The notes under the pieces: generated by a model | What the model was told of the DNA's origin: nothing | What the model saw: only the letters and a program-made list of their open reading frames with translations | Databases searched by the model: none | Part shown: one piece after another, positions 1 through 64,000 of the stretch | How positions within the stretch are numbered: the stretch's first letter is position 1 | How the letters are laid out: every line of letters starts with the position of its first letter | NCBI GenBank assembly: GCA_050633245.1 | Contig: JBOEGD010000011.1 | Location: 1 to 64,000, forward strand | From: Calditrichia bacterium | GTDB lineage: Bacteria; Calditrichota; Calditrichia; RBG-13-44-9; J075 | DNA: 64,000 nucleotides | Direction: 5' to 3' | Position numbers and translations under genes: made by a program

Positions 1-3000
1 TCACGTAAAAGACCAGCGCAAGGATCATTATCTGCTATTGTCCAATTAAAAGCCGCATTGGCATCACCTTCGCCATCGCTTACCGTAACGACAGTGCTAT
101 AAATTCCAACGCTTGTAGGCATTCCAGTAATTTCACCGGTCGAGCTGTCCAGATTCAACCCTGCGGGCAAATTACTCGCGAGAAATGAAAGTGGTTGATT
201 TTCCGGATCGGATGCGCCAATTGTGAGGCTAACGATTTCACCAATATTGCTGATTTGATCACCGGGATTACTAACGACTGGTGCCTGGTTTCCGGACGAG
301 GTTCCTGTCTTTTCTAAACGAGCGTCTGCCCAGTCGCCATGATCACATCCGATACCGTTACCGCCATCTTTAATAATCAGTTTCAATTCATCGGTGCCAT
401 ACACCTCAGCTTCAATGCTCAACGCATCGTCTGCCTGGGTAAGAATCGGGCTCTGGTACTCTAACTGACCATCGAGATAAACCTCAAACTGGATCGAGCC
501 GCTTCCACACGTTTCGTCGTCCACTCCAATGTCACTCTTAAATACATCGTATTCCGCATTCAGATCATATACGATCTCGGAGTAGGCATGCGCTCCCAAG
601 CCTTTAGCATACGTTTGACCATTAATTGTTATTGTATTACCATCTGTCGCACCTGTCTCGCCATTGCTGCGATCGCGTTCTACCGGACCCCAGCCATTTG
701 TCGGCGTGCTGCTCCAATTTAGATCGGAAAGGTAAATCGTTTCTGTTGTGGTTCCGCCACCGGGAGCAGTGGTTGGTATTGGCTTCCACTGTTGATGTGG
801 TTGCTGTCCGGGTTGTGCCGTAACAGCCCAGCGATTTTCATTGCTGCTTCCCTCAGAAATTTCAACAAAGAGGCCGCTGTAGGCATTGGTGAATGAATAA
901 AAACCGCTGTTTGTGGCACTTAAATACCAGATCTGATTCTGCTTACCCTGCCAATCTTGCTGGACCAGATTACTTCCCGCAGAAGCTTCCCAGTCTTCTA
1001 CAGAGAGTGCCCGGTTACTATGACCTGCCAGAATGCGATATTTGTTGCTACCAAGATTGGTGAATTCCCACTTTTGATTGTCCCCATTCACATTGTCTTT
1101 TTGAACAATACGCGCACCATTGCTTTGTGCATTGTTCTCTACCGAAGCAATCTTGCCGCTATGTCTTACTTCCAGAGTGTACCATCCGTCTGCCAGCGTC
1201 TCGGGTGGATCAACATTCAAGCTGGTTATCCAGTCTGAAAGTACCTGAATGTATTCAGAGTGAATAACGTTTTTTGCCAGTGGTGGCATCGCATCGTCAC
1301 CGAGACTATTGTCGCGAATCCACAGTACCGAATTTTGAGGGTCGCCGGCTTCAACCACATTCATCCCCGGCGGAGAGGCATGGCTAATCACCGGGGTATC
1401 GATAAGCATTTGATCGTGTAGCGCGGTTCGAGCGCGTGCATCGAAAGCACCTTCAACGCCATTCGGCCGGTGGCAGAACGCGCAGTTTGCATCCATATAA
1501 GAGCGAACGCGATGCTGCACGGAAGCAGTAACGTCTCCGATAAACGATGATTTGGGATGATCTTCCGGAAGCCCCATATCACTGTCAAACATTCCGAGAT
1601 GATTCCAGGTCTCAAGTTGGTTGCTTGTTGTTCCGGTCGATGGGTAAGTGAAATCCCGATTTAGTTGTCTTGTTTTAACGCCCAGAGCGTAGCCTGCTAC
1701 GGAGTTATGACAGTCCATACATTGTTGACGACTGGGAAAATCCCACGTTTGAGTATAGGTTGAGCCATTCGTACGAGTGACCGTTAAATCTCTGATGTCG
1801 CCATCCAGTAATAGAAAGGCCTCCGTGCCGTCAGCGTTCCATTTATAAGTGATTCCATAAGCGCCGCCGGTGTGGTCGAAGATAAAGAAACGCGTTTCGA
1901 GACGTTTTGTAATCGAGGGATTGCCCTCATCGACCGGCAGTTCAAAATGTTTGATCATTACCGTTCCGGGCGGGAACTGCCAGTTATCTTCACTGTCAAA
2001 GACGATTTGTTCGGAAGGAATATTGTGGTTACCGTCGTTTGGCAACGCTATCCAGCGTTTCTTCTCGGCACGATCGGACCAAAGTGGTGAATTTACCGTG
2101 TAAGGAATAATCCCGGGAATTGGGGTTAGTGTGTTTAGATCATTGAATACGCCAAGTGCTGACAGTGTTGCCGGTGGTTCTGCAGTAGCACCGGTGCGAG
2201 ACAGTTTGTAAATTTTCCCACCGTCTGTATTGGTGCCGAATAACTTCAGAATATAAATGTCTTCCTGCGAGTCTACATAAAATGAAGAAATGCCATCTTT
2301 ACTTCCGGTTCCAAATGTTGGAACCTGAAGCAGAAACTGAATATCTGGTGCCCCGCCGTTTTCATCTTTGGTCAAGGTCCAGACATTTTGCACCTCGTGA
2401 TCGCCAAAGAAATACTTCCCTGCCAGCTCCGGAAACTTACTTCCTCGATAGACAAAGCCACCGATAACGCAGCGTCCAAAGGTCCGCGGGTAAGCATAAA
2501 TTGGTGGCTTGTCGTTTCCTATGAGCGGATTCGGTTGTGGCTTAGGACCGTTTATATCGCCCTCTTTATAGGGCCACTGCATGTTGTCGCCTTTTTGCAC
2601 AATACTTATGTCTTCACGACTGCCCTGACCGACATCCCCAATCCATATTTCATCCTCTACAGGATCATAGGTCATGCGGTGCGGACTGCGCAAGCCGATT
2701 GCATAGAATTCCTCAAGTATGTCTCCATTGCTATTTTGCCATGGATTGTCGTTGGGGATATAGTATTCCTGGGTAAAGCTGTTTGGCCATCCGGCCGGTG
2801 GAGCAGATTGGTTTTGCGGCTGTCTGCGAATGGGGTGACTAATACTGCCACCTCTTTTGTCTACATCAATTCTCAGAACGCCGCCAAACAGCCACAGATC
2901 GATCCTCTGAGTTGTATTAAACTGATCATTTGCGCCGCCTTCATCACCAACGCTGATGTGCAGAAAACCATCCGGTCCGAAAAACATGTCGCCGCCATTA

Positions 3001-3608
3001 TGCCAGTCGTGTCGATCAAACTGCTGAATCATCGGCAGTTCAGATGCCGGATCAATTAGCGTTGCGCCGTCTTCAAGCGTAAAACGGGAGAGGCGCATAT
3101 AGCCAGTTCGCCCATGAACACCGAGTTGTGGCGCGAAGCGATACCAAACATAAAGGTAACCTCTGTTTGCCGAGCCGGCCTGTCCGAATTCGGGGTGGAG
3201 TGCAAGTCCCAACATGCCTCCATCAGCTCCGACAACAGTTTGATTTGAGATGTCGAGAATTTTGACCTTAGTTGTTGTGGCCTCATCGTTGTTGAATAAC
3301 CAAATCTTTCCCTGTTTGCCGACGACCATAAATTGATTGCCCGGTGCTTCAACCATTTTTACCGGGTCAATAAATGTGAGTTCTGGGAAGGCCTCTTCGA
3401 TAGTATACGAGACGTTCTGACCATTACTGGGCGCTTCATTAGGAAAAACGCCGTTTAAATAGGCACCGATTGGCTCAGGATTGCTTAAGCCCGGTCCTGT
3501 TAAAAAAGGTGAAAATGCGGTTAGGGCAGCTAGAATAGCTGACAGTATTGTGATAGTTAAAAGCGCTGTTAATAATTTGCGATGAAATGAGTAGCGGTGT
3601 CCCCTCAT
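1..3608 (-). CDS. Large exported multidomain protein, running off the window start: glucose/sorbosone (PQQ-type) dehydrogenase beta-propeller + diheme cytochrome c region + ricin-B lectin + NPCBM/NEW2 + Ig-like domain
   Basis: Absent from the ORF track because there is no stop in the window. Manual translation from ATG 3608 (GAGGA upstream) gives a signal peptide and GSDH motifs 'GMLGLALHPEF', 'HNGGDMFFGPDG' and 'YAIGLRSPHR'. It also gives 'PYTVNSPLWSD..KKRW', two CxxCH (CMDCH ~1708-1722, CAFCH ~1470-1484), ricin-type 'NQKW/NQIW/HQQW', NPCBM 'YLSDL..GWGPVERDRSNG..KGLGAHA..DHGDWADARL' and 'LPAGLNLDSSTGEITG'. Confidence 0.88.
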   Translation of the reverse strand, partial: MRGHRYSFHRKLLTALLTITILSAILAALTAFSPFLTGPGLSNPEPIGAYLNGVFPNEAPSNGQNVSYTIEEAFPELTFIDPVKMVEAPGNQFMVVGKQGKIWLFNNDEATTTKVKILDISNQTVVGADGGMLGLALHPEFGQAGSANRGYLYVWYRFAPQLGVHGRTGYMRLSRFTLEDGATLIDPASELPMIQQFDRHDWHNGGDMFFGPDGFLHISVGDEGGANDQFNTTQRIDLWLFGGVLRIDVDKRGGSISHPIRRQPQNQSAPPAGWPNSFTQEYYIPNDNPWQNSNGDILEEFYAIGLRSPHRMTYDPVEDEIWIGDVGQGSREDISIVQKGDNMQWPYKEGDINGPKPQPNPLIGNDKPPIYAYPRTFGRCVIGGFVYRGSKFPELAGKYFFGDHEVQNVWTLTKDENGGAPDIQFLLQVPTFGTGSKDGISSFYVDSQEDIYILKLFGTNTDGGKIYKLSRTGATAEPPATLSALGVFNDLNTLTPIPGIIPYTVNSPLWSDRAEKKRWIALPNDGNHNIPSEQIVFDSEDNWQFPPGTVMIKHFELPVDEGNPSITKRLETRFFIFDHTGGAYGITYKWNADGTEAFLLLDGDIRDLTVTRTNGSTYTQTWDFPSRQQCMDCHNSVAGYALGVKTRQLNRDFTYPSTGTTSNQLETWNHLGMFDSDMGLPEDHPKSSFIGDVTASVQHRVRSYMDANCAFCHRPNGVEGAFDARARTALHDQMLIDTPVISHASPPGMNVVEAGDPQNSVLWIRDNSLGDDAMPPLAKNVIHSEYIQVLSDWITSLNVDPPETLADGWYTLEVRHSGKIASVENNAQSNGARIVQKDNVNGDNQKWEFTNLGSNKYRILAGHSNRALSVEDWEASAGSNLVQQDWQGKQNQIWYLSATNSGFYSFTNAYSGLFVEISEGSSNENRWAVTAQPGQQPHQQWKPIPTTAPGGGTTTETIYLSDLNWSSTPTNGWGPVERDRSNGETGATDGNTITINGQTYAKGLGAHAYSEIVYDLNAEYDVFKSDIGVDDETCGSGSIQFEVYLDGQLEYQSPILTQADDALSIEAEVYGTDELKLIIKDGGNGIGCDHGDWADARLEKTGTSSGNQAPVVSNPGDQISNIGEIVSLTIGASDPENQPLSFLASNLPAGLNLDSSTGEITGMPTSVGIYSTVVTVSDGEGDANAAFNWTIADNDPCAGLLR

Positions 3609-3837
3609 AGGATTCCTCGATTCTTACATCCATATAGAAATTCTTGTATTTAGGTGATCAGACAGGGAGAGGAGGGTAAAAGAATAGACAAAACGGAGTT
3701 TTGTCAAAAAAGATAGTGAAGATATGAAATGATTGCTACGAAGTTTCCATCCAGGAATCAATGCGATTACCTCCCTGTAATCTCGCTGATCCTGCATCCC
3801 TGAATAAAGAAAGCAGTTATATAGGAATGTCGGGATG

Positions 3838-3865
3838 CGGGAAGTCACACTTTAGAGACTTCCCG
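3838..3865 (-). terminator. Possible terminator hairpin downstream of the lyase gene
   Basis: CGGGAAGTC-N10-GACTTCCCG inverted repeat ~40 nt after the stop at 3904; no clear U-tract. Confidence 0.4.
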
Positions 3866-3903
3866 ACTTAAAAGGTTTACTTGAATGCTAAAAACTGCAG
3901 GGA

Positions 3904-6285
3904 TTAGTTCATCTTAACGGAGAATGAAGTTCCTGTTGCGTAGAAAGAGAGGGTGTGGTCATTAGTCTTAACTGTCTCCAGGGGCTTGTTGTCGACTCTT
4001 ATTGCATATCTACCGTTTGCAAGACCGGTTATGACATGAAGTCTCTTGCCTGAATCTTTCAGGGTATACTTGATGTTTTTTACGAGTAAATTTTTGCGAT
4101 TGACAAAGGCTACCCGATCGCTGCCAATAACGACTCCAAAATGCGTAGAGAGTTTAATTAGTTCAGCAGGCTGCATTTTTACCAGCGTATTCGAATCGCC
4201 GATTTGGAAAAGAGTCAGGAACTCTGCCTTTGGTTTCTTCGACTTGTCATGCATCTCGAATCTATACTTCATTGCCCAGTATCCTGCCCAGTCGCTAACA
4301 ACCTTGCGCTTAGTCAGATCTTTCCCGGAAGCGTCGCGGAACCAGTAATCACCGGCTTCATCTCCCACCATGGAGTAGCTGACATTTTTAGCTGCAGGAT
4401 AGAGCCGCTTCAACAGCATAGCGCCATGAGTGTTGGCAAAGTTGGTTTGAAAACGCAGTGTCTTTTCTGAGCTTACCGTGAATTGACCTGTTGAAGGAGA
4501 ATTCCATTCACCGGCAAGCACTTCAGGCTTCTCATTTGCACTGAAAAGAAAGCGGCGCTGGTGAAGACTATCAGTTATATGAGAGTAATCGTATAGTAAG
4601 ACAAATTCATTATCCTTGTAGTTTGGCGATGCCGGATCGTGTAGATAAAGAACTTTGCGAATACCTTTGGCCAGAAAGTTGACGCGCTTGTACGACGGGG
4701 TATAGTCAAAACTGATAAAGTCGTATGTCCCATGATTGAACGATTGTGCGAGGATCAGGCCAAGTTCATTTTTTCCACCCGGCTTATTATCCTTATGATT
4801 CCAGGTTTCTGCAAAGTCATTACTTTTGCGCTTATAACCGTAGGTGTGATTCTTGCCATTATAAAATGCAGCAGAATTATGCCCTAAAACAGATTGACTG
4901 CCACCTTTGGGTAAATCAGAGTCCGATTTACTAATGCCGGCCTTGGTCGATAGCTCTCCATATTTGTGAAAGAACAAAGCTGTGGTGTTGTTTGTCCCAT
5001 GTCGAAATCCGTAAAAGCTGGGTGTCCAAAAGGTCAACTTGGTGGCCTGAGGTGTAAAGGAGGAGCGAATCGAGACATCGCCATAACCGAAGCGATAGGC
5101 GTGTTTGATGTTTGCATCTTCCGGTGAAATTGCCGCAACGTCTTTTATTCCAAAGATAAAGCTAAAGAAGAGGTCGTTTATTTCGGGATCGTTATAAGCC
5201 GGCATTTCAAGATCCGGAAATTTTGCATAGCTTTTGGAAAGAATCCAGCGGTAGAACCCCGCGAGTTTAGGATCCTTCTCTTTAATCATAGAAGTAGTGC
5301 AGAGAAACTGTTGTAGCGTCATGTTTTCATTAAACGTCGAAATCGAAACCGCACCATTCCTTTGCATAAAATGATTCTTATATTCGGGGCCTTGAATGGC
5401 CAGGGGATTGCTATAGAAAAACAGATATAGCGGAAACGTTTTGATGAAATTGAATTCTGCGTTCAAATTACGCTGCAAGGCTGGTGATAGCGCTGCTGCC
5501 ATCCAGGCAATTGAAAAAGATGCGCTCTTCATATAGCTGGCACCTTCAGACCAACCGGCCATTCCATCCGGATAGCCGGCATAGTTCTCTGCCAGCTTAA
5601 GAATGCGATCCAGCCAAATCGACTGCACATCGTCTACCATCTCATTTATCAGCTTATCTTTCCCGAGAAAAGTGTCACCATACAGCGCGATCCCGGTAAT
5701 ACCGGTTTGATAGCTATGTGCTATCATATTCATGCCGAGTTTTTGCCGGCCTCCTATTTTACCTTCTTTGTCGCGATTCGTGTAGGCAGTGATAATTTTG
5801 TCGGCAATTTCACGCTTTTGGTCTTCTGTCCAATCTCCATGAGACCAATCATATGCGACGCATAGCGACATCGTAAAGAACCCACCTTCACCTTTTGAAG
5901 AAAAGCCTGCAGAATGCACATCTTCTTTTCTTTCATCAATAGAGGCGGCGAGTTCAAAACTTTTGTCTGCATAGCGCTTCGAGCTACTACCAAACTGAAA
6001 AGACGTAAAATGGCCGCTGCGCTTCGCCAAAGAAAGAAAGGCGAAGTTTTTGGTATTGAATAGCTTCTGGTTTTCGTGTCGCGGGGTGCTATTGAGTTTA
6101 CCATCCATTAGCGTGATAAACTGCTGAAAGCGGATCGGTTCGTACTTCTTAACATATTGTGAGATGCTCTTTAGCTTTTCTGCATTCACAAATATGCGCG
6201 GTCTCTCCTTTGTTACGGTAAATTCATTTGCAAAGAGCGATGACATTGTAAAAATGAGGATACTAATTATTCGAAAGAATTGCAT
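3904..6285 (-). CDS. Exported heparinase II/III-like polysaccharide lyase
   Basis: Signal peptide, N-terminal 'RPRIF', helical half with 'VAYDW' and 'WSEGASY'. Beta half has 'H..NNTTALFFHKYGELSTKAG' and 'GHN', and the C-terminus has 'HVITGLANGRY', as in heparinase-II-like lyases. Substrate unknown. Confidence 0.62.
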   Translation of the reverse strand: MQFFRIISILIFTMSSLFANEFTVTKERPRIFVNAEKLKSISQYVKKYEPIRFQQFITLMDGKLNSTPRHENQKLFNTKNFAFLSLAKRSGHFTSFQFGSSSKRYADKSFELAASIDERKEDVHSAGFSSKGEGGFFTMSLCVAYDWSHGDWTEDQKREIADKIITAYTNRDKEGKIGGRQKLGMNMIAHSYQTGITGIALYGDTFLGKDKLINEMVDDVQSIWLDRILKLAENYAGYPDGMAGWSEGASYMKSASFSIAWMAAALSPALQRNLNAEFNFIKTFPLYLFFYSNPLAIQGPEYKNHFMQRNGAVSISTFNENMTLQQFLCTTSMIKEKDPKLAGFYRWILSKSYAKFPDLEMPAYNDPEINDLFFSFIFGIKDVAAISPEDANIKHAYRFGYGDVSIRSSFTPQATKLTFWTPSFYGFRHGTNNTTALFFHKYGELSTKAGISKSDSDLPKGGSQSVLGHNSAAFYNGKNHTYGYKRKSNDFAETWNHKDNKPGGKNELGLILAQSFNHGTYDFISFDYTPSYKRVNFLAKGIRKVLYLHDPASPNYKDNEFVLLYDYSHITDSLHQRRFLFSANEKPEVLAGEWNSPSTGQFTVSSEKTLRFQTNFANTHGAMLLKRLYPAAKNVSYSMVGDEAGDYWFRDASGKDLTKRKVVSDWAGYWAMKYRFEMHDKSKKPKAEFLTLFQIGDSNTLVKMQPAELIKLSTHFGVVIGSDRVAFVNRKNLLVKNIKYTLKDSGKRLHVITGLANGRYAIRVDNKPLETVKTNDHTLSFYATGTSFSVKMN

Positions 6286-6434
6286 TAAAATCTCTTCGTG
6301 TATTGCGGTGGTTAACTGCTACCAATTGATCCAATAATAATTGGATAGCAATCAAGCTACTAAAATCTCTAACAGATGAAAATTAACTGCATCACATAGC
6401 ATACAATCGTTCAAATATTCTGTTCCCCCCAAAA

Positions 6435-6463
6435 TTGACAATCTGCTGCAAAAATAGTAATCT
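6435..6463 (+). promoter_or_regulatory. Sigma70-type promoter for the FMO gene
   Basis: TTGACA-N17-TAATCT, 27 nt upstream of the TTG start; GAGG RBS. Confidence 0.5.
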
Positions 6464-6490
6464 ATGTATTGAAAATGTAACGAGGTAGAA

Positions 6491-7639
6491 TTGAAAATTT
6501 TAGAAACTTTGATTGTCGGTGCAGGACCCGCCGGGCTTGGTATGGCTGGAAGACTACGTAAGCGTGGTTTGGATTTTGAAATGGTTGAGGCGCGAGATAG
6601 CCTGGCCAGTTCATGGCAGGGGCACTACGATCGCCTGCATTTGCATACGGTTAAACAACTGTCACATTTACCGCATCTTGCTTTTCCGGAGGATTATCCA
6701 ACCTATGTCTCACGAGATCAGCTTATTATGTACATGAACAGCTATGCTGCTGAATTCCAGATAAACCCTCGATTCAATGCAACTGTGACAGCTATTGGTT
6801 CGACAGACTCTAAAGGGTTAAGAAAAGTATCTCTTGCAGGCCAAGACGATTTGAGTGCAAAGCATATCATTATCGCAACCGGCGTTAATCGTGAACCAAA
6901 TCGCCCGCAATGGCCAGGCGAAAAAGCATTCAGTGGCGCAATTTCCCATAGTAGAGATTATAAAAATCCCCAGCCATTTATCGGTAAACGCGTTTTGGTC
7001 ATAGGATTTGGCAATACCGGAGCCGAAATCGCGCTCGATTTATGTGAGAGTGGGGTAGAGGTTGCTATTTCTGTGCGCAGTCCGATTGCAATAATTCCAC
7101 GAGACGTATTTGGACGACCGGTTCAGTTGACGGCTAAAAAGTTGGCTAAGATTCCGCTGGGGATAGGGGATTGGCTGGGAACGCAGATTAGACGAATGAT
7201 CATTGGCGATTTGAGTAAGTTTGGCGTCCCTCTTTCAAAGGTACACCCGGCGGTTCAGCTAAGAGAAACCGGAAAGACGCCGGTTATTGACCTGGGAACG
7301 GCAGACAAGATAAAGTCTGGCGAAATTCTGGTTCACCCGGACGTTAGGTCTTTTTACGACTCGGGAATTGAATTCGCTGATGAGCTGCGTAAGGATTTCG
7401 ATGCTGTTATCCTTGCTACGGGCTATCGTCCGATGCTGGCAGACTTCATTCCAGATATTTCCCATAGCCTGGATGCAAATGGATATCCGGCATCCCCAAT
7501 TGGCAGCGGGGAGCATTCCGGCTTGTATTTTGTTGGCTTTGACGGTTACAAGCTTGGTGGTATCTTTGGTACGATAGGGGATGATTCCCTCGCAATTGTT
7601 GAGCAAATCGAAAAGAGCCTGAAGCCGATAAGCGCATAG
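6491..7639 (+). CDS. Flavin-containing monooxygenase (class B, YUCCA/CzcO-like)
   Basis: GAGPAG (FAD), 'HYDRLHLHT', FMO motif FSGAISHSRDYK, GFGNTG (NADPH), 'ATGY'. Confidence 0.9.
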   Translation: MKILETLIVGAGPAGLGMAGRLRKRGLDFEMVEARDSLASSWQGHYDRLHLHTVKQLSHLPHLAFPEDYPTYVSRDQLIMYMNSYAAEFQINPRFNATVTAIGSTDSKGLRKVSLAGQDDLSAKHIIIATGVNREPNRPQWPGEKAFSGAISHSRDYKNPQPFIGKRVLVIGFGNTGAEIALDLCESGVEVAISVRSPIAIIPRDVFGRPVQLTAKKLAKIPLGIGDWLGTQIRRMIIGDLSKFGVPLSKVHPAVQLRETGKTPVIDLGTADKIKSGEILVHPDVRSFYDSGIEFADELRKDFDAVILATGYRPMLADFIPDISHSLDANGYPASPIGSGEHSGLYFVGFDGYKLGGIFGTIGDDSLAIVEQIEKSLKPISA

Positions 7640-7707
7640 AGGAGCTGGGTTTGCCTGTTTACGGCAATTTCAATACCTTTCCATTCACGAACATTGGAGG
7701 ATGTGAC

Positions 7708-8046
7708 ATGGAAAATCTTGTATTTTGGGGAATCTTTTCATTTGGTTTTGTTATCGGATACCTGCTTTATTACGTGGCAAGACGAACGGCCACAATTAAT
7801 GCCGAATTTCTAACGACGGTTATTTCTGCTATCGGTGGGGCCACAGTTCTTGCATTCATTGGAGACAATGTCGATTTTATTGGCCCATACGGTATCGGGC
7901 TGTTGGCAGGATTCGCAACATACTTTTTTCTAACCCTCATTTTCTGGAAACTTAATACCTTCGATAAAGCCTCTGAAATAGGCTTACTGGGAAGCACGAA
8001 TGAGGGCTTTCGGGAGTTTCAGGCGTCGAAGGAAAAGAACAAATAA
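7708..8046 (+). CDS. Small three-TM membrane protein of unknown function
   Basis: ATG 7708 with GGAGG RBS; three Gly-rich hydrophobic segments; 9 nt from the next gene. Confidence 0.7.
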   Translation: MENLVFWGIFSFGFVIGYLLYYVARRTATINAEFLTTVISAIGGATVLAFIGDNVDFIGPYGIGLLAGFATYFFLTLIFWKLNTFDKASEIGLLGSTNEGFREFQASKEKNK

Positions 8047-8055
8047 GGAGAAATT

Positions 8056-9768
8056 GTGCAATCAGGTGTTTTACGCGTGCTATTACCGATGCTTATAATG
8101 ACGCTTTTGCTTTCTGCCCAGACGTCCTTTAAGACCTTGTGGATTCCACCAACCCTCAGCGGGCCGGAATACAATTTAACCATGCAAAATGGCAGCATGG
8201 AATTTATCGACGGCCTTCAAACGCCAACCTCCGGCTATAATGGAAACTATCTCGGTCCGACCCTGATTTTCCGGAAGGGGGAAATGGCGACGTTTAACCT
8301 CACTAACCTGATTGGTGATACCACGACAAACCACTGGCACGGTATGCACGTGCCTGCTATTTACGACGGTGGGCCGCATACTCGTATATTTCCCGGAGAA
8401 ACCTGGTCGCCTTTCTTCCGCATAATGAATGATGCCAGCACAATGTGGTATCATCCACATCTACATAGAATTACCGAAGCGCATGTTCATAGTGGCCTTG
8501 CCGGTATGATTATTATTCAAGATACCGTCGAGTCTACATTTAAGCTGCCGCGAGACTATGGAGTAGACGATATTCCTATTTTTTTACAGGATCGCACTAT
8601 TCTGCCAAATGGTGAGTTTCAATTCGACCCGACAGTCATATCCGCTGGTGAGATGGGGGATCGGCTGGTTATTAATGGTGTGCTGAATCCATTGCATCAA
8701 ACACCGGCACAGCAGGTGCGTTTTCGATTGTTAAATGCGTCCAGCGCTCGAGTGTATAATATTGGTATCTCCGACAATCGGTCTTTCCATCAGATAGCTT
8801 CGGATGGAGGACTGCTCGAAGAGCCGGTTTCGGTAACACGGGTGCCGCTGTCCAGCGGGGAGCGTGCAGAAATTGTGGTAGACTTTACCTCAGATATGGG
8901 AGATACTCTGTATCTAATGACCTATGCTTCCGAACTGGTTCGCAATGAACCCGGAGGCGCAAATAGCAGCGGTAGCGGCAATCCACTTGACGGAGCAGAC
9001 ACAACGGTTGTTGCTCTTGTTATCGTTGCTCCAACTGCGGCTGACAACCAATTACCAACAGAGTTTACCGAAATTGATGAACTCCGGGAAAGCGATGCCG
9101 ATACCACTCGCGACTTCTTTTTGTTAAGCTCGAACCTATCCATAAATGGGCAAAAATTTAATCACAACGTGATCAATGAACGCGTTAGATTAGGTAATGT
9201 TGAGATTTGGACGGTTGGGAATCCCGGGGATATGCCGCATCCGTTTCATATTCATGACGTACAGTTTTTCATTTTGGATCGTAATGGAATGCCGCCAAAG
9301 CCCACCGAACGGGGCAAAAAAGATACCGTGCTACTCTATGGAGGAGATTTGTTGCGCCTGATTATGGTCTTTGAAGACTATTCTGATTCGCAAACGACCT
9401 ATATGTATCACTGTCATTTTCTTCGACATGAAGACATGGGTATGATGGCTCAGTTTGTTATCTATGATTCCGTATTAACCGGGATTGAAGGCCCAACAGC
9501 TCCATCCACCAACTTACTTCTGTCCAATTATCCAAATCCATTTAACCCGGAGACAAAAATTCGTTTTGTTTTGAAAGAGCCGGGACGCACGTTGTTGGAG
9601 GTGTATAACCTACTCGGTGAGAGAGTTGCGGTTTTGGCAGATGGATTTCGTTTCTCAGGTGATCATGTGCTTACCTGGAATCCTGCAAACGCTGCCAGCG
9701 GGATATACATTGCGCGGCTTCAGTCTGGTGGAGCGGTTAAAACGCAGAAGATGATTTTGATGCGCTAA
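8056..9768 (+). CDS. Multicopper oxidase (CueO/laccase-like) with C-terminal T9SS-type sorting domain
   Basis: All four Cu motifs: HWHG, WYHPH, HPFHIH, HCHFLRHEDMGMM. Signal peptide; CTD 'SNYPNPFNPETKIRF...SGIYIARL...QKMILMR'. Confidence 0.93.
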   Translation: MQSGVLRVLLPMLIMTLLLSAQTSFKTLWIPPTLSGPEYNLTMQNGSMEFIDGLQTPTSGYNGNYLGPTLIFRKGEMATFNLTNLIGDTTTNHWHGMHVPAIYDGGPHTRIFPGETWSPFFRIMNDASTMWYHPHLHRITEAHVHSGLAGMIIIQDTVESTFKLPRDYGVDDIPIFLQDRTILPNGEFQFDPTVISAGEMGDRLVINGVLNPLHQTPAQQVRFRLLNASSARVYNIGISDNRSFHQIASDGGLLEEPVSVTRVPLSSGERAEIVVDFTSDMGDTLYLMTYASELVRNEPGGANSSGSGNPLDGADTTVVALVIVAPTAADNQLPTEFTEIDELRESDADTTRDFFLLSSNLSINGQKFNHNVINERVRLGNVEIWTVGNPGDMPHPFHIHDVQFFILDRNGMPPKPTERGKKDTVLLYGGDLLRLIMVFEDYSDSQTTYMYHCHFLRHEDMGMMAQFVIYDSVLTGIEGPTAPSTNLLLSNYPNPFNPETKIRFVLKEPGRTLLEVYNLLGERVAVLADGFRFSGDHVLTWNPANAASGIYIARLQSGGAVKTQKMILMR

Positions 9769-10254
9769 ATCGATTTTACTTCTTGTGATACCCGCAGTCG
9801 TTTACGAATAACCTGCGAGATTGCATCGATTAACATATTAAGCAGCGCTGTTACCAGAATAAGTAGCAGCGCTTTATCCATCCGATTGTTCGCTTTGGCA
9901 CTATCGATAAAAAAACCCCAACGTATACATGTCGAGTATTCCCAGAATGGCTGATTCACGCACCCTTATTTCCCAACGATAAAATAGAAATGCCAAAAAT
10001 TGGCTCTGCACTCGCGGTCGCGGTAAGACTTCGTACGTTATTGTTGTTGAAAGCTGCTACGGAGGCAATGTAGAACTTCATGGGAACATATTTAACGTCG
10101 ATGCCGACCGTTTTGCTAAGATATATGGCTATTTTGTTAATCGTTTTTGTATTCGATCTGTGTCCTGATCGGGAAGTGCCGTAAAGTGTAAGGTCTGAGC
10201 AAATACAAGGCTTCCGAAGGTCATAATGAGTAGAAAAATACGGAAAGAATACAA
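9765..10254 (-). pseudogene. phnD/phnE: Collapsed phosphonate/phosphite-type ABC transporter remnant: 5' end of a PhnD-like binding protein fused to 3' end of a PhnE-like permease, both frameshifted
   Basis: From TTG 10254: signal peptide, then 'AQTLHFTALPDQDTDRIQKR', a frameshift ~10140 and 'NKIAIYLSKTVGIDVKYVPMKFYIASVAAF'. After a junction ~10036 comes 'YEVLPRPRVQSQFLAFLFYRWEIRVRESAILGIL..TLGFF', an extra base in the A7 run 9909-9915 and 'IDSA..DKALLLILVTALLNMLIDAISQVIRKRL'. Confidence 0.82.
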
Positions 10255-10346
10255 GGGGAGCTCCGAAATCAAATTAACGTTAAAAAATAGAAGATCAGGG
10301 TAGGCCGGATTTGGGAAACATTGTGGAGTGAAGGATGGAAAAACAA

Positions 10347-10374
10347 TGCTAGCTGTGCATAAGCACAGCTAGCA
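10347..10374 (-). terminator. Rho-independent terminator after the PorV-OmpA gene
   Basis: TGCTAGCTGTGC-ATAA-GCACAGCTAGCA perfect 12-bp stem, followed on the minus strand by TTGTTTTT. Confidence 0.8.
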
Positions 10375-10383
10375 AAAAGGGTG

Positions 10384-13359
10384 TTAGTTGCGGTTTCGCT
10401 TAATGATAAAAACGGTGTCTGTGTCTCTGTTATTACCGGAAACACCATCGTGCTCTGCCGATACGCTGGTTGAATTGCTCAGCGGGAACAGATTACGTGG
10501 TATGTCTCCTGACGCGGAGAGCGCATAGCGTATTCTGATTTTCTCTCCCGGCGCGAGTTTGGCAATTCTCCAAACTATTTTATCGCCCTGAACTTCAGCG
10601 GGAAGGGGAGCGTTTGCACGATCTTCTTCAAACTTTGTAAATTCGTTCAGATGCTCTGTAACGATAATATCTTCAGCCGGATCCGGGCCTCGGTTTGTTA
10701 TAAAAATCTCATAAAAAATCTTCGTGCCCTCAACAGCCGCAACAACCATCGAACTATCTGCAATGCCGCGGTTCGTGGTGTCTGTATCCTCTTCCTTCAG
10801 GAAGAAAAGTTCAACGCGACGATTTGCATCATGTACTTCGCGGCGCCGGGATCTGGGAACATCATTTGCATTCTCTAATAGAAATTCAAGGCCATAGCCA
10901 TGCGCAAATATACGTTCCGGCTCCACATTAAACTGTTCAATAAAGTAATTGCGCACGCTCTTAACGCGTCTGTCGGATAAATCCTTGTTGTAGGAAGCTC
11001 TGCCACGCTGGTCGGTATGACCGCCGAGTTTAATAAACACTCCAGCTAGTTCCGGCTCGACGAGAGCTGCGCCGAGCACGTTCAGTTCCTTGCGCGCTCC
11101 GGGTGTTAGTTCGGCTTTGTTAAGCTCGAAAGTGACACGTGGTCTAAGCGGCTGGACTGCTGCATTGCTCGCCAGCATCACATCGTATTTGTAAACCGGC
11201 AGAGTATCGACCACACAGTTATCAAACGGGTTAACATCACAGTTAACTGAAGTGATTCGAGCATTGCTTAGCACGGAATTAAACGTTTCGCTTTCGGCAA
11301 CTTTTGCTTTGAAGCTAAACGAACGATTTTGTCCCGGTGCCAGGCTGTCGATAGCCCAGCTAAAGCGCCCACCATTTGCTGAATCTGCTGTTAGAATTTG
11401 CAAGTCTTCCGGCGTATCGAGCTCCAGCACGATATCTTTGGCGGTTACCTCGGCTGTGCCTGCGTTAAGTACCGTTAAATTGTAAACGACCGTATCACCT
11501 GGCTGCACTCCATCCGGAACGGCAGCAATATCGACACTTAGATCGGGGAAGGGAAGTGCGCGCAATACAATGTTGTTTGTTTCGCTTTTCTCTTCTATCA
11601 CAGAGTCTGGATCAGCAATTGCAATAAATGAGGTAATATCTGTTGAAGTGCGCTGCCACGGAACACTTAGCGTTACGCGTTCTTCCGGCTTTAGATCAGA
11701 GATGATTAAAGGGTTAGCGATCAAGCGAAGACTGTCCGGTTGAATTTTAATCGTTGGTGTTGTTGCAGCCAGAATTTCCGGTGCATCTGCAATGTCTTCG
11801 TAAACACTTACAACGATGTTCTCAGCCTTTGTATTGCCAATATTACTGACCAACACTCGAATCTCGCCGCTACAGGGATCGCCTTCCCGGCAATTTTCGG
11901 TAATGACCGGATCGAACTCAATGTAGTGAATCTTGATGTCTGGTAGCGTAATGCGATAGTGTCCGATATTGTCCGCAGGACGAACGTGATTGTCTCGATC
12001 ATGCGCGAGAACAGTCCAGTAATAATCACCGGCTTTGTGTGCCGGAGCAGGATTGAGGGCATGCATGGGTTTTTTCGACAGTGTTTTTGACGCCAATTGA
12101 GTCACCAGCTGCACCGGCGCGTCTTCGGCGCTTTCGTCCTCGAGCCAATCGAATAATACCTGGTTATCGTCATCAATTTCATTGACCAGCTTTGCGAGCG
12201 CAAGGCTGTCATCTTTTGCCATCAGCATAACATATGTGACATCGTCAAACAAATCGGGATCGCGTGCCTTATCCCAACCGAGTTCAATGGTGTCGCTGGG
12301 GGAGAAGGTTTGCATCTCACTGAAGTCCAAATCAAAGTGTTCCGGCCCAGCAGGGAAATGGCTTAGTCCACCACGAATGGGAGGATCAAAAAACTCATTG
12401 CCTTCAAGGTAGGCAAAATCCAGCTTCAATGCATTTTTGCGTCCGGGCAGTGGTTGGGTATCGCCCCAGCGATAGCTAACACCAAGAGCAAATTTGCTAA
12501 GTAAATTGTCGTTGAAGTTGTAGCCGCCACGAATTCCGATGTTGTTACTCCACCCAACTTCGGCGCCGAGACTAAAGGCATTTACTTCATCGCGAATATT
12601 CCGATAGTCGGCTGATAGTTGCACCTGTAGCCCATCGTGCGCACCAAGATTCAGCGCGACACCAGTGCGAACCGTTCGCGGTAATGGCGTCTCTACGCCT
12701 ATAAACTCCATTGGTTGTCCAAGCTGATTAATAGCAAGTCCTGCGGAGAAGATTGCGTATTCCATGTTCAGTAGATTGATACCCATGCGGTTACTTTGAT
12801 AAAGCAGACCAAGGTCGGCAATAACGCTTGATGAGGTTAGCCCATCCAAGTCGCTGCGAAAGTACTTTACCGTGGCACCTAAAGAGAGATTGTCGGAAAT
12901 AACTGGTGTTCCGAGGCTAAGGTTAAACAATGCATCATTTGCCGACGCCTGGATGGCGTTTGGGTTCGCGGTGCTGTTAAAATCTCGCACGCCCTGATAA
13001 TGGACGCCAAATGCAAAGCGCATCTGATCGCTGAGCGGTGTTCTCAGTCGACTCCCGACTGTCCATGACAAACTGTAGGTATCGGCTATCCATTCAGTGT
13101 AGTTTGTAGACCATTGCCATTCGCGAATAAAACCGGTTGCCCCGGGGTTCGCATAAACCGCATGCATTTCATCGAGAACACCGGTATAGTTACCACCGAG
13201 TCCCTGATTGCGTACGCCGGGAAGAATCTTTAGAAAAGCTACACCGGCACGAGTTTGAGCAAAGCTCATTTCCGGCAGGAATATAAGCAACACTAATATC
13301 AGAGACAGCAGTCGCTTGCCGGGAAAAAAATGACTATGAACGTTATCAGAAGTCTTCAT
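10384..13359 (-). CDS. PorV/PorQ-family beta-barrel fused to FN3-like, CARDB, DUF11 and OmpA-like peptidoglycan-binding domains
   Basis: Likely start ATG 13359, 2 nt after the upstream stop. N-terminus 'AFLKILPGVRNQGLGG..AVYANPGATG' is the PorV/UPF0164 signature. Also CARDB 'ADPDSVIEEKSETNN', DUF11 'PGDTVVYNLTVLNAG' and OmpA 'GHTDQRG..YNKDLSDRR..NRRVE'. Confidence 0.8.
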   Translation of the reverse strand: MKTSDNVHSHFFPGKRLLSLILVLLIFLPEMSFAQTRAGVAFLKILPGVRNQGLGGNYTGVLDEMHAVYANPGATGFIREWQWSTNYTEWIADTYSLSWTVGSRLRTPLSDQMRFAFGVHYQGVRDFNSTANPNAIQASANDALFNLSLGTPVISDNLSLGATVKYFRSDLDGLTSSSVIADLGLLYQSNRMGINLLNMEYAIFSAGLAINQLGQPMEFIGVETPLPRTVRTGVALNLGAHDGLQVQLSADYRNIRDEVNAFSLGAEVGWSNNIGIRGGYNFNDNLLSKFALGVSYRWGDTQPLPGRKNALKLDFAYLEGNEFFDPPIRGGLSHFPAGPEHFDLDFSEMQTFSPSDTIELGWDKARDPDLFDDVTYVMLMAKDDSLALAKLVNEIDDDNQVLFDWLEDESAEDAPVQLVTQLASKTLSKKPMHALNPAPAHKAGDYYWTVLAHDRDNHVRPADNIGHYRITLPDIKIHYIEFDPVITENCREGDPCSGEIRVLVSNIGNTKAENIVVSVYEDIADAPEILAATTPTIKIQPDSLRLIANPLIISDLKPEERVTLSVPWQRTSTDITSFIAIADPDSVIEEKSETNNIVLRALPFPDLSVDIAAVPDGVQPGDTVVYNLTVLNAGTAEVTAKDIVLELDTPEDLQILTADSANGGRFSWAIDSLAPGQNRSFSFKAKVAESETFNSVLSNARITSVNCDVNPFDNCVVDTLPVYKYDVMLASNAAVQPLRPRVTFELNKAELTPGARKELNVLGAALVEPELAGVFIKLGGHTDQRGRASYNKDLSDRRVKSVRNYFIEQFNVEPERIFAHGYGLEFLLENANDVPRSRRREVHDANRRVELFFLKEEDTDTTNRGIADSSMVVAAVEGTKIFYEIFITNRGPDPAEDIIVTEHLNEFTKFEEDRANAPLPAEVQGDKIVWRIAKLAPGEKIRIRYALSASGDIPRNLFPLSNSTSVSAEHDGVSGNNRDTDTVFIIKRNRN

Positions 13360-13361
13360 GT

Positions 13362-15884
13362 TTATCGTCTTATAATTACTTTTCTCCAACATATCAACCT
13401 CCCTTCTATAGAGCGCAGGGTAACGACGTATGTGCCGCTGCCTACAGGTTGACCATCTAATGTTCTACCATTCCACTCGCGTCGATTAACGCCGATGTCG
13501 AACGTCTCGTCATACAAATTCGTTACGCGATATCCACTGATGTCCAGCAGATCGAGCTTTACATTGCGGCTGGTTTCTAACTCAAAGTTTATTCCGAGCA
13601 CCTGATCTTGCGCCGGATCAAATACATTCAGGTCGAGAGTAAAGAAATCGCAGGCTTCGAGCGGTTGCGGCACAAATGTAAAGACGCTGTCAATCGCCGT
13701 GTTATTTGAAAGCTGCGCAGGATCCTCATTACTTGCACTCGCTACGACCCGGTTTATATGCGTAGTAATCCCCGGCGGTAACACTGAGGTTACGATAACC
13801 TCAAACGGTAAGTTAACTTCCTCAAGAGGAGCAAGGTCGCCAAGATTCCAGCGAATAGAATCGCCGGTAAGTACGCCATTGGCAGGAAGAATAAATCCCG
13901 GATCGATAGATACACGCTGAGGGATTTCATCGGTGACGACAACATTCTCCGCAGTTACGTCGGACACGTTGCGGATGCGAATGGAATAAGAATAGACTTC
14001 ATCACGTCGAGCAAACCAGATGCTGTCAGAGCCGCTGGTTACCAGTGAATCGGTTTGCAGGGTAGTTTTTATTGCAATGTCCGAGAGATTGCCACCCGTG
14101 CTGCCGTCACGAACAACGAGCACGGTTGATTGAGAGCTGTTATTGCCGTTACTTCCCGCGGTTTCATTTGCGGCACTGCCTCTTGCAGAGTTTACCAGAG
14201 GGTAATTATTGAACGGAACAGTCGGCGTTACCGTAACCTCAAATGCCAGGGTCGTATCACTCAAGGCTGAAAGAGTTCCGAGATCCCAACGTAGCGTATC
14301 ACTTCCGTTAAACCCTGCTCCGCTGATCGAGTCAGGCAGAATATCTTCCAGAAGCACGTCAAGTGCATCAAACTGTCCAATGTTCCGAATAGTTAGAAAA
14401 TAGTCGTAGGTCTCAGATTCAAGCGCATACCAAGTTGTGTCTCCGGCATCTACCAGGAAAGAATCAGTGCGAACACGTTGAAATACGGCAATGTCTGTAG
14501 AATCTCCAGTTCCCACCCCGCCGTTTCGCAATGCCAGGACGGTCGTTGCCGAACTATTATCTGCAAGACTGTCTGCAGGTTCGTTTGATGACTCGGCGGT
14601 TACCATGTTCACGAGAGGGAAATTGTTGAAGGGAACTGAGTTCACAACAGTCGCCTGAAAAGTCAGTGTCGTATCGGATAAGCCGGGAAGATCTCCAAGA
14701 TTCCACACCAGCGTATCTCCGCTGCCAAAACCTGTCCCGCTTACTGAATCAGGTACGGCGTCGCGAACAACAACGTCGGTTGCCGTGGAAGTACTGCTAT
14801 TGCTGACTCGAATAGCATAGAGATAGGTCTCTGCTTCATCGGCATACCATGTTGTATCTCCTAATACATCTACAGCAAAAGAATCTGTCAGAACTGTCTG
14901 AGAAACTGTCAGATTGGGTAAATCTATCGGTGGTGGTGGAACAATAACGAGTTCTTTTATGGAAATATTGTTGTTAAGCAGCGTGTCGCAAATTGCCACA
15001 ATTCTGGCAGAACTAGCTATTGAATTTATTCCCCCTGCAAGCGGGCTGTCAATTTCGGCAGTATATGTCAGCGATATTGTGCGTCCCGGAGAAAGCGAAT
15101 CATAGTTCCAGTATGCCAACTCACCGACAATTGAATCCGGAGGTTGGCTGTAGTTCGTCGCAGTAATGAGCGTGGGCAGTGAGTCTACAATCGTCAACGT
15201 AAACGCCTTGCTTACGCCGGTATTCGTCACATCGATTGAGTATTGGAAAATTTGGCCGGCGCTTGCGGTATCGACCGATGCCGATTTTGTCGCGTCCATA
15301 TCATAATATCTGGGTGGCCCGCGATAAATGTAACTGGCCAGTGCCGATCCATCGCGAATGCCGTCATTAACCTGAATGTCAATAACTCTCGTCGAGTCGC
15401 CATTTACCGTTTCGTCACCACATGGGGCAGGGGAGAGGTAAGCAATTAGGTAAAACTTTCTAATGACCGGTCCGCTACTATCGGCAACTTCAGTAAACAT
15501 CGGTGACGGGCGTTGATTGTAAATGTTGGAATTAGTCGGAAAGCCTGGATCGGCCTGAAAGTATTCACGTAGTGAAGGCCAATTATCCACTACGGGTCTT
15601 CCATTTTGTGCAATACCATCCACGGGAATCCATGCGGTGTCGGAAGCAAGGCCGGGCACGTGATTACTGCCGGTATCCTGCACAGAGACAAACATAAAAA
15701 TGGGATAGGGGAAGTTAGCCTGAACGTTCAAGACAGTATCTGCTTCAAGAGAGATATTCTCTATTACAACTGTTAAACTGTCTTGCTGTGCATTGACTGG
15801 CAAGAGGAATAAACTGGCAAAAATAGTAACCAGTAGACCCATCCTGTTACAATGCAGACGAAAACAAAGGAAAGAGTCTCGCAT
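13362..15884 (-). CDS. Exported DUF11 (Ig-like) repeat protein with a divergent FlgD/T9SS-like C-terminal domain
   Basis: Signal peptide; four repeats 'Y.I.V.N....A..V.V.D..P...W.LG.L...L.F.V.V...N.A......NN'; C-terminus 'LDISGYRV..L...WNGRTLDGQPVGSGTYVV...KVIIRR'. Confidence 0.8.
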   Translation of the reverse strand: MRDSFLCFRLHCNRMGLLVTIFASLFLLPVNAQQDSLTVVIENISLEADTVLNVQANFPYPIFMFVSVQDTGSNHVPGLASDTAWIPVDGIAQNGRPVVDNWPSLREYFQADPGFPTNSNIYNQRPSPMFTEVADSSGPVIRKFYLIAYLSPAPCGDETVNGDSTRVIDIQVNDGIRDGSALASYIYRGPPRYYDMDATKSASVDTASAGQIFQYSIDVTNTGVSKAFTLTIVDSLPTLITATNYSQPPDSIVGELAYWNYDSLSPGRTISLTYTAEIDSPLAGGINSIASSARIVAICDTLLNNNISIKELVIVPPPPIDLPNLTVSQTVLTDSFAVDVLGDTTWYADEAETYLYAIRVSNSSTSTATDVVVRDAVPDSVSGTGFGSGDTLVWNLGDLPGLSDTTLTFQATVVNSVPFNNFPLVNMVTAESSNEPADSLADNSSATTVLALRNGGVGTGDSTDIAVFQRVRTDSFLVDAGDTTWYALESETYDYFLTIRNIGQFDALDVLLEDILPDSISGAGFNGSDTLRWDLGTLSALSDTTLAFEVTVTPTVPFNNYPLVNSARGSAANETAGSNGNNSSQSTVLVVRDGSTGGNLSDIAIKTTLQTDSLVTSGSDSIWFARRDEVYSYSIRIRNVSDVTAENVVVTDEIPQRVSIDPGFILPANGVLTGDSIRWNLGDLAPLEEVNLPFEVIVTSVLPPGITTHINRVVASASNEDPAQLSNNTAIDSVFTFVPQPLEACDFFTLDLNVFDPAQDQVLGINFELETSRNVKLDLLDISGYRVTNLYDETFDIGVNRREWNGRTLDGQPVGSGTYVVTLRSIEGRLICWRKVIIRR

Positions 15885-15893
15885 ATCGGATCG

Positions 15894-15988
15894 TGCTTTA
15901 TCCCGTCAAAAGCAGAGTCTGCTTTCTACCGTATCAGCAATAATGTCTATGATCCAGTAGTATCCAACTACTTGTTGAGGATAAAGCA
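15894..15988 (-). promoter_or_regulatory. Candidate structured 5' leader RNA (multibranch) of the DUF11/PorV operon
   Basis: Closing 10-bp stem TGCTTTATCC (15894-15903) / GGATAAAGCA (15979-15988), extended by TCAA/TTGA. It encloses hairpins AAGCAG/CTGCTT and AGTAGT/ACTACT and ends 9 nt before ATG 15884. Confidence 0.35.
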
Positions 15989-16122
15989 ATGCTCCATAAG
16001 TTGTTACACTGCTTATTTGCTGAGAAGATACGTATAAAATGCGACACATGAAAACAGGTGAAAATTTTATTTTGGAGTTGTTCAAGCCACCGGTTGGTGG
16101 TGCTGCCGCATTAGTTTCATGG

Positions 16123-17112
16123 CTATTTCTCACCCGGATAAACAAGGCCCCATTGGTTGCGCAGACTGTCCATGGCCTCCATCATTGCTACGGATTCATA
16201 CAGCGGCATTAGCGGGCTCTCCAACTTTCCGGCTCTCAGGCAATTCATAACCTCAATCGCTTCATATTCATAGCCTGTTCCGCTACAGGGTAGGTGGAAG
16301 GTTTCTACTTTTCCTGTTGCAAGCGTTATTGTAAGCGACTCCGGCTTGTAGAGCGGGGCATGGATGTGAATTTTACCTTTTGTGCCGTCAATTACCGCAC
16401 CACCCGTGGTTTCATTGTTAAGTGCACAATAGAAGCTGCCAAGGGAGCCATCAGGGAAACGCATATGCGCACCAGACTGATAGTCGGCACCTGTTGCACC
16501 AAGCTGTGCATAACCGGAAATCGCTTCAGGTATTCCCATAACGTTGAAAATAAGTGCAAGCGGGTAAATGCCCAAATCAAGTAATGCGCCACCTCCCAGC
16601 TCGAGTTCAAATAGTCTTCCACGTGGGTCGGCAGAGCGATCGAAGGCTAGTTCGCCGTGCATACGTAGCAGCCTGCCGATAGTCTCATCCTTTAAGATCT
16701 CACGCAGTTTAGCTGTCAGCGGCATGTAGCGATTCCACATGGCCTCCATCAAAAACAGACGCTCCGACCTGGCGGTCTCGACAAGTTCCCTGGCTTCAGT
16801 GGCATTAATGGTAAAAGCCTTTTCGCATAGCACATGTTTCCCCGCCTTCAGACACATCATAACGTCGCGGTGATGGAATATGTGGGGCGTTGCGATGTAG
16901 ATAACATCAATGTCATTTGCTTCTGCTAACTCCTGATAACTGCCATATGCCTTTGCAATATTATGTTCCTTAGCGAAGCTCTCTGCAGAACTCAGACTGC
17001 GTGATGCTACCGCAACAAGGTCTGCTTCGCCTACAGCCTTTAAGGTTTTCGCAAACGTTGTTGCAATACTTCCCGTACTGAGAATGCCCCATCGAATTTG
17101 TGAAGAATACAT
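16123..17112 (-). CDS. Gfo/Idh/MocA oxidoreductase, DHDH/D-xylose 1-dehydrogenase-like
   Basis: 'WGILSTGSIA', 'HVLCEK', 'LMEAMW', 'GGGALLDLGIY'; ATG 1 nt after the permease stop. Confidence 0.85.
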   Translation of the reverse strand: MYSSQIRWGILSTGSIATTFAKTLKAVGEADLVAVASRSLSSAESFAKEHNIAKAYGSYQELAEANDIDVIYIATPHIFHHRDVMMCLKAGKHVLCEKAFTINATEARELVETARSERLFLMEAMWNRYMPLTAKLREILKDETIGRLLRMHGELAFDRSADPRGRLFELELGGGALLDLGIYPLALIFNVMGIPEAISGYAQLGATGADYQSGAHMRFPDGSLGSFYCALNNETTGGAVIDGTKGKIHIHAPLYKPESLTITLATGKVETFHLPCSGTGYEYEAIEVMNCLRAGKLESPLMPLYESVAMMEAMDSLRNQWGLVYPGEK

Positions 17113-17113
17113 T

Positions 17114-18247
17114 TTAAGCCGCCTGATTTGCAAGTTTTACATCCATCCAGACCGCCAATACCAACACAGTTCCGCGGGCAACATATTTTAGTTCCGGAGA
17201 GACAGCTAATAAGGTCATGCCGTTCAGTAAGCTCGCCATGATGAGCGCGCCAAACAATACGCCAAGAACTTTTCCGCGTCCACCTTTAAGGCTCGTACCG
17301 CCAATGACACAGGCTGCAATTGCGTCTAGCTCCATCAGGTCGCCAACGGTTGTGGTGGAGGCACCGGAATAGGCCGTTTGCATAAACCCGGTCAGCGCAA
17401 CGATTGCACCCATAATAGCAAACGCGCCTATGACTGTTTTTTGAATCGGTATGCCGGAAAGGACGGCTGCTTCTTCATTACCACCAATGGCATACAAATG
17501 ACGTCCAAAAGGTGTATGCTGCGTAAGCATGTGGATTAAAAAAGCCACCGCGCCAAGAATAACCACAGATAGTGGGACACCTCTAAATTGATTCATGATT
17601 ATCAGGAATAGCAACATCCCCTGAAACGTTATGAAAAGTTTGAGGAAAAGTAGTTCATTGTCGTCCACTTGAAAATTGTGTGCCAGCCTCTGTTTACGAC
17701 TGCGCAAGGCCGAGAGTGTAATGGCCCCGAAAATTAGAGCACCTAGCACAAACCCTGCCTCAATCGGCAAATAATATGTCGTTAAGGAAGAATATAGATT
17801 GGTCGAGTTCCCGGCAGCTACTGGAACAGTGGAATTGTGTATTACTAGCCAAAAGAGGCCTTTAAACACCAGCAGACCACCAAGGGTTATGATAAACGCA
17901 GGGACATGTTGCCTTACAATCAGCGTTCCCATCATAGACCAGATCGCTATGGCAATTAGTACTCCGATTAACAGGGCCAACGGTGCCGGCAGCTGTTGTT
18001 CGAAAACCAGAACACTTGCTATGCCACCAATTAGTCCCACACCACTGCCGACTGATAAGTCGATAAGGCCAGGCAGTAAAACCACCAGCATGCCGAGAGC
18101 AAGCGTCGCCGTAACCGCCAATTCGATAGAAAGCTGTGATAGGTTTCGCGCTCCCAGGAAGGTGTCAGACATCAGGGCAAAGAGTCCCCATATCAGAACG
18201 AGCGCAATCAGTAGTGAAAAATTTCGTATGGAAATACCGTTTTCCAT
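17114..18247 (-). CDS. xylH: Sugar (D-xylose-type) ABC transporter permease
   Basis: 'IDLSVGS', 'VPAFIITLGG', 'GRHLYAIGGNEEAA.LSGI', 'ELDAIAACVIGGTSL.GG.G'. Confidence 0.85.
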   Translation of the reverse strand: MENGISIRNFSLLIALVLIWGLFALMSDTFLGARNLSQLSIELAVTATLALGMLVVLLPGLIDLSVGSGVGLIGGIASVLVFEQQLPAPLALLIGVLIAIAIWSMMGTLIVRQHVPAFIITLGGLLVFKGLFWLVIHNSTVPVAAGNSTNLYSSLTTYYLPIEAGFVLGALIFGAITLSALRSRKQRLAHNFQVDDNELLFLKLFITFQGMLLFLIIMNQFRGVPLSVVILGAVAFLIHMLTQHTPFGRHLYAIGGNEEAAVLSGIPIQKTVIGAFAIMGAIVALTGFMQTAYSGASTTTVGDLMELDAIAACVIGGTSLKGGRGKVLGVLFGALIMASLLNGMTLLAVSPELKYVARGTVLVLAVWMDVKLANQAA

Positions 18248-18269
18248 CGAGCCTCCATCGGAAGAACGT

Positions 18270-19793
18270 TTAGTCGTGGTGTTTCATCGCCGCAGCCAGG
18301 ATGTCGCTTTGCGTCGCGTTGTCATGTGTGAATGTGCCGCCGATTCGTCCTTCGCTGAGAATGATCATTCGGTCGCTCATCCCTATTAGCTCAGGAAGTT
18401 CGCTTGATACCAGAAGTACCGCCTTGCCTTCATCGGTAAGCTGATTAATTAATTCATAGACTTCCTGCTTTGAGCCCACATCAATTCCGCGAGTGGGTTC
18501 ATCTAAAAATACAATTGAAGGCTCGGTCATTAATCCCTTACCCAGCACGATCTTTTGTTGGTTACCGCCGGATAATGTCCCTACAACTGTTTCTAGTCCG
18601 GGGGCTTTTACCGCCAGCGAGTCGAAGAAATGCTTATTTCGACCATATTCCATATTTTCATCTATCAGGAAATTGTGGTAAAACTTATCGAGAGATGCGA
18701 TTGATAGATTGAAGCCGATCGTTTGATCGAGCACTAATCCATAGCGTTTACGATCTTCGCTTATCAGCACCATGCCATTTTCTATCGCATCGCGTGGCGT
18801 GTTATTCTCAAGTGTTTTGTTGTTTACAGTAACCTTACCCTTACTGCGTTGTCCGAATGCCCCAAAAATGTGTAGAAGTAGCTCGGTGCGACCTGCCCCC
18901 ATCAAACCACCAAAGCCTAGAACTTCTCCCGCACGCAAGGTGAACGAAATATTAGACAAGATGGGTTTGTGTCGCCCTTCGACTTCTACCTCTAAATCGT
19001 TTACTGCGAGGACAATCTCGCCGGGAGTCGACTTCCTGCGTGGAAACAAATCGGTGATCTCTCTGCCAACCATTAATTGAATTACTTCGTTTTTATCGGT
19101 ATCCGCTGTTTGCAGAGTTGCAATACTTTGTCCGTCGCGAATAATTGTAATGCGATCGGAAATGGCAAAAACTTCATCCAGCTTGTGAGAAATATAGACG
19201 CAGGTTATTCCGCGCTTCTTCAACCCCTGAACGATTTCAAGCAGGATTTCAACTTCTGTTTCGGTAAGGGCTGCCGTTGGTTCATCCAGCAGTAAGATTC
19301 GAGTTTCCTTAGACAAAGCTTTAACAATCTCGACTAACTGTTGCTCACCTACACCCAGCTTGTCTATTCGAGCGGACGGATTTAGCTGAAGATTGTAGGT
19401 TTTTAGCAGGTTCTGCGTCCGAGAATAAACGGAGTTCCAATCTATGCGTCCCATTTTGGTTGGCTCACTGCCGAGAAAAATATTCTCGGCGACGGTCATT
19501 TCCTGAACCAGTGCCAGCTCCTGATAGATTACGGCAATTCCGCTGGCGGAAGCATCATTTATTCCGCGAAATGATACGGTTTTCCCGTCAATTGCGAAAC
19601 TGCCTTCGTAGCTCGATTCCGAATAAATGCCGGAGAGAACCTTTATTAGCGTAGATTTTCCCGCACCGTTTTCCCCGCAAATAGCATGTATTTCTCCCTG
19701 AGCAAGATTAAACTCGACTTCATCGAGAGCGATAACGCCGGGAAAACGTTTCGTTAACTTGTTAACCTTAAGTATTGGATTGTTGTCGGTCAT
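18270..19793 (-). CDS. xylG: Sugar ABC transporter ATP-binding protein (two ABC domains)
   Basis: GENGAGKST, 'LDEPT', 'LSGGNQQK', 'DEPTRGIDVGSK'; probable start ATG 19793. Confidence 0.9.
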   Translation of the reverse strand: MTDNNPILKVNKLTKRFPGVIALDEVEFNLAQGEIHAICGENGAGKSTLIKVLSGIYSESSYEGSFAIDGKTVSFRGINDASASGIAVIYQELALVQEMTVAENIFLGSEPTKMGRIDWNSVYSRTQNLLKTYNLQLNPSARIDKLGVGEQQLVEIVKALSKETRILLLDEPTAALTETEVEILLEIVQGLKKRGITCVYISHKLDEVFAISDRITIIRDGQSIATLQTADTDKNEVIQLMVGREITDLFPRRKSTPGEIVLAVNDLEVEVEGRHKPILSNISFTLRAGEVLGFGGLMGAGRTELLLHIFGAFGQRSKGKVTVNNKTLENNTPRDAIENGMVLISEDRKRYGLVLDQTIGFNLSIASLDKFYHNFLIDENMEYGRNKHFFDSLAVKAPGLETVVGTLSGGNQQKIVLGKGLMTEPSIVFLDEPTRGIDVGSKQEVYELINQLTDEGKAVLLVSSELPELIGMSDRMIILSEGRIGGTFTHDNATQSDILAAAMKHHD

Positions 19794-19794
19794 A

Positions 19795-20871
19795 TTATCG
19801 TTTCGGGCGTTGAGCTTCCGGGATCTCGCGATAGACATCTTCAAAATTATGGAAATTATCTTTGATGACCGTTTCCATCATATTGTCTTTGGTAACTGTG
19901 ATGACATTGACCAGAATAGAAGGCACATCCTTTTGTCCATTATTCACCACATCAGGTGCAACAACCGATTTGCCCGCTGCAAAAGCATAGGCGACTTCTG
20001 CTGCGCGGGTTGCAACTTCTTTCAGCGGCTTATAGATTGTCATTGCCTGATTGCCAGAGACAATTCGCTGGCAGGCCACCAGCTCTGCATCCTGTCCGGT
20101 TACCAAAACATCTCCGACGGCGCCTTCTTCGCGAAGTGCCTGAATAGCGCCACCGGCCGTGCCGTCATTTGAGGCAAGAATGGCATCAAAAGATAGGCCA
20201 TGTCTGGTAAGCGCTGCGTTTGTAATCTTCTTGGCCATTTCCGGGCGCCAATTTTCAGCCCAGTCTTCGTGAAGCACCTGAATATCACCACGCTTGATGT
20301 AGGGGGTAAGAATATTGTCTTGTCCTTGCTTGAACATAAAGGCATTGTTGTCTACATTGGCACCATAGATGCGCATTATTTTTCCCTTGCCGGGAGTAGG
20401 TAGATTATTGACTAAATACGTTGCCTGTGCTTCACCAACGCGCACATTATCGAAAGATATATACAAATCGAGATCGCAGTCCGGAATCATGCGGTCGTAG
20501 GCAATCACCGGGATATCCATTTCATGCGCAAGGCGGACAGCTTTGGCCATCGCCGGTCCGTTGTGGGCTACAATTACCAAAACGTCGACATTGTTGCTTA
20601 ATAAGGATTGAACATCCTGCATCTGACGGGTATCGTCGCTATTGGCAGATTGAACTAAGACCTCCGCACCAAGTTCTTCTGCTCGCGCAACAAAGGAGTC
20701 GCGATCACGTTGCCAACGTTCTTCCTTTTGCGTATCCATCGAAAAGCCGATAACCAGCTTTTTCTTTTGGTTCTCGGCTGTGTTTGTGGAACCATCGCTG
20801 CGTGTTAGCGCTAAACCTATAAGCAAACTCAGTATCATGGATATAATAACGAGGGCAATTCGTAGCTTCAT
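19795..20871 (-). CDS. xylF: D-xylose-type ABC substrate-binding protein
   Basis: 'ERWQRDRD.F', 'VIAYDR', 'YISFDN..VG', 'DNNA..F', 'NDGTAGG', 'TGQDA', 'MTIYKP'. Confidence 0.88.
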   Translation of the reverse strand: MKLRIALVIISMILSLLIGLALTRSDGSTNTAENQKKKLVIGFSMDTQKEERWQRDRDSFVARAEELGAEVLVQSANSDDTRQMQDVQSLLSNNVDVLVIVAHNGPAMAKAVRLAHEMDIPVIAYDRMIPDCDLDLYISFDNVRVGEAQATYLVNNLPTPGKGKIMRIYGANVDNNAFMFKQGQDNILTPYIKRGDIQVLHEDWAENWRPEMAKKITNAALTRHGLSFDAILASNDGTAGGAIQALREEGAVGDVLVTGQDAELVACQRIVSGNQAMTIYKPLKEVATRAAEVAYAFAAGKSVVAPDVVNNGQKDVPSILVNVITVTKDNMMETVIKDNFHNFEDVYREIPEAQRPKR

Positions 20872-21101
20872 AACTATATATCTCCGGACTTGACAATTGC
20901 TGACTCTAAAAGGTCTTTCATTCTGGAATTTGCCTAATATCTGGAATCAAAAGAACTTAACCAAGAGATTGGGTGGTAATTTGCTTTTTTTGCCATTGCA
21001 AAGCTAAAATACTAAGTTATATATTTCAATTATGATAGAGTATTAGGCTGGAAATGAAAGTTTACTTGAAGATCTACATAAAACTTTAGGACAATTTTAT
21101 C

Positions 21102-22646
21102 GTGGTTAGAGCAATGAAATGTGCAAACGAAAATCTGCAACAAGAGACGAAATCAATTAGACTAAATTTATCGCAAAAGAACGTTGGGCGGAAGAGTTTT
21201 ACTCTTAGATCTGTTGCTCTGTTTTTCCTCCTTGCTTTTGGATTATGGGGTTGTAGCTCATCCGGTATGGAGGGAGATTTACCCGCTGTTGATTATTCCA
21301 ATATGGAAAAGCCAGTAGCAGATAAGATTGGAAAATTGGTTGCAGATGTAAAACAAACACCTGCAGATGCGCTTTCCTGGGGAAAACTTGGGATGAATCT
21401 ACAGCTGCACGGCTTTCAGGTTGAGGCGCAAACCTGCTTTGAGCAGGCTCATCGCCTAAATCCTGATGATTTTCGCTGGCCGTATCTCAATGGTATTGGA
21501 ATGGCAGAGCAAGGCTTACCCAATGCTCTTGCATGGCTAAAAAAGGCTAACGCAATAGATGCACAATATGCACCGCTTTATGTTTATATCGGTGAAGCAT
21601 TACTTCACGATCAGCAGGAACAGCAGGCGAGTGAAGCATTTGAACGAGCATTGGCATTAAAACCTGGTTTTGTGCGCGCAACGTTTGGTATGGCCAAGGC
21701 AGCCAGACAGCGCGAAGACTATGTCTCTGCGATTTCGTTACTAAATAAGGCGATTGCTCTTGATAAGACTAAACCCGAATTCGTGCACTTACTTATCGAT
21801 ATTCATGCGTCGCTGAGTCAAGATGAAAAAGCTGCACAGCTCAAAAGTCAGCATGTAGCTCTTTTGCAAAAAAAATCTGATGGTTTGCCAATGCCCGATG
21901 CGATCAGAGACGCTTATGAAGCTGAGGGCGTGAGTTTGTATTGGCGCTATGAAAATGGAAAAAAGCGAATGGCAAATGCTGACTATCGAGGAGCAATTCT
22001 GGAATTCGAAAAGGCGCTCGAAATTCGTGAAGATGCAGAGGTGCTCTACAAGAAGGCAATCTGCTATCTGACGCTAAATGATAAAGAGAATGCACTTACT
22101 AATGTTCGTCGCGCTGCACATCTGACTCCAGAGCGATCTCGATATGTCAGTGACTATGGCAGCCTGCTTGCAGAGACAAATCCACAAGAGGGAGAAGAGG
22201 TTTTAAGACAGGCTCTGAAGCAAGACCCATCAGACCAACTTGTAGTGCATAACTACGCCACTTTTTTGAAACGTCATAAGCGCTGGTACGATTTGATCTA
22301 TCTATTTCGAGATGCCTATGAAGACAACCATCACGAGCCCTTTTTTCAGTCTAATTTTGCCTGGTTTTGCAGCGTAGTTCCTGACGATAAAGCACGCAGC
22401 CCACGTGAAGCACTTGCTGTGATTCGAAATATTCAACGGAGAAATCCGGTGATTCGCCCTGCTCTTTATGAAGTGTTTGCAGCCGTTTATGCAGTAAATA
22501 ATGATTTCGATCAAGCCATTCATTTTTCCGAGCTGTCTATGATCGCGGCCAAAAACTCGGGTGATGCAGCCGGATATGAAAGGCTCGCTCAGCGCCATAG
22601 TCAGTATCAGCAGAAACGCCCCTGGATATTGCCCACGCTCAATTAA
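21102..22646 (+). CDS. TPR-repeat lipoprotein
   Basis: Lipobox 'LWGC' after a hydrophobic stretch; repeated TPR helices ('A..CFEQA..LNP', 'FERALALKP'). Start uncertain. Confidence 0.78.
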   Translation: MVRAMKCANENLQQETKSIRLNLSQKNVGRKSFTLRSVALFFLLAFGLWGCSSSGMEGDLPAVDYSNMEKPVADKIGKLVADVKQTPADALSWGKLGMNLQLHGFQVEAQTCFEQAHRLNPDDFRWPYLNGIGMAEQGLPNALAWLKKANAIDAQYAPLYVYIGEALLHDQQEQQASEAFERALALKPGFVRATFGMAKAARQREDYVSAISLLNKAIALDKTKPEFVHLLIDIHASLSQDEKAAQLKSQHVALLQKKSDGLPMPDAIRDAYEAEGVSLYWRYENGKKRMANADYRGAILEFEKALEIREDAEVLYKKAICYLTLNDKENALTNVRRAAHLTPERSRYVSDYGSLLAETNPQEGEEVLRQALKQDPSDQLVVHNYATFLKRHKRWYDLIYLFRDAYEDNHHEPFFQSNFAWFCSVVPDDKARSPREALAVIRNIQRRNPVIRPALYEVFAAVYAVNNDFDQAIHFSELSMIAAKNSGDAAGYERLAQRHSQYQQKRPWILPTLN

Positions 22647-22868
22647 AGCCACTTACGACGTCGAAAATAAATGAGTAGAGCTCCAGCGATTAACAGACAA
22701 ACTATCCAGAATGCGGGATAGCTATACTGACTACTGATCTCCGGCAAGTTGAGTGGACTTGCCGACGTATCAAAATTCATTCCATAAACACCTGCCAAAA
22801 ATGAAAGAGATATGAAGATTGTTGCACTGATGGTTAATACTCTCATTACCTCATCCATTCGGTTGCTT
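22643..22868 (-). pseudogene. corA: 3' fragment of a magnesium transporter CorA
   Basis: 'SNRMDEVMRVLTI.ATIF..LSFLAGVYGMNF...LPEI...Y.YP..W...YFRRRKWL' carries the GMN motif; the large N-terminal domain is missing. Confidence 0.88.
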
Positions 22869-22875
22869 GGCATAG

Positions 22876-23347
22876 ATTGGTGCCACTACCGGAGAGGTTA
22901 TGTCCATTGACACACTATCCATAAAAATTCGCACTTTTGACAATAAGTTTGTTCGCATACCCACTGAGAATATCCTTAGAAGAGAGGTGACCACACTAAC
23001 CCGTTTCCCAATTCGACGTGCAGATTTACATGTCTCGGTTGCATACAAAGAGAATATTGCGCATGTAAAGGAAATACTGGGTGATATTGCTTTGAAAAAT
23101 GAAATGTGTTTACAGGAACCGGTACCTGGTGTGTTTTGAAGGGTTTGCTGCCTCATCTATCGATCAGCGGTTTGTAGTTTGCTGTGTAAGGGAAGACGTC
23201 GTAAAGTTACGAAATTCAATGTATGAGCAAATCAAAGAGCGATTTGATGCGGAAGACGTTGAAATCCCATTTCCCCATATTTCGATATATAAAGGTTCAG
23301 CGACTGAGCCGCATCCAATTCAGATAGCTTCTGATTCAAATAAATAG
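22876..23347 (+). pseudogene. mscS: 3' fragment of an MscS-family mechanosensitive channel, frameshifted
   Basis: 'IGATTGEVMSIDTLSIKIRTFDNKFVRIP...VSVAYKEN..EP', a frameshift ~23127, then 'FEGFAASSID...IKERFDAEDVEIPFP'; TM region absent. Confidence 0.85.
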
Positions 23348-23509
23348 ATATTCGATAGTTTTGCCGGGAGTTCTCAAAAACGGATTACCTACCCGTGACC
23401 TCAATCAAATGATGTGAATAAATATCGGCGAAATTACGGCAGAATTGCAGTCTCTATTTTATCGTACTATCGTTGTTTTTGACAAGCTAACTGCCGGGAA
23501 TCGCCCCAA

Positions 23510-24451
23510 ATGAAAAATGCAGACATCACTAAACCTGGACCTGGCACACTGATTCAGACTGAAACGGTTGCTGAACCCAGAACTGCTGAAACCCGACGCG
23601 CAAGATATAAAACCCCCAAAAAAGCCTATGAGCAGGCTCTGCTGCTGCAGAAAGAGAATCGCATTCTCAAAGATGAGTTAAAGAGCTTTGAAAAGCAGAT
23701 TACCCGTAGACGTAGAGAAGTGGCTGATCAGGCAAGGCGGGAACTTTTTCTGGAACTGCTCCCCGTAATGGATGACCTGCGTGTCATGCTAAATCATTAC
23801 AACGGTAAATCCGAAGATCAGCAGTTGAAAGAAGGCGCCAAGCTTATTTTCAAGAACTTCGAGAATAGATTAGCCGGACAACTGAGGCTTGTAGAACCTG
23901 CAAAGAAAAAGGTTACTTCGGAGGCTTCCAAACCTTCCGCGGTTGTTGAAGAACCTACGAAAGAAAGGGCTACTCAGAATGCCCCCAGAACTACGGTAAT
24001 CGTCGAAAAACCTATGAATGAAAAGGTGCCAGAAATGACGAAAGAAGCGTCTTCTCCTGCTGTTTCTAATGAGCCAAAAGCGACATCCGGTCCAGTCGAG
24101 GCTGCCAATGATCCCGTTTCAGTTCCAACACCAACATCAACACCAACACCGACTGCGGCACGTGCAAATCCTGCCCCCTCTGCAGATGCACGTCGTACCA
24201 GACCTGTCATTCCGCGCCTGGACGATCAAAACTCCGCACCGCTGATGAGAGATTCACTGGTAAGACCACCTATTCCGGACGGTAAGCGTGCTGAGGTCAT
24301 CATTGTACCGGATAAGGATGATTCCTCTGAAAGCTTGCTGCGACCAGACTATGATCGCTATACAGATAGTAGTCCAGGCCCACTATTGAAGATATTGGTT
24401 GCTGTCGCTGTTGGTTCAATTGTCGGCGCAATTCTTTGGTTTGTGCTGTAA
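23510..24451 (+). CDS. GrpE-like helical domain + long Pro/Thr/Ala-rich linker + C-terminal TM helix
   Basis: 'ARRELFLELLPVMDDLRVML...LKEGAKLIFKNF..RL' matches the GrpE four-helix bundle. No 'FDP..HEA' beta-domain; ends in 'ILVAVAVGSIVGAILWFVL'. Confidence 0.6.
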   Translation: MKNADITKPGPGTLIQTETVAEPRTAETRRARYKTPKKAYEQALLLQKENRILKDELKSFEKQITRRRREVADQARRELFLELLPVMDDLRVMLNHYNGKSEDQQLKEGAKLIFKNFENRLAGQLRLVEPAKKKVTSEASKPSAVVEEPTKERATQNAPRTTVIVEKPMNEKVPEMTKEASSPAVSNEPKATSGPVEAANDPVSVPTPTSTPTPTAARANPAPSADARRTRPVIPRLDDQNSAPLMRDSLVRPPIPDGKRAEVIIVPDKDDSSESLLRPDYDRYTDSSPGPLLKILVAVAVGSIVGAILWFVL

Positions 24452-24621
24452 ATAGTAACATTGACCAATATCACGAAAGCTCTCTCCCGGTAAACTAAGA
24501 ATTTGATCTTTTCGAATACCTCGCTATACTTTAACCAAACATCACACCGGGGGGCATAAACCTCCCGAATTATATTCTCTACCTTTTTGATAAATTGGGA
24601 TGACTGCCGGAGGATTCTGAT

Positions 24622-26124
24622 ATGTTTCGCATATCTATAAGAGGCATGCTGCTGGGTTGCATCGTATTGACTTTTATTGTTAGCTGCACGCCGGAGAAGG
24701 ATGTCGAAAATACTGTTGAGGTTGCGACAGGCATCCAACCCGATACGCTGACCTATGAAGAAATTGCAGTGCCACAAGTCGAACGAGATCTGCCACAAAT
24801 TCGAGAACGTGGAAAATTACTTGCACTGACCGGCTATAATTCGAACAGTTATTTTATTTACAAGGGTGAGCCACTCGGATTTGAATATGAGCTGCTGAAA
24901 CTTCTAGCGGAGCATCTAGAGCTCGAGCTGGAAGTGGTTATCGTAAAGAATCTGGATCAGATCTTTAGCTATTTAAATGCCGGACAAGGCGATATTATTG
25001 CCTACAATATGTCCGTGACAAAAGAGCGTCTTCAAAAAGTTGGTTTTACCAATCACCATTCCCTTATTCGACAAGTTTTAGTTCAGAAGCTGCCCGATAA
25101 TTGGCGTGATATGAAGATCCATGAGATTAACCGAATGCTCGTTACCAATCCAATTGACTTAATTGGTAAAAAAATTCACGTTCGCAAGGGCTCTTCCTAT
25201 TACCATCGCCTGCAAAATCTGTCCGATGAAATTGGCGGTGATATCGATATTGTTGAGGCTTCCGGTGAAATCTCCACAGAATCGCTTATTGCGCAAGTCG
25301 CGAAGGGGGAAATTGATTACACGGTCGCCGACCAAAATCTTGCTTTAGTCAATGCAGCCTATTATCAGAATATTGATATTAGAACCTTCGTTAGTTTTTC
25401 GCAACGTATCGCCTGGGCAGTGCGAGAAAATTCTCCCGAGCTAAAGTCCGAGATTGATAGCTGGCTAAAAAAGATAAAGCGAGAACCTACATATAATCTG
25501 ATATACGATAAATATTATAAAAATAAGCGCTTCTTTAAACAGCGCGTTCGAAGTGAATATTTTACGCTGACAGGTGGGAAAATCTCTGAATATGATGACG
25601 TTATCCGCGAGCAGGCCGCGACACTCAATTGGGACTGGCGTCTGTTGGCTTCTCAGATCTATCAGGAATCTGAATTTGATCCCGAAGCAACTTCCTGGGT
25701 CGGCGCCAAAGGACTGATGCAGTTAATGCCGGCAACGGCACGCATGTTTAAGGCCGGGAATCTTTCGGATCCCAATGAAAATATCGCTGCAGGCGTTCGC
25801 TATCTGAAATGGCTGAACAAATATTGGGATGAAATTCCAGATAGCACCGAACGACTCAAGTTTATCCTCGCATCATATAATACCGGTCAAGGGCATGTGC
25901 AAGACGCACGAAACCTGACCGTTAAGTATAAGAAGGATCCGAATATCTGGACGGATAATGTTGAAGAATTTGTCCTGAAAAAAGCGCAAGAGCGTTATTT
26001 TAATGATGAGGTTGTAAAATACGGATACTGCCGGGGCGAGGAGCCGGTTGGTTATGTTATTGAAATACTGGAACGCTTTAATGATTATCAGAAATTGGTT
26101 GTCGATGACCAGGTCTTACGATAG
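24622..26124 (+). CDS. mltF: Membrane-bound lytic murein transglycosylase F (SBP_bac_3 + SLT)
   Basis: Lipobox 'IVSC', 'GFEYELL', 'DWRLLASQIYQESEFDP', 'GLMQLMP.TA', 'ASYN.G.GHV.DAR'. Confidence 0.9.
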   Translation: MFRISIRGMLLGCIVLTFIVSCTPEKDVENTVEVATGIQPDTLTYEEIAVPQVERDLPQIRERGKLLALTGYNSNSYFIYKGEPLGFEYELLKLLAEHLELELEVVIVKNLDQIFSYLNAGQGDIIAYNMSVTKERLQKVGFTNHHSLIRQVLVQKLPDNWRDMKIHEINRMLVTNPIDLIGKKIHVRKGSSYYHRLQNLSDEIGGDIDIVEASGEISTESLIAQVAKGEIDYTVADQNLALVNAAYYQNIDIRTFVSFSQRIAWAVRENSPELKSEIDSWLKKIKREPTYNLIYDKYYKNKRFFKQRVRSEYFTLTGGKISEYDDVIREQAATLNWDWRLLASQIYQESEFDPEATSWVGAKGLMQLMPATARMFKAGNLSDPNENIAAGVRYLKWLNKYWDEIPDSTERLKFILASYNTGQGHVQDARNLTVKYKKDPNIWTDNVEEFVLKKAQERYFNDEVVKYGYCRGEEPVGYVIEILERFNDYQKLVVDDQVLR

Positions 26125-26269
26125 CTGAAGCTGATACAGCTTTAGAAAGTATTTCGATAAATCGAGCCGGACGTGTATGTTATAACATGTCCGGATAGGA
26201 AACTCACTCACTCCATTTTCTCCCTATCGCTTTTTATCCTGACGCCTCAAATAACTACTGGGATTCAGA

Positions 26270-28495
26270 GTGAACACCGCAAAAAACTCTGTACAAAATC
26301 TACTTCCGGGCATTTCTGCCGGCCTGGTAAATGGCGTTCTGATCGTCATTTTTCAGAGTGCTTATGCCGCGCTTATCTTTTCCGGATCGCTTGCAAGTCA
26401 TCTTGATGCCGGTCTTGGAATGATGCTTTTTGGTGCATGTGTCATGGGGCTTATTGTTGCCCTTACCAGCTCATTTGAAGGCACCGTAACTGCACCGCAA
26501 GATGCTCCCACGGCAATTATGGCATTAGTTGCCGCCTCTATCGCTTCGGTAATGACATATAATGCGGGATCTGACGAGGTCTTTTTGACTTTGATTGGCG
26601 CGATTGCCATTACGTCGTTGATTACCGGTATTGTTCTTACATTGCTTGGGCGCTTTCAACTGGGAAATATGATTCGCTTTATTCCGTATCCGGTTGTCGG
26701 TGGATTTTTAGCGGGAACGGGCTGGATTCTGGTAAAGGGAGCAATTGGAATTATGGCCGGCAGCCCACTTGCATTTAATCCCGCGTTGTTAAATTCAGAG
26801 GTCTTGCTGCGCTGGTTGCCCGGAGTACTTTTTGCCTTTGCGTTGTTTTTTGCTTTAAGGCGGTTTAAACATTTTTTGATGATGCCGGGTATTATTCTTG
26901 CCACAATTTGTTTATTCTATGCCATCCTCTGGCTTGTTGGTTCAACTGTTTCGGAAGCTGCGGATTTCGGCCTTTTACTACCGGCTCTGGACAGTGGAAT
27001 AGTCTGGAGGCCTTTAATGCCCACAGACCTTGCAAAAATAAATTGGGGAGTCATTCTTGGTCAATCAGGTGAACTGCTGACAATTATGGTGATTAGTATT
27101 ATTTCCCTTCTGCTTAATGCCAGTGGCCTTGAGTTGATTGCCCGTCGCGAGGTCGATTTGAATCAGGAGTTACGCTCAACTGGTTTGGCAAATATTGTCT
27201 CGGGAATTGGCGGTAGTTCAGTTGGCTATATGTCATTGAGCTTGTCGGCATTTGGCTTTCGACTTGGTTCACGCAATCGCATCTCCAGCTTTATCTCTGC
27301 AGGGCTTTGCGGCATTGTCCTTCTAACCGGCATTGGCGTTTCATCTTACTTTCCAAAACCGCTTTTGGGCGGGCTTCTATTTTATCTGGGACTGACATTT
27401 TTAGTAGACTGGCTTTACTCAGCCTGGTTTAAGCTTCCCAAGATGGAATACTTTCTGGTTGTGGCGATTCTGTTGACTATCGCAATGTTTGGCTTTTTGC
27501 AGGGCACCATTCTGGGGATACTTATTGCCGTGGTGCTTTTTGTAATTAATTACAGCAGAATTGAGGTTGTTAAGCATTCGTTGACCGGGGAAAACTATCG
27601 TAGCAATGTCGATCGCTCGCTGCGCATGCAGCATATTTTGGAAGAGCAAGGAGTGCAGATCGAGATTATGAAACTTCAGGGGTTTATCTTCTTTGGAACG
27701 GCGAATGGCGTGCTGCATCGTGTTCGCGAGCGTGCGTTTAATATCGGCCTGGCACCATTGCGCTATGTTCTGCTCGACTTTCGACTGGTTAGTGGATTGG
27801 ATTCATCTGCATTAAACAGTTTTGCAAAGCTAAAAATGCTCGCGGAGAACCAGTCGTTTCAACTTGTTCTCACGTCACTTTCCGATCAAACCGGAAGATT
27901 GTTCTACCGAGGAGCTTTGGTTGAATCGGAAGATCCGGTTATTCGTGTTCTGCCGGATTTGGATCATGGCCTGGAATGGATAGAGGATGAGATTCTTGAA
28001 ATCAGCGATGACAGCCAGATACGCATCGAGCGATCGGGGCCAGAATTGCTGGCTGAAGTTTTACAGCTTAGCGGTAGTATGGGGGCTGAAGCAGCCGTGA
28101 AGGTTGCTACAGATGTTATGCCGTTTGTGGAAACGCGCAGCTTTAAGGATGGCGAATATCTGATTGTTCAGGGAGCCGCACCAAGTGGAATCTATATTCT
28201 TGAATCCGGCCAGGTAACGGTGCAGCTTGAGAAAACTAAAACGAATATTCTCAGATTGCGACGCATGAATCCAGGCACAGTTGTTGGTGAACTGGGCGTC
28301 TATTTAAACTATCCGGCAACGGCAGCAGTTGTCGCCAATCAGCCATCGCATACCTTATTTATTTCGCTGGAAGCGCTGCAAAAGATGGAGAGAGAAGATC
28401 CAGCGATTGCAGCAGCATTTCACAAGTTTATTGTCCAGATTCTCGGCGAGCGTCTTAGCAATAGTAATAAGACGCTGCAGGCGGTTTTGGACTAG
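26270..28495 (+). CDS. sulP: SulP/SLC26 anion transporter with STAS and cNMP-binding domains
   Basis: 'PQDAP', 'IRFIPYPVVGGFLAG', 'QELRSTGLAN'; STAS 'LQGFIFFGTAN..LDF..V.GLDSS'; cNMP 'GTVVGELG..ATAAVVA'. Confidence 0.9.
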   Translation: MNTAKNSVQNLLPGISAGLVNGVLIVIFQSAYAALIFSGSLASHLDAGLGMMLFGACVMGLIVALTSSFEGTVTAPQDAPTAIMALVAASIASVMTYNAGSDEVFLTLIGAIAITSLITGIVLTLLGRFQLGNMIRFIPYPVVGGFLAGTGWILVKGAIGIMAGSPLAFNPALLNSEVLLRWLPGVLFAFALFFALRRFKHFLMMPGIILATICLFYAILWLVGSTVSEAADFGLLLPALDSGIVWRPLMPTDLAKINWGVILGQSGELLTIMVISIISLLLNASGLELIARREVDLNQELRSTGLANIVSGIGGSSVGYMSLSLSAFGFRLGSRNRISSFISAGLCGIVLLTGIGVSSYFPKPLLGGLLFYLGLTFLVDWLYSAWFKLPKMEYFLVVAILLTIAMFGFLQGTILGILIAVVLFVINYSRIEVVKHSLTGENYRSNVDRSLRMQHILEEQGVQIEIMKLQGFIFFGTANGVLHRVRERAFNIGLAPLRYVLLDFRLVSGLDSSALNSFAKLKMLAENQSFQLVLTSLSDQTGRLFYRGALVESEDPVIRVLPDLDHGLEWIEDEILEISDDSQIRIERSGPELLAEVLQLSGSMGAEAAVKVATDVMPFVETRSFKDGEYLIVQGAAPSGIYILESGQVTVQLEKTKTNILRLRRMNPGTVVGELGVYLNYPATAAVVANQPSHTLFISLEALQKMEREDPAIAAAFHKFIVQILGERLSNSNKTLQAVLD

Positions 28496-30402
28496 GACTT
28501 TATACCCTTTTTGTCGTTGAAGTCTTTAAAATCCTCGACCAGAGTCGTTGGATCCCAACCAAGATCACTGCTTTCATATTTATCTTCAGCCTCCGCCTGG
28601 ATAAGTTGTTCCAGTGCCTTAATTCGCTCTCTGGCTCCAATAATCAACGCGTTCTCGTCATGTCGCATTTCTGCCAGTTCACGTAGAAAACGCTCGTCAT
28701 GTTTTCGGAATGTTTTTGCGGCGCGTGACGTTTGGTGTCTCCGAAAACCCAGGCAAGCCAAAGCGTCTGCCCCCATTCGCAGACTGCTGTCCAGCGTTTC
28801 GCGATAGACATTGGCAACTCCCATATCCAGTACATCATAGCTATCGCTCCAGCCGCGTGTTCGTGCAAGAATTTGCAAATGCGGAAAATTCTTCTTTGCC
28901 GTCTCAATAATTTCCTGAGTTTTGGCAGGTTCATTTACGGCGACCACGATCAGCTTTGCCTCCTCAGCACCGGCTGCGTGTAGTAAGTCTGCACGTGAGG
29001 CATCTCCATAGAATACCTCCAGCCCCATCTTGCGTAGTAAATCGACGTTGTCTGGGTCGACATCGAGATAGGTGGATTGAACACCATTAGACTGCAATAA
29101 CCTGCCAACTGTGCTTCCATAGCGTCCGAAGCCAGCGATAATAACGGAGTTGCGTTCTTCCATTTTATCGGTTTCTCGCTCGCTACTCTCCGTTGTTCCA
29201 AAGCGTGGCTGAATGAACATTTCATTGACTAACATCAAGAGTGGTGTAAGGGCCATTGAGATGGCAACAACCGCAATTAATGGGTTTGCTACATCCGGTG
29301 TCACAATGCCATTTTGTGTTGCGAAGGAGAAGAGCACAAATCCAAACTCGCCGCCTTGCGCCAGGGAGAATGAAAAAAGAAAGCCATTGTCCAATCCCAT
29401 TTTGGAGAACTTCGATAAGGCAAACAATACGCCAAACTTAATGAGGATGAGTAATCCAACTAGTGCAAAAATCGTTTGCGGCATTTCTGCGATCAGGTTA
29501 AAGTCTATAGATGCACCAACGGCAATAAAGAAAAGCCCGAGCAGCAGCCCCTTGAAGGGATCGATATCCGTTTCAAGCTCATGCCTGTATTCACTCTGCG
29601 CCAGCGTGACACCTGCCAGGAATGTTCCCAGTGCCGGACTAAGCCCAACCTGTGTCATCAATACCGCAATTGCAACGACCAGCAAGAGGGCAGAAGCAGT
29701 AAACATTTCTCGCAGCCTGAGTTTGGCTATCATTCGGAAAAATGGGCCAATTAAAAACTGACCCAGCAAAATTATACCACCTACAGCCATGAGTACGGCC
29801 ATAGTCTGTCCCCATATAGGCAGATGGCTTATAAACGTGTCGTGGTGAGCGTCGCCGACACTTGCGACCTCATAGATCGCAAGTAGTGGTAAAAGCGCGA
29901 GAATCGGAATGACGGCAATATCCTGAAATAGCAGAACCGAAAAAGCGTTTCGCCCGCCAGTGGTGTCCATTAACCCTTTTTCTTTAAGGGATTGCAAAAC
30001 AATAGCAGTTGAGGAAAGGGCCAAAATTAATCCAATGGCAAGAGCTGTTTGCCAAGGTAAGCCAAAAGCCAACCCTGCTGCCGCGATCAGTAATGTAGTC
30101 AGACCAACCTGAATTCCACCGCTACCCAAGATGGGGGCACGCATCCGCCAGATCATACTTGGCTCGAGCTCGAGTCCTATTAAAAAGAGCATCATCACTA
30201 CGCCGAACTCAGCAAAGTGCATAATGTCCTGACCTTCAGCCCCCACAAAACCCAGGGCGAAGGGACCAATCAAAATTCCGGCAATCAGGTATCCAAGCAC
30301 CGATCCGAGCCCAAGCTTTTTTGCTACAGGAACGGAAACGACTGCTGCTGCCAGATATACTAATGCCTGATAAAAAAATCCGCCTTCATGCATCGTTTCC
30401 AT
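28492..30402 (-). CDS. kefC: KefB/KefC-type K+/H+ antiporter (CPA2 + TrkA-N)
   Basis: 'GLGSVLGYL.AG', 'AEFGVV..LF.IGLEL', 'LLFQD.AVIP', 'YRHELETDIDPFKGLLLGLFF', 'IAGFGR.G', 'GDA'; alternative start 30393. Confidence 0.9.
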   Translation of the reverse strand: METMHEGGFFYQALVYLAAAVVSVPVAKKLGLGSVLGYLIAGILIGPFALGFVGAEGQDIMHFAEFGVVMMLFLIGLELEPSMIWRMRAPILGSGGIQVGLTTLLIAAAGLAFGLPWQTALAIGLILALSSTAIVLQSLKEKGLMDTTGGRNAFSVLLFQDIAVIPILALLPLLAIYEVASVGDAHHDTFISHLPIWGQTMAVLMAVGGIILLGQFLIGPFFRMIAKLRLREMFTASALLLVVAIAVLMTQVGLSPALGTFLAGVTLAQSEYRHELETDIDPFKGLLLGLFFIAVGASIDFNLIAEMPQTIFALVGLLILIKFGVLFALSKFSKMGLDNGFLFSFSLAQGGEFGFVLFSFATQNGIVTPDVANPLIAVVAISMALTPLLMLVNEMFIQPRFGTTESSERETDKMEERNSVIIAGFGRYGSTVGRLLQSNGVQSTYLDVDPDNVDLLRKMGLEVFYGDASRADLLHAAGAEEAKLIVVAVNEPAKTQEIIETAKKNFPHLQILARTRGWSDSYDVLDMGVANVYRETLDSSLRMGADALACLGFRRHQTSRAAKTFRKHDERFLRELAEMRHDENALIIGARERIKALEQLIQAEAEDKYESSDLGWDPTTLVEDFKDFNDKKGIKS

Positions 30403-30991
30403 CTCCTTTAAATAAGTCGTTCATATAGGCTGCACTCTGCAATGTTGAAAGAGGAAGCTCATCTTCAACCAACCTTTTCAACAGCTTTAGATATTGCGCT
30501 TTGAAAGTCGTTACTTTAGTTGTTGTACAGGAATGTGTGCCGTGTAAAACCATCGGAGCAAGGTAGTGCATCTTGCACAAAATTGCGGTCCGTTCAATTG
30601 GCTGTAGGAATTCTCTTATAGTATATTGGTTAAAGCCCTCGGCGTTATAAGACTCTTTTCCGCCTCCTGCAGTCATCGCATTCATTAACCATTTCCCGGC
30701 TAAGGCTTTACCTTCACTACCGTATGCCCACCCATGCTCGAGAACGAGATCCTGCCATTCCTTTAGAATCGCTGGTGTGCTGTACCAATAGAAGGGATGT
30801 TGGAAAATTATGATATCGTGTTCGAGTAAGAGCTGTTGCTCTTCCTGAACGTCGATATTGAAATCCGGGTAAAGCTCATAGAGATCGCGAAATGTCACGT
30901 TCTCTAAATTATCCAAGTCTGCGATAATCTGCTTATTAATGCGAGACTTTTCCAGCGCCGGATGAGCAAAAAGAATTAGTATCTTTTTCAC
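30386..30991 (-). CDS. kefG: KefF/KefG-type flavodoxin-fold NAD(P)H oxidoreductase
   Basis: Likely GTG start 30991 with AGGA RBS; 'ILILFAHP..EKSRIN', 'DLYELYPDF.IDV..EQ', 'QHPFYWYSTP..LKEW.D.VL..GWAYG'; overlaps the kefC start. Confidence 0.88.
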   Translation of the reverse strand: MKKILILFAHPALEKSRINKQIIADLDNLENVTFRDLYELYPDFNIDVQEEQQLLLEHDIIIFQHPFYWYSTPAILKEWQDLVLEHGWAYGSEGKALAGKWLMNAMTAGGGKESYNAEGFNQYTIREFLQPIERTAILCKMHYLAPMVLHGTHSCTTTKVTTFKAQYLKLLKRLVEDELPLSTLQSAAYMNDLFKGDGNDA

Positions 30992-31116
30992 AAGTATGTC
31001 CTGCCAGTGGTGTGATTTCGTATGAAATTGTTTGCTATATGATGGTGAACAGGTAAAAGGGTTACAAATGTCTGTCGCTTGTGGCCAATCAAATGACCAC
31101 AAGCGACGCGAAGCTG

Positions 31117-34100
31117 CTAAGGCAAGTCCTGTCCTTCAATCCAGGGTGCTCCCGCAGCCTGGAGTGCTTTCTCAAACTTCGGCAGCCTGGAGTTTAGAAT
31201 GGATTCAAGCTGCTTTTTAAGCGTTAGAAAATCTTTTTCGGCAATGCCCATGCTGTTACTATGTGCCTCTGTTGGGCCATAAGTTGAGTAAAAGGTCCCG
31301 ATAGAAGCAAAGCCAATTCGATCGCTGATGGTATCGGGATATTTTTCGCCAATCTGCTGTTTGCTGCGATGCCCGTTCATCTTGAAATCTATATCGAGCA
31401 GACTTTGGCGTATTTCTTCCAACTGAGTACTGAGCTTGTCTCCGTCTGCAAGTGAGCGCTCGAGCGCACGTTTTAGAACGCTGCTGCGTTTAAGCGCGGA
31501 CTTTAACGCCATCGATGCTGCTGTTGTTGAACGCTGAAGTGTTGCAATACGCTTCCAGAAAGCAGCGGCTTTTACCGGAGTTGCGCCTGGCAGAGCTCCT
31601 TTGCGCATCGGTACAACATCGAATTCCTGTGGGCCGTCCAGCTGAGTCATTTTGCCGTCTGCTTCCTTAAAAAGAGTAACGCTGTATTTTCCAGGTGCGG
31701 CCAGAACGCCTTGCGGCTTACGGTTCGGATTTGGCTTTGCATGCATGTTTATGGCGTTTGCTGCCGGAAAGCGTAAGTCCCAGGCAATGCGATGAAAGCC
31801 TTTTTTTGTCGGACCACTGATTCTTCGCACAATATTGTTATCGCTATCTCGCACAACCAGCCAGATGTGCTTTTTTGCTTCTCTTCGCTCGCTTTCCAGC
31901 TCGTTCCAGGCAGGGACTTTTCCACCACCTTTTGTTAAATTGAGCTGTTTCTCTCGTTCTTTGCGTATCTCTTCCTTGCTACTAAGATTTTCTGCAAGGT
32001 GATAGGTAAAGACCGCCCCAAAGGGTGGATTTGGTGCAGTGTAATATCCTGCTCCCTGTGAACCCTTACTGCTGAAGGAAAGAACCGGTCTGGTGATATA
32101 CCACCATGCTTTTCGAGTAGAATACAGGCTGCCGGGTTTGTTCAGCGAAGCGGCATCGATTTCGCGTAAAACACTATAGTCATCGAACACATAAAATCCA
32201 CGACCGAACGATGCTCCGACTAAATCATTCTCACGCTTTTGAATTGCAAGATCGCGGAAGGATATGGTAGGAACACCACCGCTTAGCTTAGCCCAGGATC
32301 TTCCGGCATCCAGGCTGGTAAAAATTGCGAACTCCGTTGCAGCAAAAAGCAGCTCTGCTTTTTCATGATCCTGCACGATTCGCCATACAAGATGCTTGTC
32401 AGGCAAATTTGCGCGAATACTTCGCCAGGTTTTTCCGCGATTTGTACTTTTGAAAAGATAAGGCTTGAAATCACCATACTTGTGATTGTCCATTGCCAGA
32501 TATACGGTATTGGCGTCGTGAAGATCAGCCTTGATGTCGTTTACGAATGCCGTTGCAGGCACTCCTTTAATGCTGCCAACCTCAATCTTTCGCCAGGATT
32601 TGCCGTTGTTCTCGCTTACCTGAACCAAACCATCATCCGTTCCGGCATAAATAAGCCCCTCGGCCAGTGGTGATACGGCCAATGAGGTAATGGTGTTATA
32701 GGTAGACATTGCATAAAGATCCCACGGTGCATCCCAACCCCATGTTGTTCCCATAATGGGCAAATTTACACGCTCTTGATTACGCGTGAGGTCTCCGGAA
32801 AGTGCCGTCCAGGTGTCGCCGCGATTATCGGAACGCCAGACTCGCTGAGAAGCAAAATATATTGTAGTAGGGGAGTGTGGGCTTACCAAAATCGGTGCAT
32901 CCCAATTAAAACGCTCTGCCGATGCTCCTTCTTCTGCCTGCGGCTGAATATAGACAAACTCTCCGGTGGTACGATCTACACGAACCAGGTTACCTTGCTG
33001 CCACTCGGAATAAATGATGTCGGGGTTTCCAGGTTCCGTTGCCGGTTGATGACCGTCGCCAAAAAGAGTAATATACCAATCGGAATTACGGATACCGTGA
33101 AAGTTATCCGTTCGGGATGGACCACCCTGAGTGTTGTTGTCCTGAGTTCCACCGTAGATATTGTAGAATGGCTCAGCATCATCAACCGCAAGCTTGTAGT
33201 ATTGTGTTACAGGCAGATTGTCAATAAAACTCCAATTTTCGGCAAGATCAAAACTTTCATAAATCCCGCCGTCTGTTCCGGCAAGTAGATAGTCGGGGTC
33301 ATCTTTGCGAAAGGTAAGCGAGTGGTTATCAGAATGCTTATGCTTTTCTTTTAAGGTTCGAAACGTTTTTCCACCATCATCAGAGACTTTAAAACGAACA
33401 TTGGCTAAGTAGATGCGATCGAACGCATGCGGTGAGGCATAGAGCTCCTGATAATAGTGAGGGCCGGTTCCACCGGAAACAGTATCTGACATTTTTTTCC
33501 AGGATGCGCCACGATTTGCAGAGCGATAGACTGCTCCTTTGCGACGATCCAGCTCAATTGCTGCATAAAGAACGTCCGGGTTTTGCGGAGAAATTGCCAG
33601 ACCGATTTTGCCCATGTTTGATGATGGAAGTCCCTTCTTTAGCTTCGTCCAGCTGTCTCCGGCATCTGTTGAGGAATAAAGAGCTGTGCCGGGGCCACCA
33701 CCCATAAGTGCGGCAACATTACGATGTCGTTGCCAGGTAGCTGCATATAGCACATCGGGATTCCTTGGATCTATCTCCAATTCGGTAGCGCCAATCCACT
33801 GATTGTCGCCAAGTACGCGCTTCCAGGTCTTACCACCATTAATCGTTTTGTAAACGCCACGCTCACCACCGGCAGACCAAAGTGGTCCCTGTGATGCGAC
33901 CCAAATAACATCTGAGTTCTCGGGGTGAATTACTATTTTTGAGATATGTTCAGAGTTTTTCAGCCCCATGTTCTTCCAGGATTTTCCGCCATCGCTACTT
34001 TTGTATATTCCGTCTCCATAGCCGACATGTCGTCCACCAACATTCTCTCCGGTACCAACCCAAATTGTATGTGGGTTCTGTTGATCTATTGAAATACATC

Positions 34101-34389
34101 CGATGGAGTAGGACGATTGTTTATCAAAAATTGGTTTCCAGGTATTGCCTGCGTTACGCGTCAGCCAGACGCCGCCGGACCCTACTGCGACATACCAGAC
34201 ATTATCGTCCTCCGGGTGAATAGCGATGTCGGCGATCCGTCCAGACATAAATGCCGGACCGATGCCACGAAGTTTTAAGCCCTGAAGTGTTGTATCGCTG
34301 ACAATGGGTTTCTGCGCAAATGCCACAGCTGTCAGTGCAAAAAGCCCTATTAACAAAAATTTTAGTGAATTGGTAAGAGCGTAAGTCAT
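31117..34389 (-). CDS. Exported VPS10/BNR (Asp-box) beta-propeller 'glycosyl hydrolase'-family protein
   Basis: 'RGIGPAFMSGRIADIA', many S.D.G.TW Asp-boxes, 'GGTQDN', 'RFNWDAP', 'PNPPFGA'; start ATG 34389 with AAGGA. Confidence 0.85.
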   Translation of the reverse strand: MTYALTNSLKFLLIGLFALTAVAFAQKPIVSDTTLQGLKLRGIGPAFMSGRIADIAIHPEDDNVWYVAVGSGGVWLTRNAGNTWKPIFDKQSSYSIGCISIDQQNPHTIWVGTGENVGGRHVGYGDGIYKSSDGGKSWKNMGLKNSEHISKIVIHPENSDVIWVASQGPLWSAGGERGVYKTINGGKTWKRVLGDNQWIGATELEIDPRNPDVLYAATWQRHRNVAALMGGGPGTALYSSTDAGDSWTKLKKGLPSSNMGKIGLAISPQNPDVLYAAIELDRRKGAVYRSANRGASWKKMSDTVSGGTGPHYYQELYASPHAFDRIYLANVRFKVSDDGGKTFRTLKEKHKHSDNHSLTFRKDDPDYLLAGTDGGIYESFDLAENWSFIDNLPVTQYYKLAVDDAEPFYNIYGGTQDNNTQGGPSRTDNFHGIRNSDWYITLFGDGHQPATEPGNPDIIYSEWQQGNLVRVDRTTGEFVYIQPQAEEGASAERFNWDAPILVSPHSPTTIYFASQRVWRSDNRGDTWTALSGDLTRNQERVNLPIMGTTWGWDAPWDLYAMSTYNTITSLAVSPLAEGLIYAGTDDGLVQVSENNGKSWRKIEVGSIKGVPATAFVNDIKADLHDANTVYLAMDNHKYGDFKPYLFKSTNRGKTWRSIRANLPDKHLVWRIVQDHEKAELLFAATEFAIFTSLDAGRSWAKLSGGVPTISFRDLAIQKRENDLVGASFGRGFYVFDDYSVLREIDAASLNKPGSLYSTRKAWWYITRPVLSFSSKGSQGAGYYTAPNPPFGAVFTYHLAENLSSKEEIRKEREKQLNLTKGGGKVPAWNELESERREAKKHIWLVVRDSDNNIVRRISGPTKKGFHRIAWDLRFPAANAINMHAKPNPNRKPQGVLAAPGKYSVTLFKEADGKMTQLDGPQEFDVVPMRKGALPGATPVKAAAFWKRIATLQRSTTAASMALKSALKRSSVLKRALERSLADGDKLSTQLEEIRQSLLDIDFKMNGHRSKQQIGEKYPDTISDRIGFASIGTFYSTYGPTEAHSNSMGIAEKDFLTLKKQLESILNSRLPKFEKALQAAGAPWIEGQDLP

Positions 34390-34530
34390 GGCAATTCCTT
34401 TGGGATTGTGTTGGGTAGACATCTGGCTATTAGATAGAAAAGGTGTTGATTGTTTGAGAAGCTACCGCAAAAAAGTGTATCTGTCAAGTAAGAGACTGCC
34501 CGGATATTTCAGTTTTCTTTGCAAAGAATA

Positions 34531-34554
34531 AACCTTTTACATCAAACCAGCGTC
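34531..34554 (+). promoter_or_regulatory. ECF-sigma-type promoter candidate
   Basis: AAC-N17-CGTC ('aaccttttacatcaaaccagcgtctt') ~45 nt upstream of the S41 peptidase start. Confidence 0.45.
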
Positions 34555-34598
34555 TTAGTAATGAAAATGAACCTTAAGAAAGAATATGAGGAAGTCGA

Positions 34599-35984
34599 AT
34601 GTCTGTGAACGTGTTACTAAAGAGAAGCATTTCAATACTTGCAATACTGTTCTTTTGCGGAACAGTTTTGGCTCAGAATTCCAGTGTCAAATTGACGTCT
34701 GAAGAGCAGCAAGCTGTTGTGGAACGCATTAGCGAAATGTTATTGGAGAATTATGTGTTCCCCGATATCGCTAAAAAAAATGTCGCATATCTCCAGGAGC
34801 AGCTGAAACGAGAAAGTTATAAGAGCGTGACTGCCCCGGAAGATTTCGCCAGGCAGCTTACTGAAGATTTGCAGCACATCAATAAGGATAAACACATGCG
34901 TGTCCGAATGCGTAAGCCCGAACGCGCTGCGCTCGAAGAATCCGATCCACTACTTGCCCGACTAAAAGCTGATATTCGTCGCAGCTCCAGAAACTATGGT
35001 TTCGAAAAAGTAGAGCGATTTGATAATAACGTCGGTTATGTCGATTTTCGCTATTTCGATGGTTCCCAAGAAGCGAAAAAGGTGGCAGCATCAACAATGC
35101 ACTTCCTTGCTGGTTCAGACGCCATTATTTTTGATATGCGTAAAAATGGCGGTGGAAATCCGGAAATGGTGCAGTTTATCTGTAGCTATTTCTTTGGAGA
35201 AAAAACGCATCTGAATAGTTTGTATTGGCGTGAGGGTGATGAAACACATGAGTTCTGGACATTGGACTCACTACCGGGGAAGCGTATGCCTGACGTGCCT
35301 TTGTTTGTTCTAACCAGCAAGCGCACTTTCTCCGGAGCGGAGGAATTCAGTTACAATTTTCAAACGCGGAAACGGGCAACACTCATTGGGGAGACAACCG
35401 GTGGTGGAGCAAATCCTGGAGGAACGGCGCCGATAAATCGCCAGTTTGAAATCTTTATTCCTACCGGTAAGGCAATTAATCCGGTTACCGGAACAAATTG
35501 GGAGGGCGTTGGCGTAAAACCGGATATTCCCGTTTTTGCAGATAGCGCGCTTAGCGTTGCTCTAAGGCATGCAAAGGTCGCTGCAACGGAGTTTGCAGCT
35601 AGGAAAGAGGCTGCATTGCTGGCCAAGGTAGAGCAATTTCGTGCAGACCTTGCCGCATCCGAGAAGAATGCTGAGAACCGCAAACAGATGGTAAATACTG
35701 CTCTTCAGGGAGCGCTGGATGCGAAGTTTATGCGCGAACGAGATATCAATCAGTTAGGCTATCAATACCTGGCAGATGAAACCTTCGAGATGGCTATTCA
35801 GGTATTTATATTTAATACTGAGGCATTTCCGCGGTCGGCAAATACCTATGACAGTCTTGGTGAGGCATATATGTTGTCTGGAGACAAGCCTAATGCCATA
35901 AATAACTACAAACGCTCGCTTGAACTCGACCCGGCAAATGGCAACGCCGTGAATATGTTAAAACAGATGGGTGCAAAGCTTTAG
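34599..35984 (+). CDS. S41 (IRBP-like) peptidase with C-terminal TPR
   Basis: 'YVFPD', 'DKHMR', 'DMRKNGGG', 'TFSGAEEF.Y', 'GETTGGGANP', 'NWEGVGVKPD'; TPR 'NTYDSLGEAY..AINNYKRSLELDP'. Confidence 0.92.
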   Translation: MSVNVLLKRSISILAILFFCGTVLAQNSSVKLTSEEQQAVVERISEMLLENYVFPDIAKKNVAYLQEQLKRESYKSVTAPEDFARQLTEDLQHINKDKHMRVRMRKPERAALEESDPLLARLKADIRRSSRNYGFEKVERFDNNVGYVDFRYFDGSQEAKKVAASTMHFLAGSDAIIFDMRKNGGGNPEMVQFICSYFFGEKTHLNSLYWREGDETHEFWTLDSLPGKRMPDVPLFVLTSKRTFSGAEEFSYNFQTRKRATLIGETTGGGANPGGTAPINRQFEIFIPTGKAINPVTGTNWEGVGVKPDIPVFADSALSVALRHAKVAATEFAARKEAALLAKVEQFRADLAASEKNAENRKQMVNTALQGALDAKFMRERDINQLGYQYLADETFEMAIQVFIFNTEAFPRSANTYDSLGEAYMLSGDKPNAINNYKRSLELDPANGNAVNMLKQMGAKL

Positions 35985-35990
35985 GGAGTC

Positions 35991-36025
35991 TTTCCAGCTG
36001 CTCTGCCAAGCAGGGCAGCTGGAAA
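35991..36025. terminator. Bidirectional terminator between convergent genes
   Basis: TTTCCAGCTGCTCTGC-CAA-GCAGGGCAGCTGGAAA hairpin between stops at 35984 and 36042. Confidence 0.8.
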
Positions 36026-36041
36026 ATAATTGCACTGAGTC

Positions 36042-37322
36042 TTATTCACCGTTCAATTTTTTTGTTGCTTTCTCGATGCGTTTATTGGCATCCTTAACGG
36101 CACCGGAATTCGGGAAGTTGTCGACTACCCTTTGATAATAATCGATCGCTTTCTGATAATCCTTCAGTTTGTCTTCTACCAGCTTTCCGGCATCGATAAG
36201 GCGATCCGGACCCTTTATATATTCCGGATATGCCTCGGCAATTCTGGCCAGAGCAACAGCCGCATTTTCATAATCTTCAAGATCGTTCTTGTAAAGGTCG
36301 GCAACCTCTTCTAGAGCCTCCGGCCCTCTTTCGCTTCCCGGAAAGCTTGCCAGCAGATTGTTATATGCTGCAATCGCTTGCTGAGGGTCTTTTTTCTTCT
36401 TCTCGTAAAGTTGACCAACACGCCATAGTGCTTCTGCTCCATTTGCATTGGTGGGATATCGTTCAACAAGCTGTTGATAGTCCAGAATGGCGCCATCGTA
36501 GTTCTTTTGCTTTTTTTCCTTAATTTCTGCGATTGCGAAGGTTGCATCTCCAACTAAATCGGAAGAGGGATAATTTGAAACCATTTCATTGAGATAGGAC
36601 AACCCCTTTTCGTGCTTCCGCAGGTTTTTATAATGAAGCATGCCTTGCTTGTAGCGAATATCTGCCATTTTGGGACTGTCGGCAAAGATGCGGCCGAATT
36701 TCTGATATGTCGTATTCGCTTCTGCATAATCTTTGCTGGCAGTGAAAAAATCAGCCATCCACAATACGGTCTGGGCATGTCGGTTGTCTTTTGGAAAGCG
36801 GCGAATAAAGTCGCGACATGCAGCAATTCCGCTGTCTTTCAAACCACCCTTTTGCAACTTAACCAATACTTCGAGATAGCGATAATAAGAATCAGCGGTG
36901 CTCATTCCACCTTTATCTTCATCAATAATTTCGAGCAGATATGCTTGATCGTTGCGGTAGCCTCGTTCATTGGCAACCAAACGTCGCAGGTCATCGACAT
37001 TTGCTTTAATTGCTGCAGATGAAGGATAGAGATAGATCATCTTCAAATAAGCGGCAAGAGCTTCATGTTCTTTGCCCTTTTTGTTGAAGACGCTTGCCAG
37101 CATAAACTGAGCCCTGCCTGAATTCTGATCGTCAGGAAAAAGCAACAAAAAATAGTTGAGCTCGTCAATTAAGATATTCTGAAGCGAATTCTGATGCTCA
37201 TTAAATGTCTCCTCCAAATACTTGAAGTAGGCAGATGGATTGTATTGAGCCTGGAGTGTGGTGTTTGTGAGTAGGAAGGTTAGGAATAAAAACATTACCT
37301 TCTTAAATAGTTTGCGATGCAT
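36042..37322 (-). CDS. Exported TPR protein (BamD/CpoB-like repeats), paralog 1
   Basis: Start 37322 (GGAG); signal peptide then 'QYNPSAYFKYLEETFN'; repeated 'Y..L...YP.S....A...IA..Y' units. Confidence 0.85.
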   Translation of the reverse strand: MHRKLFKKVMFLFLTFLLTNTTLQAQYNPSAYFKYLEETFNEHQNSLQNILIDELNYFLLLFPDDQNSGRAQFMLASVFNKKGKEHEALAAYLKMIYLYPSSAAIKANVDDLRRLVANERGYRNDQAYLLEIIDEDKGGMSTADSYYRYLEVLVKLQKGGLKDSGIAACRDFIRRFPKDNRHAQTVLWMADFFTASKDYAEANTTYQKFGRIFADSPKMADIRYKQGMLHYKNLRKHEKGLSYLNEMVSNYPSSDLVGDATFAIAEIKEKKQKNYDGAILDYQQLVERYPTNANGAEALWRVGQLYEKKKKDPQQAIAAYNNLLASFPGSERGPEALEEVADLYKNDLEDYENAAVALARIAEAYPEYIKGPDRLIDAGKLVEDKLKDYQKAIDYYQRVVDNFPNSGAVKDANKRIEKATKKLNGE

Positions 37323-37513
37323 ATTCTCCTCCACAGAAAAATTCATACATATTGGTTTGCCTTTAGTCGATAAAAGTCAATAACACTTCGACTGCTGATA
37401 AGGTATGAAAAAGAAATCGTCAGAGCCAGTGTCGGCAATAATTCTTGCGCTAATTGCATCTGAGCTTTACTTTATATCTTCCTTAAGTCCTTTACCGAAC
37501 AATGGAGACCCCC

Positions 37514-39979
37514 ATGAAATTTTGTTTCAAAATACAGGCTGTGGTTTTTTTTATATGCTTATTGTCAGCCACCGTGTTTTCTAAAGAGAAACCTGCTATA
37601 GCCGATGCAGCATCCGGCATGGAAAAATACACCGGTTATTTCGATTTTTACTGGAATGCTGAAGAGGGGAAAGTCTTGCTTCAGATTGATCGCTGGGATG
37701 AAGAGTTTCTTTACGTCAATTCTCTGGTCACCGGAGTTGGCTCAAACGATATCGGACTAGATCGCGGACAGCTTGGCAGCAGTCGAATTGTTCGATTTCA
37801 GCGAACCGGGCCAAAGGTGATACTCATCGAGAGCAATTATGCGTTCCGTGCCTCAACTGATAACGCTGAGGAGCGCCGCGCTATTGAAGAGGCATTTGCA
37901 ATTTCTGTCCTGGGTGGATTCTCAGTGGTTGCAGAAACAGACGGAAGTGTCCTGGTCGATGCGACATCCTTTTTCCTGCGCGATGCGCATGGTGTCAGCC
38001 AAACATTAAACGACAGAGGGCAGGGGAGTTTTAGTCTTGATGGAAAACGATCTGTAATGTATTTAGAAAACACAAAAAGCTTTCCCAGGAATAGTGAATT
38101 TGAGGCATTGCTGACCTTTAGCGGACGCAAACCCGGTCAATTTGTTCAACAAGTGGTACCTACACCAACGTCAATAAGCGTCAGACAAAGACATTCATTT
38201 GTTAAGCTGCCGGATGACAAGTATGAACCCCGCGTTTTCGATCCGCGAAGTGGTTATATCTATATTGAATATCAGGATTATGGCACTCCCATTGGCGATC
38301 CGCTGGTAAAACGATTTATCACACGTCATCGCCTACAAAAGAAAAATCCTTCGCAAACTGTTGGTCCTTTCGAGGTTGTCGAGCCAATTGTGTATTATCT
38401 CGATCCCGGGACACCGGAACCCATTCGGTCGGCGCTGCTCGATGGAGCGCGTTGGTGGACACAAGCTTTTGAAGAAGCAGGTTTCAAAGATGCCTATCGT
38501 GTCGAAATGCTTCCGACAGGAGCCGATCCAATGGATGTGCGATACAATGTAATTCAGTGGGTGCATCGCGCAACGCGCGGCTGGTCTTATGGAGATATGG
38601 TATCAGATCCACGAACTGGTGAGATTATCAAAGGACATGTCAGCCTCGGCTCGCTGCGTGTTCGTCAAGACTATTTAATAGCCGAGGGGCTTTTGGCGCC
38701 ATACAAGGCCAAAGGCGATGTGCCAAAAGAAATGCAGGAGATGGCTTTGGCGCGTCTGCGACAGCTTTCTGCACATGAGGTTGGCCATACAATCGGGTTA
38801 ACTCACAACTTTGCCGCCAGCGCATATACCAAAACTCAGCTTGGAAAATATACCCACGGATCCGTGATGGATTATCCACACCCGTTTGCAACGCTTGGCA
38901 GCGATGGAAAAGTAGATTTGAGTCGCGCTTATGCTGTTGGCATCGGCGCGTGGGATAGCTGGGCGATTCGCTATGGATACAGCCTGTTCGACAATGCCGA
39001 TGGCAGAGATGCAGACCTTGAAAACGTATTGCAAAATCCAGTTGGGGAATTTATTGGCGACAGTGATGCGCGTCCGCGTGGTGGTGCTAACCCAAGCGGG
39101 CATCTTTGGGATAATGGACTGAGTCCGGTTGTGGAGCTGGAACGCATAATGAAGCTACGTAAGAATGCGTTAGTAAACTTTACGGAGGATGTGATTCCAT
39201 TTGGAACGCCACTTTCGCAGCTGGAAGAAAGCCTGATGCCGGTATATTTTATGCACCGGTATCAAATAGAAGCTGCAGCTAAGTTGATTGGCGGCGTAAA
39301 TTACGATTATCAGGTGCGCGGGCAAAAGCAGGTTCTTGAAGTTGTTGATCCATCCGCTCAGCAGGCTGCCTTGCGGGCATTGATGGACGTTTTGATGCCG
39401 GAACAACTCTTGCTTCCCGAGTCCATACGAAAACTTGTCCCACCCAAATCCTACGGGACATATCGAGGCAGAGAAAGTCTCTCCGGTAGAATGGGACCGA
39501 TATTCGATCCGCTTGCGCCGGCAGAAATGGTGATTGATCTAACTCTCGATATGCTGCTGAATCGTGAGAGAGCGGCAAGACTTATTGTTCAAGGGGCGTC
39601 GGATAAGAAGACACTTTCATTAGACAAGTTGATGGAGAAACTGTATCGTTTTGCCTACAAAAACAATTCAGAAAAAGGCCTGCAAGCTGAAGTTCGTGCG
39701 ATCCTTCGCGACCGATTACTCGAAAGATTAATGAATCTTGCTGCGGACAGCAGGGCATTGACACAGGTAAAGAGCACGGCATATGGCTATATTTCTAAAG
39801 TACGCAAAGACTTGAATGGTTTTAAGGTGAAGGATAGCAAGGAGAGCAAGACGTATCTCCGAAACAAAATCAATCGCTTTATGCAGGATCCCGCATCCTG
39901 GAAACCGGGTAAAAGGCTTGTGCCACCTGCCGGCTCGCCAATTGGGAGTTCTCGCGCAATGCAGTGTTCACATGAATAA
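37514..39979 (+). CDS. Exported zinc-dependent metalloprotease (DUF5117/DUF4953, EcxA-like metzincin)
   Basis: HEVGHTIGLTHNF, Met-turn 'SVMDY', 'EPIVYYLDP.TP', 'DPRTGEIIKG'. Confidence 0.9.
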   Translation: MKFCFKIQAVVFFICLLSATVFSKEKPAIADAASGMEKYTGYFDFYWNAEEGKVLLQIDRWDEEFLYVNSLVTGVGSNDIGLDRGQLGSSRIVRFQRTGPKVILIESNYAFRASTDNAEERRAIEEAFAISVLGGFSVVAETDGSVLVDATSFFLRDAHGVSQTLNDRGQGSFSLDGKRSVMYLENTKSFPRNSEFEALLTFSGRKPGQFVQQVVPTPTSISVRQRHSFVKLPDDKYEPRVFDPRSGYIYIEYQDYGTPIGDPLVKRFITRHRLQKKNPSQTVGPFEVVEPIVYYLDPGTPEPIRSALLDGARWWTQAFEEAGFKDAYRVEMLPTGADPMDVRYNVIQWVHRATRGWSYGDMVSDPRTGEIIKGHVSLGSLRVRQDYLIAEGLLAPYKAKGDVPKEMQEMALARLRQLSAHEVGHTIGLTHNFAASAYTKTQLGKYTHGSVMDYPHPFATLGSDGKVDLSRAYAVGIGAWDSWAIRYGYSLFDNADGRDADLENVLQNPVGEFIGDSDARPRGGANPSGHLWDNGLSPVVELERIMKLRKNALVNFTEDVIPFGTPLSQLEESLMPVYFMHRYQIEAAAKLIGGVNYDYQVRGQKQVLEVVDPSAQQAALRALMDVLMPEQLLLPESIRKLVPPKSYGTYRGRESLSGRMGPIFDPLAPAEMVIDLTLDMLLNRERAARLIVQGASDKKTLSLDKLMEKLYRFAYKNNSEKGLQAEVRAILRDRLLERLMNLAADSRALTQVKSTAYGYISKVRKDLNGFKVKDSKESKTYLRNKINRFMQDPASWKPGKRLVPPAGSPIGSSRAMQCSHE

Positions 39980-39983
39980 AAAG

Positions 39984-40015
39984 AAACGCCGCAACCAAAA
40001 TGGTGTGCGGCGTTT
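39984..40015. terminator. Bidirectional terminator
   Basis: AAACGCCGCA-N12-TGCGGCGTTT flanked by A and T runs between convergent genes. Confidence 0.78.
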
Positions 40016-40044
40016 TTGCTATTGTGAAAAACTGTTGACGCGGC

Positions 40045-41319
40045 TTAGTTAGACTTCTTGCGCGCTTTTTCAATCTTCTTGCGCGCGTCTTTGGCTTTTT
40101 TAGAATCGGGGAATGAGGAGATGATCTTCTCGTAATACATAATGGCCAGACTGTAGTTCTTTAGCTTCTCTTCACAAAGTTCACCTGCTTGCAGCATGCG
40201 CTCAGGCGCTTTATCATATTCCGGATACAACTCGCCAATTCTGGCAAGGGTTTCGGCAGACTTTGCATATTCCTTCATCTTATCCTTATAAACTTCAGCC
40301 ATTTTTTCTAGAGCTTCGATGCCGCGTTTATCACCTTTATGCTCATTTAAGAGCTCGTTGAACATCTGAACGGATGCTTCATGATTCTTCGCTTTCTCGG
40401 TATAAAGTATTGCGCTGCGCCAGCGGGCTTCCAGTGATTTACCAATTTTGTCATAAGAACGAGTCACTTTCTTATAGTCTTCGATAGCACCTTCATAAGC
40501 TTTTCGCTTCTTCTCTTTTACTTCTGCGCGCATAAATAGTGCGTTCCCGGCAAGCGTGCTGTCTTTAGATTGATCGACAACTTTGCTAAATGCTTCCACG
40601 GCTTGCGCGGGCTTGTCGAGTTTTTTGTAAAGAACTTCCCCCTGTTTGAAATATACATCGCTTGCCAGTTCGCTGTCCGGAAAGAGGGTGCCGAATTTGC
40701 TATAGGCTGCGTTTGCTTCCTTATGTTTCTCCTGCACGCGATAGGCGTTGCCAAGCCACAGTAGCGACTGACCTGTTTTTTCCGTGTCAGGGAATTGACG
40801 AATAAATTTGCGATTGGCATTCTGAATCCATACGGACAAATCTTTATTGCTTATTTTATCCAGTGTTTCCAAATACATTGAATAAGCTTCAGCAGATTCC
40901 AGGTCGGAATAGCTCTTGTTTGTTAACTCGGTTAGCATTTCGCGATGCTCTTTATAGCCTTTTTCCTTAGTGACCAGTTTTTGGAGATCTGCGGTGTTCG
41001 CTACAACCGCGCGTGTCTGCGGGTAAACTAAAATCATTTTCAGATAACTCGCGAGTGCTTCGTGTTTCTTGCCATGTTTCTTATATGTTGTTGCCAGCAT
41101 ATATTGCGCCCGACCGGCATACTCATTTTCCGGATAGAGATCGAGAAAATGTGTTAAATCCGCAATCAGATAATCGCGCAAATCTTTTTGGTCCGCGTTA
41201 AACGTGCTTTCGAGATAATTGAAATAAGACTCCGCATTATACTGAGCTTTCAGGGGCAATAGTGAGGCAGCAAAAATCAATAGCAGAGGTGCTATTAATT
41301 TTAATGGGCGAATAGACAT
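40045..41319 (-). CDS. Exported TPR protein, paralog 2
   Basis: Signal peptide then 'QYNAESYFNYLESTFN'; shares 'GRAQ.MLA....K.GK.HEALA.YLKMI..YP' and 'KKIEKA.KK' with 36042-37322. Confidence 0.85.
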   Translation of the reverse strand: MSIRPLKLIAPLLLIFAASLLPLKAQYNAESYFNYLESTFNADQKDLRDYLIADLTHFLDLYPENEYAGRAQYMLATTYKKHGKKHEALASYLKMILVYPQTRAVVANTADLQKLVTKEKGYKEHREMLTELTNKSYSDLESAEAYSMYLETLDKISNKDLSVWIQNANRKFIRQFPDTEKTGQSLLWLGNAYRVQEKHKEANAAYSKFGTLFPDSELASDVYFKQGEVLYKKLDKPAQAVEAFSKVVDQSKDSTLAGNALFMRAEVKEKKRKAYEGAIEDYKKVTRSYDKIGKSLEARWRSAILYTEKAKNHEASVQMFNELLNEHKGDKRGIEALEKMAEVYKDKMKEYAKSAETLARIGELYPEYDKAPERMLQAGELCEEKLKNYSLAIMYYEKIISSFPDSKKAKDARKKIEKARKKSN

Positions 41320-41496
41320 AGTGAGTTTCTCCATCAGGGCGTTGATTGAATGAATCTGTTTATCTAGACATCAATATTTTAAAATGGTCACTTTATAAAA
41401 TAATATTCCGCTATTTTAATTGTGAACTATTATCTTAATACCTGTTATCAAAATAATACAGTTTGTTCCCAATTCTTTTTTTGGAAAGACGATTCT

Positions 41497-42723
41497 ATGT
41501 CTCAGAAAATTTTATCGCTTCTATCACTTGTAATTATGACGCTGCTTTTATCACTTGCAGCATTTGCGCAGAATGCCGACTCTACCGTGAATGCGCTGTT
41601 TGTAGATCCGGCGTCGCGGGATTTCTCGTCGAATGAAGCTGTTTTGGAGCGCTTGCTTTCCGGGCCTCACGGCTACTTTCGATTTATTAACGTTCAGTTT
41701 AGCCAGGAGATATGTCGTCGTATAGGCGATAAGCTCGCTGAAATGCCGATGCTAAACCTACACGGAGACGCGCATCTTGAACAGTACGCAATTACTGATC
41801 TTGGCAGGGGGCTTACCGATTTCGACGATTCCTCAACGGGGCCGGGTGGCATCGATTTGCTGAGGGTTGGTGTGTCCCTGCATTTAGTGGCGCGGGAAAA
41901 CGGCTGGTCTGAGCATACAGATGACGCACTCAGACTGTTTATTGCGGGCTATACCAAGGCTCTTGAAAATCCTGCAACGGAAGCTCCTGAGCCTTCGCTT
42001 GTTAAACGAATAAGAGATGGCTTTAAAACGGACCGTGAAGGTTACTTCAAGTGGATTGCCTCGGTTATGCAGCCAGTTGATAAACAGATTAGGGATTCTT
42101 TAGAGCACGCGCTTATGTCTTATATTGATACGAAACGTGCTGAGGAGCCTGAGCTGCGTAAGGAATATTTTGACGTAGTAGAAAGTGGTGCGCTGCAAAT
42201 GGGAATTGGTAGTGCTTTGGATATGAAATTCCTTATTCGCATCGCTGGTAAAACGGATGATCCGCTTGACGATATTGTTCTGGAATGCAAGGAGGTGCGC
42301 GATCTTAGTGGAATCGAATGCATCAATAGCGGAAGAGAATCAGATCCGTTTCGGATTCTACTGGGGCAGACCCGAATTGCATACTCTCCATTCGAACATC
42401 TCGGTTATTTTCGCTTCAACCAAAAAATGTTTTGGGTGCATTCGTGGGTAGACAATTATAAAGAGTTGAAAGTTGCAGAATCTTTCGTCAATGTAGAAGA
42501 GCTCAAGGAGGTTTTATATGACGTAGGTGTTCAGCTCGGTAAGGGGCATGTTAAACATATTGCATCTCCACTGGATCTACAACTTCGTCGTGCGCAACAG
42601 AAGCTCTTGAAAGAGCATTACGATGAATTAACAGCACTGTGCGCAGAGCTGGCTGTTGAGACTGTTGAGGCTTGGGAAATGTTTACCGCAGCGATTGCGG
42701 AACAGAACGTTGAAACCAACTAG
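41497..42723 (+). CDS. DUF2252-family (kinase-like fold) protein with signal peptide
   Basis: 'GYFRF', 'HGDAHLEQY', 'LTDFDDS', 'GIGS', 'VLECKE', 'GVQLGKGH'; N-terminal 'LLLSLAAFA|Q'. Confidence 0.7.
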   Translation: MSQKILSLLSLVIMTLLLSLAAFAQNADSTVNALFVDPASRDFSSNEAVLERLLSGPHGYFRFINVQFSQEICRRIGDKLAEMPMLNLHGDAHLEQYAITDLGRGLTDFDDSSTGPGGIDLLRVGVSLHLVARENGWSEHTDDALRLFIAGYTKALENPATEAPEPSLVKRIRDGFKTDREGYFKWIASVMQPVDKQIRDSLEHALMSYIDTKRAEEPELRKEYFDVVESGALQMGIGSALDMKFLIRIAGKTDDPLDDIVLECKEVRDLSGIECINSGRESDPFRILLGQTRIAYSPFEHLGYFRFNQKMFWVHSWVDNYKELKVAESFVNVEELKEVLYDVGVQLGKGHVKHIASPLDLQLRRAQQKLLKEHYDELTALCAELAVETVEAWEMFTAAIAEQNVETN

Positions 42724-42744
42724 AGAACATAGAAAAGAATGAGT

Positions 42745-42820
42745 GGGAGAATGGGTGACAAGGAGACTTGGCGAAATCAAAATGCCTTATTGCCTTTTTC
42801 ACTTTTCACGTTTCACTTTT
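42745..42820. repeat. Degenerate 8-mer and 7-mer short tandem repeats
   Basis: GGGAGAAT/GGGTGACA/AGGAGACT/TGGCGAAA, then TTTCACT/TTTCACG/TTTCACT. Confidence 0.45.
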
Positions 42821-42860
42821 AAAAACACAGAACTCAAAACTTCTTTAACCCGAGAAAGAA

Positions 42861-43214
42861 ATGAATAAACAAGCAAAAATATTTGTACCATTACTATTGG
42901 CGTTAAGCGCGTATGCCTTCTTTGCTTTATTTCTGAAGAAAGAAATCGGCGACTTTGACACTATTCGTTTGAGTGGTGAAATAAACCAGAGTGTCTATGT
43001 TTATGTAGCTCCGGGGAAGCCGTTTCAGCGCGATGGTCTGAACAGAATAACGTCGTTTTATGTGCAGGATAGAAATGGGGCCATTGCCCAGGTAAATCTG
43101 GATGAGCCGGCGCAAGAGGACATCGCAAACGCAGTGGTCGTCAAGGTCTTCGGACATATGCACGGAAGTACCTTCATTGGCAAACGCGCCGAAACGGCCC
43201 AGCTACGCGAATAA
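42861..43214 (+). CDS. CcmE-like membrane-anchored OB-fold protein lacking the heme-binding motif
   Basis: N-terminal TM, 'SFYVQDRNG..QV....P..D...A.VV.V.G....F' as in CcmE-like proteins; no HxxxY or CxxxY tail. Confidence 0.5.
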   Translation: MNKQAKIFVPLLLALSAYAFFALFLKKEIGDFDTIRLSGEINQSVYVYVAPGKPFQRDGLNRITSFYVQDRNGAIAQVNLDEPAQEDIANAVVVKVFGHMHGSTFIGKRAETAQLRE

Positions 43215-43233
43215 CGCGCAGCCGGGTTAAAGT

Positions 43234-44880
43234 TTACTTCAATTGCAGTTCTTTTATCTCGTCATCCTTGCCGGTAAGTTGCCAGCGGATTAATGAGACA
43301 GGAATAAGTCCGGCGCTGTCTACTTCTTCATAGAAATCAGAAAGCTTGAATGTATCACCTAATTGATTGCTACGTTCAGACATCAATTGCTCAATCAGGT
43401 ATTTACCGGTGATATAACTAGTGCCATAGCCCGGCTGACGCAAATAAAGCAATTGCTCGAAACCGAGCAAATCTAAATCTTCCCGCATCCATCCGCGAGG
43501 CGTCCATTCTACGTGGAAGTCACGAGCTTCTTTCATTGTTTTTATGTTCGCATGAGCATAGAGAGAACCCAATCCCCGTGCTGCGCGCTGTGCTAACATG
43601 ATCCAAACAATCTCTCGAACTCTCGGGTTATCATCATAAAGTCCTGTATGCATCATCATTTCTTCGATGCCGGTTGCCAGACCTTCCGCACGACTGTCCC
43701 AGATATTATAGAGTAATGCCTTGCGACGAATCGGACTCTCATGTGGATTCTCTTCCATCCGCGCAAGATCCCACCAGTGATAGAAGTGTGTGTTAAGTGT
43801 ATTCGTATCGAAATGCATTGCCATTCGGAAGAAGTTACGTTTGTTCTCTTCAACAAATCGGCCGGTGTGCTCAGCAAGAACGGGGCCCATATAGTCTCGC
43901 ATAATCAAAACGTCTTTTTTCTCGAGAAAAGCCAAATATCTTTCAATGGCTTCTTTAGCCATGCGATCGTATTCTTCCGGTGTGGAAGCGGCAATCAATG
44001 GTGGTAAATGAGAGTTACGCTGCTCTTCCAAACAGAGCGAAGCATGTGCTCTGGCAAGTTCTCTTTCTAACAACGAAACTTCTTCTTCCCATGAAAGTGG
44101 GACCAAGTGAACATGGCGTAACTGCCAGGTATAATGGTCTTTGCCGATACCGGAAGGCCCGGTTTTATTTGCAGACTCTTTTTCAAGCCATTTAACGAAG
44201 TTATCTGTTGCTCCTATGGCCTTTCTTATGGCTTTCTTGAAATTACGGCTGGTCTTTTTAGTCTTGTCTTTCAAGGATTCCAGATTCTCGGACTGCTCCT
44301 TAAGATTGCCGATCCCGCCGATCCACAGCTCGCGAGCATTGCCGATCAGGTTGATTTTGGCCTGATCTAAAAATGGAGGAATTGATTCGAGTTCTTTACG
44401 CAGCTCTTTCTCGCTGCTCTTTGACAGCGGGAAATCATACTGCCAAAGTTCAATTGCCGCGTGGTTAGTTGGCCCTTCATGTGCAGGCGTATCGCTTTGA
44501 TATGTCCAGATTGAGGTGTAAAAGGCGGGATCGCGCACCCATGGTTTTAAAACCCGGATGTTAAAATCCATGCCGTTCATCTCGGCTTGCACTATCTGGT
44601 AGTCGACCTGTTCGGGAATGCTCCATCCGCCTGCATCAATTGCCGCCAATCGCTTCTGCATTTTTTTTAGTTCAATATGACGTCTTGCAAAGGTTTCGGC
44701 GCGGTAGTCTGGTACGCCGTTAACAAGGGGAGGTGTCTCAAAATTTCTCCACTCCTCGAAAAGTGAAAGCAAAGTGGCGTAATCGTTCTTTTCTGGACTT
44801 TTAACTTCATTAGCAGTGACTAAAAGAAATCCGAAAAGTAGCGTAGCTACGATAAAATAACGTAATACGGTTAACATCAT
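43234..44880 (-). CDS. DUF885-family exported protein
   Basis: 'VLKPW.RDPAFY', 'AEGLATGIEEM', 'QPGYGTSYITGK', 'L..FYEEV...G.IP.SLIRW'. Confidence 0.75.
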   Translation of the reverse strand: MMLTVLRYFIVATLLFGFLLVTANEVKSPEKNDYATLLSLFEEWRNFETPPLVNGVPDYRAETFARRHIELKKMQKRLAAIDAGGWSIPEQVDYQIVQAEMNGMDFNIRVLKPWVRDPAFYTSIWTYQSDTPAHEGPTNHAAIELWQYDFPLSKSSEKELRKELESIPPFLDQAKINLIGNARELWIGGIGNLKEQSENLESLKDKTKKTSRNFKKAIRKAIGATDNFVKWLEKESANKTGPSGIGKDHYTWQLRHVHLVPLSWEEEVSLLERELARAHASLCLEEQRNSHLPPLIAASTPEEYDRMAKEAIERYLAFLEKKDVLIMRDYMGPVLAEHTGRFVEENKRNFFRMAMHFDTNTLNTHFYHWWDLARMEENPHESPIRRKALLYNIWDSRAEGLATGIEEMMMHTGLYDDNPRVREIVWIMLAQRAARGLGSLYAHANIKTMKEARDFHVEWTPRGWMREDLDLLGFEQLLYLRQPGYGTSYITGKYLIEQLMSERSNQLGDTFKLSDFYEEVDSAGLIPVSLIRWQLTGKDDEIKELQLK

Positions 44881-45092
44881 AATAGGTTCCTGGTGCTATA
44901 GATTGACGGTTAATTAAACGAAGCTTTTTGTACTAATGTATATTGCTAAATATACCGGCATTTATTTAATTTGACAATCTCTGAGCAAGTTATAGTTTTA
45001 AGTCTGTTTGCTTATTTATTAAACTGTTTTGCAATCACTTTGCCGATGTAGGACGAGGGGATAACATGTTCCATTAAACCCGGTGAGTTGCC

Positions 45093-47213
45093 ATGAAAAA
45101 CATTTTTGTCGTTTTATTTATTATGCTGATTCCCTGTTTGTTGTTCTCGCAGGTTAGTCAATTCATACATGTCGATCAATTTGGTTATCGCACCAATGCC
45201 GAGAAAGTTGCGGTATTGAGTGACCCGCAAGTTGGTTTTAACTCAAGTCTTTCATATTCACCGCCCGCAACACTTCAGATTCGTGACAATAGCAGTGGTG
45301 CCGTTATATTTTCCGGACCCGTGCAAAGTTGGAATAGCGGAAATATACACGACCAGTCTGGTGATCGTGGCTGGTGGTTCGACTTCAGCTCGCTCACTGC
45401 TGATGGTGATTACTATGTTTACGATCCGCAAAATCAGGAACGATCTGCGGTCTTTGCTATTAATGCCAATCCCTATGCCGAAGTCATGAGGACAGCCGGT
45501 CGTATGTTTTATTACAATCGCTGTAATATGGCAAAATCATCTCCTTTCGCAGAATCTAACTGGACGGATGGAAACAACTTCCTAAACCCGCTCCAGGATG
45601 CTAACACGCGATATATATTTGATCCTTCCAATAGCTCGTTGGAAAAAGATCTTTCAGGAGGTTGGTTCGATGCAGGAGACTATAATAAATATGTAACCTT
45701 TGCCTATTCTGCCGTGCACGATCTGTTGGCAGCTTATGAGGAAAACCCTCAGGCGTTTTCCGATAGCTGGAACATTCCCGAAAGCGGAAACGGAATCGCC
45801 GATGTTATTGATGAGGTAAAGTGGGAGCTGGACTGGCTGCTAAAGATGACCAACGCCGATGGTAGTGTTCATATAAAAATGGGCAGTCAGAACTATAGCG
45901 AGAATATTTCGAATCCACCAAGTGCCAATACGGACCCGCGTTTTTATGGTCCAACCTGCACATCAGCTTCTGCAGCAGTCGCGTCCATGTTTGCTCGAGC
46001 CGCAGGAATACTCTCGGGCATACCTTCTCTTACCAGTTATGCGCAGACGCTTCGTACACGTGCTGAATTATGTTTTGCTTACACGATTCCATTTTATAAC
46101 TCCGGGAATTTGGATTTTGCTTGTGATAATGGCGAAATCATAGCGGGTGATGCCGATGTGGATGCAACAGGGCAATTAAATATGTTGATAACGGCTGCGA
46201 TTTATTTATACGAGCAAACCGGAGACGATTCATATAATCAGTTCGTTGTTTCTAATTATGCACAAACAGAGCCAATAGCGACCGGCTTCTGGGGCGTCTA
46301 TAGCATTGAACTTCAAGAAGCATTAATTTCTTATGCGCGCTCCGGTAGTGGTGATCCTGCGGTTTCATCAACCATTCTGAATTCTGCAAACACCGAAGTT
46401 TCAAATAACTTTAATGACTACTTTGGCTGGACAGAAGCAGATCTTTATCGCGCATTTATTCCCGGGTGGTCGAACCACTGGGGAAGTAACAAGCCCAAAG
46501 CCGGTTATGGCATTATGAACAATTACTTTGCGGGTGAAGGAATTGGAAACGCTTCGTCTATGACGCGCAAGGCTGCCGAACAACTACATTACTTCCACGG
46601 CGTTAATCCAATTGGAACTGTCTATTTGTCCAATATGTACTCTGTTGGAGCCGAGCGAAGCGCCAATGAAATCTATCATTCTTGGTTTGCCGATGGCTCG
46701 GATTATGATAACGCACTTACATCTCCATTAGGTCCAGCACCGGGATTCGTGTCGGGAGGCGTTAATAATAACTTTAGCATTAGCTCGCTGTCGCCGCCGT
46801 TTGGTCAGCCTGACCAAAAAAGCTACCTCGATTTTAACACAGGCTTCCCCGACAATAGTTGGGAGATTACTGAACCTGCGATTTACTATCAGGCCGCTTA
46901 TGTGCGCTTGCTGGCTAACTATGTCTCTACCGGTGTGTTAACCGGTATTGAGGATAAACCTCGGCTAAATCAGACCGATGCAACGATATCTGCTTTTCCC
47001 AATCCGGTTAAAGATTTGTTAAATCTTAGTGGAATTGCGGAAGGCAGTGAAATTCGGATTCTGAACATTACCGGTCAAACAGTTATGAGAATAAAGCGCT
47101 TTAGTACGGCACAGCCTGTTGATGTTTCCAGCCTGTCAGCTGGCGTGTATCTTATCAAGATAACCACTTCGGAAAACAGTAAAGCCAGCGTGGTGCGGAT
47201 TATAAAGCTGTAA
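45093..47213 (+). CDS. GH9 endoglucanase with N-terminal Ig (CelD_N) and T9SS type A CTD
   Basis: 'VDQFGY', 'GGWFDAGDYNKY', 'WGSN', 'HGVNP', 'WEITEPAIYYQA'; CTD 'AFPNPVKD..NITGQ..DVSSLSAGVYLIKI'. Confidence 0.92.
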   Translation: MKNIFVVLFIMLIPCLLFSQVSQFIHVDQFGYRTNAEKVAVLSDPQVGFNSSLSYSPPATLQIRDNSSGAVIFSGPVQSWNSGNIHDQSGDRGWWFDFSSLTADGDYYVYDPQNQERSAVFAINANPYAEVMRTAGRMFYYNRCNMAKSSPFAESNWTDGNNFLNPLQDANTRYIFDPSNSSLEKDLSGGWFDAGDYNKYVTFAYSAVHDLLAAYEENPQAFSDSWNIPESGNGIADVIDEVKWELDWLLKMTNADGSVHIKMGSQNYSENISNPPSANTDPRFYGPTCTSASAAVASMFARAAGILSGIPSLTSYAQTLRTRAELCFAYTIPFYNSGNLDFACDNGEIIAGDADVDATGQLNMLITAAIYLYEQTGDDSYNQFVVSNYAQTEPIATGFWGVYSIELQEALISYARSGSGDPAVSSTILNSANTEVSNNFNDYFGWTEADLYRAFIPGWSNHWGSNKPKAGYGIMNNYFAGEGIGNASSMTRKAAEQLHYFHGVNPIGTVYLSNMYSVGAERSANEIYHSWFADGSDYDNALTSPLGPAPGFVSGGVNNNFSISSLSPPFGQPDQKSYLDFNTGFPDNSWEITEPAIYYQAAYVRLLANYVSTGVLTGIEDKPRLNQTDATISAFPNPVKDLLNLSGIAEGSEIRILNITGQTVMRIKRFSTAQPVDVSSLSAGVYLIKITTSENSKASVVRIIKL

Positions 47214-47509
47214 TTCTCAGGATTGATGCGACTTTGAAAGGCATCCACCGTTGCTTTACCACGGGTGCTTTTTATGTTTTGCTCGGGAATATTTCCCATT
47301 ATATTCTTCTGTTGCAGGAGCTACATTTTTGTCACTCCCGTCCTCTTGGCTTCTCCCGGACGGTGCGGTATATGCTCAAGAACGAGCGGAACACTCCCTG
47401 AAGGAAGTTGGAGAGAAGAATACAGTGCAACTGCTCAAAGCCAGACACCACTTTTAATACGGGATTGGGGCTGTTGGTCATTAGTAATGATAAAGCGAAA
47501 GGGTTGGGA

Positions 47510-48043
47510 ATGGAAAAAGGTTTGTTGGAAAAGACCGGAAAGTCACTTGAGCACTGGGTGAAAATTGTGCGGGCTGCGAAAATTGAAAAGCATGGTGAAA
47601 TTATTAAATTTCTGAAAAACGAACATGAGTTTACGCATGGATTTGCAAACTTTGTTGCGCACATGGCTCGCGAATCTGCTGCTTCACATTTTGATGGGAA
47701 CGATTTGATTACCGCGCAATATGATGGTGCCAAGGCACATCTGAAGCCAATTTATGATCTGCTGCTAAGCAAAATACTGAAATTTGGTACTGATATTGAA
47801 GTCGTTCCGAAAAAGGCCAGCGTTAGCTTGCGACGTAAAAAACAGTTTGCGCTCATTCAACCTTCTACAAAAACAAGAATAGACCTTGGGTTGAAAATTA
47901 AAGGTAAGGAACCCGCCGGCAGACTCGAAACATCAGGTCCGTTTGGCTCCATGTGTACTCACCGTGTTCAGCTTACGGATTCTTCGCAGGTCGATGCAGA
48001 CGTCATCAACTGGTTGAAAGAGGCATATGAGGGAGCAGGCTAG
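47510..48043 (+). CDS. DUF4287 + DUF5655 domain protein
   Basis: 'EKTGKSLEHW..KHGEII.FLK.EH..THGFAN' then 'PKKASVSLRRKKQFALI.P.TKTRIDLGL..CTHRV..WLKEAY'. Start uncertain. Confidence 0.8.
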   Translation: MEKGLLEKTGKSLEHWVKIVRAAKIEKHGEIIKFLKNEHEFTHGFANFVAHMARESAASHFDGNDLITAQYDGAKAHLKPIYDLLLSKILKFGTDIEVVPKKASVSLRRKKQFALIQPSTKTRIDLGLKIKGKEPAGRLETSGPFGSMCTHRVQLTDSSQVDADVINWLKEAYEGAG

Positions 48044-48065
48044 TACTGTGGAATCAACGGACATT

Positions 48066-48662
48066 ATGCCGCTTCGCGAGAAGCTAAAGCTGGGCTTTTG
48101 GCTGACGCTATGGCTTGCCGTACCGTATTATTTACTTCAGCATGTTGAGCTGCGACAGGTACAGGTTATTCCGAAGACATATCTAGACAGTCTGATTTCT
48201 TTTGAACCGCTATCGGTTTGGCCATATCTTTCGATTTATATTTACATGCCGATTGTCGGTTGGCTTATTCTGCCGGGAGGCGATTACCTGCGCTGGTGCA
48301 AAGGGCTTGCTTGGATTGGTTTGATTTCCCATCTGGCTTTTTTGTTATGGCCAACAGGGATTGATCGTCAGGTGTTGGCATCCTCTTTCGCCCATGAGAT
48401 GGTGCTGAATGCAGATAAAACCCGCAATGCCTGCCCATCGCTGCATGCCTCGATGACTATCTTCTGCATGATTTTCGTATTCTACTTGGATGGCAATCGG
48501 TCTAATCTGTTGCAGATTGGATTTGCGTTGTGGGGACTACTCATTTTGTGGTCTACCATGGCACTGGAACAGCACGTCTTTATTGATATTGCTGTCGGTG
48601 GTATGGTAGGAATTGTAATTGCTTATTTTATGCTTGAAAGAAACCCTAACAAAAATCTCTGA
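48066..48662 (+). CDS. PAP2-superfamily membrane phosphatase/phosphotransferase (IPC-synthase/Aur1-like)
   Basis: 'LD..I.F.P..VW.YLS.Y', 'D...NACPSLHA', 'STM..EQH..ID...G'; multiple TM helices. Confidence 0.8.
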   Translation: MPLREKLKLGFWLTLWLAVPYYLLQHVELRQVQVIPKTYLDSLISFEPLSVWPYLSIYIYMPIVGWLILPGGDYLRWCKGLAWIGLISHLAFLLWPTGIDRQVLASSFAHEMVLNADKTRNACPSLHASMTIFCMIFVFYLDGNRSNLLQIGFALWGLLILWSTMALEQHVFIDIAVGGMVGIVIAYFMLERNPNKNL

Positions 48663-48870
48663 TCGCTTATAGGCCGTTCTGCTGATCGATAATCAAACGC
48701 CATTCTTGCTCTGCATCGTTTTTCCCGCCTGGGGAGAGTTTGGCTGTCTTCTTTTGTATGGAAATGTATTCATTCTGATCGTTTTGAACGTGAAGGTTGG
48801 GTAGTTCGGTGCTATGTATTACATTGAAGTAACGCACACCCAAAAATGTCAGCAAAACGTTGAGGTCCTT

Positions 48871-49854
48871 ATGAATTCAACTCATTATGACGCCGATCAG
48901 CATCCGTTAACCCATCAGGATGTTCGCCGGGAAATATCACGCGGTATTGAAGATGAAATTGCTGCCCTTCGTGGTTTTAGTATTAGAAAACGTTTACTCG
49001 AAATCGGTTTTTTTGTACTGATGATGTCAATAGGAATAGCTGTGGTCATTTATTCGCGTGGTCTGTTGCCAGACACTGCCGGTTATGTCGGGTGGTTTGC
49101 CGGAACCGTCTTAGCTGCGCTGGCTATCAATGCTTTGGTGCTATTGATGCATGAAGGTATGCACAATATCCTTTTCCGTAACCCACAGGCAAATCGCTGG
49201 ACATCCTTTGCTCTTGGAACAACATTCCTGATGTCTTTTACTGCCTACAAGGTTCTGCATATCCGTCATCACGATCATCTTGGAGGTCCGGGTGATTTGG
49301 ATGATTACCACAATTACTCAGACTCAGATATTATTGTTTGGTCGCTGCATTATATGCGTTTGTTTATCGGCTCCTTCTTATATATTCTGCTTATTCCAAG
49401 ATTTGCCTATAAATATGGTAGTAAGATTGAACGTCAGCACATTGTGGTAGAATATCTATTGCTTTTCATTTTTTACTCTGCACTATTGTGGATTATTCCA
49501 GGTGATATTCTGTTCTGGGCCTGGTTTGTACCACTGGTAATTGTTGGCTATATGATTAATATTCGCGGCTTCACCCAGCACGGAATAACCGATGCGCATG
49601 ATCCCTATCTTGCGAGCAGATCCATTTATCCCAATAGACTCATTTCGTTTTTGTTATTGAATGAAAACTTACACCTTGAGCATCATTTGTTCCCGGAAAT
49701 CCCCAGCTATCACCTGCCGGAATTGAATCGCCTTATTGGACCACGTTTACCGCGCAAGGTCGTTGGGAAATCCTATCTGGGCTTCTTGTTTACTTTCTTT
49801 CGCAGAACGCTGCGATTGGATGAAAGCGTTATTGGATTGGAGAAAAAGGATTGA
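48871..49854 (+). CDS. Membrane fatty-acid desaturase-family enzyme
   Basis: His boxes HEGMH, HIRHH, QH and HLEHH followed by 'FP.IP.Y.LP'; ATG 48871 with GAGGT. Confidence 0.9.
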   Translation: MNSTHYDADQHPLTHQDVRREISRGIEDEIAALRGFSIRKRLLEIGFFVLMMSIGIAVVIYSRGLLPDTAGYVGWFAGTVLAALAINALVLLMHEGMHNILFRNPQANRWTSFALGTTFLMSFTAYKVLHIRHHDHLGGPGDLDDYHNYSDSDIIVWSLHYMRLFIGSFLYILLIPRFAYKYGSKIERQHIVVEYLLLFIFYSALLWIIPGDILFWAWFVPLVIVGYMINIRGFTQHGITDAHDPYLASRSIYPNRLISFLLLNENLHLEHHLFPEIPSYHLPELNRLIGPRLPRKVVGKSYLGFLFTFFRRTLRLDESVIGLEKKD

Positions 49855-51011
49855 GCAACATATATGATTTGTTGGTGATTGGCTCGGGCCCGGCTGGTGC
49901 AACCACTGCAAGATGTGCTGCAAAAAATGGGCTGAGAGTATTGTTGGTTGATAAAAAACAAGAATTGGGTGCTCCCATTCAGTGCTCTGGTGCTGTTAGT
50001 GCACATGCTCTGCTTGATGTTGATGTCCACCCAGATGATGAGTTTGTAGTGACACCGATTTTTGGATTTATCGTCTACGATGAGTCCGGGAAAAAAGTAG
50101 AGCTCGACTATCGTGAGCTTAAGCCCGATCCTTACCAAAATCAGCCGCTCGGTTATGTGGTAGATCGCCGCAGATTTGATCGCGCTCTAACCGGGATGGC
50201 ACAGCGAGCCGGGGTAGAGTGCTGGCTAAAAACAGAGGCCATCGGCTACCAGCGCTTGAGTAACGATTTGGTAGAAGTACAGCTGAAGCGATTAGGCAAG
50301 GAAGTGAGCGTTCAGGCAAAGGTTATTGTCGGAGCAGATGGCCTGCAATCTCAGGTAGGAAAATGGGCTGGACTGTCTACCCACATTAAATTAAGTGAGT
50401 TGGCTTCCTGCCTGCAGTATGTGGTAGACAGAGTCGAGACGCATGAATTGTTGGAAATTATCGCCGGACATGAATGGGCACCCGGTGGATATGCCTGGGT
50501 GTTTCCAAAGCATGACGGGATGTCTGAGCTTGGGCTTGGTGTGATTCGAACAATGACGGACAAGGATGCGAACTACTATTTGAAAAAGTTCATCGAATCT
50601 TCCTTTATGGCCGATCGGTTCAGCGATCTACGAATTTTGGAAATTCAGGGTGGTGGAGTGCCACTGGCCGCACCGCTGAAAACACAGTATGCTGACAATA
50701 TGATTTTAGTCGGTGACTCCGCCAGGCATGTTAATCCGATAACCGGTGGCGGAATTCATACCGCACTGCGCTGTGGTGCTATTGCGGGACGGTTCCTGGC
50801 TGAACTTCTAAAGTCTGGCGCGACGCCAAATGCTGAATCACTTGCGGGGTATCAGGAACGTTGGTCTGCCGAAATTGGAGATGCGATGTGGAGGCTGTAT
50901 CGCCGCAAGCGAGAGATCTTTACAGAGCGTGATATTGTGAAGCGAAATGCGATGCTCTTCGAAACGCTAGCGCACTATTTTAGTCCGGAATCTGAATATC
51001 GAAAGATTTAG
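49851..51011 (+). CDS. Geranylgeranyl reductase-family flavoprotein, archaeal DGGR-like
   Basis: GSGPAG, 'ELGAPIQC', 'GYVVDRRRFD', 'GADG..S.VGKWAGL', 'APGGYAWVFPK' (PxxYxWxFP), 'VGDSA..NPITGGGI'; overlaps the desaturase stop. Confidence 0.88.
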   Translation: MSNIYDLLVIGSGPAGATTARCAAKNGLRVLLVDKKQELGAPIQCSGAVSAHALLDVDVHPDDEFVVTPIFGFIVYDESGKKVELDYRELKPDPYQNQPLGYVVDRRRFDRALTGMAQRAGVECWLKTEAIGYQRLSNDLVEVQLKRLGKEVSVQAKVIVGADGLQSQVGKWAGLSTHIKLSELASCLQYVVDRVETHELLEIIAGHEWAPGGYAWVFPKHDGMSELGLGVIRTMTDKDANYYLKKFIESSFMADRFSDLRILEIQGGGVPLAAPLKTQYADNMILVGDSARHVNPITGGGIHTALRCGAIAGRFLAELLKSGATPNAESLAGYQERWSAEIGDAMWRLYRRKREIFTERDIVKRNAMLFETLAHYFSPESEYRKI

Positions 51012-51029
51012 CAAAGACCTTTTTGTTGA

Positions 51030-51257
51030 TTGAAAGAATTGAGGTTGCCATTGGCAAAGAAAGAGCCGATTTCATTTACTATAAATTGGAATGCTTGTAT
51101 CAAATGCGGTGCCTGTGTCGCGGTGTGCCCTCTTGATGCCGGGTTTATTAGTGCATTCGACACTATTGCAGTAAATACCCCATGTGAGATAGCCTGTCTG
51201 GCCTGTGAACGTGTATGCCCGGTTACTGCGATCGAACATGAAACCGTTATTCACTAG
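51030..51257 (+). CDS. 2[4Fe-4S] ferredoxin
   Basis: CIKCGACVAVCP and CEIACLACERVCP; alternative TTG start 51051 with GAGGT. Confidence 0.88.
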   Translation: MKELRLPLAKKEPISFTINWNACIKCGACVAVCPLDAGFISAFDTIAVNTPCEIACLACERVCPVTAIEHETVIH

Positions 51258-51282
51258 GTCGCCTGCATTGAGAACTCCTAGT

Positions 51283-51359
51283 GGTCACGTCCGTCATGCC
51301 CGTCACGTGGGTCCTAGCCGTTGCGTGGACCCTCGTCGTTGCGTGGGTCATGACCCACG
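51283..51359. repeat. Four degenerate 18-bp tandem units ending in a REP-like palindrome
   Basis: GGTCACGTCCGTCATGCC / CGTCACGTGGGTCCTAGC / CGTTGCGTGGACCCTCGT / CGTTGCGTGGGTCATGAC; perfect palindrome CGTGGGTCATGACCCACG at 51342-51359. Confidence 0.7.
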
Positions 51360-51400
51360 TTACACGTCTATTGTGAGGAGTTGGCTACAGCGATAATTTT

Positions 51401-51422
51401 GATTCCCGATTCCCGATTCCCG
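51401..51422. repeat. (GATTCCC)x3 heptamer repeat abutting a stop codon
   Basis: Direct reading; directly adjacent to the TAG of gene 51423-51977. Confidence 0.85.
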
Positions 51423-51977
51423 CTATTTGACCAGCAACATTTTCTTCGTCTCAACGAAACCGTCGGCCTGTATCCGATAAAAATACAGACCGGCGGCGAG
51501 GCCTCTTGCTTCAAACTTAATATCATACTTACCTGCGGCCAACTTTTCATCTACCAGCGTGCCTACTTCCTGGCCTAACACGTTATAAATACTTAAACGT
51601 ACTGTTGCCGCTTTTGGAACAGTAAATACAATAGTCGTGCTTGGGTTGAACGGGTTCGGATAATTTTGTTTTAGCTCGAAGGTCTCCGGAGTCTGTAGAT
51701 CTTCTTCAATTCCTGTCATAATATCACGCGAAATTTGATACCAAAAACCATGTCCGAGGGAGAAGGTACTGTCGGCACTCTTGCTGATAAACGCCTGCCC
51801 GATGGTTCCGTCGAGGAAATTTGCGTTTTCGGATGTCAGTCCTTCACCGACCGAATCAGTTGCCTGGGTGTAGCCACTGCCGATTACGCTGCGATCAATC
51901 CTGAGCTGGGCGGTCAGGATTGACGGGAATATTACTATTATCAGGAGGGTTGCAATCGTTCTATTGAGGGCGGCCAT
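51423..51977 (-). CDS. Small exported protein: short beta-domain + T9SS type A CTD (copy A)
   Basis: Signal peptide, 'RSVIGSGY..GTIGQ..GHGFWY', CTD 'FELKQNYPNPFNPSTTI..IYNVLGQEV..GLYFYRI..TKKMLLVK'; TAATG overlap with the fibre gene. Confidence 0.9.
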   Translation of the reverse strand: MAALNRTIATLLIIVIFPSILTAQLRIDRSVIGSGYTQATDSVGEGLTSENANFLDGTIGQAFISKSADSTFSLGHGFWYQISRDIMTGIEEDLQTPETFELKQNYPNPFNPSTTIVFTVPKAATVRLSIYNVLGQEVGTLVDEKLAAGKYDIKFEARGLAAGLYFYRIQADGFVETKKMLLVK

Positions 51978-54604
51978 TATTTGCCCTCCAGTTTGTTCAG
52001 GCGTCGTTCAAGCGTTTCAATAGTAGACTGTTGCTCCTGTATTGCCTTTATCAGCACCGGAATGAGGGTCGAATAATTGATGCCCAGGGTTTCAAGCTCT
52101 ACCCTTTGTAACGTGTCGTTATCTTCTGAAGCCACATAGGCGTGTGTTTTTACCGCTTGCGGTACAACTTGTAATACCTCTTGAGCAATAAGTCCGAGCT
52201 TGGCCTCCTGGTCATAGCCGTTGCGCCACTGATAAGTGACCGGACGAAGACGAAGCACATCGTTCAATCCTGAATTTGCGTTTTGAATGTTGGTTTTCAA
52301 ACGCGCATCGGAGGTGTTTATAACGCCATTTGTTGCATAAACTGTTCGCCAACGAAATGTTGACGTACCCAAGTCGCGGTTGCCGTTAGTAAATGGTCTG
52401 AAGTGACTATTAATTGCCATTTGAAAACTTCCACCATCTTCAAATTCTTCAGCGGAACCAATGCGAACTTTCCCAGCCACATGGAGCGGAGCACTTGGAA
52501 ATGTAGTACCTATTCCGACGTTACCATTTTTTAATACCGTCATAGCATTGGAGCGCGTTGAAGCTCCTGTCCCATTTCCGATTTCGAATAGCGGATCGGT
52601 TGGTACCGAGGCAGTAGGGTTTCCTCCTCCGACGTTATAACTACCTACCGCAAGCGAAGCGAATGCATCCGCTTTTGTTTGTCTTCCCAAGGCGCCTGAA
52701 TAATCTCCGTTAGCTACAGTAGTATGACCGATGCTATAGCTAAACCTGCCCAGGGCATCTGAACTATACCCCAGAGCCGTTGTTGCAATTTCTTTTGCAT
52801 CGGTATTAAATCCCATTGCTGTTGAATATAAGCCGTCAGCATTTGTAAAGTATCCGCTGGCAAAAGCGTAGCTATTACCAGCCTCAGTGTCTCTTCCCAT
52901 TGCGGTTGAACCAACCCCTTGAGCTCGTGTATTATGTCCGGAGGCGAAAGAGTATTCACCAATGCTGTCCGGGTTCCAGTAGACGCTGGCAGCGCCTGTT
53001 GAAAGAGTACCAACGCGAAATGCATGTTTATGTGGGAGAAACATCAGCTTGTGTCCGTTGCTGAGAGTATCTAATCCAAAAAGCACCTTTTTGTCGTTGC
53101 CGACATGAAATGTAACTTTTGGAGAAATACCGACGCCAATACCAACCTCACCGTCACCGGTTATAGTCATGACATCGCCTCCGACGCCGTTCCAGAAATT
53201 TAATCGATCATTTCGGTTATTCGAGGCAATGTAGGCTGCGATAGACCAGTAGTTAGAGCCGTTGTTGTTCTTGAAATTTAAACGGGCGTAATCATTGCCG
53301 TTCTCGTGGAGCAGGACATGTGGATCGGAAAGCGAGCTGTTCTGAAAAATCTCCATTTTGGCATCAATTGATGTTGTTCCTATTCCCACATCGCCGTTAT
53401 TGTAATAGGTATCTACGCCGTTTAGTTGCCATGGAGATGTTCCCTCATTGTCGGTCGAGGGTATCCATGTAGCTCCATTGTATTTCAAAACTTGCCCGGC
53501 TGCCGGTGCCGAGGGAGAGATGTTTTTTCCCTGTATTCTATTCACAACCGGATTAGGATAGCTGCCCACGAGATCTCCACCAGCTCCCCCCGATGGAGGG
53601 AGAGAGGTGCCAGGCTTGATCTTACTTGCATCAACAGATTCATCGCGTAACTGCTCGGTGCCAACAGAAAAGCCCGCCATTTTGTTAAATGTAATAGAGG
53701 TGTCTGCGAGCTGAGTTGTGCCGATCCCTTTGTCGGCAACGCCGATTGAGACGGTTGGTCCGGTTGGGTTGTTAATCGCGAGTGTACCATCGCTATTCTG
53801 AATACCCTGAACACCGCTACCACCACCGGCACCGGCGTTAATGATAAGACTGTCGTTTCTGGTGGTAATAACTGCACCACCTTCACCGGTAACCGTGATA
53901 GCATCCTGTAGGTTGTTCAAACTTCGAATAACGGTATTGTTGGCAATCTTTGAAGTTGTAACTCCATTGTCTGCGAGCGAAAGGGTTACATCGCCACTAT
54001 TTCCACCACCGGCAAGTCCGTTGCCCGCCTGAACGGCTGTAATGTCTCCACCACCGCCTCCACTGGCAGCAATTGTTAGCTCGTTGCCGGTTTCAGTAAT
54101 CGTGATATTCGAGCCGGCGCTCAACTGCACGTCATCCGTCAAACCATTTAGACTACGCACCGCTACACTGTCGGCCAATTTTTGTGCTGTTATGGCGCTA
54201 TCACTTACGGTGATAGCGGTGAAGCTGTATGGACTGGTTGTTAGCTTGGTGCGCGGCGATAGTTCAGGATCCGACCCAAGTGCAATTCCAAGCCAATATT
54301 GTTTGTCGAAGCTGACAACGAGCGGATTTACACGACCCAATAGAACATTGACGATGCCACCTGCAACCTGAATCGTTTGTGTCTCCTGCCAAATGTTCGA
54401 CTTTGCAGGGGCACCTGAAATGGGCTCAAAGTCGTATAGTGTAAACGTGATGGAATAGTTGCCATCTACGACCGGATTCCCATTGGCATCGGTTATCAGT
54501 CCCTGATAACTCATAGTTTGCGGCACCTGTGAGAAACCTGCCATTGAATATAGTAGAATAAGTAGTGCTGAAATGAGGGTCGTTTGTAACCGTATATTAA
54601 ACAT
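51977..54604 (-). CDS. Signal-peptide trimeric fibre protein with YadA-head-like repeats and C-terminal S74 intramolecular chaperone (copy A)
   Basis: Start ATG 54604 (GGAGG). '[13 protein letters not shown]' N-domain, 'GIGTT' repeats and 14-aa 'STAMG..T.A' beta-roll repeats. S74: '[42 protein letters not shown]'. Confidence 0.88.
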
Positions 54605-54684
54605 CTCTTCCTCCTGTGAGAGTTTTGTGCGAAAGTACAGAATTGATATTATGGTCAATGTAGGATTTGAATAGGCAAATGTAA

Positions 54685-54725
54685 ATCGCACAAGGGTGGT
54701 ATTTTGGCTCACATGAATATGTGAT
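54685..54725 (-). promoter_or_regulatory. Tandem 7-4-7 inverted-repeat operator (NarL/LuxR-type RR site) upstream of fibre copy A
   Basis: ATCGCAC-AAGG-GTGGTAT (54685-54702) and CTCACAT-GAAT-ATGTGAT (54708-54725), 23 bp apart, ~80 nt upstream of ATG 54604. Confidence 0.6.
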
Positions 54726-54806
54726 AAGCTGGCAGGTTGGTCTCAAATCCGGGAGAGTGTAGTGCTGCTGAGAAAAACTGATCTTCTTGACAGTGCGATT
54801 GCACTA

Positions 54807-57800
54807 TTAAATTGACGGCCCTTCAAATATTACTGTAAAGCCATCTTTGTTTCTAAACGTTATTTTGCCGCTTAGTCTTTCGGCACGCAGATTCATGTTG
54901 CGTAAGCCATGCCCGGAGCGTCGCGTGCTATTGCCATCACCTATGCCGTTGTCGCTGATGCACATGGTGAAAGATTCCGAAGAGTTTACGAGTGAAATAT
55001 TTACTTTATTGGCTTCGGCATATTTGGCAATATTAGAAATCGCTTCTTTGCTAATCAGATATAAGTTCTGTCTTAAATTTATATCAACAGACTTTTGCAG
55101 GTTCAGGCCTTCTATTTGATAAGACAGTTCAATGTTCTGTTTACTAAACATCAAATCAACAAAATCTTTAATATGATCTACCAAATCTCCAAGGGTGTCG
55201 TTGCGTGAATCAATTGACCAAACAACGTCGCTTAACATTCGGGTTGCTTCACGTCCCATAATGCCGATTTTATCAACTCTCTCGGGAATTTTGTCTGCCT
55301 GTAATCCACTTTTGAGAAGTTCAGACTGCATAACAATTGCGTTTAATGTTCCACCAATATCATCATGTAAATCACTGGCAATGCGAACGCGAAGTCGTTC
55401 GAGAGCAAGTAAATTCATGACGCGATTTCGGTAGATAAGCAGAGGAATAACGACTGCGGTTAATACGACAATAAGCCTAAACCACCAGGTTTCCCAATAC
55501 GGCGGTTCAATTGTTATTTTCAGTGATTTTCCATTATCGCTCCAGCTTCGGGCATTGTTGGATGTTCTAACCCGAAAGATGTATTCACCTGGATCAAGGT
55601 TTGTATAGGTTGCAAAACGCCGCTTTCCTGCCGGAATCCATGTATCATCAAAACCCTCCATTTTATAGGCATATTGGTTTTGAGACGGTGAGGTGTAGTC
55701 TAACCCGGCAAATTCGAACGAGAACACTTTGTGTTGATAGGATAATGAAAGCTCATCTAGTTGCGATATCGCTTTCTTTAATGGTGTCGGTTTGCTATTG
55801 CTGGATACTGCCACCGAGCGATTAAACAGCAGAAAGTCTGTGATAACAACCGGCGGTTCATAGGAGCTATCGGAGAGGCTGTCAGGGTGGAAATAACAGA
55901 GACCTGCGGGCCCACCAAAATAGAAGATTCCGTCTCCTCCGATAAAGGCAGTATTCTGATTGAATTCATTGCCAGGCAGGCCATCTTGCAATTCAAAATT
56001 TCTGAAGGTTTCAGTTTTACCGCTATTGAATAGAGAAATACCATGATTCGTGCTAATCCAGAGTTGACCGCGTTCATCGACGAGTGATGCCTGCACTACG
56101 TCATTGGGAAGTCCGTCTTCTTGATAGTAACGATGGAACTTTTTTGTTTTCTTGTCAAAACGATTTAAACCATTGAGAGTACCAACCCATATCGAATTTT
56201 TAGATGTTTCATTAATTGATATGGTCAGGTTATCGCTGATAGAGTTGGAATCGTCAGGATGATGCGTGAACTGCGTAAAGCGTTCACTAATAGGGTTGAA
56301 GCTACTTAGCCCACCGGATGTTGCCAGCCAGAAAATGCCTGCGTTATCGATATGAATCTTTCTAACGATGCCATCTCCAATGCTGGCACTGTCTGCCTCA
56401 TCCGGAACATAGTGTTTGAACGTTTTGTCAACGAGATTAAAACGACTAAGCCCACCTCCGCGAGATCCTACCCAGATATACCCGTTGTACTCATTGAGTG
56501 ATAACACATCATTGTCGTTCAGACCAGCAGGTGTTTGGGGATCATATTGAAATTTTTTAAATGTACCCTTTTGCCGATCAAACAAGTTTAAGCCGCCACC
56601 ATAAGTGCCTACCCAAAAATTATCTTGGGAATCTTCAAGGATTGCATAAACCCAGTTGTGGCTTAATGACGTGGGATCTTTTGGGTCGTGGAGATAGGCT
56701 TTAACATTTTCCCTGTTGCGATCGATTCGGTTCAATCCGTTCTGGGTACCAACCCAAAGCGTTCCGTTTTTATCTTCAAAAATTGATGAGATAAAATTGC
56801 TGCTTAACCTAATTTTTCCACCCACGCCGCTGTTGTAATGCTTAAACCTGTTGGCCTGAAAATTCAGCTTGTTGAGGCCTGCCTTGTGGGTTCCAATCCA
56901 GAGGTTTCCGGTGCGATCTTCCGCTAAAGATATGACCTTGTCATCATTAATGCTGAAGGGGTTTGCCGAACTGTTGCGATAGCTTACAAAGGAGTTTGTT
57001 TGCGGTAGTTTAAGATTCAGACCTCCACCAAATGTTGCAGCCCACAAGCGCTGACGACTGTCCAGAAATATCGAATAGATTTTATCGCTACTTAAGCTGT
57101 TCGCTTTGTTTGGGCTGTGGCGAAGTTGAACAAATTCCCTGGTTGTGGTATTAAATTTTGCTATTCCGGCCTGTCTGGTGCTTATCCATAGCGCGTTTGC
57201 GTCCTTTGGATCCTGCAGAATTGCAGAGATTGAGCTGTTGGGCATAGTGCCGGGGTCGGTAATATCGTTTTCATAGCGAATAAAGACTGCGCGCGTGCTA
57301 TCGTCAGCAATTGCGATGAGCTCTTTTAATAAGTTCAGTCCGTGGACATTCGTGGCGTCTCTTTTGCCTGATACCCCCAGCCACAGATTACCATGAGCAT
57401 CCTCAAGTATGGCGTTGATGATATTGCCACCAATGCTTGTTGTGTCTTCCACGCTATACTGAAAAGCTGTGGCTTCTCCGGTCTTTCGATCAAACAGGTT
57501 TAGTCCGCCTTTAACAGTGCCCACCCAAAATCGATCCTGGCTGTCATGGTAAATGGAAACAGCGGAATTGTCTGAGAGACCCGGAATTTGCCCGGCGCCA
57601 TTTCCGTAGCAGCGAAAGTTCTCGTTGTCGCGGTCAAAACGATTTAGACCACCCTGCCAGGAGCCAATCCAGAGGTCACCATCACGATCTTCAATAATCG
57701 TTGTAATGTAGTTGCTGCCTATACTGAGAGTGTCTTTTTGAGAGGCTTTGAAAACCTTAAACTGATAGCCATCGTAGCGATTCAATCCACCAATGGTTCC

Positions 57801-57983
57801 AAACCAAAGATAGCCTTGCTTATCTTGATAGATTGTAACAACCGAATTTTCAGAAAGACCATCGGTATTCGTTAGATGTTCGAAGCGATATTCCTGCGGT
57901 AATAACCCCGTGGTTGCTAAAAGGAGAAGGCCAATCATCCATCGAATAATAAAGCGAGTTTTTAGAGTGGGGGAGTATGCCAT
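54807..57983 (-). CDS. Sensor histidine kinase: Reg_prop beta-propellers + Y_Y_Y + TM + HisKA_3 + HATPase
   Basis: Repeated 'I.ED..G.LWIGT..GLN.FD', 'YAYKMEGFD..W..YTNLDPGEY.F', 'PPYWETWWF', 'RIASDLHDDIG', 'EAISNIAKY', 'DNGIG', 'GHGLRNM..RA'. Confidence 0.93.
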   Translation of the reverse strand: MAYSPTLKTRFIIRWMIGLLLLATTGLLPQEYRFEHLTNTDGLSENSVVTIYQDKQGYLWFGTIGGLNRYDGYQFKVFKASQKDTLSIGSNYITTIIEDRDGDLWIGSWQGGLNRFDRDNENFRCYGNGAGQIPGLSDNSAVSIYHDSQDRFWVGTVKGGLNLFDRKTGEATAFQYSVEDTTSIGGNIINAILEDAHGNLWLGVSGKRDATNVHGLNLLKELIAIADDSTRAVFIRYENDITDPGTMPNSSISAILQDPKDANALWISTRQAGIAKFNTTTREFVQLRHSPNKANSLSSDKIYSIFLDSRQRLWAATFGGGLNLKLPQTNSFVSYRNSSANPFSINDDKVISLAEDRTGNLWIGTHKAGLNKLNFQANRFKHYNSGVGGKIRLSSNFISSIFEDKNGTLWVGTQNGLNRIDRNRENVKAYLHDPKDPTSLSHNWVYAILEDSQDNFWVGTYGGGLNLFDRQKGTFKKFQYDPQTPAGLNDNDVLSLNEYNGYIWVGSRGGGLSRFNLVDKTFKHYVPDEADSASIGDGIVRKIHIDNAGIFWLATSGGLSSFNPISERFTQFTHHPDDSNSISDNLTISINETSKNSIWVGTLNGLNRFDKKTKKFHRYYQEDGLPNDVVQASLVDERGQLWISTNHGISLFNSGKTETFRNFELQDGLPGNEFNQNTAFIGGDGIFYFGGPAGLCYFHPDSLSDSSYEPPVVITDFLLFNRSVAVSSNSKPTPLKKAISQLDELSLSYQHKVFSFEFAGLDYTSPSQNQYAYKMEGFDDTWIPAGKRRFATYTNLDPGEYIFRVRTSNNARSWSDNGKSLKITIEPPYWETWWFRLIVVLTAVVIPLLIYRNRVMNLLALERLRVRIASDLHDDIGGTLNAIVMQSELLKSGLQADKIPERVDKIGIMGREATRMLSDVVWSIDSRNDTLGDLVDHIKDFVDLMFSKQNIELSYQIEGLNLQKSVDINLRQNLYLISKEAISNIAKYAEANKVNISLVNSSESFTMCISDNGIGDGNSTRRSGHGLRNMNLRAERLSGKITFRNKDGFTVIFEGPSI

Positions 57984-58044
57984 GATTGCTATCTTATTTT
58001 ACTTGTTTTGCGCGGACATCTTACAAATTTGCTTGTGAATTTCA

Positions 58045-58072
58045 TTCACCGTTCACCGTTCACCGTTCACCG
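58045..58072. repeat. (TTCACCG)x4 heptamer repeat abutting the response-regulator stop
   Basis: Direct reading; directly adjacent to the TAA at 58073-58075. Confidence 0.9.
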
Positions 58073-58723
58073 TTATATATCCCCACGAATGTACTTTGCA
58101 ACGGCGTCAACTTTATTGTGCACCTGTAGCTTGCGATAAATATTTTTGATGTGCGTGCGAACCGTGTCGACTGAGATGCCAAGATGAGCAGCAATTAACT
58201 TGTAGCTTTTCCCGTCCACCAATGCGCGAAGAATATCCTGCTCACGTTCAGTAAGTGCCGTCTTGTCTTCCTTTTTTCCGAGAAATTGAGACATTTCAGG
58301 CCGTTGATTAAAAAAAGTGAAAACCTGCCTGGCAATATGTGGCGACATGGGTGATCCGCCTTTAAAAAGTAGTTCAATAGCAGCCTTTATCTCGGAAAGC
58401 GGCGTATCTTTAAGTAAATAGCCGGATGCACCGGCACAAAGCGCGTCGAAAATGCGCCTGTGATCATTGTGAACGGTAATCATGATGATGTCAATTAGCG
58501 GGAATTTCTGCTTTATCAAGCGTGCGCCCTGTAGCCCGGACATACCAGGCAGACCGATATCCAGAAGTAAAACTTGCGGGGGCAACGACTCTTCAAGGGC
58601 GCTTAACAGGGCTTCCATCGAGCCGAAGGCCATTTTGCAGATGAAATTTTCCTGAGCATCCAAGTAAGTCTGGAGGCTTTCACGTATGTCAGGATGATCT
58701 TCAACAATTGCAATATTTATCAT
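58073..58723 (-). CDS. NarL/LuxR-family response regulator
   Basis: 'IVEDH', 'LLDIGLPGMSG', 'GASGYLLK'; HTH 'LTEREQDIL..LVDGKSYK.IA..LGIS.DTVRTHIKNIYRKLQV'; start 58723. Confidence 0.93.
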   Translation of the reverse strand: MINIAIVEDHPDIRESLQTYLDAQENFICKMAFGSMEALLSALEESLPPQVLLLDIGLPGMSGLQGARLIKQKFPLIDIIMITVHNDHRRIFDALCAGASGYLLKDTPLSEIKAAIELLFKGGSPMSPHIARQVFTFFNQRPEMSQFLGKKEDKTALTEREQDILRALVDGKSYKLIAAHLGISVDTVRTHIKNIYRKLQVHNKVDAVAKYIRGDI

Positions 58724-58779
58724 GCTGTAAAATAAGTCACTTATGCTACAATTCAAACTAATTTAAGCCGTTGCATCGG

Positions 58780-59307
58780 CTATTTCACAAGCAACATCTT
58801 TCGTGTTTCAACAAATCGATCTGCTTGAATACGGTAAAAATACAGACCAGCAGCAAGGCCTCTTGCTTCGAACCGAACCTCATATGTACCCGCAGACAAA
58901 TTTTCATCGACCAACGTACCGACTTCCTGTCCCAGAACGTTGTAAATCGTCAATTGCACCTCGGCTGCCTGGGGCAGGCTGAAAAGGATAGTTGTTGAGG
59001 GATTGAATGGGTTCGGATAGTTCTGTTTTAGCTCAAATTCCGCTGGTAATAAATTCTGATCCTCGATGCCGGTAACAATATCACGTGAAATCTGATACCA
59101 GTAGCCCTGAGCTACAGTTGTAGCGCTGTCTGAAACTGTGAAGACTGCCGTCTGTCCCAGCGTGCCTCTCAATAGAGTGGACGAGTCGTTTGACTGCGTA
59201 TAGCCTGAACCGACTACACTGTTTCGAAGCACTGTCTGGCTATTTCCAATAGATGACATTAGCAAGCAGCCGAAGACGAAATGAATGAGGATCCTAAATT
59301 GCATCAC
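58780..59307 (-). CDS. Small exported protein: short beta-domain + T9SS type A CTD (copy B)
   Basis: Paralog of 51423-51977 ('SVVGSGYTQ..GTLGQ..QGYWYQISRDI.TGIE..FELKQNYPNPFNPSTTI'); TGATG overlap with fibre copy B. Confidence 0.9.
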   Translation of the reverse strand: MMQFRILIHFVFGCLLMSSIGNSQTVLRNSVVGSGYTQSNDSSTLLRGTLGQTAVFTVSDSATTVAQGYWYQISRDIVTGIEDQNLLPAEFELKQNYPNPFNPSTTILFSLPQAAEVQLTIYNVLGQEVGTLVDENLSAGTYEVRFEARGLAAGLYFYRIQADRFVETRKMLLVK

Positions 59308-61925
59308 TTGCCCTCCACTTTACGCAGGCGAGCTTCCAGAGCTTCTATTTTTGATTGCTGTTCCTGAATAGCCTTAATAAGTACCGGCACCAGTGTAGAA
59401 TAGTTCATGCCAAGCCGCTCAAGCTCAACGCGGTTAACCGTAGGGTTATTCTCTTCATCTTCAGATAATTTATAATCATGCGTTTTTACAGCCTGTGGGA
59501 CTACGGGCAGAACTTCCTGGGCGATGAGACCGAGTCTCTCTGAGCGGTCGTATCCATCGCGCCACTGGTAGGTTACCGGTCTTAACTGCATCACAGCATT
59601 CAGGCCAAGCCCAGCGTTTTGGATATTCGTTTTAAGACGGGCATCTGAGGTTTGAATTGTACCATTGGTAGCATAGACATCGTCCCATCGAAACGAGGAG
59701 GTGCCAAGATCGAAAATATTGTCTGACTCTGATCGAATATCGCCACGTGTCGCAATCTCATTTACCCCTCCATCTTCCACAAACTCGGCACTTCCGAAAC
59801 GGATTCGTCCATTAACCGTAAGCGGCTCTGTTGGGAACGTATTTCCTATACCGACATTTCCGTTTTTTAAAATGGTCATTGCATTTGCACGATTGGTAGA
59901 GCTACTTCCATTTCCGATTTCAAACAAAGGATCGGAATCTATCCAACTTGTAGAGGATCCTGCTCCTACATTGTAACGTCCTATTGCAAGAGAATTATAT
60001 GAATTGGCCTCAGTATTATTACCAAATGCGGTTGAGTAAATTGCATTTGCATTCGAAAAGTAACCGATACTTACGCTATAGTTCTCCTCTGCATCCGAAC
60101 TGTATCCCATAGCTGTGCTGCCTGTTCCACGTGCATCTGTATTGAAACCCATAGCCGTTGAGTAGAGACCGTCAGAGTTGCTAAAGAAGCCGCTCGCAAA
60201 GGCATAGCTGTTTCCCGCTTCAGTATCACGCCCCATAGCTGTAGCACCATAACCCTGCGCACGTGTATTCAAGCCGGATGCAAAGGAGTACAAGCCAATG
60301 CTGTCTGAGTTCCAGTAGGTACTGGCTGCACCGGTTGCAACGGTTCCAACTCTGAAGGCGTGTTTATGGGGTAGGAACATCAGTTTGTCTCCGGCGCCGA
60401 GAGTGTCGGCACCAAATAATACCCTATTGCCGTTTCCAACATGAAACTTAACCTTTGGTGAGATACCAACATCGATGCCGACTTCACCGTCTCCGGTGAT
60501 CGTCATTACGTCTCCGGAAGTGCCGTTCCAGAAATTAAGCCGATCATTCCGAACATTACTGGCAATATAAGCAGCAATGGTCCAGTAGTTGCTTCCATTG
60601 TTGTTTTGCATGCGAAGGCGGGCGTAGTCATTTCCATTTTCATGCAGTTGAAGATGTGGATCTGAGAGTGAGCTGTTGTGAAAAATTTCCAGCTTTGAAT
60701 TTGGAGTTGTCGTTCCGACTCCAATGTCGCCATTGTTATAGTAAATGTTGCTACCGCTTTGTGACCATAAGTTTGTACCCGCATTATCAGTATCAGGCGT
60801 CCATGCAGTGCCGTTAAATTTTAAGACCTGACCCGTTACCGGAGCTGTTTGTTCTATCGACCTGCCCTGAAGCGCAGAAACTATGGGGGTTGGGTAACTA
60901 CCGGAAAGATCTCCGGCGGCCGAGCCGGAAGGTGGCAGGGAGGTGCCGGGCTGGATTTTGGCAGCAGTAACAGATTCGTCCGCCAGCTGTTCTGTTCCAA
61001 CGGAAAAGCTGGTGAGCTTTGCTTGGGTGATGGACGTATCGGCCAGTTGTAATGTTCCTATTCCACCAGCTGAGACGTTTACGGTAACTGTTGGTCCGTT
61101 TGGATTAGTGATGTTCAAAGTGTTATTCGTATTCTGAATTCCCTGTACGCCACTACCACCACCTGCACCCGCATTGATGATCAGACTATCGTTGCGGGTC
61201 ATAACTGTTGCTCCGCCTTCGGCAGCTATTATTACATTGTCATTCAATGTGTTCAGACTTCGAACAACGGTGTTGTCGGAAATCTTTTGTGAAGTTACGC
61301 CATCATCCGCAATGCTTAAGGTTACGTCACCTATTGTCCCGCCGCCGGATAGTCCATCGGTTGCCTGTACGGAAGTAATATCGCCAGTTCCAACACCCAC
61401 AGCATTAATCGTAAGGGTGTTCCCGGATTCAGAAATGCTGATATTATTTCCCGCAGCCAGTTGTATGGCTTCCGTTTTGCCGTTCAGACTTCTAACTGCA
61501 ATTCCGGCAGCAAGCTTTTCAGAAGTAATACTGCTATCTACAACGGAGTTTGAAATAAAGCTATAAGGTGTTGTTGTAAGATCTGTTCTTGGCGTTAACT
61601 CAGGATCATTTCCAATTTTTATGCCAAGAAAATAGGGAATCTCGAAGTCGGCGGTGATTGGCACAACGGTGCCTAACAAGGCATTGACAAGGCCTGCTGT
61701 AATGTTGACAGTTTGATTCTCCTGCCAAACCAAGTTGCCGTTTTCTTTTGCGTCGTATAAAGCAAATGTAAGATTGTAATTACCATCTGTTATTGGATTG
61801 CCATCGGGGTCGGTTAGCAACCCTTGATAACTGATCGTTTGTGGAGTTTGTGCGACCAGACTTGAGTTAAGCACCGCCGAAATAAAAACAATAAAGACTA
61901 TGCAGTTAAGAACAAAAATACGCAT
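59304..61925 (-). CDS. Signal-peptide trimeric fibre protein with YadA-head-like repeats and S74 chaperone (copy B)
   Basis: Start ATG 61925 (GGAGG); colinear paralog of 51977-54604, e.g. shared '[10 protein letters not shown]', '[12 protein letters not shown]', '[18 protein letters not shown]', '[13 protein letters not shown]'. Confidence 0.88.
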   Translation of the reverse strand: MRIFVLNCIVFIVFISAVLNSSLVAQTPQTISYQGLLTDPDGNPITDGNYNLTFALYDAKENGNLVWQENQTVNITAGLVNALLGTVVPITADFEIPYFLGIKIGNDPELTPRTDLTTTPYSFISNSVVDSSITSEKLAAGIAVRSLNGKTEAIQLAAGNNISISESGNTLTINAVGVGTGDITSVQATDGLSGGGTIGDVTLSIADDGVTSQKISDNTVVRSLNTLNDNVIIAAEGGATVMTRNDSLIINAGAGGGSGVQGIQNTNNTLNITNPNGPTVTVNVSAGGIGTLQLADTSITQAKLTSFSVGTEQLADESVTAAKIQPGTSLPPSGSAAGDLSGSYPTPIVSALQGRSIEQTAPVTGQVLKFNGTAWTPDTDNAGTNLWSQSGSNIYYNNGDIGVGTTTPNSKLEIFHNSSLSDPHLQLHENGNDYARLRMQNNNGSNYWTIAAYIASNVRNDRLNFWNGTSGDVMTITGDGEVGIDVGISPKVKFHVGNGNRVLFGADTLGAGDKLMFLPHKHAFRVGTVATGAASTYWNSDSIGLYSFASGLNTRAQGYGATAMGRDTEAGNSYAFASGFFSNSDGLYSTAMGFNTDARGTGSTAMGYSSDAEENYSVSIGYFSNANAIYSTAFGNNTEANSYNSLAIGRYNVGAGSSTSWIDSDPLFEIGNGSSSTNRANAMTILKNGNVGIGNTFPTEPLTVNGRIRFGSAEFVEDGGVNEIATRGDIRSESDNIFDLGTSSFRWDDVYATNGTIQTSDARLKTNIQNAGLGLNAVMQLRPVTYQWRDGYDRSERLGLIAQEVLPVVPQAVKTHDYKLSEDEENNPTVNRVELERLGMNYSTLVPVLIKAIQEQQSKIEALEARLRKVEGK

Positions 61926-62088
61926 TGTACCCTCCGCCAACTTTGTATAAAATGTTATTGTTCAATTGGAAGTGTTATTAGGTAGCATATCAAAAAAGAG
62001 TGAGGGCGACAACACATTCTCTCAATTATTATCGGGAAGTACTGTCGCTGGTATAGATACGGGTCTAATGACGAAGGGAATGGGACCT

Positions 62089-62823
62089 TTACTTGTTCTT
62101 AACATAAATAAGCTTAAAACGTCCTTTGCTGCTTTCGCGTGATTCGATCTCAAACTTCTTTAGTGACTTGATAAGCGGAGTGAGTTTTTGATAGCCATAG
62201 TTGCGTGAATCAAAGTTTGGTTGCTTTTTTTGCAACAGGTTGCCAACGTCGCCGAGAAAGGCCCAACCGTCGTCATCGGCAAGATCGTCTATCGTACTTG
62301 TGATAAGCTTGAGTACCTGCGGCGTGATTTCGGCAACCGTAGACTTTTTGGTCGGCTTACTTTTTGTCGATTTTGCTTCATTCTCATCAGGCTGTTTTTT
62401 GAGGATTTCGATGTAGATAAAGCGATCGCATGCTACAATAAATGGATTGGGTGTCTTTTTCTCGCCTATTCCAATAACGTTCATTCCGGCTTCGCGTAGT
62501 CTTGTTGCAAGTCTGGTGAAATCGCTATCGCTGGAAACCAGGCAAAATCCATTGACTTTATTCGAATAAAGGATGTCCATTGCATCGATAATCATTGCGG
62601 AATCAGTAGCATTTTTACCGGTGGTATAGCCATATTGTTGAATCGGTGTAATTGCATTTTCGAGCAGCACTTTTTTCCACTTGGACAGCTTGGGATTCGT
62701 CCAGTCTCCGTAGATGCGTTTAATGGTGGGATTCCCATACTTTGCAATCTCCTCCATCATTTCTTTAACATATGCTGCGGGGATGTTGTCGCCATCGATT
62801 AGAACAGCAAGATTCATATCCAT
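62089..62823 (-). CDS. NYN (LabA/DUF88) domain protein with C-terminal OST-HTH/LOTUS
   Basis: 'AVLIDGDN', 'KRIYGDW', 'GKNATD..MIIDAMD', 'SSDSDF..LA.RLRE.G', 'PNFDSRNYG..KL..L'; start 62823. Confidence 0.92.
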   Translation of the reverse strand: MDMNLAVLIDGDNIPAAYVKEMMEEIAKYGNPTIKRIYGDWTNPKLSKWKKVLLENAITPIQQYGYTTGKNATDSAMIIDAMDILYSNKVNGFCLVSSDSDFTRLATRLREAGMNVIGIGEKKTPNPFIVACDRFIYIEILKKQPDENEAKSTKSKPTKKSTVAEITPQVLKLITSTIDDLADDDGWAFLGDVGNLLQKKQPNFDSRNYGYQKLTPLIKSLKKFEIESRESSKGRFKLIYVKNK

Positions 62824-63082
62824 ATAAAAGGTTTCCTCTCCCGAGAAGCTGAGGTGAATTGTCATTTGGCGTAGTGCTGGACAATGTGGCAATATTGTGA
62901 TGTCTATGCAAGTAGTGCTTGGGTTATTATCATTTAAATCAGCGCCGGAATTGCAACATTCCGGAAGAATTCCTGCGTAATTATTCTTATGTTTATATAT
63001 CGTCAATGGATTTTGTATATTCCCAAAGATAGGATCGTATTAACATACTTATTGAAACTGAAACACATAGAAGGAGAGATTC

Positions 63083-64000
63083 ATGCCTACTGGTTTTTCA
63101 CTGAAACAACATAACATCGAAGTGACGAACATTGTTAGAAACGCCATGCCTGCAGTTTTATATCAGGAAGCAATTAAATATGAAAAAGAAGCCGCTATCG
63201 CAGATTCCGGTGCGTTGATGGTGCGCTCCGGAAAAAAAACCGGTCGTAGCCCAACAGATAAGCGCGTGGTAGAGCATATTGACTCTCAGAAAAACATCTG
63301 GTGGGGATCGGTCAATATACCGATCGACGAACATACATTCGAGACTATTCGTGAAAGAGCTCTGGACTATCTGAACTTGCAGGAAAAAATCTATGTCGTC
63401 GATGGTTTTGCTGGTTGGGATCCCCAGACTCGTATCAAAGTAAGAATTATTTGTACCCGCCCTTATCACGCGTTGTTTATGTGGAATATGTTGATTCGAC
63501 CAACAACAGAAGAGTTAAAAGAATTCGGTGACCCGGATTATACTGTTTTTAATGCCGGTCAGTTTCCAGCAAACCGTTATACGACTGGAATGACATCCAA
63601 GACCAGCGTTGATTTGTCTTTCGAGCGTGGTGAAATTGTTATTTTGGGAACAGAGTACGCAGGCGAAATGAAAAAGGGAATCTTTAGCGTGATGAACTAT
63701 ATCATGCCTGATAAGAATATTCTCTCTATGCACTGCTCTGCCAATGAAGGAGATAGCGGAGATGTTTCGCTTTTCTTTGGATTGTCCGGAACAGGTAAAA
63801 CGACTCTCTCTGCTGATGAGCGCCGCAAATTGATCGGCGATGATGAGCATTGCTGGACCGATACCGGTGTCAATAACATCGAGGGCGGTTGTTACGCCAA
63901 AGCCATCGATCTTTCCGAGGAAAAGGAGCCGGAGATTTATCAGGCCATCAAATTTGGTACGGTTCTGGAAAATGTGCGATATGATGAGCGTTCACATCAC
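63083..64000 (+). CDS. pckA: Phosphoenolpyruvate carboxykinase (ATP), partial
   Basis: Absent from the ORF track (runs off the end). ATG 63083 with AAGGAG; 'KTGRSP.DKR', '[11 protein letters not shown]', 'MHCSAN', '[12 protein letters not shown]', 'IGDDEH', 'EGGCYAK'. Confidence 0.96.

Follow-up and report, generated by a model that had tools for sequence, protein, structure and literature searches.

The locus described here raises the question of how a large fibre without a T9SS sorting domain could reach the cell surface, and why a small gene whose product carries such a domain lies directly behind the fibre gene. By definition, a T9SS cargo protein bears its own sorting domain. The window, i.e., the whole stretch of DNA that was analysed (64,000 nucleotides), contains a module of one fibre gene and one partner gene twice, and ORF analysis placed both copies on the minus strand. 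The conserved ~55-aa segment of the partner between the signal peptide and the linker and sorting domain is named PSEG here. The features of the two modules and the genes between them are as follows.

59304..61925, minus strand: fibre gene 2, 873 aa, with signal peptide, N-domain, repeat stalk, YadA-head-like repeats, and S74 chaperone
61554..61853, minus strand: N-domain core of fibre 2, ~100 aa lying past the signal peptide, a MAT-N-like beta sandwich
59484..59648, minus strand: Peptidase_S74 core of fibre 2 (Pfam)
58780..59304, minus strand: partner gene 2, 174 aa, with signal peptide, PSEG, linker, and T9SS type A sorting domain
59071..59238, minus strand: PSEG of partner 2, ~56 aa, mature N-terminus (alignments and profile search)
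58783..59037, minus strand: T9SS type A sorting domain of partner 2 (PF18962, TIGR04183)
58073..58756, minus strand: LuxR-family response regulator (Response_reg and GerE), 23 nt downstream of partner gene 2
54807..57983, minus strand: sensor histidine kinase with Reg_prop, Y_Y_Y, HisKA_3, and HATPase_c, between the two modules
51977..54604, minus strand: fibre gene 1, 875 aa, architecture as in fibre 2
about 54221-54532, minus strand: N-domain of fibre 1
52148-52312, minus strand: S74 core of fibre 1 (Pfam)
51423..51977, minus strand: partner gene 1, 184 aa, with signal peptide, PSEG, and sorting domain
about 51711-51908, minus strand: PSEG of partner 1
51426-51680, minus strand: sorting domain of partner 1

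The ORF of fibre 2 spans 59304-61940 from a TTG, the likely start being the ATG at 61925; that of fibre 1 spans 51977-54712 from a GTG, with the ATG at 54604 as its likely start. The lengths of fibre 2 (873 aa) and partner 2 (174 aa) are those of the database proteins P0153 and P0001, respectively. An earlier note on this DNA had reported TAATG and TGATG overlaps in the two modules, and both were found when the junctions were read: the ATG of partner 2 shares one base with the TGA of fibre 2 (...AAG TGA TGC..., TGATG), and the ATG of partner 1 shares one base with the TAA of fibre 1 (...AAA TAA TGG..., TAATG). GGAGG is located ~10 nt 5' of the partner start at both junctions. These one-base stop/start overlaps imply coupled translation.

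When comparing the two copies, 65% identity (575/881) can be noted for the fibres and 61% (104/171) for the partners. Identity is lowest in the N-domain (55%) and in PSEG (43%); it is 68% in the remainder of the fibre and 82% in the sorting domain. A prophage origin of the locus is ruled out by the neighbouring genes, which encode NYN/OST-HTH, geranylgeranyl reductase, fatty-acid desaturase, PAP2, and PEP carboxykinase-like proteins.

Peptidase_S74 (PF13884) was identified by Pfam in both fibres, with E-values of 2e-14 and 4e-14 (53-54 bits, cut-off 22), together with YadA_head (42 and 32 bits, cut-off 25). The S-D-x-x-x-K motif is located at Ser760 in fibre 2 and at Ser765 in fibre 1; cleavage at Ser760 would free the C-terminal 114 aa of fibre 2. 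Neither a T9SS sorting domain nor an autotransporter anchor was matched in either fibre by Pfam and NCBIfam, no lipobox was seen on inspection by eye only, and the full-length YadA-type model of NCBIfam (NF033478) gave 24 bits at a cut-off of 750. The fibre content described earlier (signal, N-domain, YadA-head-like repeats, and S74, with no barrel or CTD) is in agreement with both Pfam and NCBIfam.

The MAT fibres of Bdellovibrio bacteriovorus consist of a signal peptide, a beta-rich N-domain of ~130 aa, a long trimeric stalk, and mosaic tips with or without S74, according to Caulton et al. 2024 (PMC10769870), who presume that the N-domain attaches to a surface element yet to be identified. 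The fibres of the window have the same domain order: alignments indicated a signal peptide followed by a conserved beta-rich N-domain of ~130 aa, and the C-terminal Pfam content of the N-domain relatives (S74, DUF5907, or none) is likewise that of mosaic tips. S74 is present in three N-domain fibres of this genome and absent from three, and it was found in 18 of the 89 foreign N-domain ORFs. The S-D-x-x-x-K motif in S74 tips and the multiple and tandem gene copies are further similarities to MAT fibres. The difference is that the fibres described here belong to a T9SS-bearing lineage and are accompanied by a dedicated partner gene with PSEG and a sorting domain, whereas no partner of the fibres is named in the text drawn from PMC10769870.

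The NF053851 (Bdello_MAT_N) model gave 29.8-30.8 bits (E 2e-7 to 4.5e-7) with the N-domain of fibre 2 and 17.6 bits with that of fibre 1, neither of which reaches the curated cut-off of 60 bits. This model was matched by 93 of the 95 N-domains at E<=0.01, below the cut-off, with a best E of 1.1e-13. Because the scores lie under the cut-off, the N-domains are relatives of Bdello_MAT_N outside that subfamily. The AlphaFold2 model of the N-domain contains five strands, with a pLDDT of >90 for residues 1-90. A Foldseek search of the PDB with this model gave no match at E<=0.001, and with VIA-align the highest Z was 7.2, for the mirolase T9SS sorting domain (8qb1_A), and the C-terminal domain of PorU reached 6.2, both being at the background level for this tool.

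Both partners contain Por_Secre_tail (PF18962) with an E-value of ~4e-10 (3.5e-10 in partner 2) and the T9SS type A sorting domain TIGR04183 (43.8 and 44.9 bits, cut-off 23), and a catalytic domain was not found in them by Pfam; the previous description of the partner as a signal, a ~60-aa segment, and a T9SS-type CTD, with no catalytic domain, is borne out by Pfam and NCBIfam. Alignments of PSEG revealed the motifs G-x-G-G, G-T-x-G-Q, and G-F/Y-W-Y. In the AlphaFold2 model of partner 2, an N-terminal helix and the sorting-domain sandwich (pLDDT 98) can be distinguished; PSEG folded alone had a pLDDT of 48-59 despite its sequence conservation. When proteins were searched by words, the PSEG region yielded 2 matches only, this method being too insensitive, and a profile search yielded 7147 matches (cluster representatives). 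Among the best 150 of these 7147 matches, 114 carry a sorting domain, and the other fusions are with dockerin, dockerin and cohesin, TIG, BACON, PKD, and Kelch. Judging by these fusions, PSEG is a portable N-terminal module. In one metagenome locus (L100), a PSEG-dockerin protein without a sorting domain is likewise encoded directly after an S74 ORF.

The genome encodes PorU (NF033707, 789.5 bits, cut-off 420) and SprA (TIGR04189, 754.9 bits, cut-off 200), which indicates that the organism is T9SS-bearing; a sorting domain was found in 262 of its ORFs. Six N-domain genes are located in five loci of this genome, and a gene encoding a signal peptide, PSEG, and a sorting domain adjoins all five. 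The PSEG profile matches only five of the 32312 ORFs, each beside an N-domain gene. In foreign loci, a partner was detected at 46 of the 60 evaluable fibre runs (41 directly downstream and 5 upstream only; 14 had none); these loci are labelled Ignavibacteriota, Calditrichota, KSB1, Bacteroidota, Latescibacterota, Eisenbacteria, and others (FCB-group phyla). Of 61 genomes of the phylum, 17 contain both the N-domain and PSEG, 3 contain the N-domain without PSEG, 0 contain PSEG without the N-domain, and 41 contain neither. With the genome under study left out, 20 of the 22 PSEG matches in the phylum sample are located <=5.1 kb from an N-domain match on the same strand. Of the 18 metagenome loci seeded with PSEG, 12 likewise adjoin an ORF with the N-domain or S74. 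Chance adjacency is ruled out by the PSEG matches being only beside N-domain genes and by the co-occurrence in the phylum sample.

The pairing of fibre and partner is therefore real and widespread. Adjacency across T9SS-bearing genomes had been proposed as a check, and the N-domain and PSEG do co-occur; the supposed link between the fibre N-domain and the partner segment was recovered in 5/5 loci of this genome, 46/60 foreign loci, and 17/17 genomes with PSEG. The N-domain can exist without a PSEG partner, as follows from the partnerless fibre runs, from the N-domain matches of the phylum sample, of which 11 out of 33 have no PSEG within 5.1 kb, and from the 3 of 20 N-domain genomes that are free of PSEG, one of which is a single-contig genome rated 98% complete.

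The partner could be related to the S74 tip or to the N-domain. According to the earlier note, the loss of the C-terminus from a fibre with S74 leaves it unable to retain a CTD of its own. This rationale fails, since the partner tracks the N-domain and not S74 (in foreign loci, it is present at 10 of the 13 S74 fibres and at 36 of the 47 non-S74 fibres) and since proteins with S74 and a sorting domain exist: in 8 of the 124 S74 proteins, S74 is followed immediately by a T9SS sorting domain, and all eight lack the N-domain. The partner follows the N-domain and is independent of the S74 tip; the core of the idea, a partner acting in trans via the N-domain, survives. In a set of 166 fibre-type proteins, 58 have the N-domain and S74, 42 the N-domain only, 58 S74 only, 8 S74 with a sorting domain, and 0 the N-domain with a sorting domain. 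No N-domain protein has a sorting domain of its own among the foreign ORFs (0/89), the database relatives (0/51), or the fibre-type set (0/100), i.e., the two are mutually exclusive.

In 51 pairs, N-domain distances correlated more closely with PSEG distances (r 0.52) than with distances of the partner's sorting domain (r 0.25), and the partial r of the N-domain and PSEG was 0.49, reached by 0 of 2000 permutations; these correlations are inflated by shared ancestry, and the control may be weakened by sorting domains homogenised within genomes. The complex prediction for three N-domains and three PSEG gave a score of 0.04 against a mark of 0.32, in a run without controls.

We lean slightly towards the reading that PSEG docks on the base of the fibre and provides it in trans with T9SS export and/or anchoring. 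The fibre would then be a MAT-like homotrimeric surface fibre, and the partner would be its dedicated mini-adaptor. Sec would bring both proteins into the periplasm, and the C-terminal S74 chaperone would trimerise the fibre and then cleave itself off at Ser760/765. PSEG, disordered alone, may dock on the N-terminal beta-sandwich base of the fibre, and the sorting domain would lead the complex of fibre and adaptor to the T9SS translocon, through which they would be exported together. After cleavage by PorU, the remaining peptide of ~75 residues would tether the fibre base to the surface, perhaps to lipopolysaccharide, with the variable fibre tip pointing outward. One partner is common to tandem runs of 2-3 fibres; this accords with a partner that follows the N-domain and not the tip, but it speaks against the reading in that a strict 1:1 complex is hard to reconcile with it. 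A more far-reaching proposal is offered tentatively: a folded trimeric fibre that lacks a sorting domain might be exported and anchored by the T9SS through piggy-back on an adaptor with a passenger of 55 residues, and the N-domain and PSEG might form a widespread modular docking system of the FCB group, which would be a candidate for the sort of surface element recognised by MAT-type N-domains.

If true, a large cargo family that borrows its export signal from a mini-partner widens the T9SS cargo rule, and the prediction of T9SS secretomes would change, given the 7147 cluster representatives found by the PSEG profile. The pairing would also give the MAT-fibre field a testable answer to the printed question of what the conserved N-domain binds, and the small pair of peptide and domain could serve for protein display on Bacteroidota surfaces. 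A literature search covering sources outside subscription journals revealed no published description of this pairing of fibre and mini-adaptor and no earlier case in which cargo lacking a sorting domain is exported by the T9SS by means of a sorting-domain partner. In Tat hitchhiker export, a subject of work referenced in PMC9251779, signal-less subunits co-translocate with a signal-bearing partner. The proposed route is similar in that a signal-less folded protein would leave bound to a signal-bearing partner, and it differs in the machine and in the membrane; hitchhiker export via the T9SS is not reported in the literature searched.

T9SS type A cargo is anchored to anionic LPS by PorU/PorZ, according to PMC8545088 and PMC9143113. 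The partner resembles such cargo in having a bona fide TIGR04183 domain and a signal peptide, in a genome that encodes PorU and SprA. Unlike type A cargo, it has a passenger that spans just ~55-65 residues and contains neither an enzyme nor an adhesin domain, and the presumed real passenger is a large fibre without a sorting domain. The two-gene logic, with a neighbouring gene for cargo-specific anchorage, is that of type B cargo and its adjacent PorP/SprF-like partner, as outlined in PMC9143113; however, in that system it is the cargo that bears the sorting domain, with an outer-membrane protein as its partner, whereas here the sorting domain is found on the partner and is missing from the cargo. 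The S74 domain with its Ser-Lys motif is shared with phage fibres and spikes such as the K1F endosialidase (3GW6) and the T5 fibre (4UW8), which are cited in PMC10769870. Unlike phage fibres, the fibres described here have a Sec signal peptide and housekeeping neighbours, and no PHROG match was found in their N-terminal ~400 aa. YadA trimeric autotransporter adhesins have similar YadA_head repeats and presumably the same trimeric fibre geometry, but no C-terminal anchor barrel was found here and the polarity is reversed, the base being N-terminal. As in the cohesin-dockerin system, a small modular docking element would join passengers to anchors, and PSEG is fused to both cohesin and dockerin; it differs in having no sequence relation to either and in that its binding partner is a presumed one.

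The same co-occurrence and co-variation data would fit if the T9SS exported the partner alone, PSEG at the surface served as a receptor, and the fibre crossed the outer membrane separately and docked later. This would demand no new capability of the T9SS, and it would account both for one partner serving several tandem fibres and for PSEG being joined to dockerin and cohesin, which are surface-assembly modules. Nevertheless, we consider it unlikely: an alternative export device was not found in the loci examined, nor an autotransporter barrel in the fibres by Pfam and NCBIfam, and the strict exclusion between the N-domain and an own sorting domain suggests that the partner replaces the export signal and not the anchor alone. 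To our knowledge, Bdellovibrio has no T9SS. A related N-domain works in that organism, which counts against PSEG-mediated export. The earlier note held that an N-domain common in genomes lacking T9SS would tell against it, and this is partly the case: 93/95 N-domains match the Bdellovibrio model, whereas the five genomes with partnerless loci that were tested are rich in sorting domains, with 41 to >150 matches each. Bdellovibrio MAT fibres are surface-exposed according to PMC10769870, as expected if the fibre crosses the membrane separately.

It is quite improbable that the link between the two genes is functional and non-physical, with the partner being a co-regulated secreted peptide, e.g., a signal to the adjacent two-component system. 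A comparable case is PorA of P. gingivalis, a small sorting-domain protein that influences PorXY signalling. PSEG is unstructured alone, and Reg_prop/Y_Y_Y-type sensors are located beside 3 of the 5 loci of this genome and in 9 of the 73 foreign loci, but the other 64 foreign loci have no sensor, and a peptide signal leaves unexplained the exclusion between the N-domain and the sorting domain, the co-variation of the N-domain with PSEG, and the dockerin and cohesin fusions.

Small chaperone genes commonly lie next downstream of phage fibre genes, and many PHROG tail-fibre families were matched by the last 300 aa of the fibres, in the region of residues ~550-873; still, an assembly factor, i.e., a counterpart of a phage tail-fibre chaperone or tip protein on the distal fibre with a sorting domain that merely exports the partner, is the least probable of the explanations. 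The partners had 0 hits among PHROG families at E<=0.001, are kept across unrelated C-termini (S74, DUF5907, or none) and always with the same N-domain, and contain a PSEG that co-varies with this N-domain; S74 fibres, moreover, bring their own chaperone.

The two modules of the window and the regulatory genes between them are located on the minus strand:

59304-61925 (-), fibre 2, 873 aa counted from the likely ATG
58780-59304 (-), partner 2, 174 aa
58073-58756 (-), LuxR-type response regulator
54807-57983 (-), Reg_prop/Y_Y_Y/HisKA_3 sensor kinase
51977-54604 (-), fibre 1, 875 aa
51423-51977 (-), partner 1, 184 aa

Fibre and partner genes are coupled: the fibre stop codon and the partner ATG share one base, giving TGATG and TAATG, and each overlap is preceded by a GGAGG. 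Housekeeping genes flank the modules. The domain search revealed YadA_head repeats and a Peptidase_S74 domain (S74, a C-terminal self-cleaving chaperone) in both fibres; the T9SS type A sorting domain is the only domain match in both partners. The S74 motif S-D-x-x-x-K is found at Ser760 and Ser765 of the two fibres, and the predicted self-cleavage would free 114 and 111 residues. The gene pairs, overlaps and domain content described in the earlier note were borne out at every testable point by ORFs, junctions and domain searches; its claim that the fibre has no lipobox agrees with inspection by eye only. The copies are 65% identical in their fibres and 61% in their partners. Their most diverged parts are PSEG, a conserved ~55-aa segment of the partner (43% identity), and the N-domain, which follows the fibre signal peptide (55%), and the less diverged parts are the sorting domain (82%) and the rest of the fibre (68%).

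The genome containing the window (6.35 Mb, 97% complete; the window belongs to contig C11) encodes PorU and SprA. According to the local profile, 262 of its ORFs contain a sorting domain, an unusually large T9SS secretome for 6.35 Mb. Two PorU-like genes exceed the cut-off in the whole genome (789 and 539 bits), and the C-terminal end of the SprA match, C7:94607-100681 (-), extends beyond a single TAG codon (model positions 2070-2316). The N-domain profile found six genes in five loci, two of them in the window; the others are as follows:

G000 C9:11000-20500 (L014), fibre of 1967 aa, with S74
contig C2, fibre of 519 aa, no S74
G000 C31:16000-24500 (L016), two fibres in tandem at L016 positions 2535-6418 and 6455-7837, no S74

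In all five loci, the fibres are followed by a gene encoding a signal peptide, PSEG and a sorting domain. The PSEG profile matched 5 of 32312 ORFs, exactly the five partners (next best E-value 0.064), and the iterated profile returned the identical five. The partners of the three loci outside the window are 172, 604 and 462 aa in length; the C31 partner (461-462 aa) has Kelch repeats between PSEG and the sorting domain. The 604-aa C9 partner has a ~430-aa middle region without a Pfam match, and the 1967-aa fibre preceding it has many internal repeats, with 19 weak N-profile stretches. The C31 tandem fibres, with frames of 671 and 660 aa, both end in the same conserved domain, which matches no Pfam family.

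A search with the N-domain pattern yielded 191 relatives and returned 73 loci, the source genomes being labelled Ignavibacteriota, Calditrichota, KSB1, Bacteroidota, Latescibacterota, Eisenbacteria, Zixibacteria and others. Two loci were removed as redundant, L037 for being identical to L036 and L058 for overlapping L044; of the 77 fibre runs that remained, 60 were evaluable, with the 3' end complete and followed by 600 nt or more. A partner lies directly downstream in 41 of these 60 runs and only upstream in five; 14 have no adjacent partner. Five genomes with partnerless loci were examined: all contain sorting-domain matches (41 to more than 150), and four of them have PSEG genes at other sites, where the partner often precedes the fibre. 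Reciprocally, in a sample of 61 genomes of the phylum, counting this one, 17 have both PSEG and the N-domain, three only the N-domain, none only PSEG, and 41 neither; these counts overstate independence because the genomes are related. Of 22 PSEG matches in this sample outside this genome, 20 have an N-domain match within 5.1 kb on the same strand, one is at a contig edge and one is alone, and 11 of the 33 N-domain matches have no nearby PSEG. In metagenomes, 12 of 18 PSEG-seeded loci adjoin an N-domain or S74 ORF, the other six being mostly short contigs or contig ends. The adjacency that the earlier note proposed to check with profiles across genomes is found in 46 of 60 runs, and all 17 genomes with PSEG have the N-domain.

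Partner presence is independent of S74: a partner accompanies 10 of the 13 fibres that have S74 and 36 of the 47 that lack it. Where two or three fibre genes form a run, they differ in their C-termini but have one partner in common. The architectures of 166 fibre-type proteins from two database searches are distributed as follows:

N-domain and S74, 58 proteins
N-domain only, 42 proteins
S74 only, 58 proteins
S74 and sorting domain, no N-domain, 8 proteins
N-domain and sorting domain, 0 proteins

The eight proteins that combine S74 with an in-cis sorting domain show that an S74 fibre can bear one of its own, contrary to the earlier claim that it cannot keep it. The N-domain and the in-cis sorting domain look like alternatives to each other, and their mutual exclusion supports the core idea of that note, a partner supplying export and anchoring in trans. 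Seven database proteins (P0241, P0286, P0295, P0298, P0302, P0305 and P0318) are short fibres of 482-628 aa with the sorting domain directly after S74, and the N-terminus of such short fibres is different. Many S74 fibres carry the precomputed Pfam annotation PF26696, which does not coincide with the N-domain.

The N-domain is related in sequence to that of the mosaic adhesive trimer (MAT) fibres of Bdellovibrio bacteriovorus: 93 of 95 N-domain sequences matched NF053851 (Bdello_MAT_N) at E ≤ 0.01 (best E 1.1e-13); the two window fibres, at 29.8-30.8 and 17.6 bits, stay below the cut-off of 60 bits. The MAT study describes 21 fibres, of which 13 have S74 and 8 lack it; common to all of them is an N-domain of ~130 aa, which "would presumably tightly bind" a surface element not yet identified (Caulton et al. 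2024, PMC10769870). The AlphaFold2 model of the N-domain is a five-strand sandwich (pLDDT > 90 over residues 1-90) with no significant match among PDB structures. The best structural matches of the model (window 61434-61853, -) include the C-terminal domains of mirolase (8qb1_A, Z 7.2) and PorU (6za2_B, Z 6.2), both T9SS sorting-type sandwiches with Z scores at the tool's stated background level.

PSEG occupies the mature N-terminus of the partner, where the residue after the signal peptide is almost always Gln (alignment A6); a Gln follows the predicted cleavage site in both the fibres and the partners of the window (alignments A5 and A6). This residue fits the pyroglutamate 'Q-rule' reported for exported proteins of Bacteroidota. 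Despite its conservation, PSEG alone was modelled by AlphaFold2 with a pLDDT of 48-59, the neighbouring sorting domain reaching 98. At E ≤ 0.001, the PSEG profile matched 7147 cluster representatives; a threshold of E ≤ 1e-10 leaves 688. Among the best 150 of the 7147, the local profile found a sorting domain in 114, and none has an N-domain or S74; of the other 36, which lack a sorting domain, 18 have fewer than 160 aa and may thus be incomplete. PSEG is modular, its Pfam fusion partners being dockerin alone, dockerin with cohesin and a sorting domain, TIG, BACON, PKD and Ig-like arrays. At locus L100, a PSEG-dockerin protein without a sorting domain directly follows an S74 ORF. The dockerin/cohesin fusions hint at scaffolds on the surface, similar to cellulosomes, as possible carriers of fibres. 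Such fusions occur in P0003, P0055, P0059, P0073, P0014, P0075, P0078 and P0087, and P0003 has three tandem copies of PSEG.

In 51 cognate fibre/partner pairs, N-domain distances correlate with those of PSEG (r 0.52), and lower values were obtained when either was compared with the sorting domain of the partner concerned (N-domain, r 0.25; PSEG, r 0.24). When the sorting domain is controlled for, the N-domain/PSEG correlation is 0.49 (partial r), a value that none of 2000 permutations reached. Together with the divergence of the window copies, this fits co-evolving contact surfaces, but is no proof of contact, because shared ancestry and sorting-domain homogenisation could contribute.

We propose, with moderate confidence, that the partner is an adaptor: PSEG would dock to the N-terminal base of the fibre, the partner's sorting domain would provide T9SS targeting, and PorU processing would leave a short peptide tethering the fibre. 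PSEG-fibre binding, taken on its own, is likely; export of the two proteins as a complex has somewhat less than an even chance, and lipopolysaccharide anchoring is a little more doubtful still. A role of the partner as an anchor-only receptor is unlikely. That it is a signalling peptide connected with the adjacent sensors is highly improbable, and a phage-style assembly factor is marginally less probable again; PHROG tail-fibre families matched only fibre residues ~550-873 and neither partner. The fibres themselves belong to an already known kind; the adaptor principle would be a new variation on the handling of T9SS cargo. Our literature search found neither a T9SS passenger lacking a sorting domain and carried by a sorting-domain partner nor a description of PSEG, and excerpts of reviews on folded-protein translocation and on predation do not link MAT-type fibres to the T9SS.

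In this genome, three of the five fibre loci have Reg_prop/Y_Y_Y two-component sensors beside them in the same orientation (window 54807-58756, -; G000 C9:7712-11932, -; G000 C31:12413-16660, +), that of the window being accompanied by a LuxR-type regulator. Judging from these sensors, fibre expression may be regulated. The genome has 25 ORFs of this sensor type; of the 73 foreign loci, 9 have similar ORFs upstream, six being strong matches.
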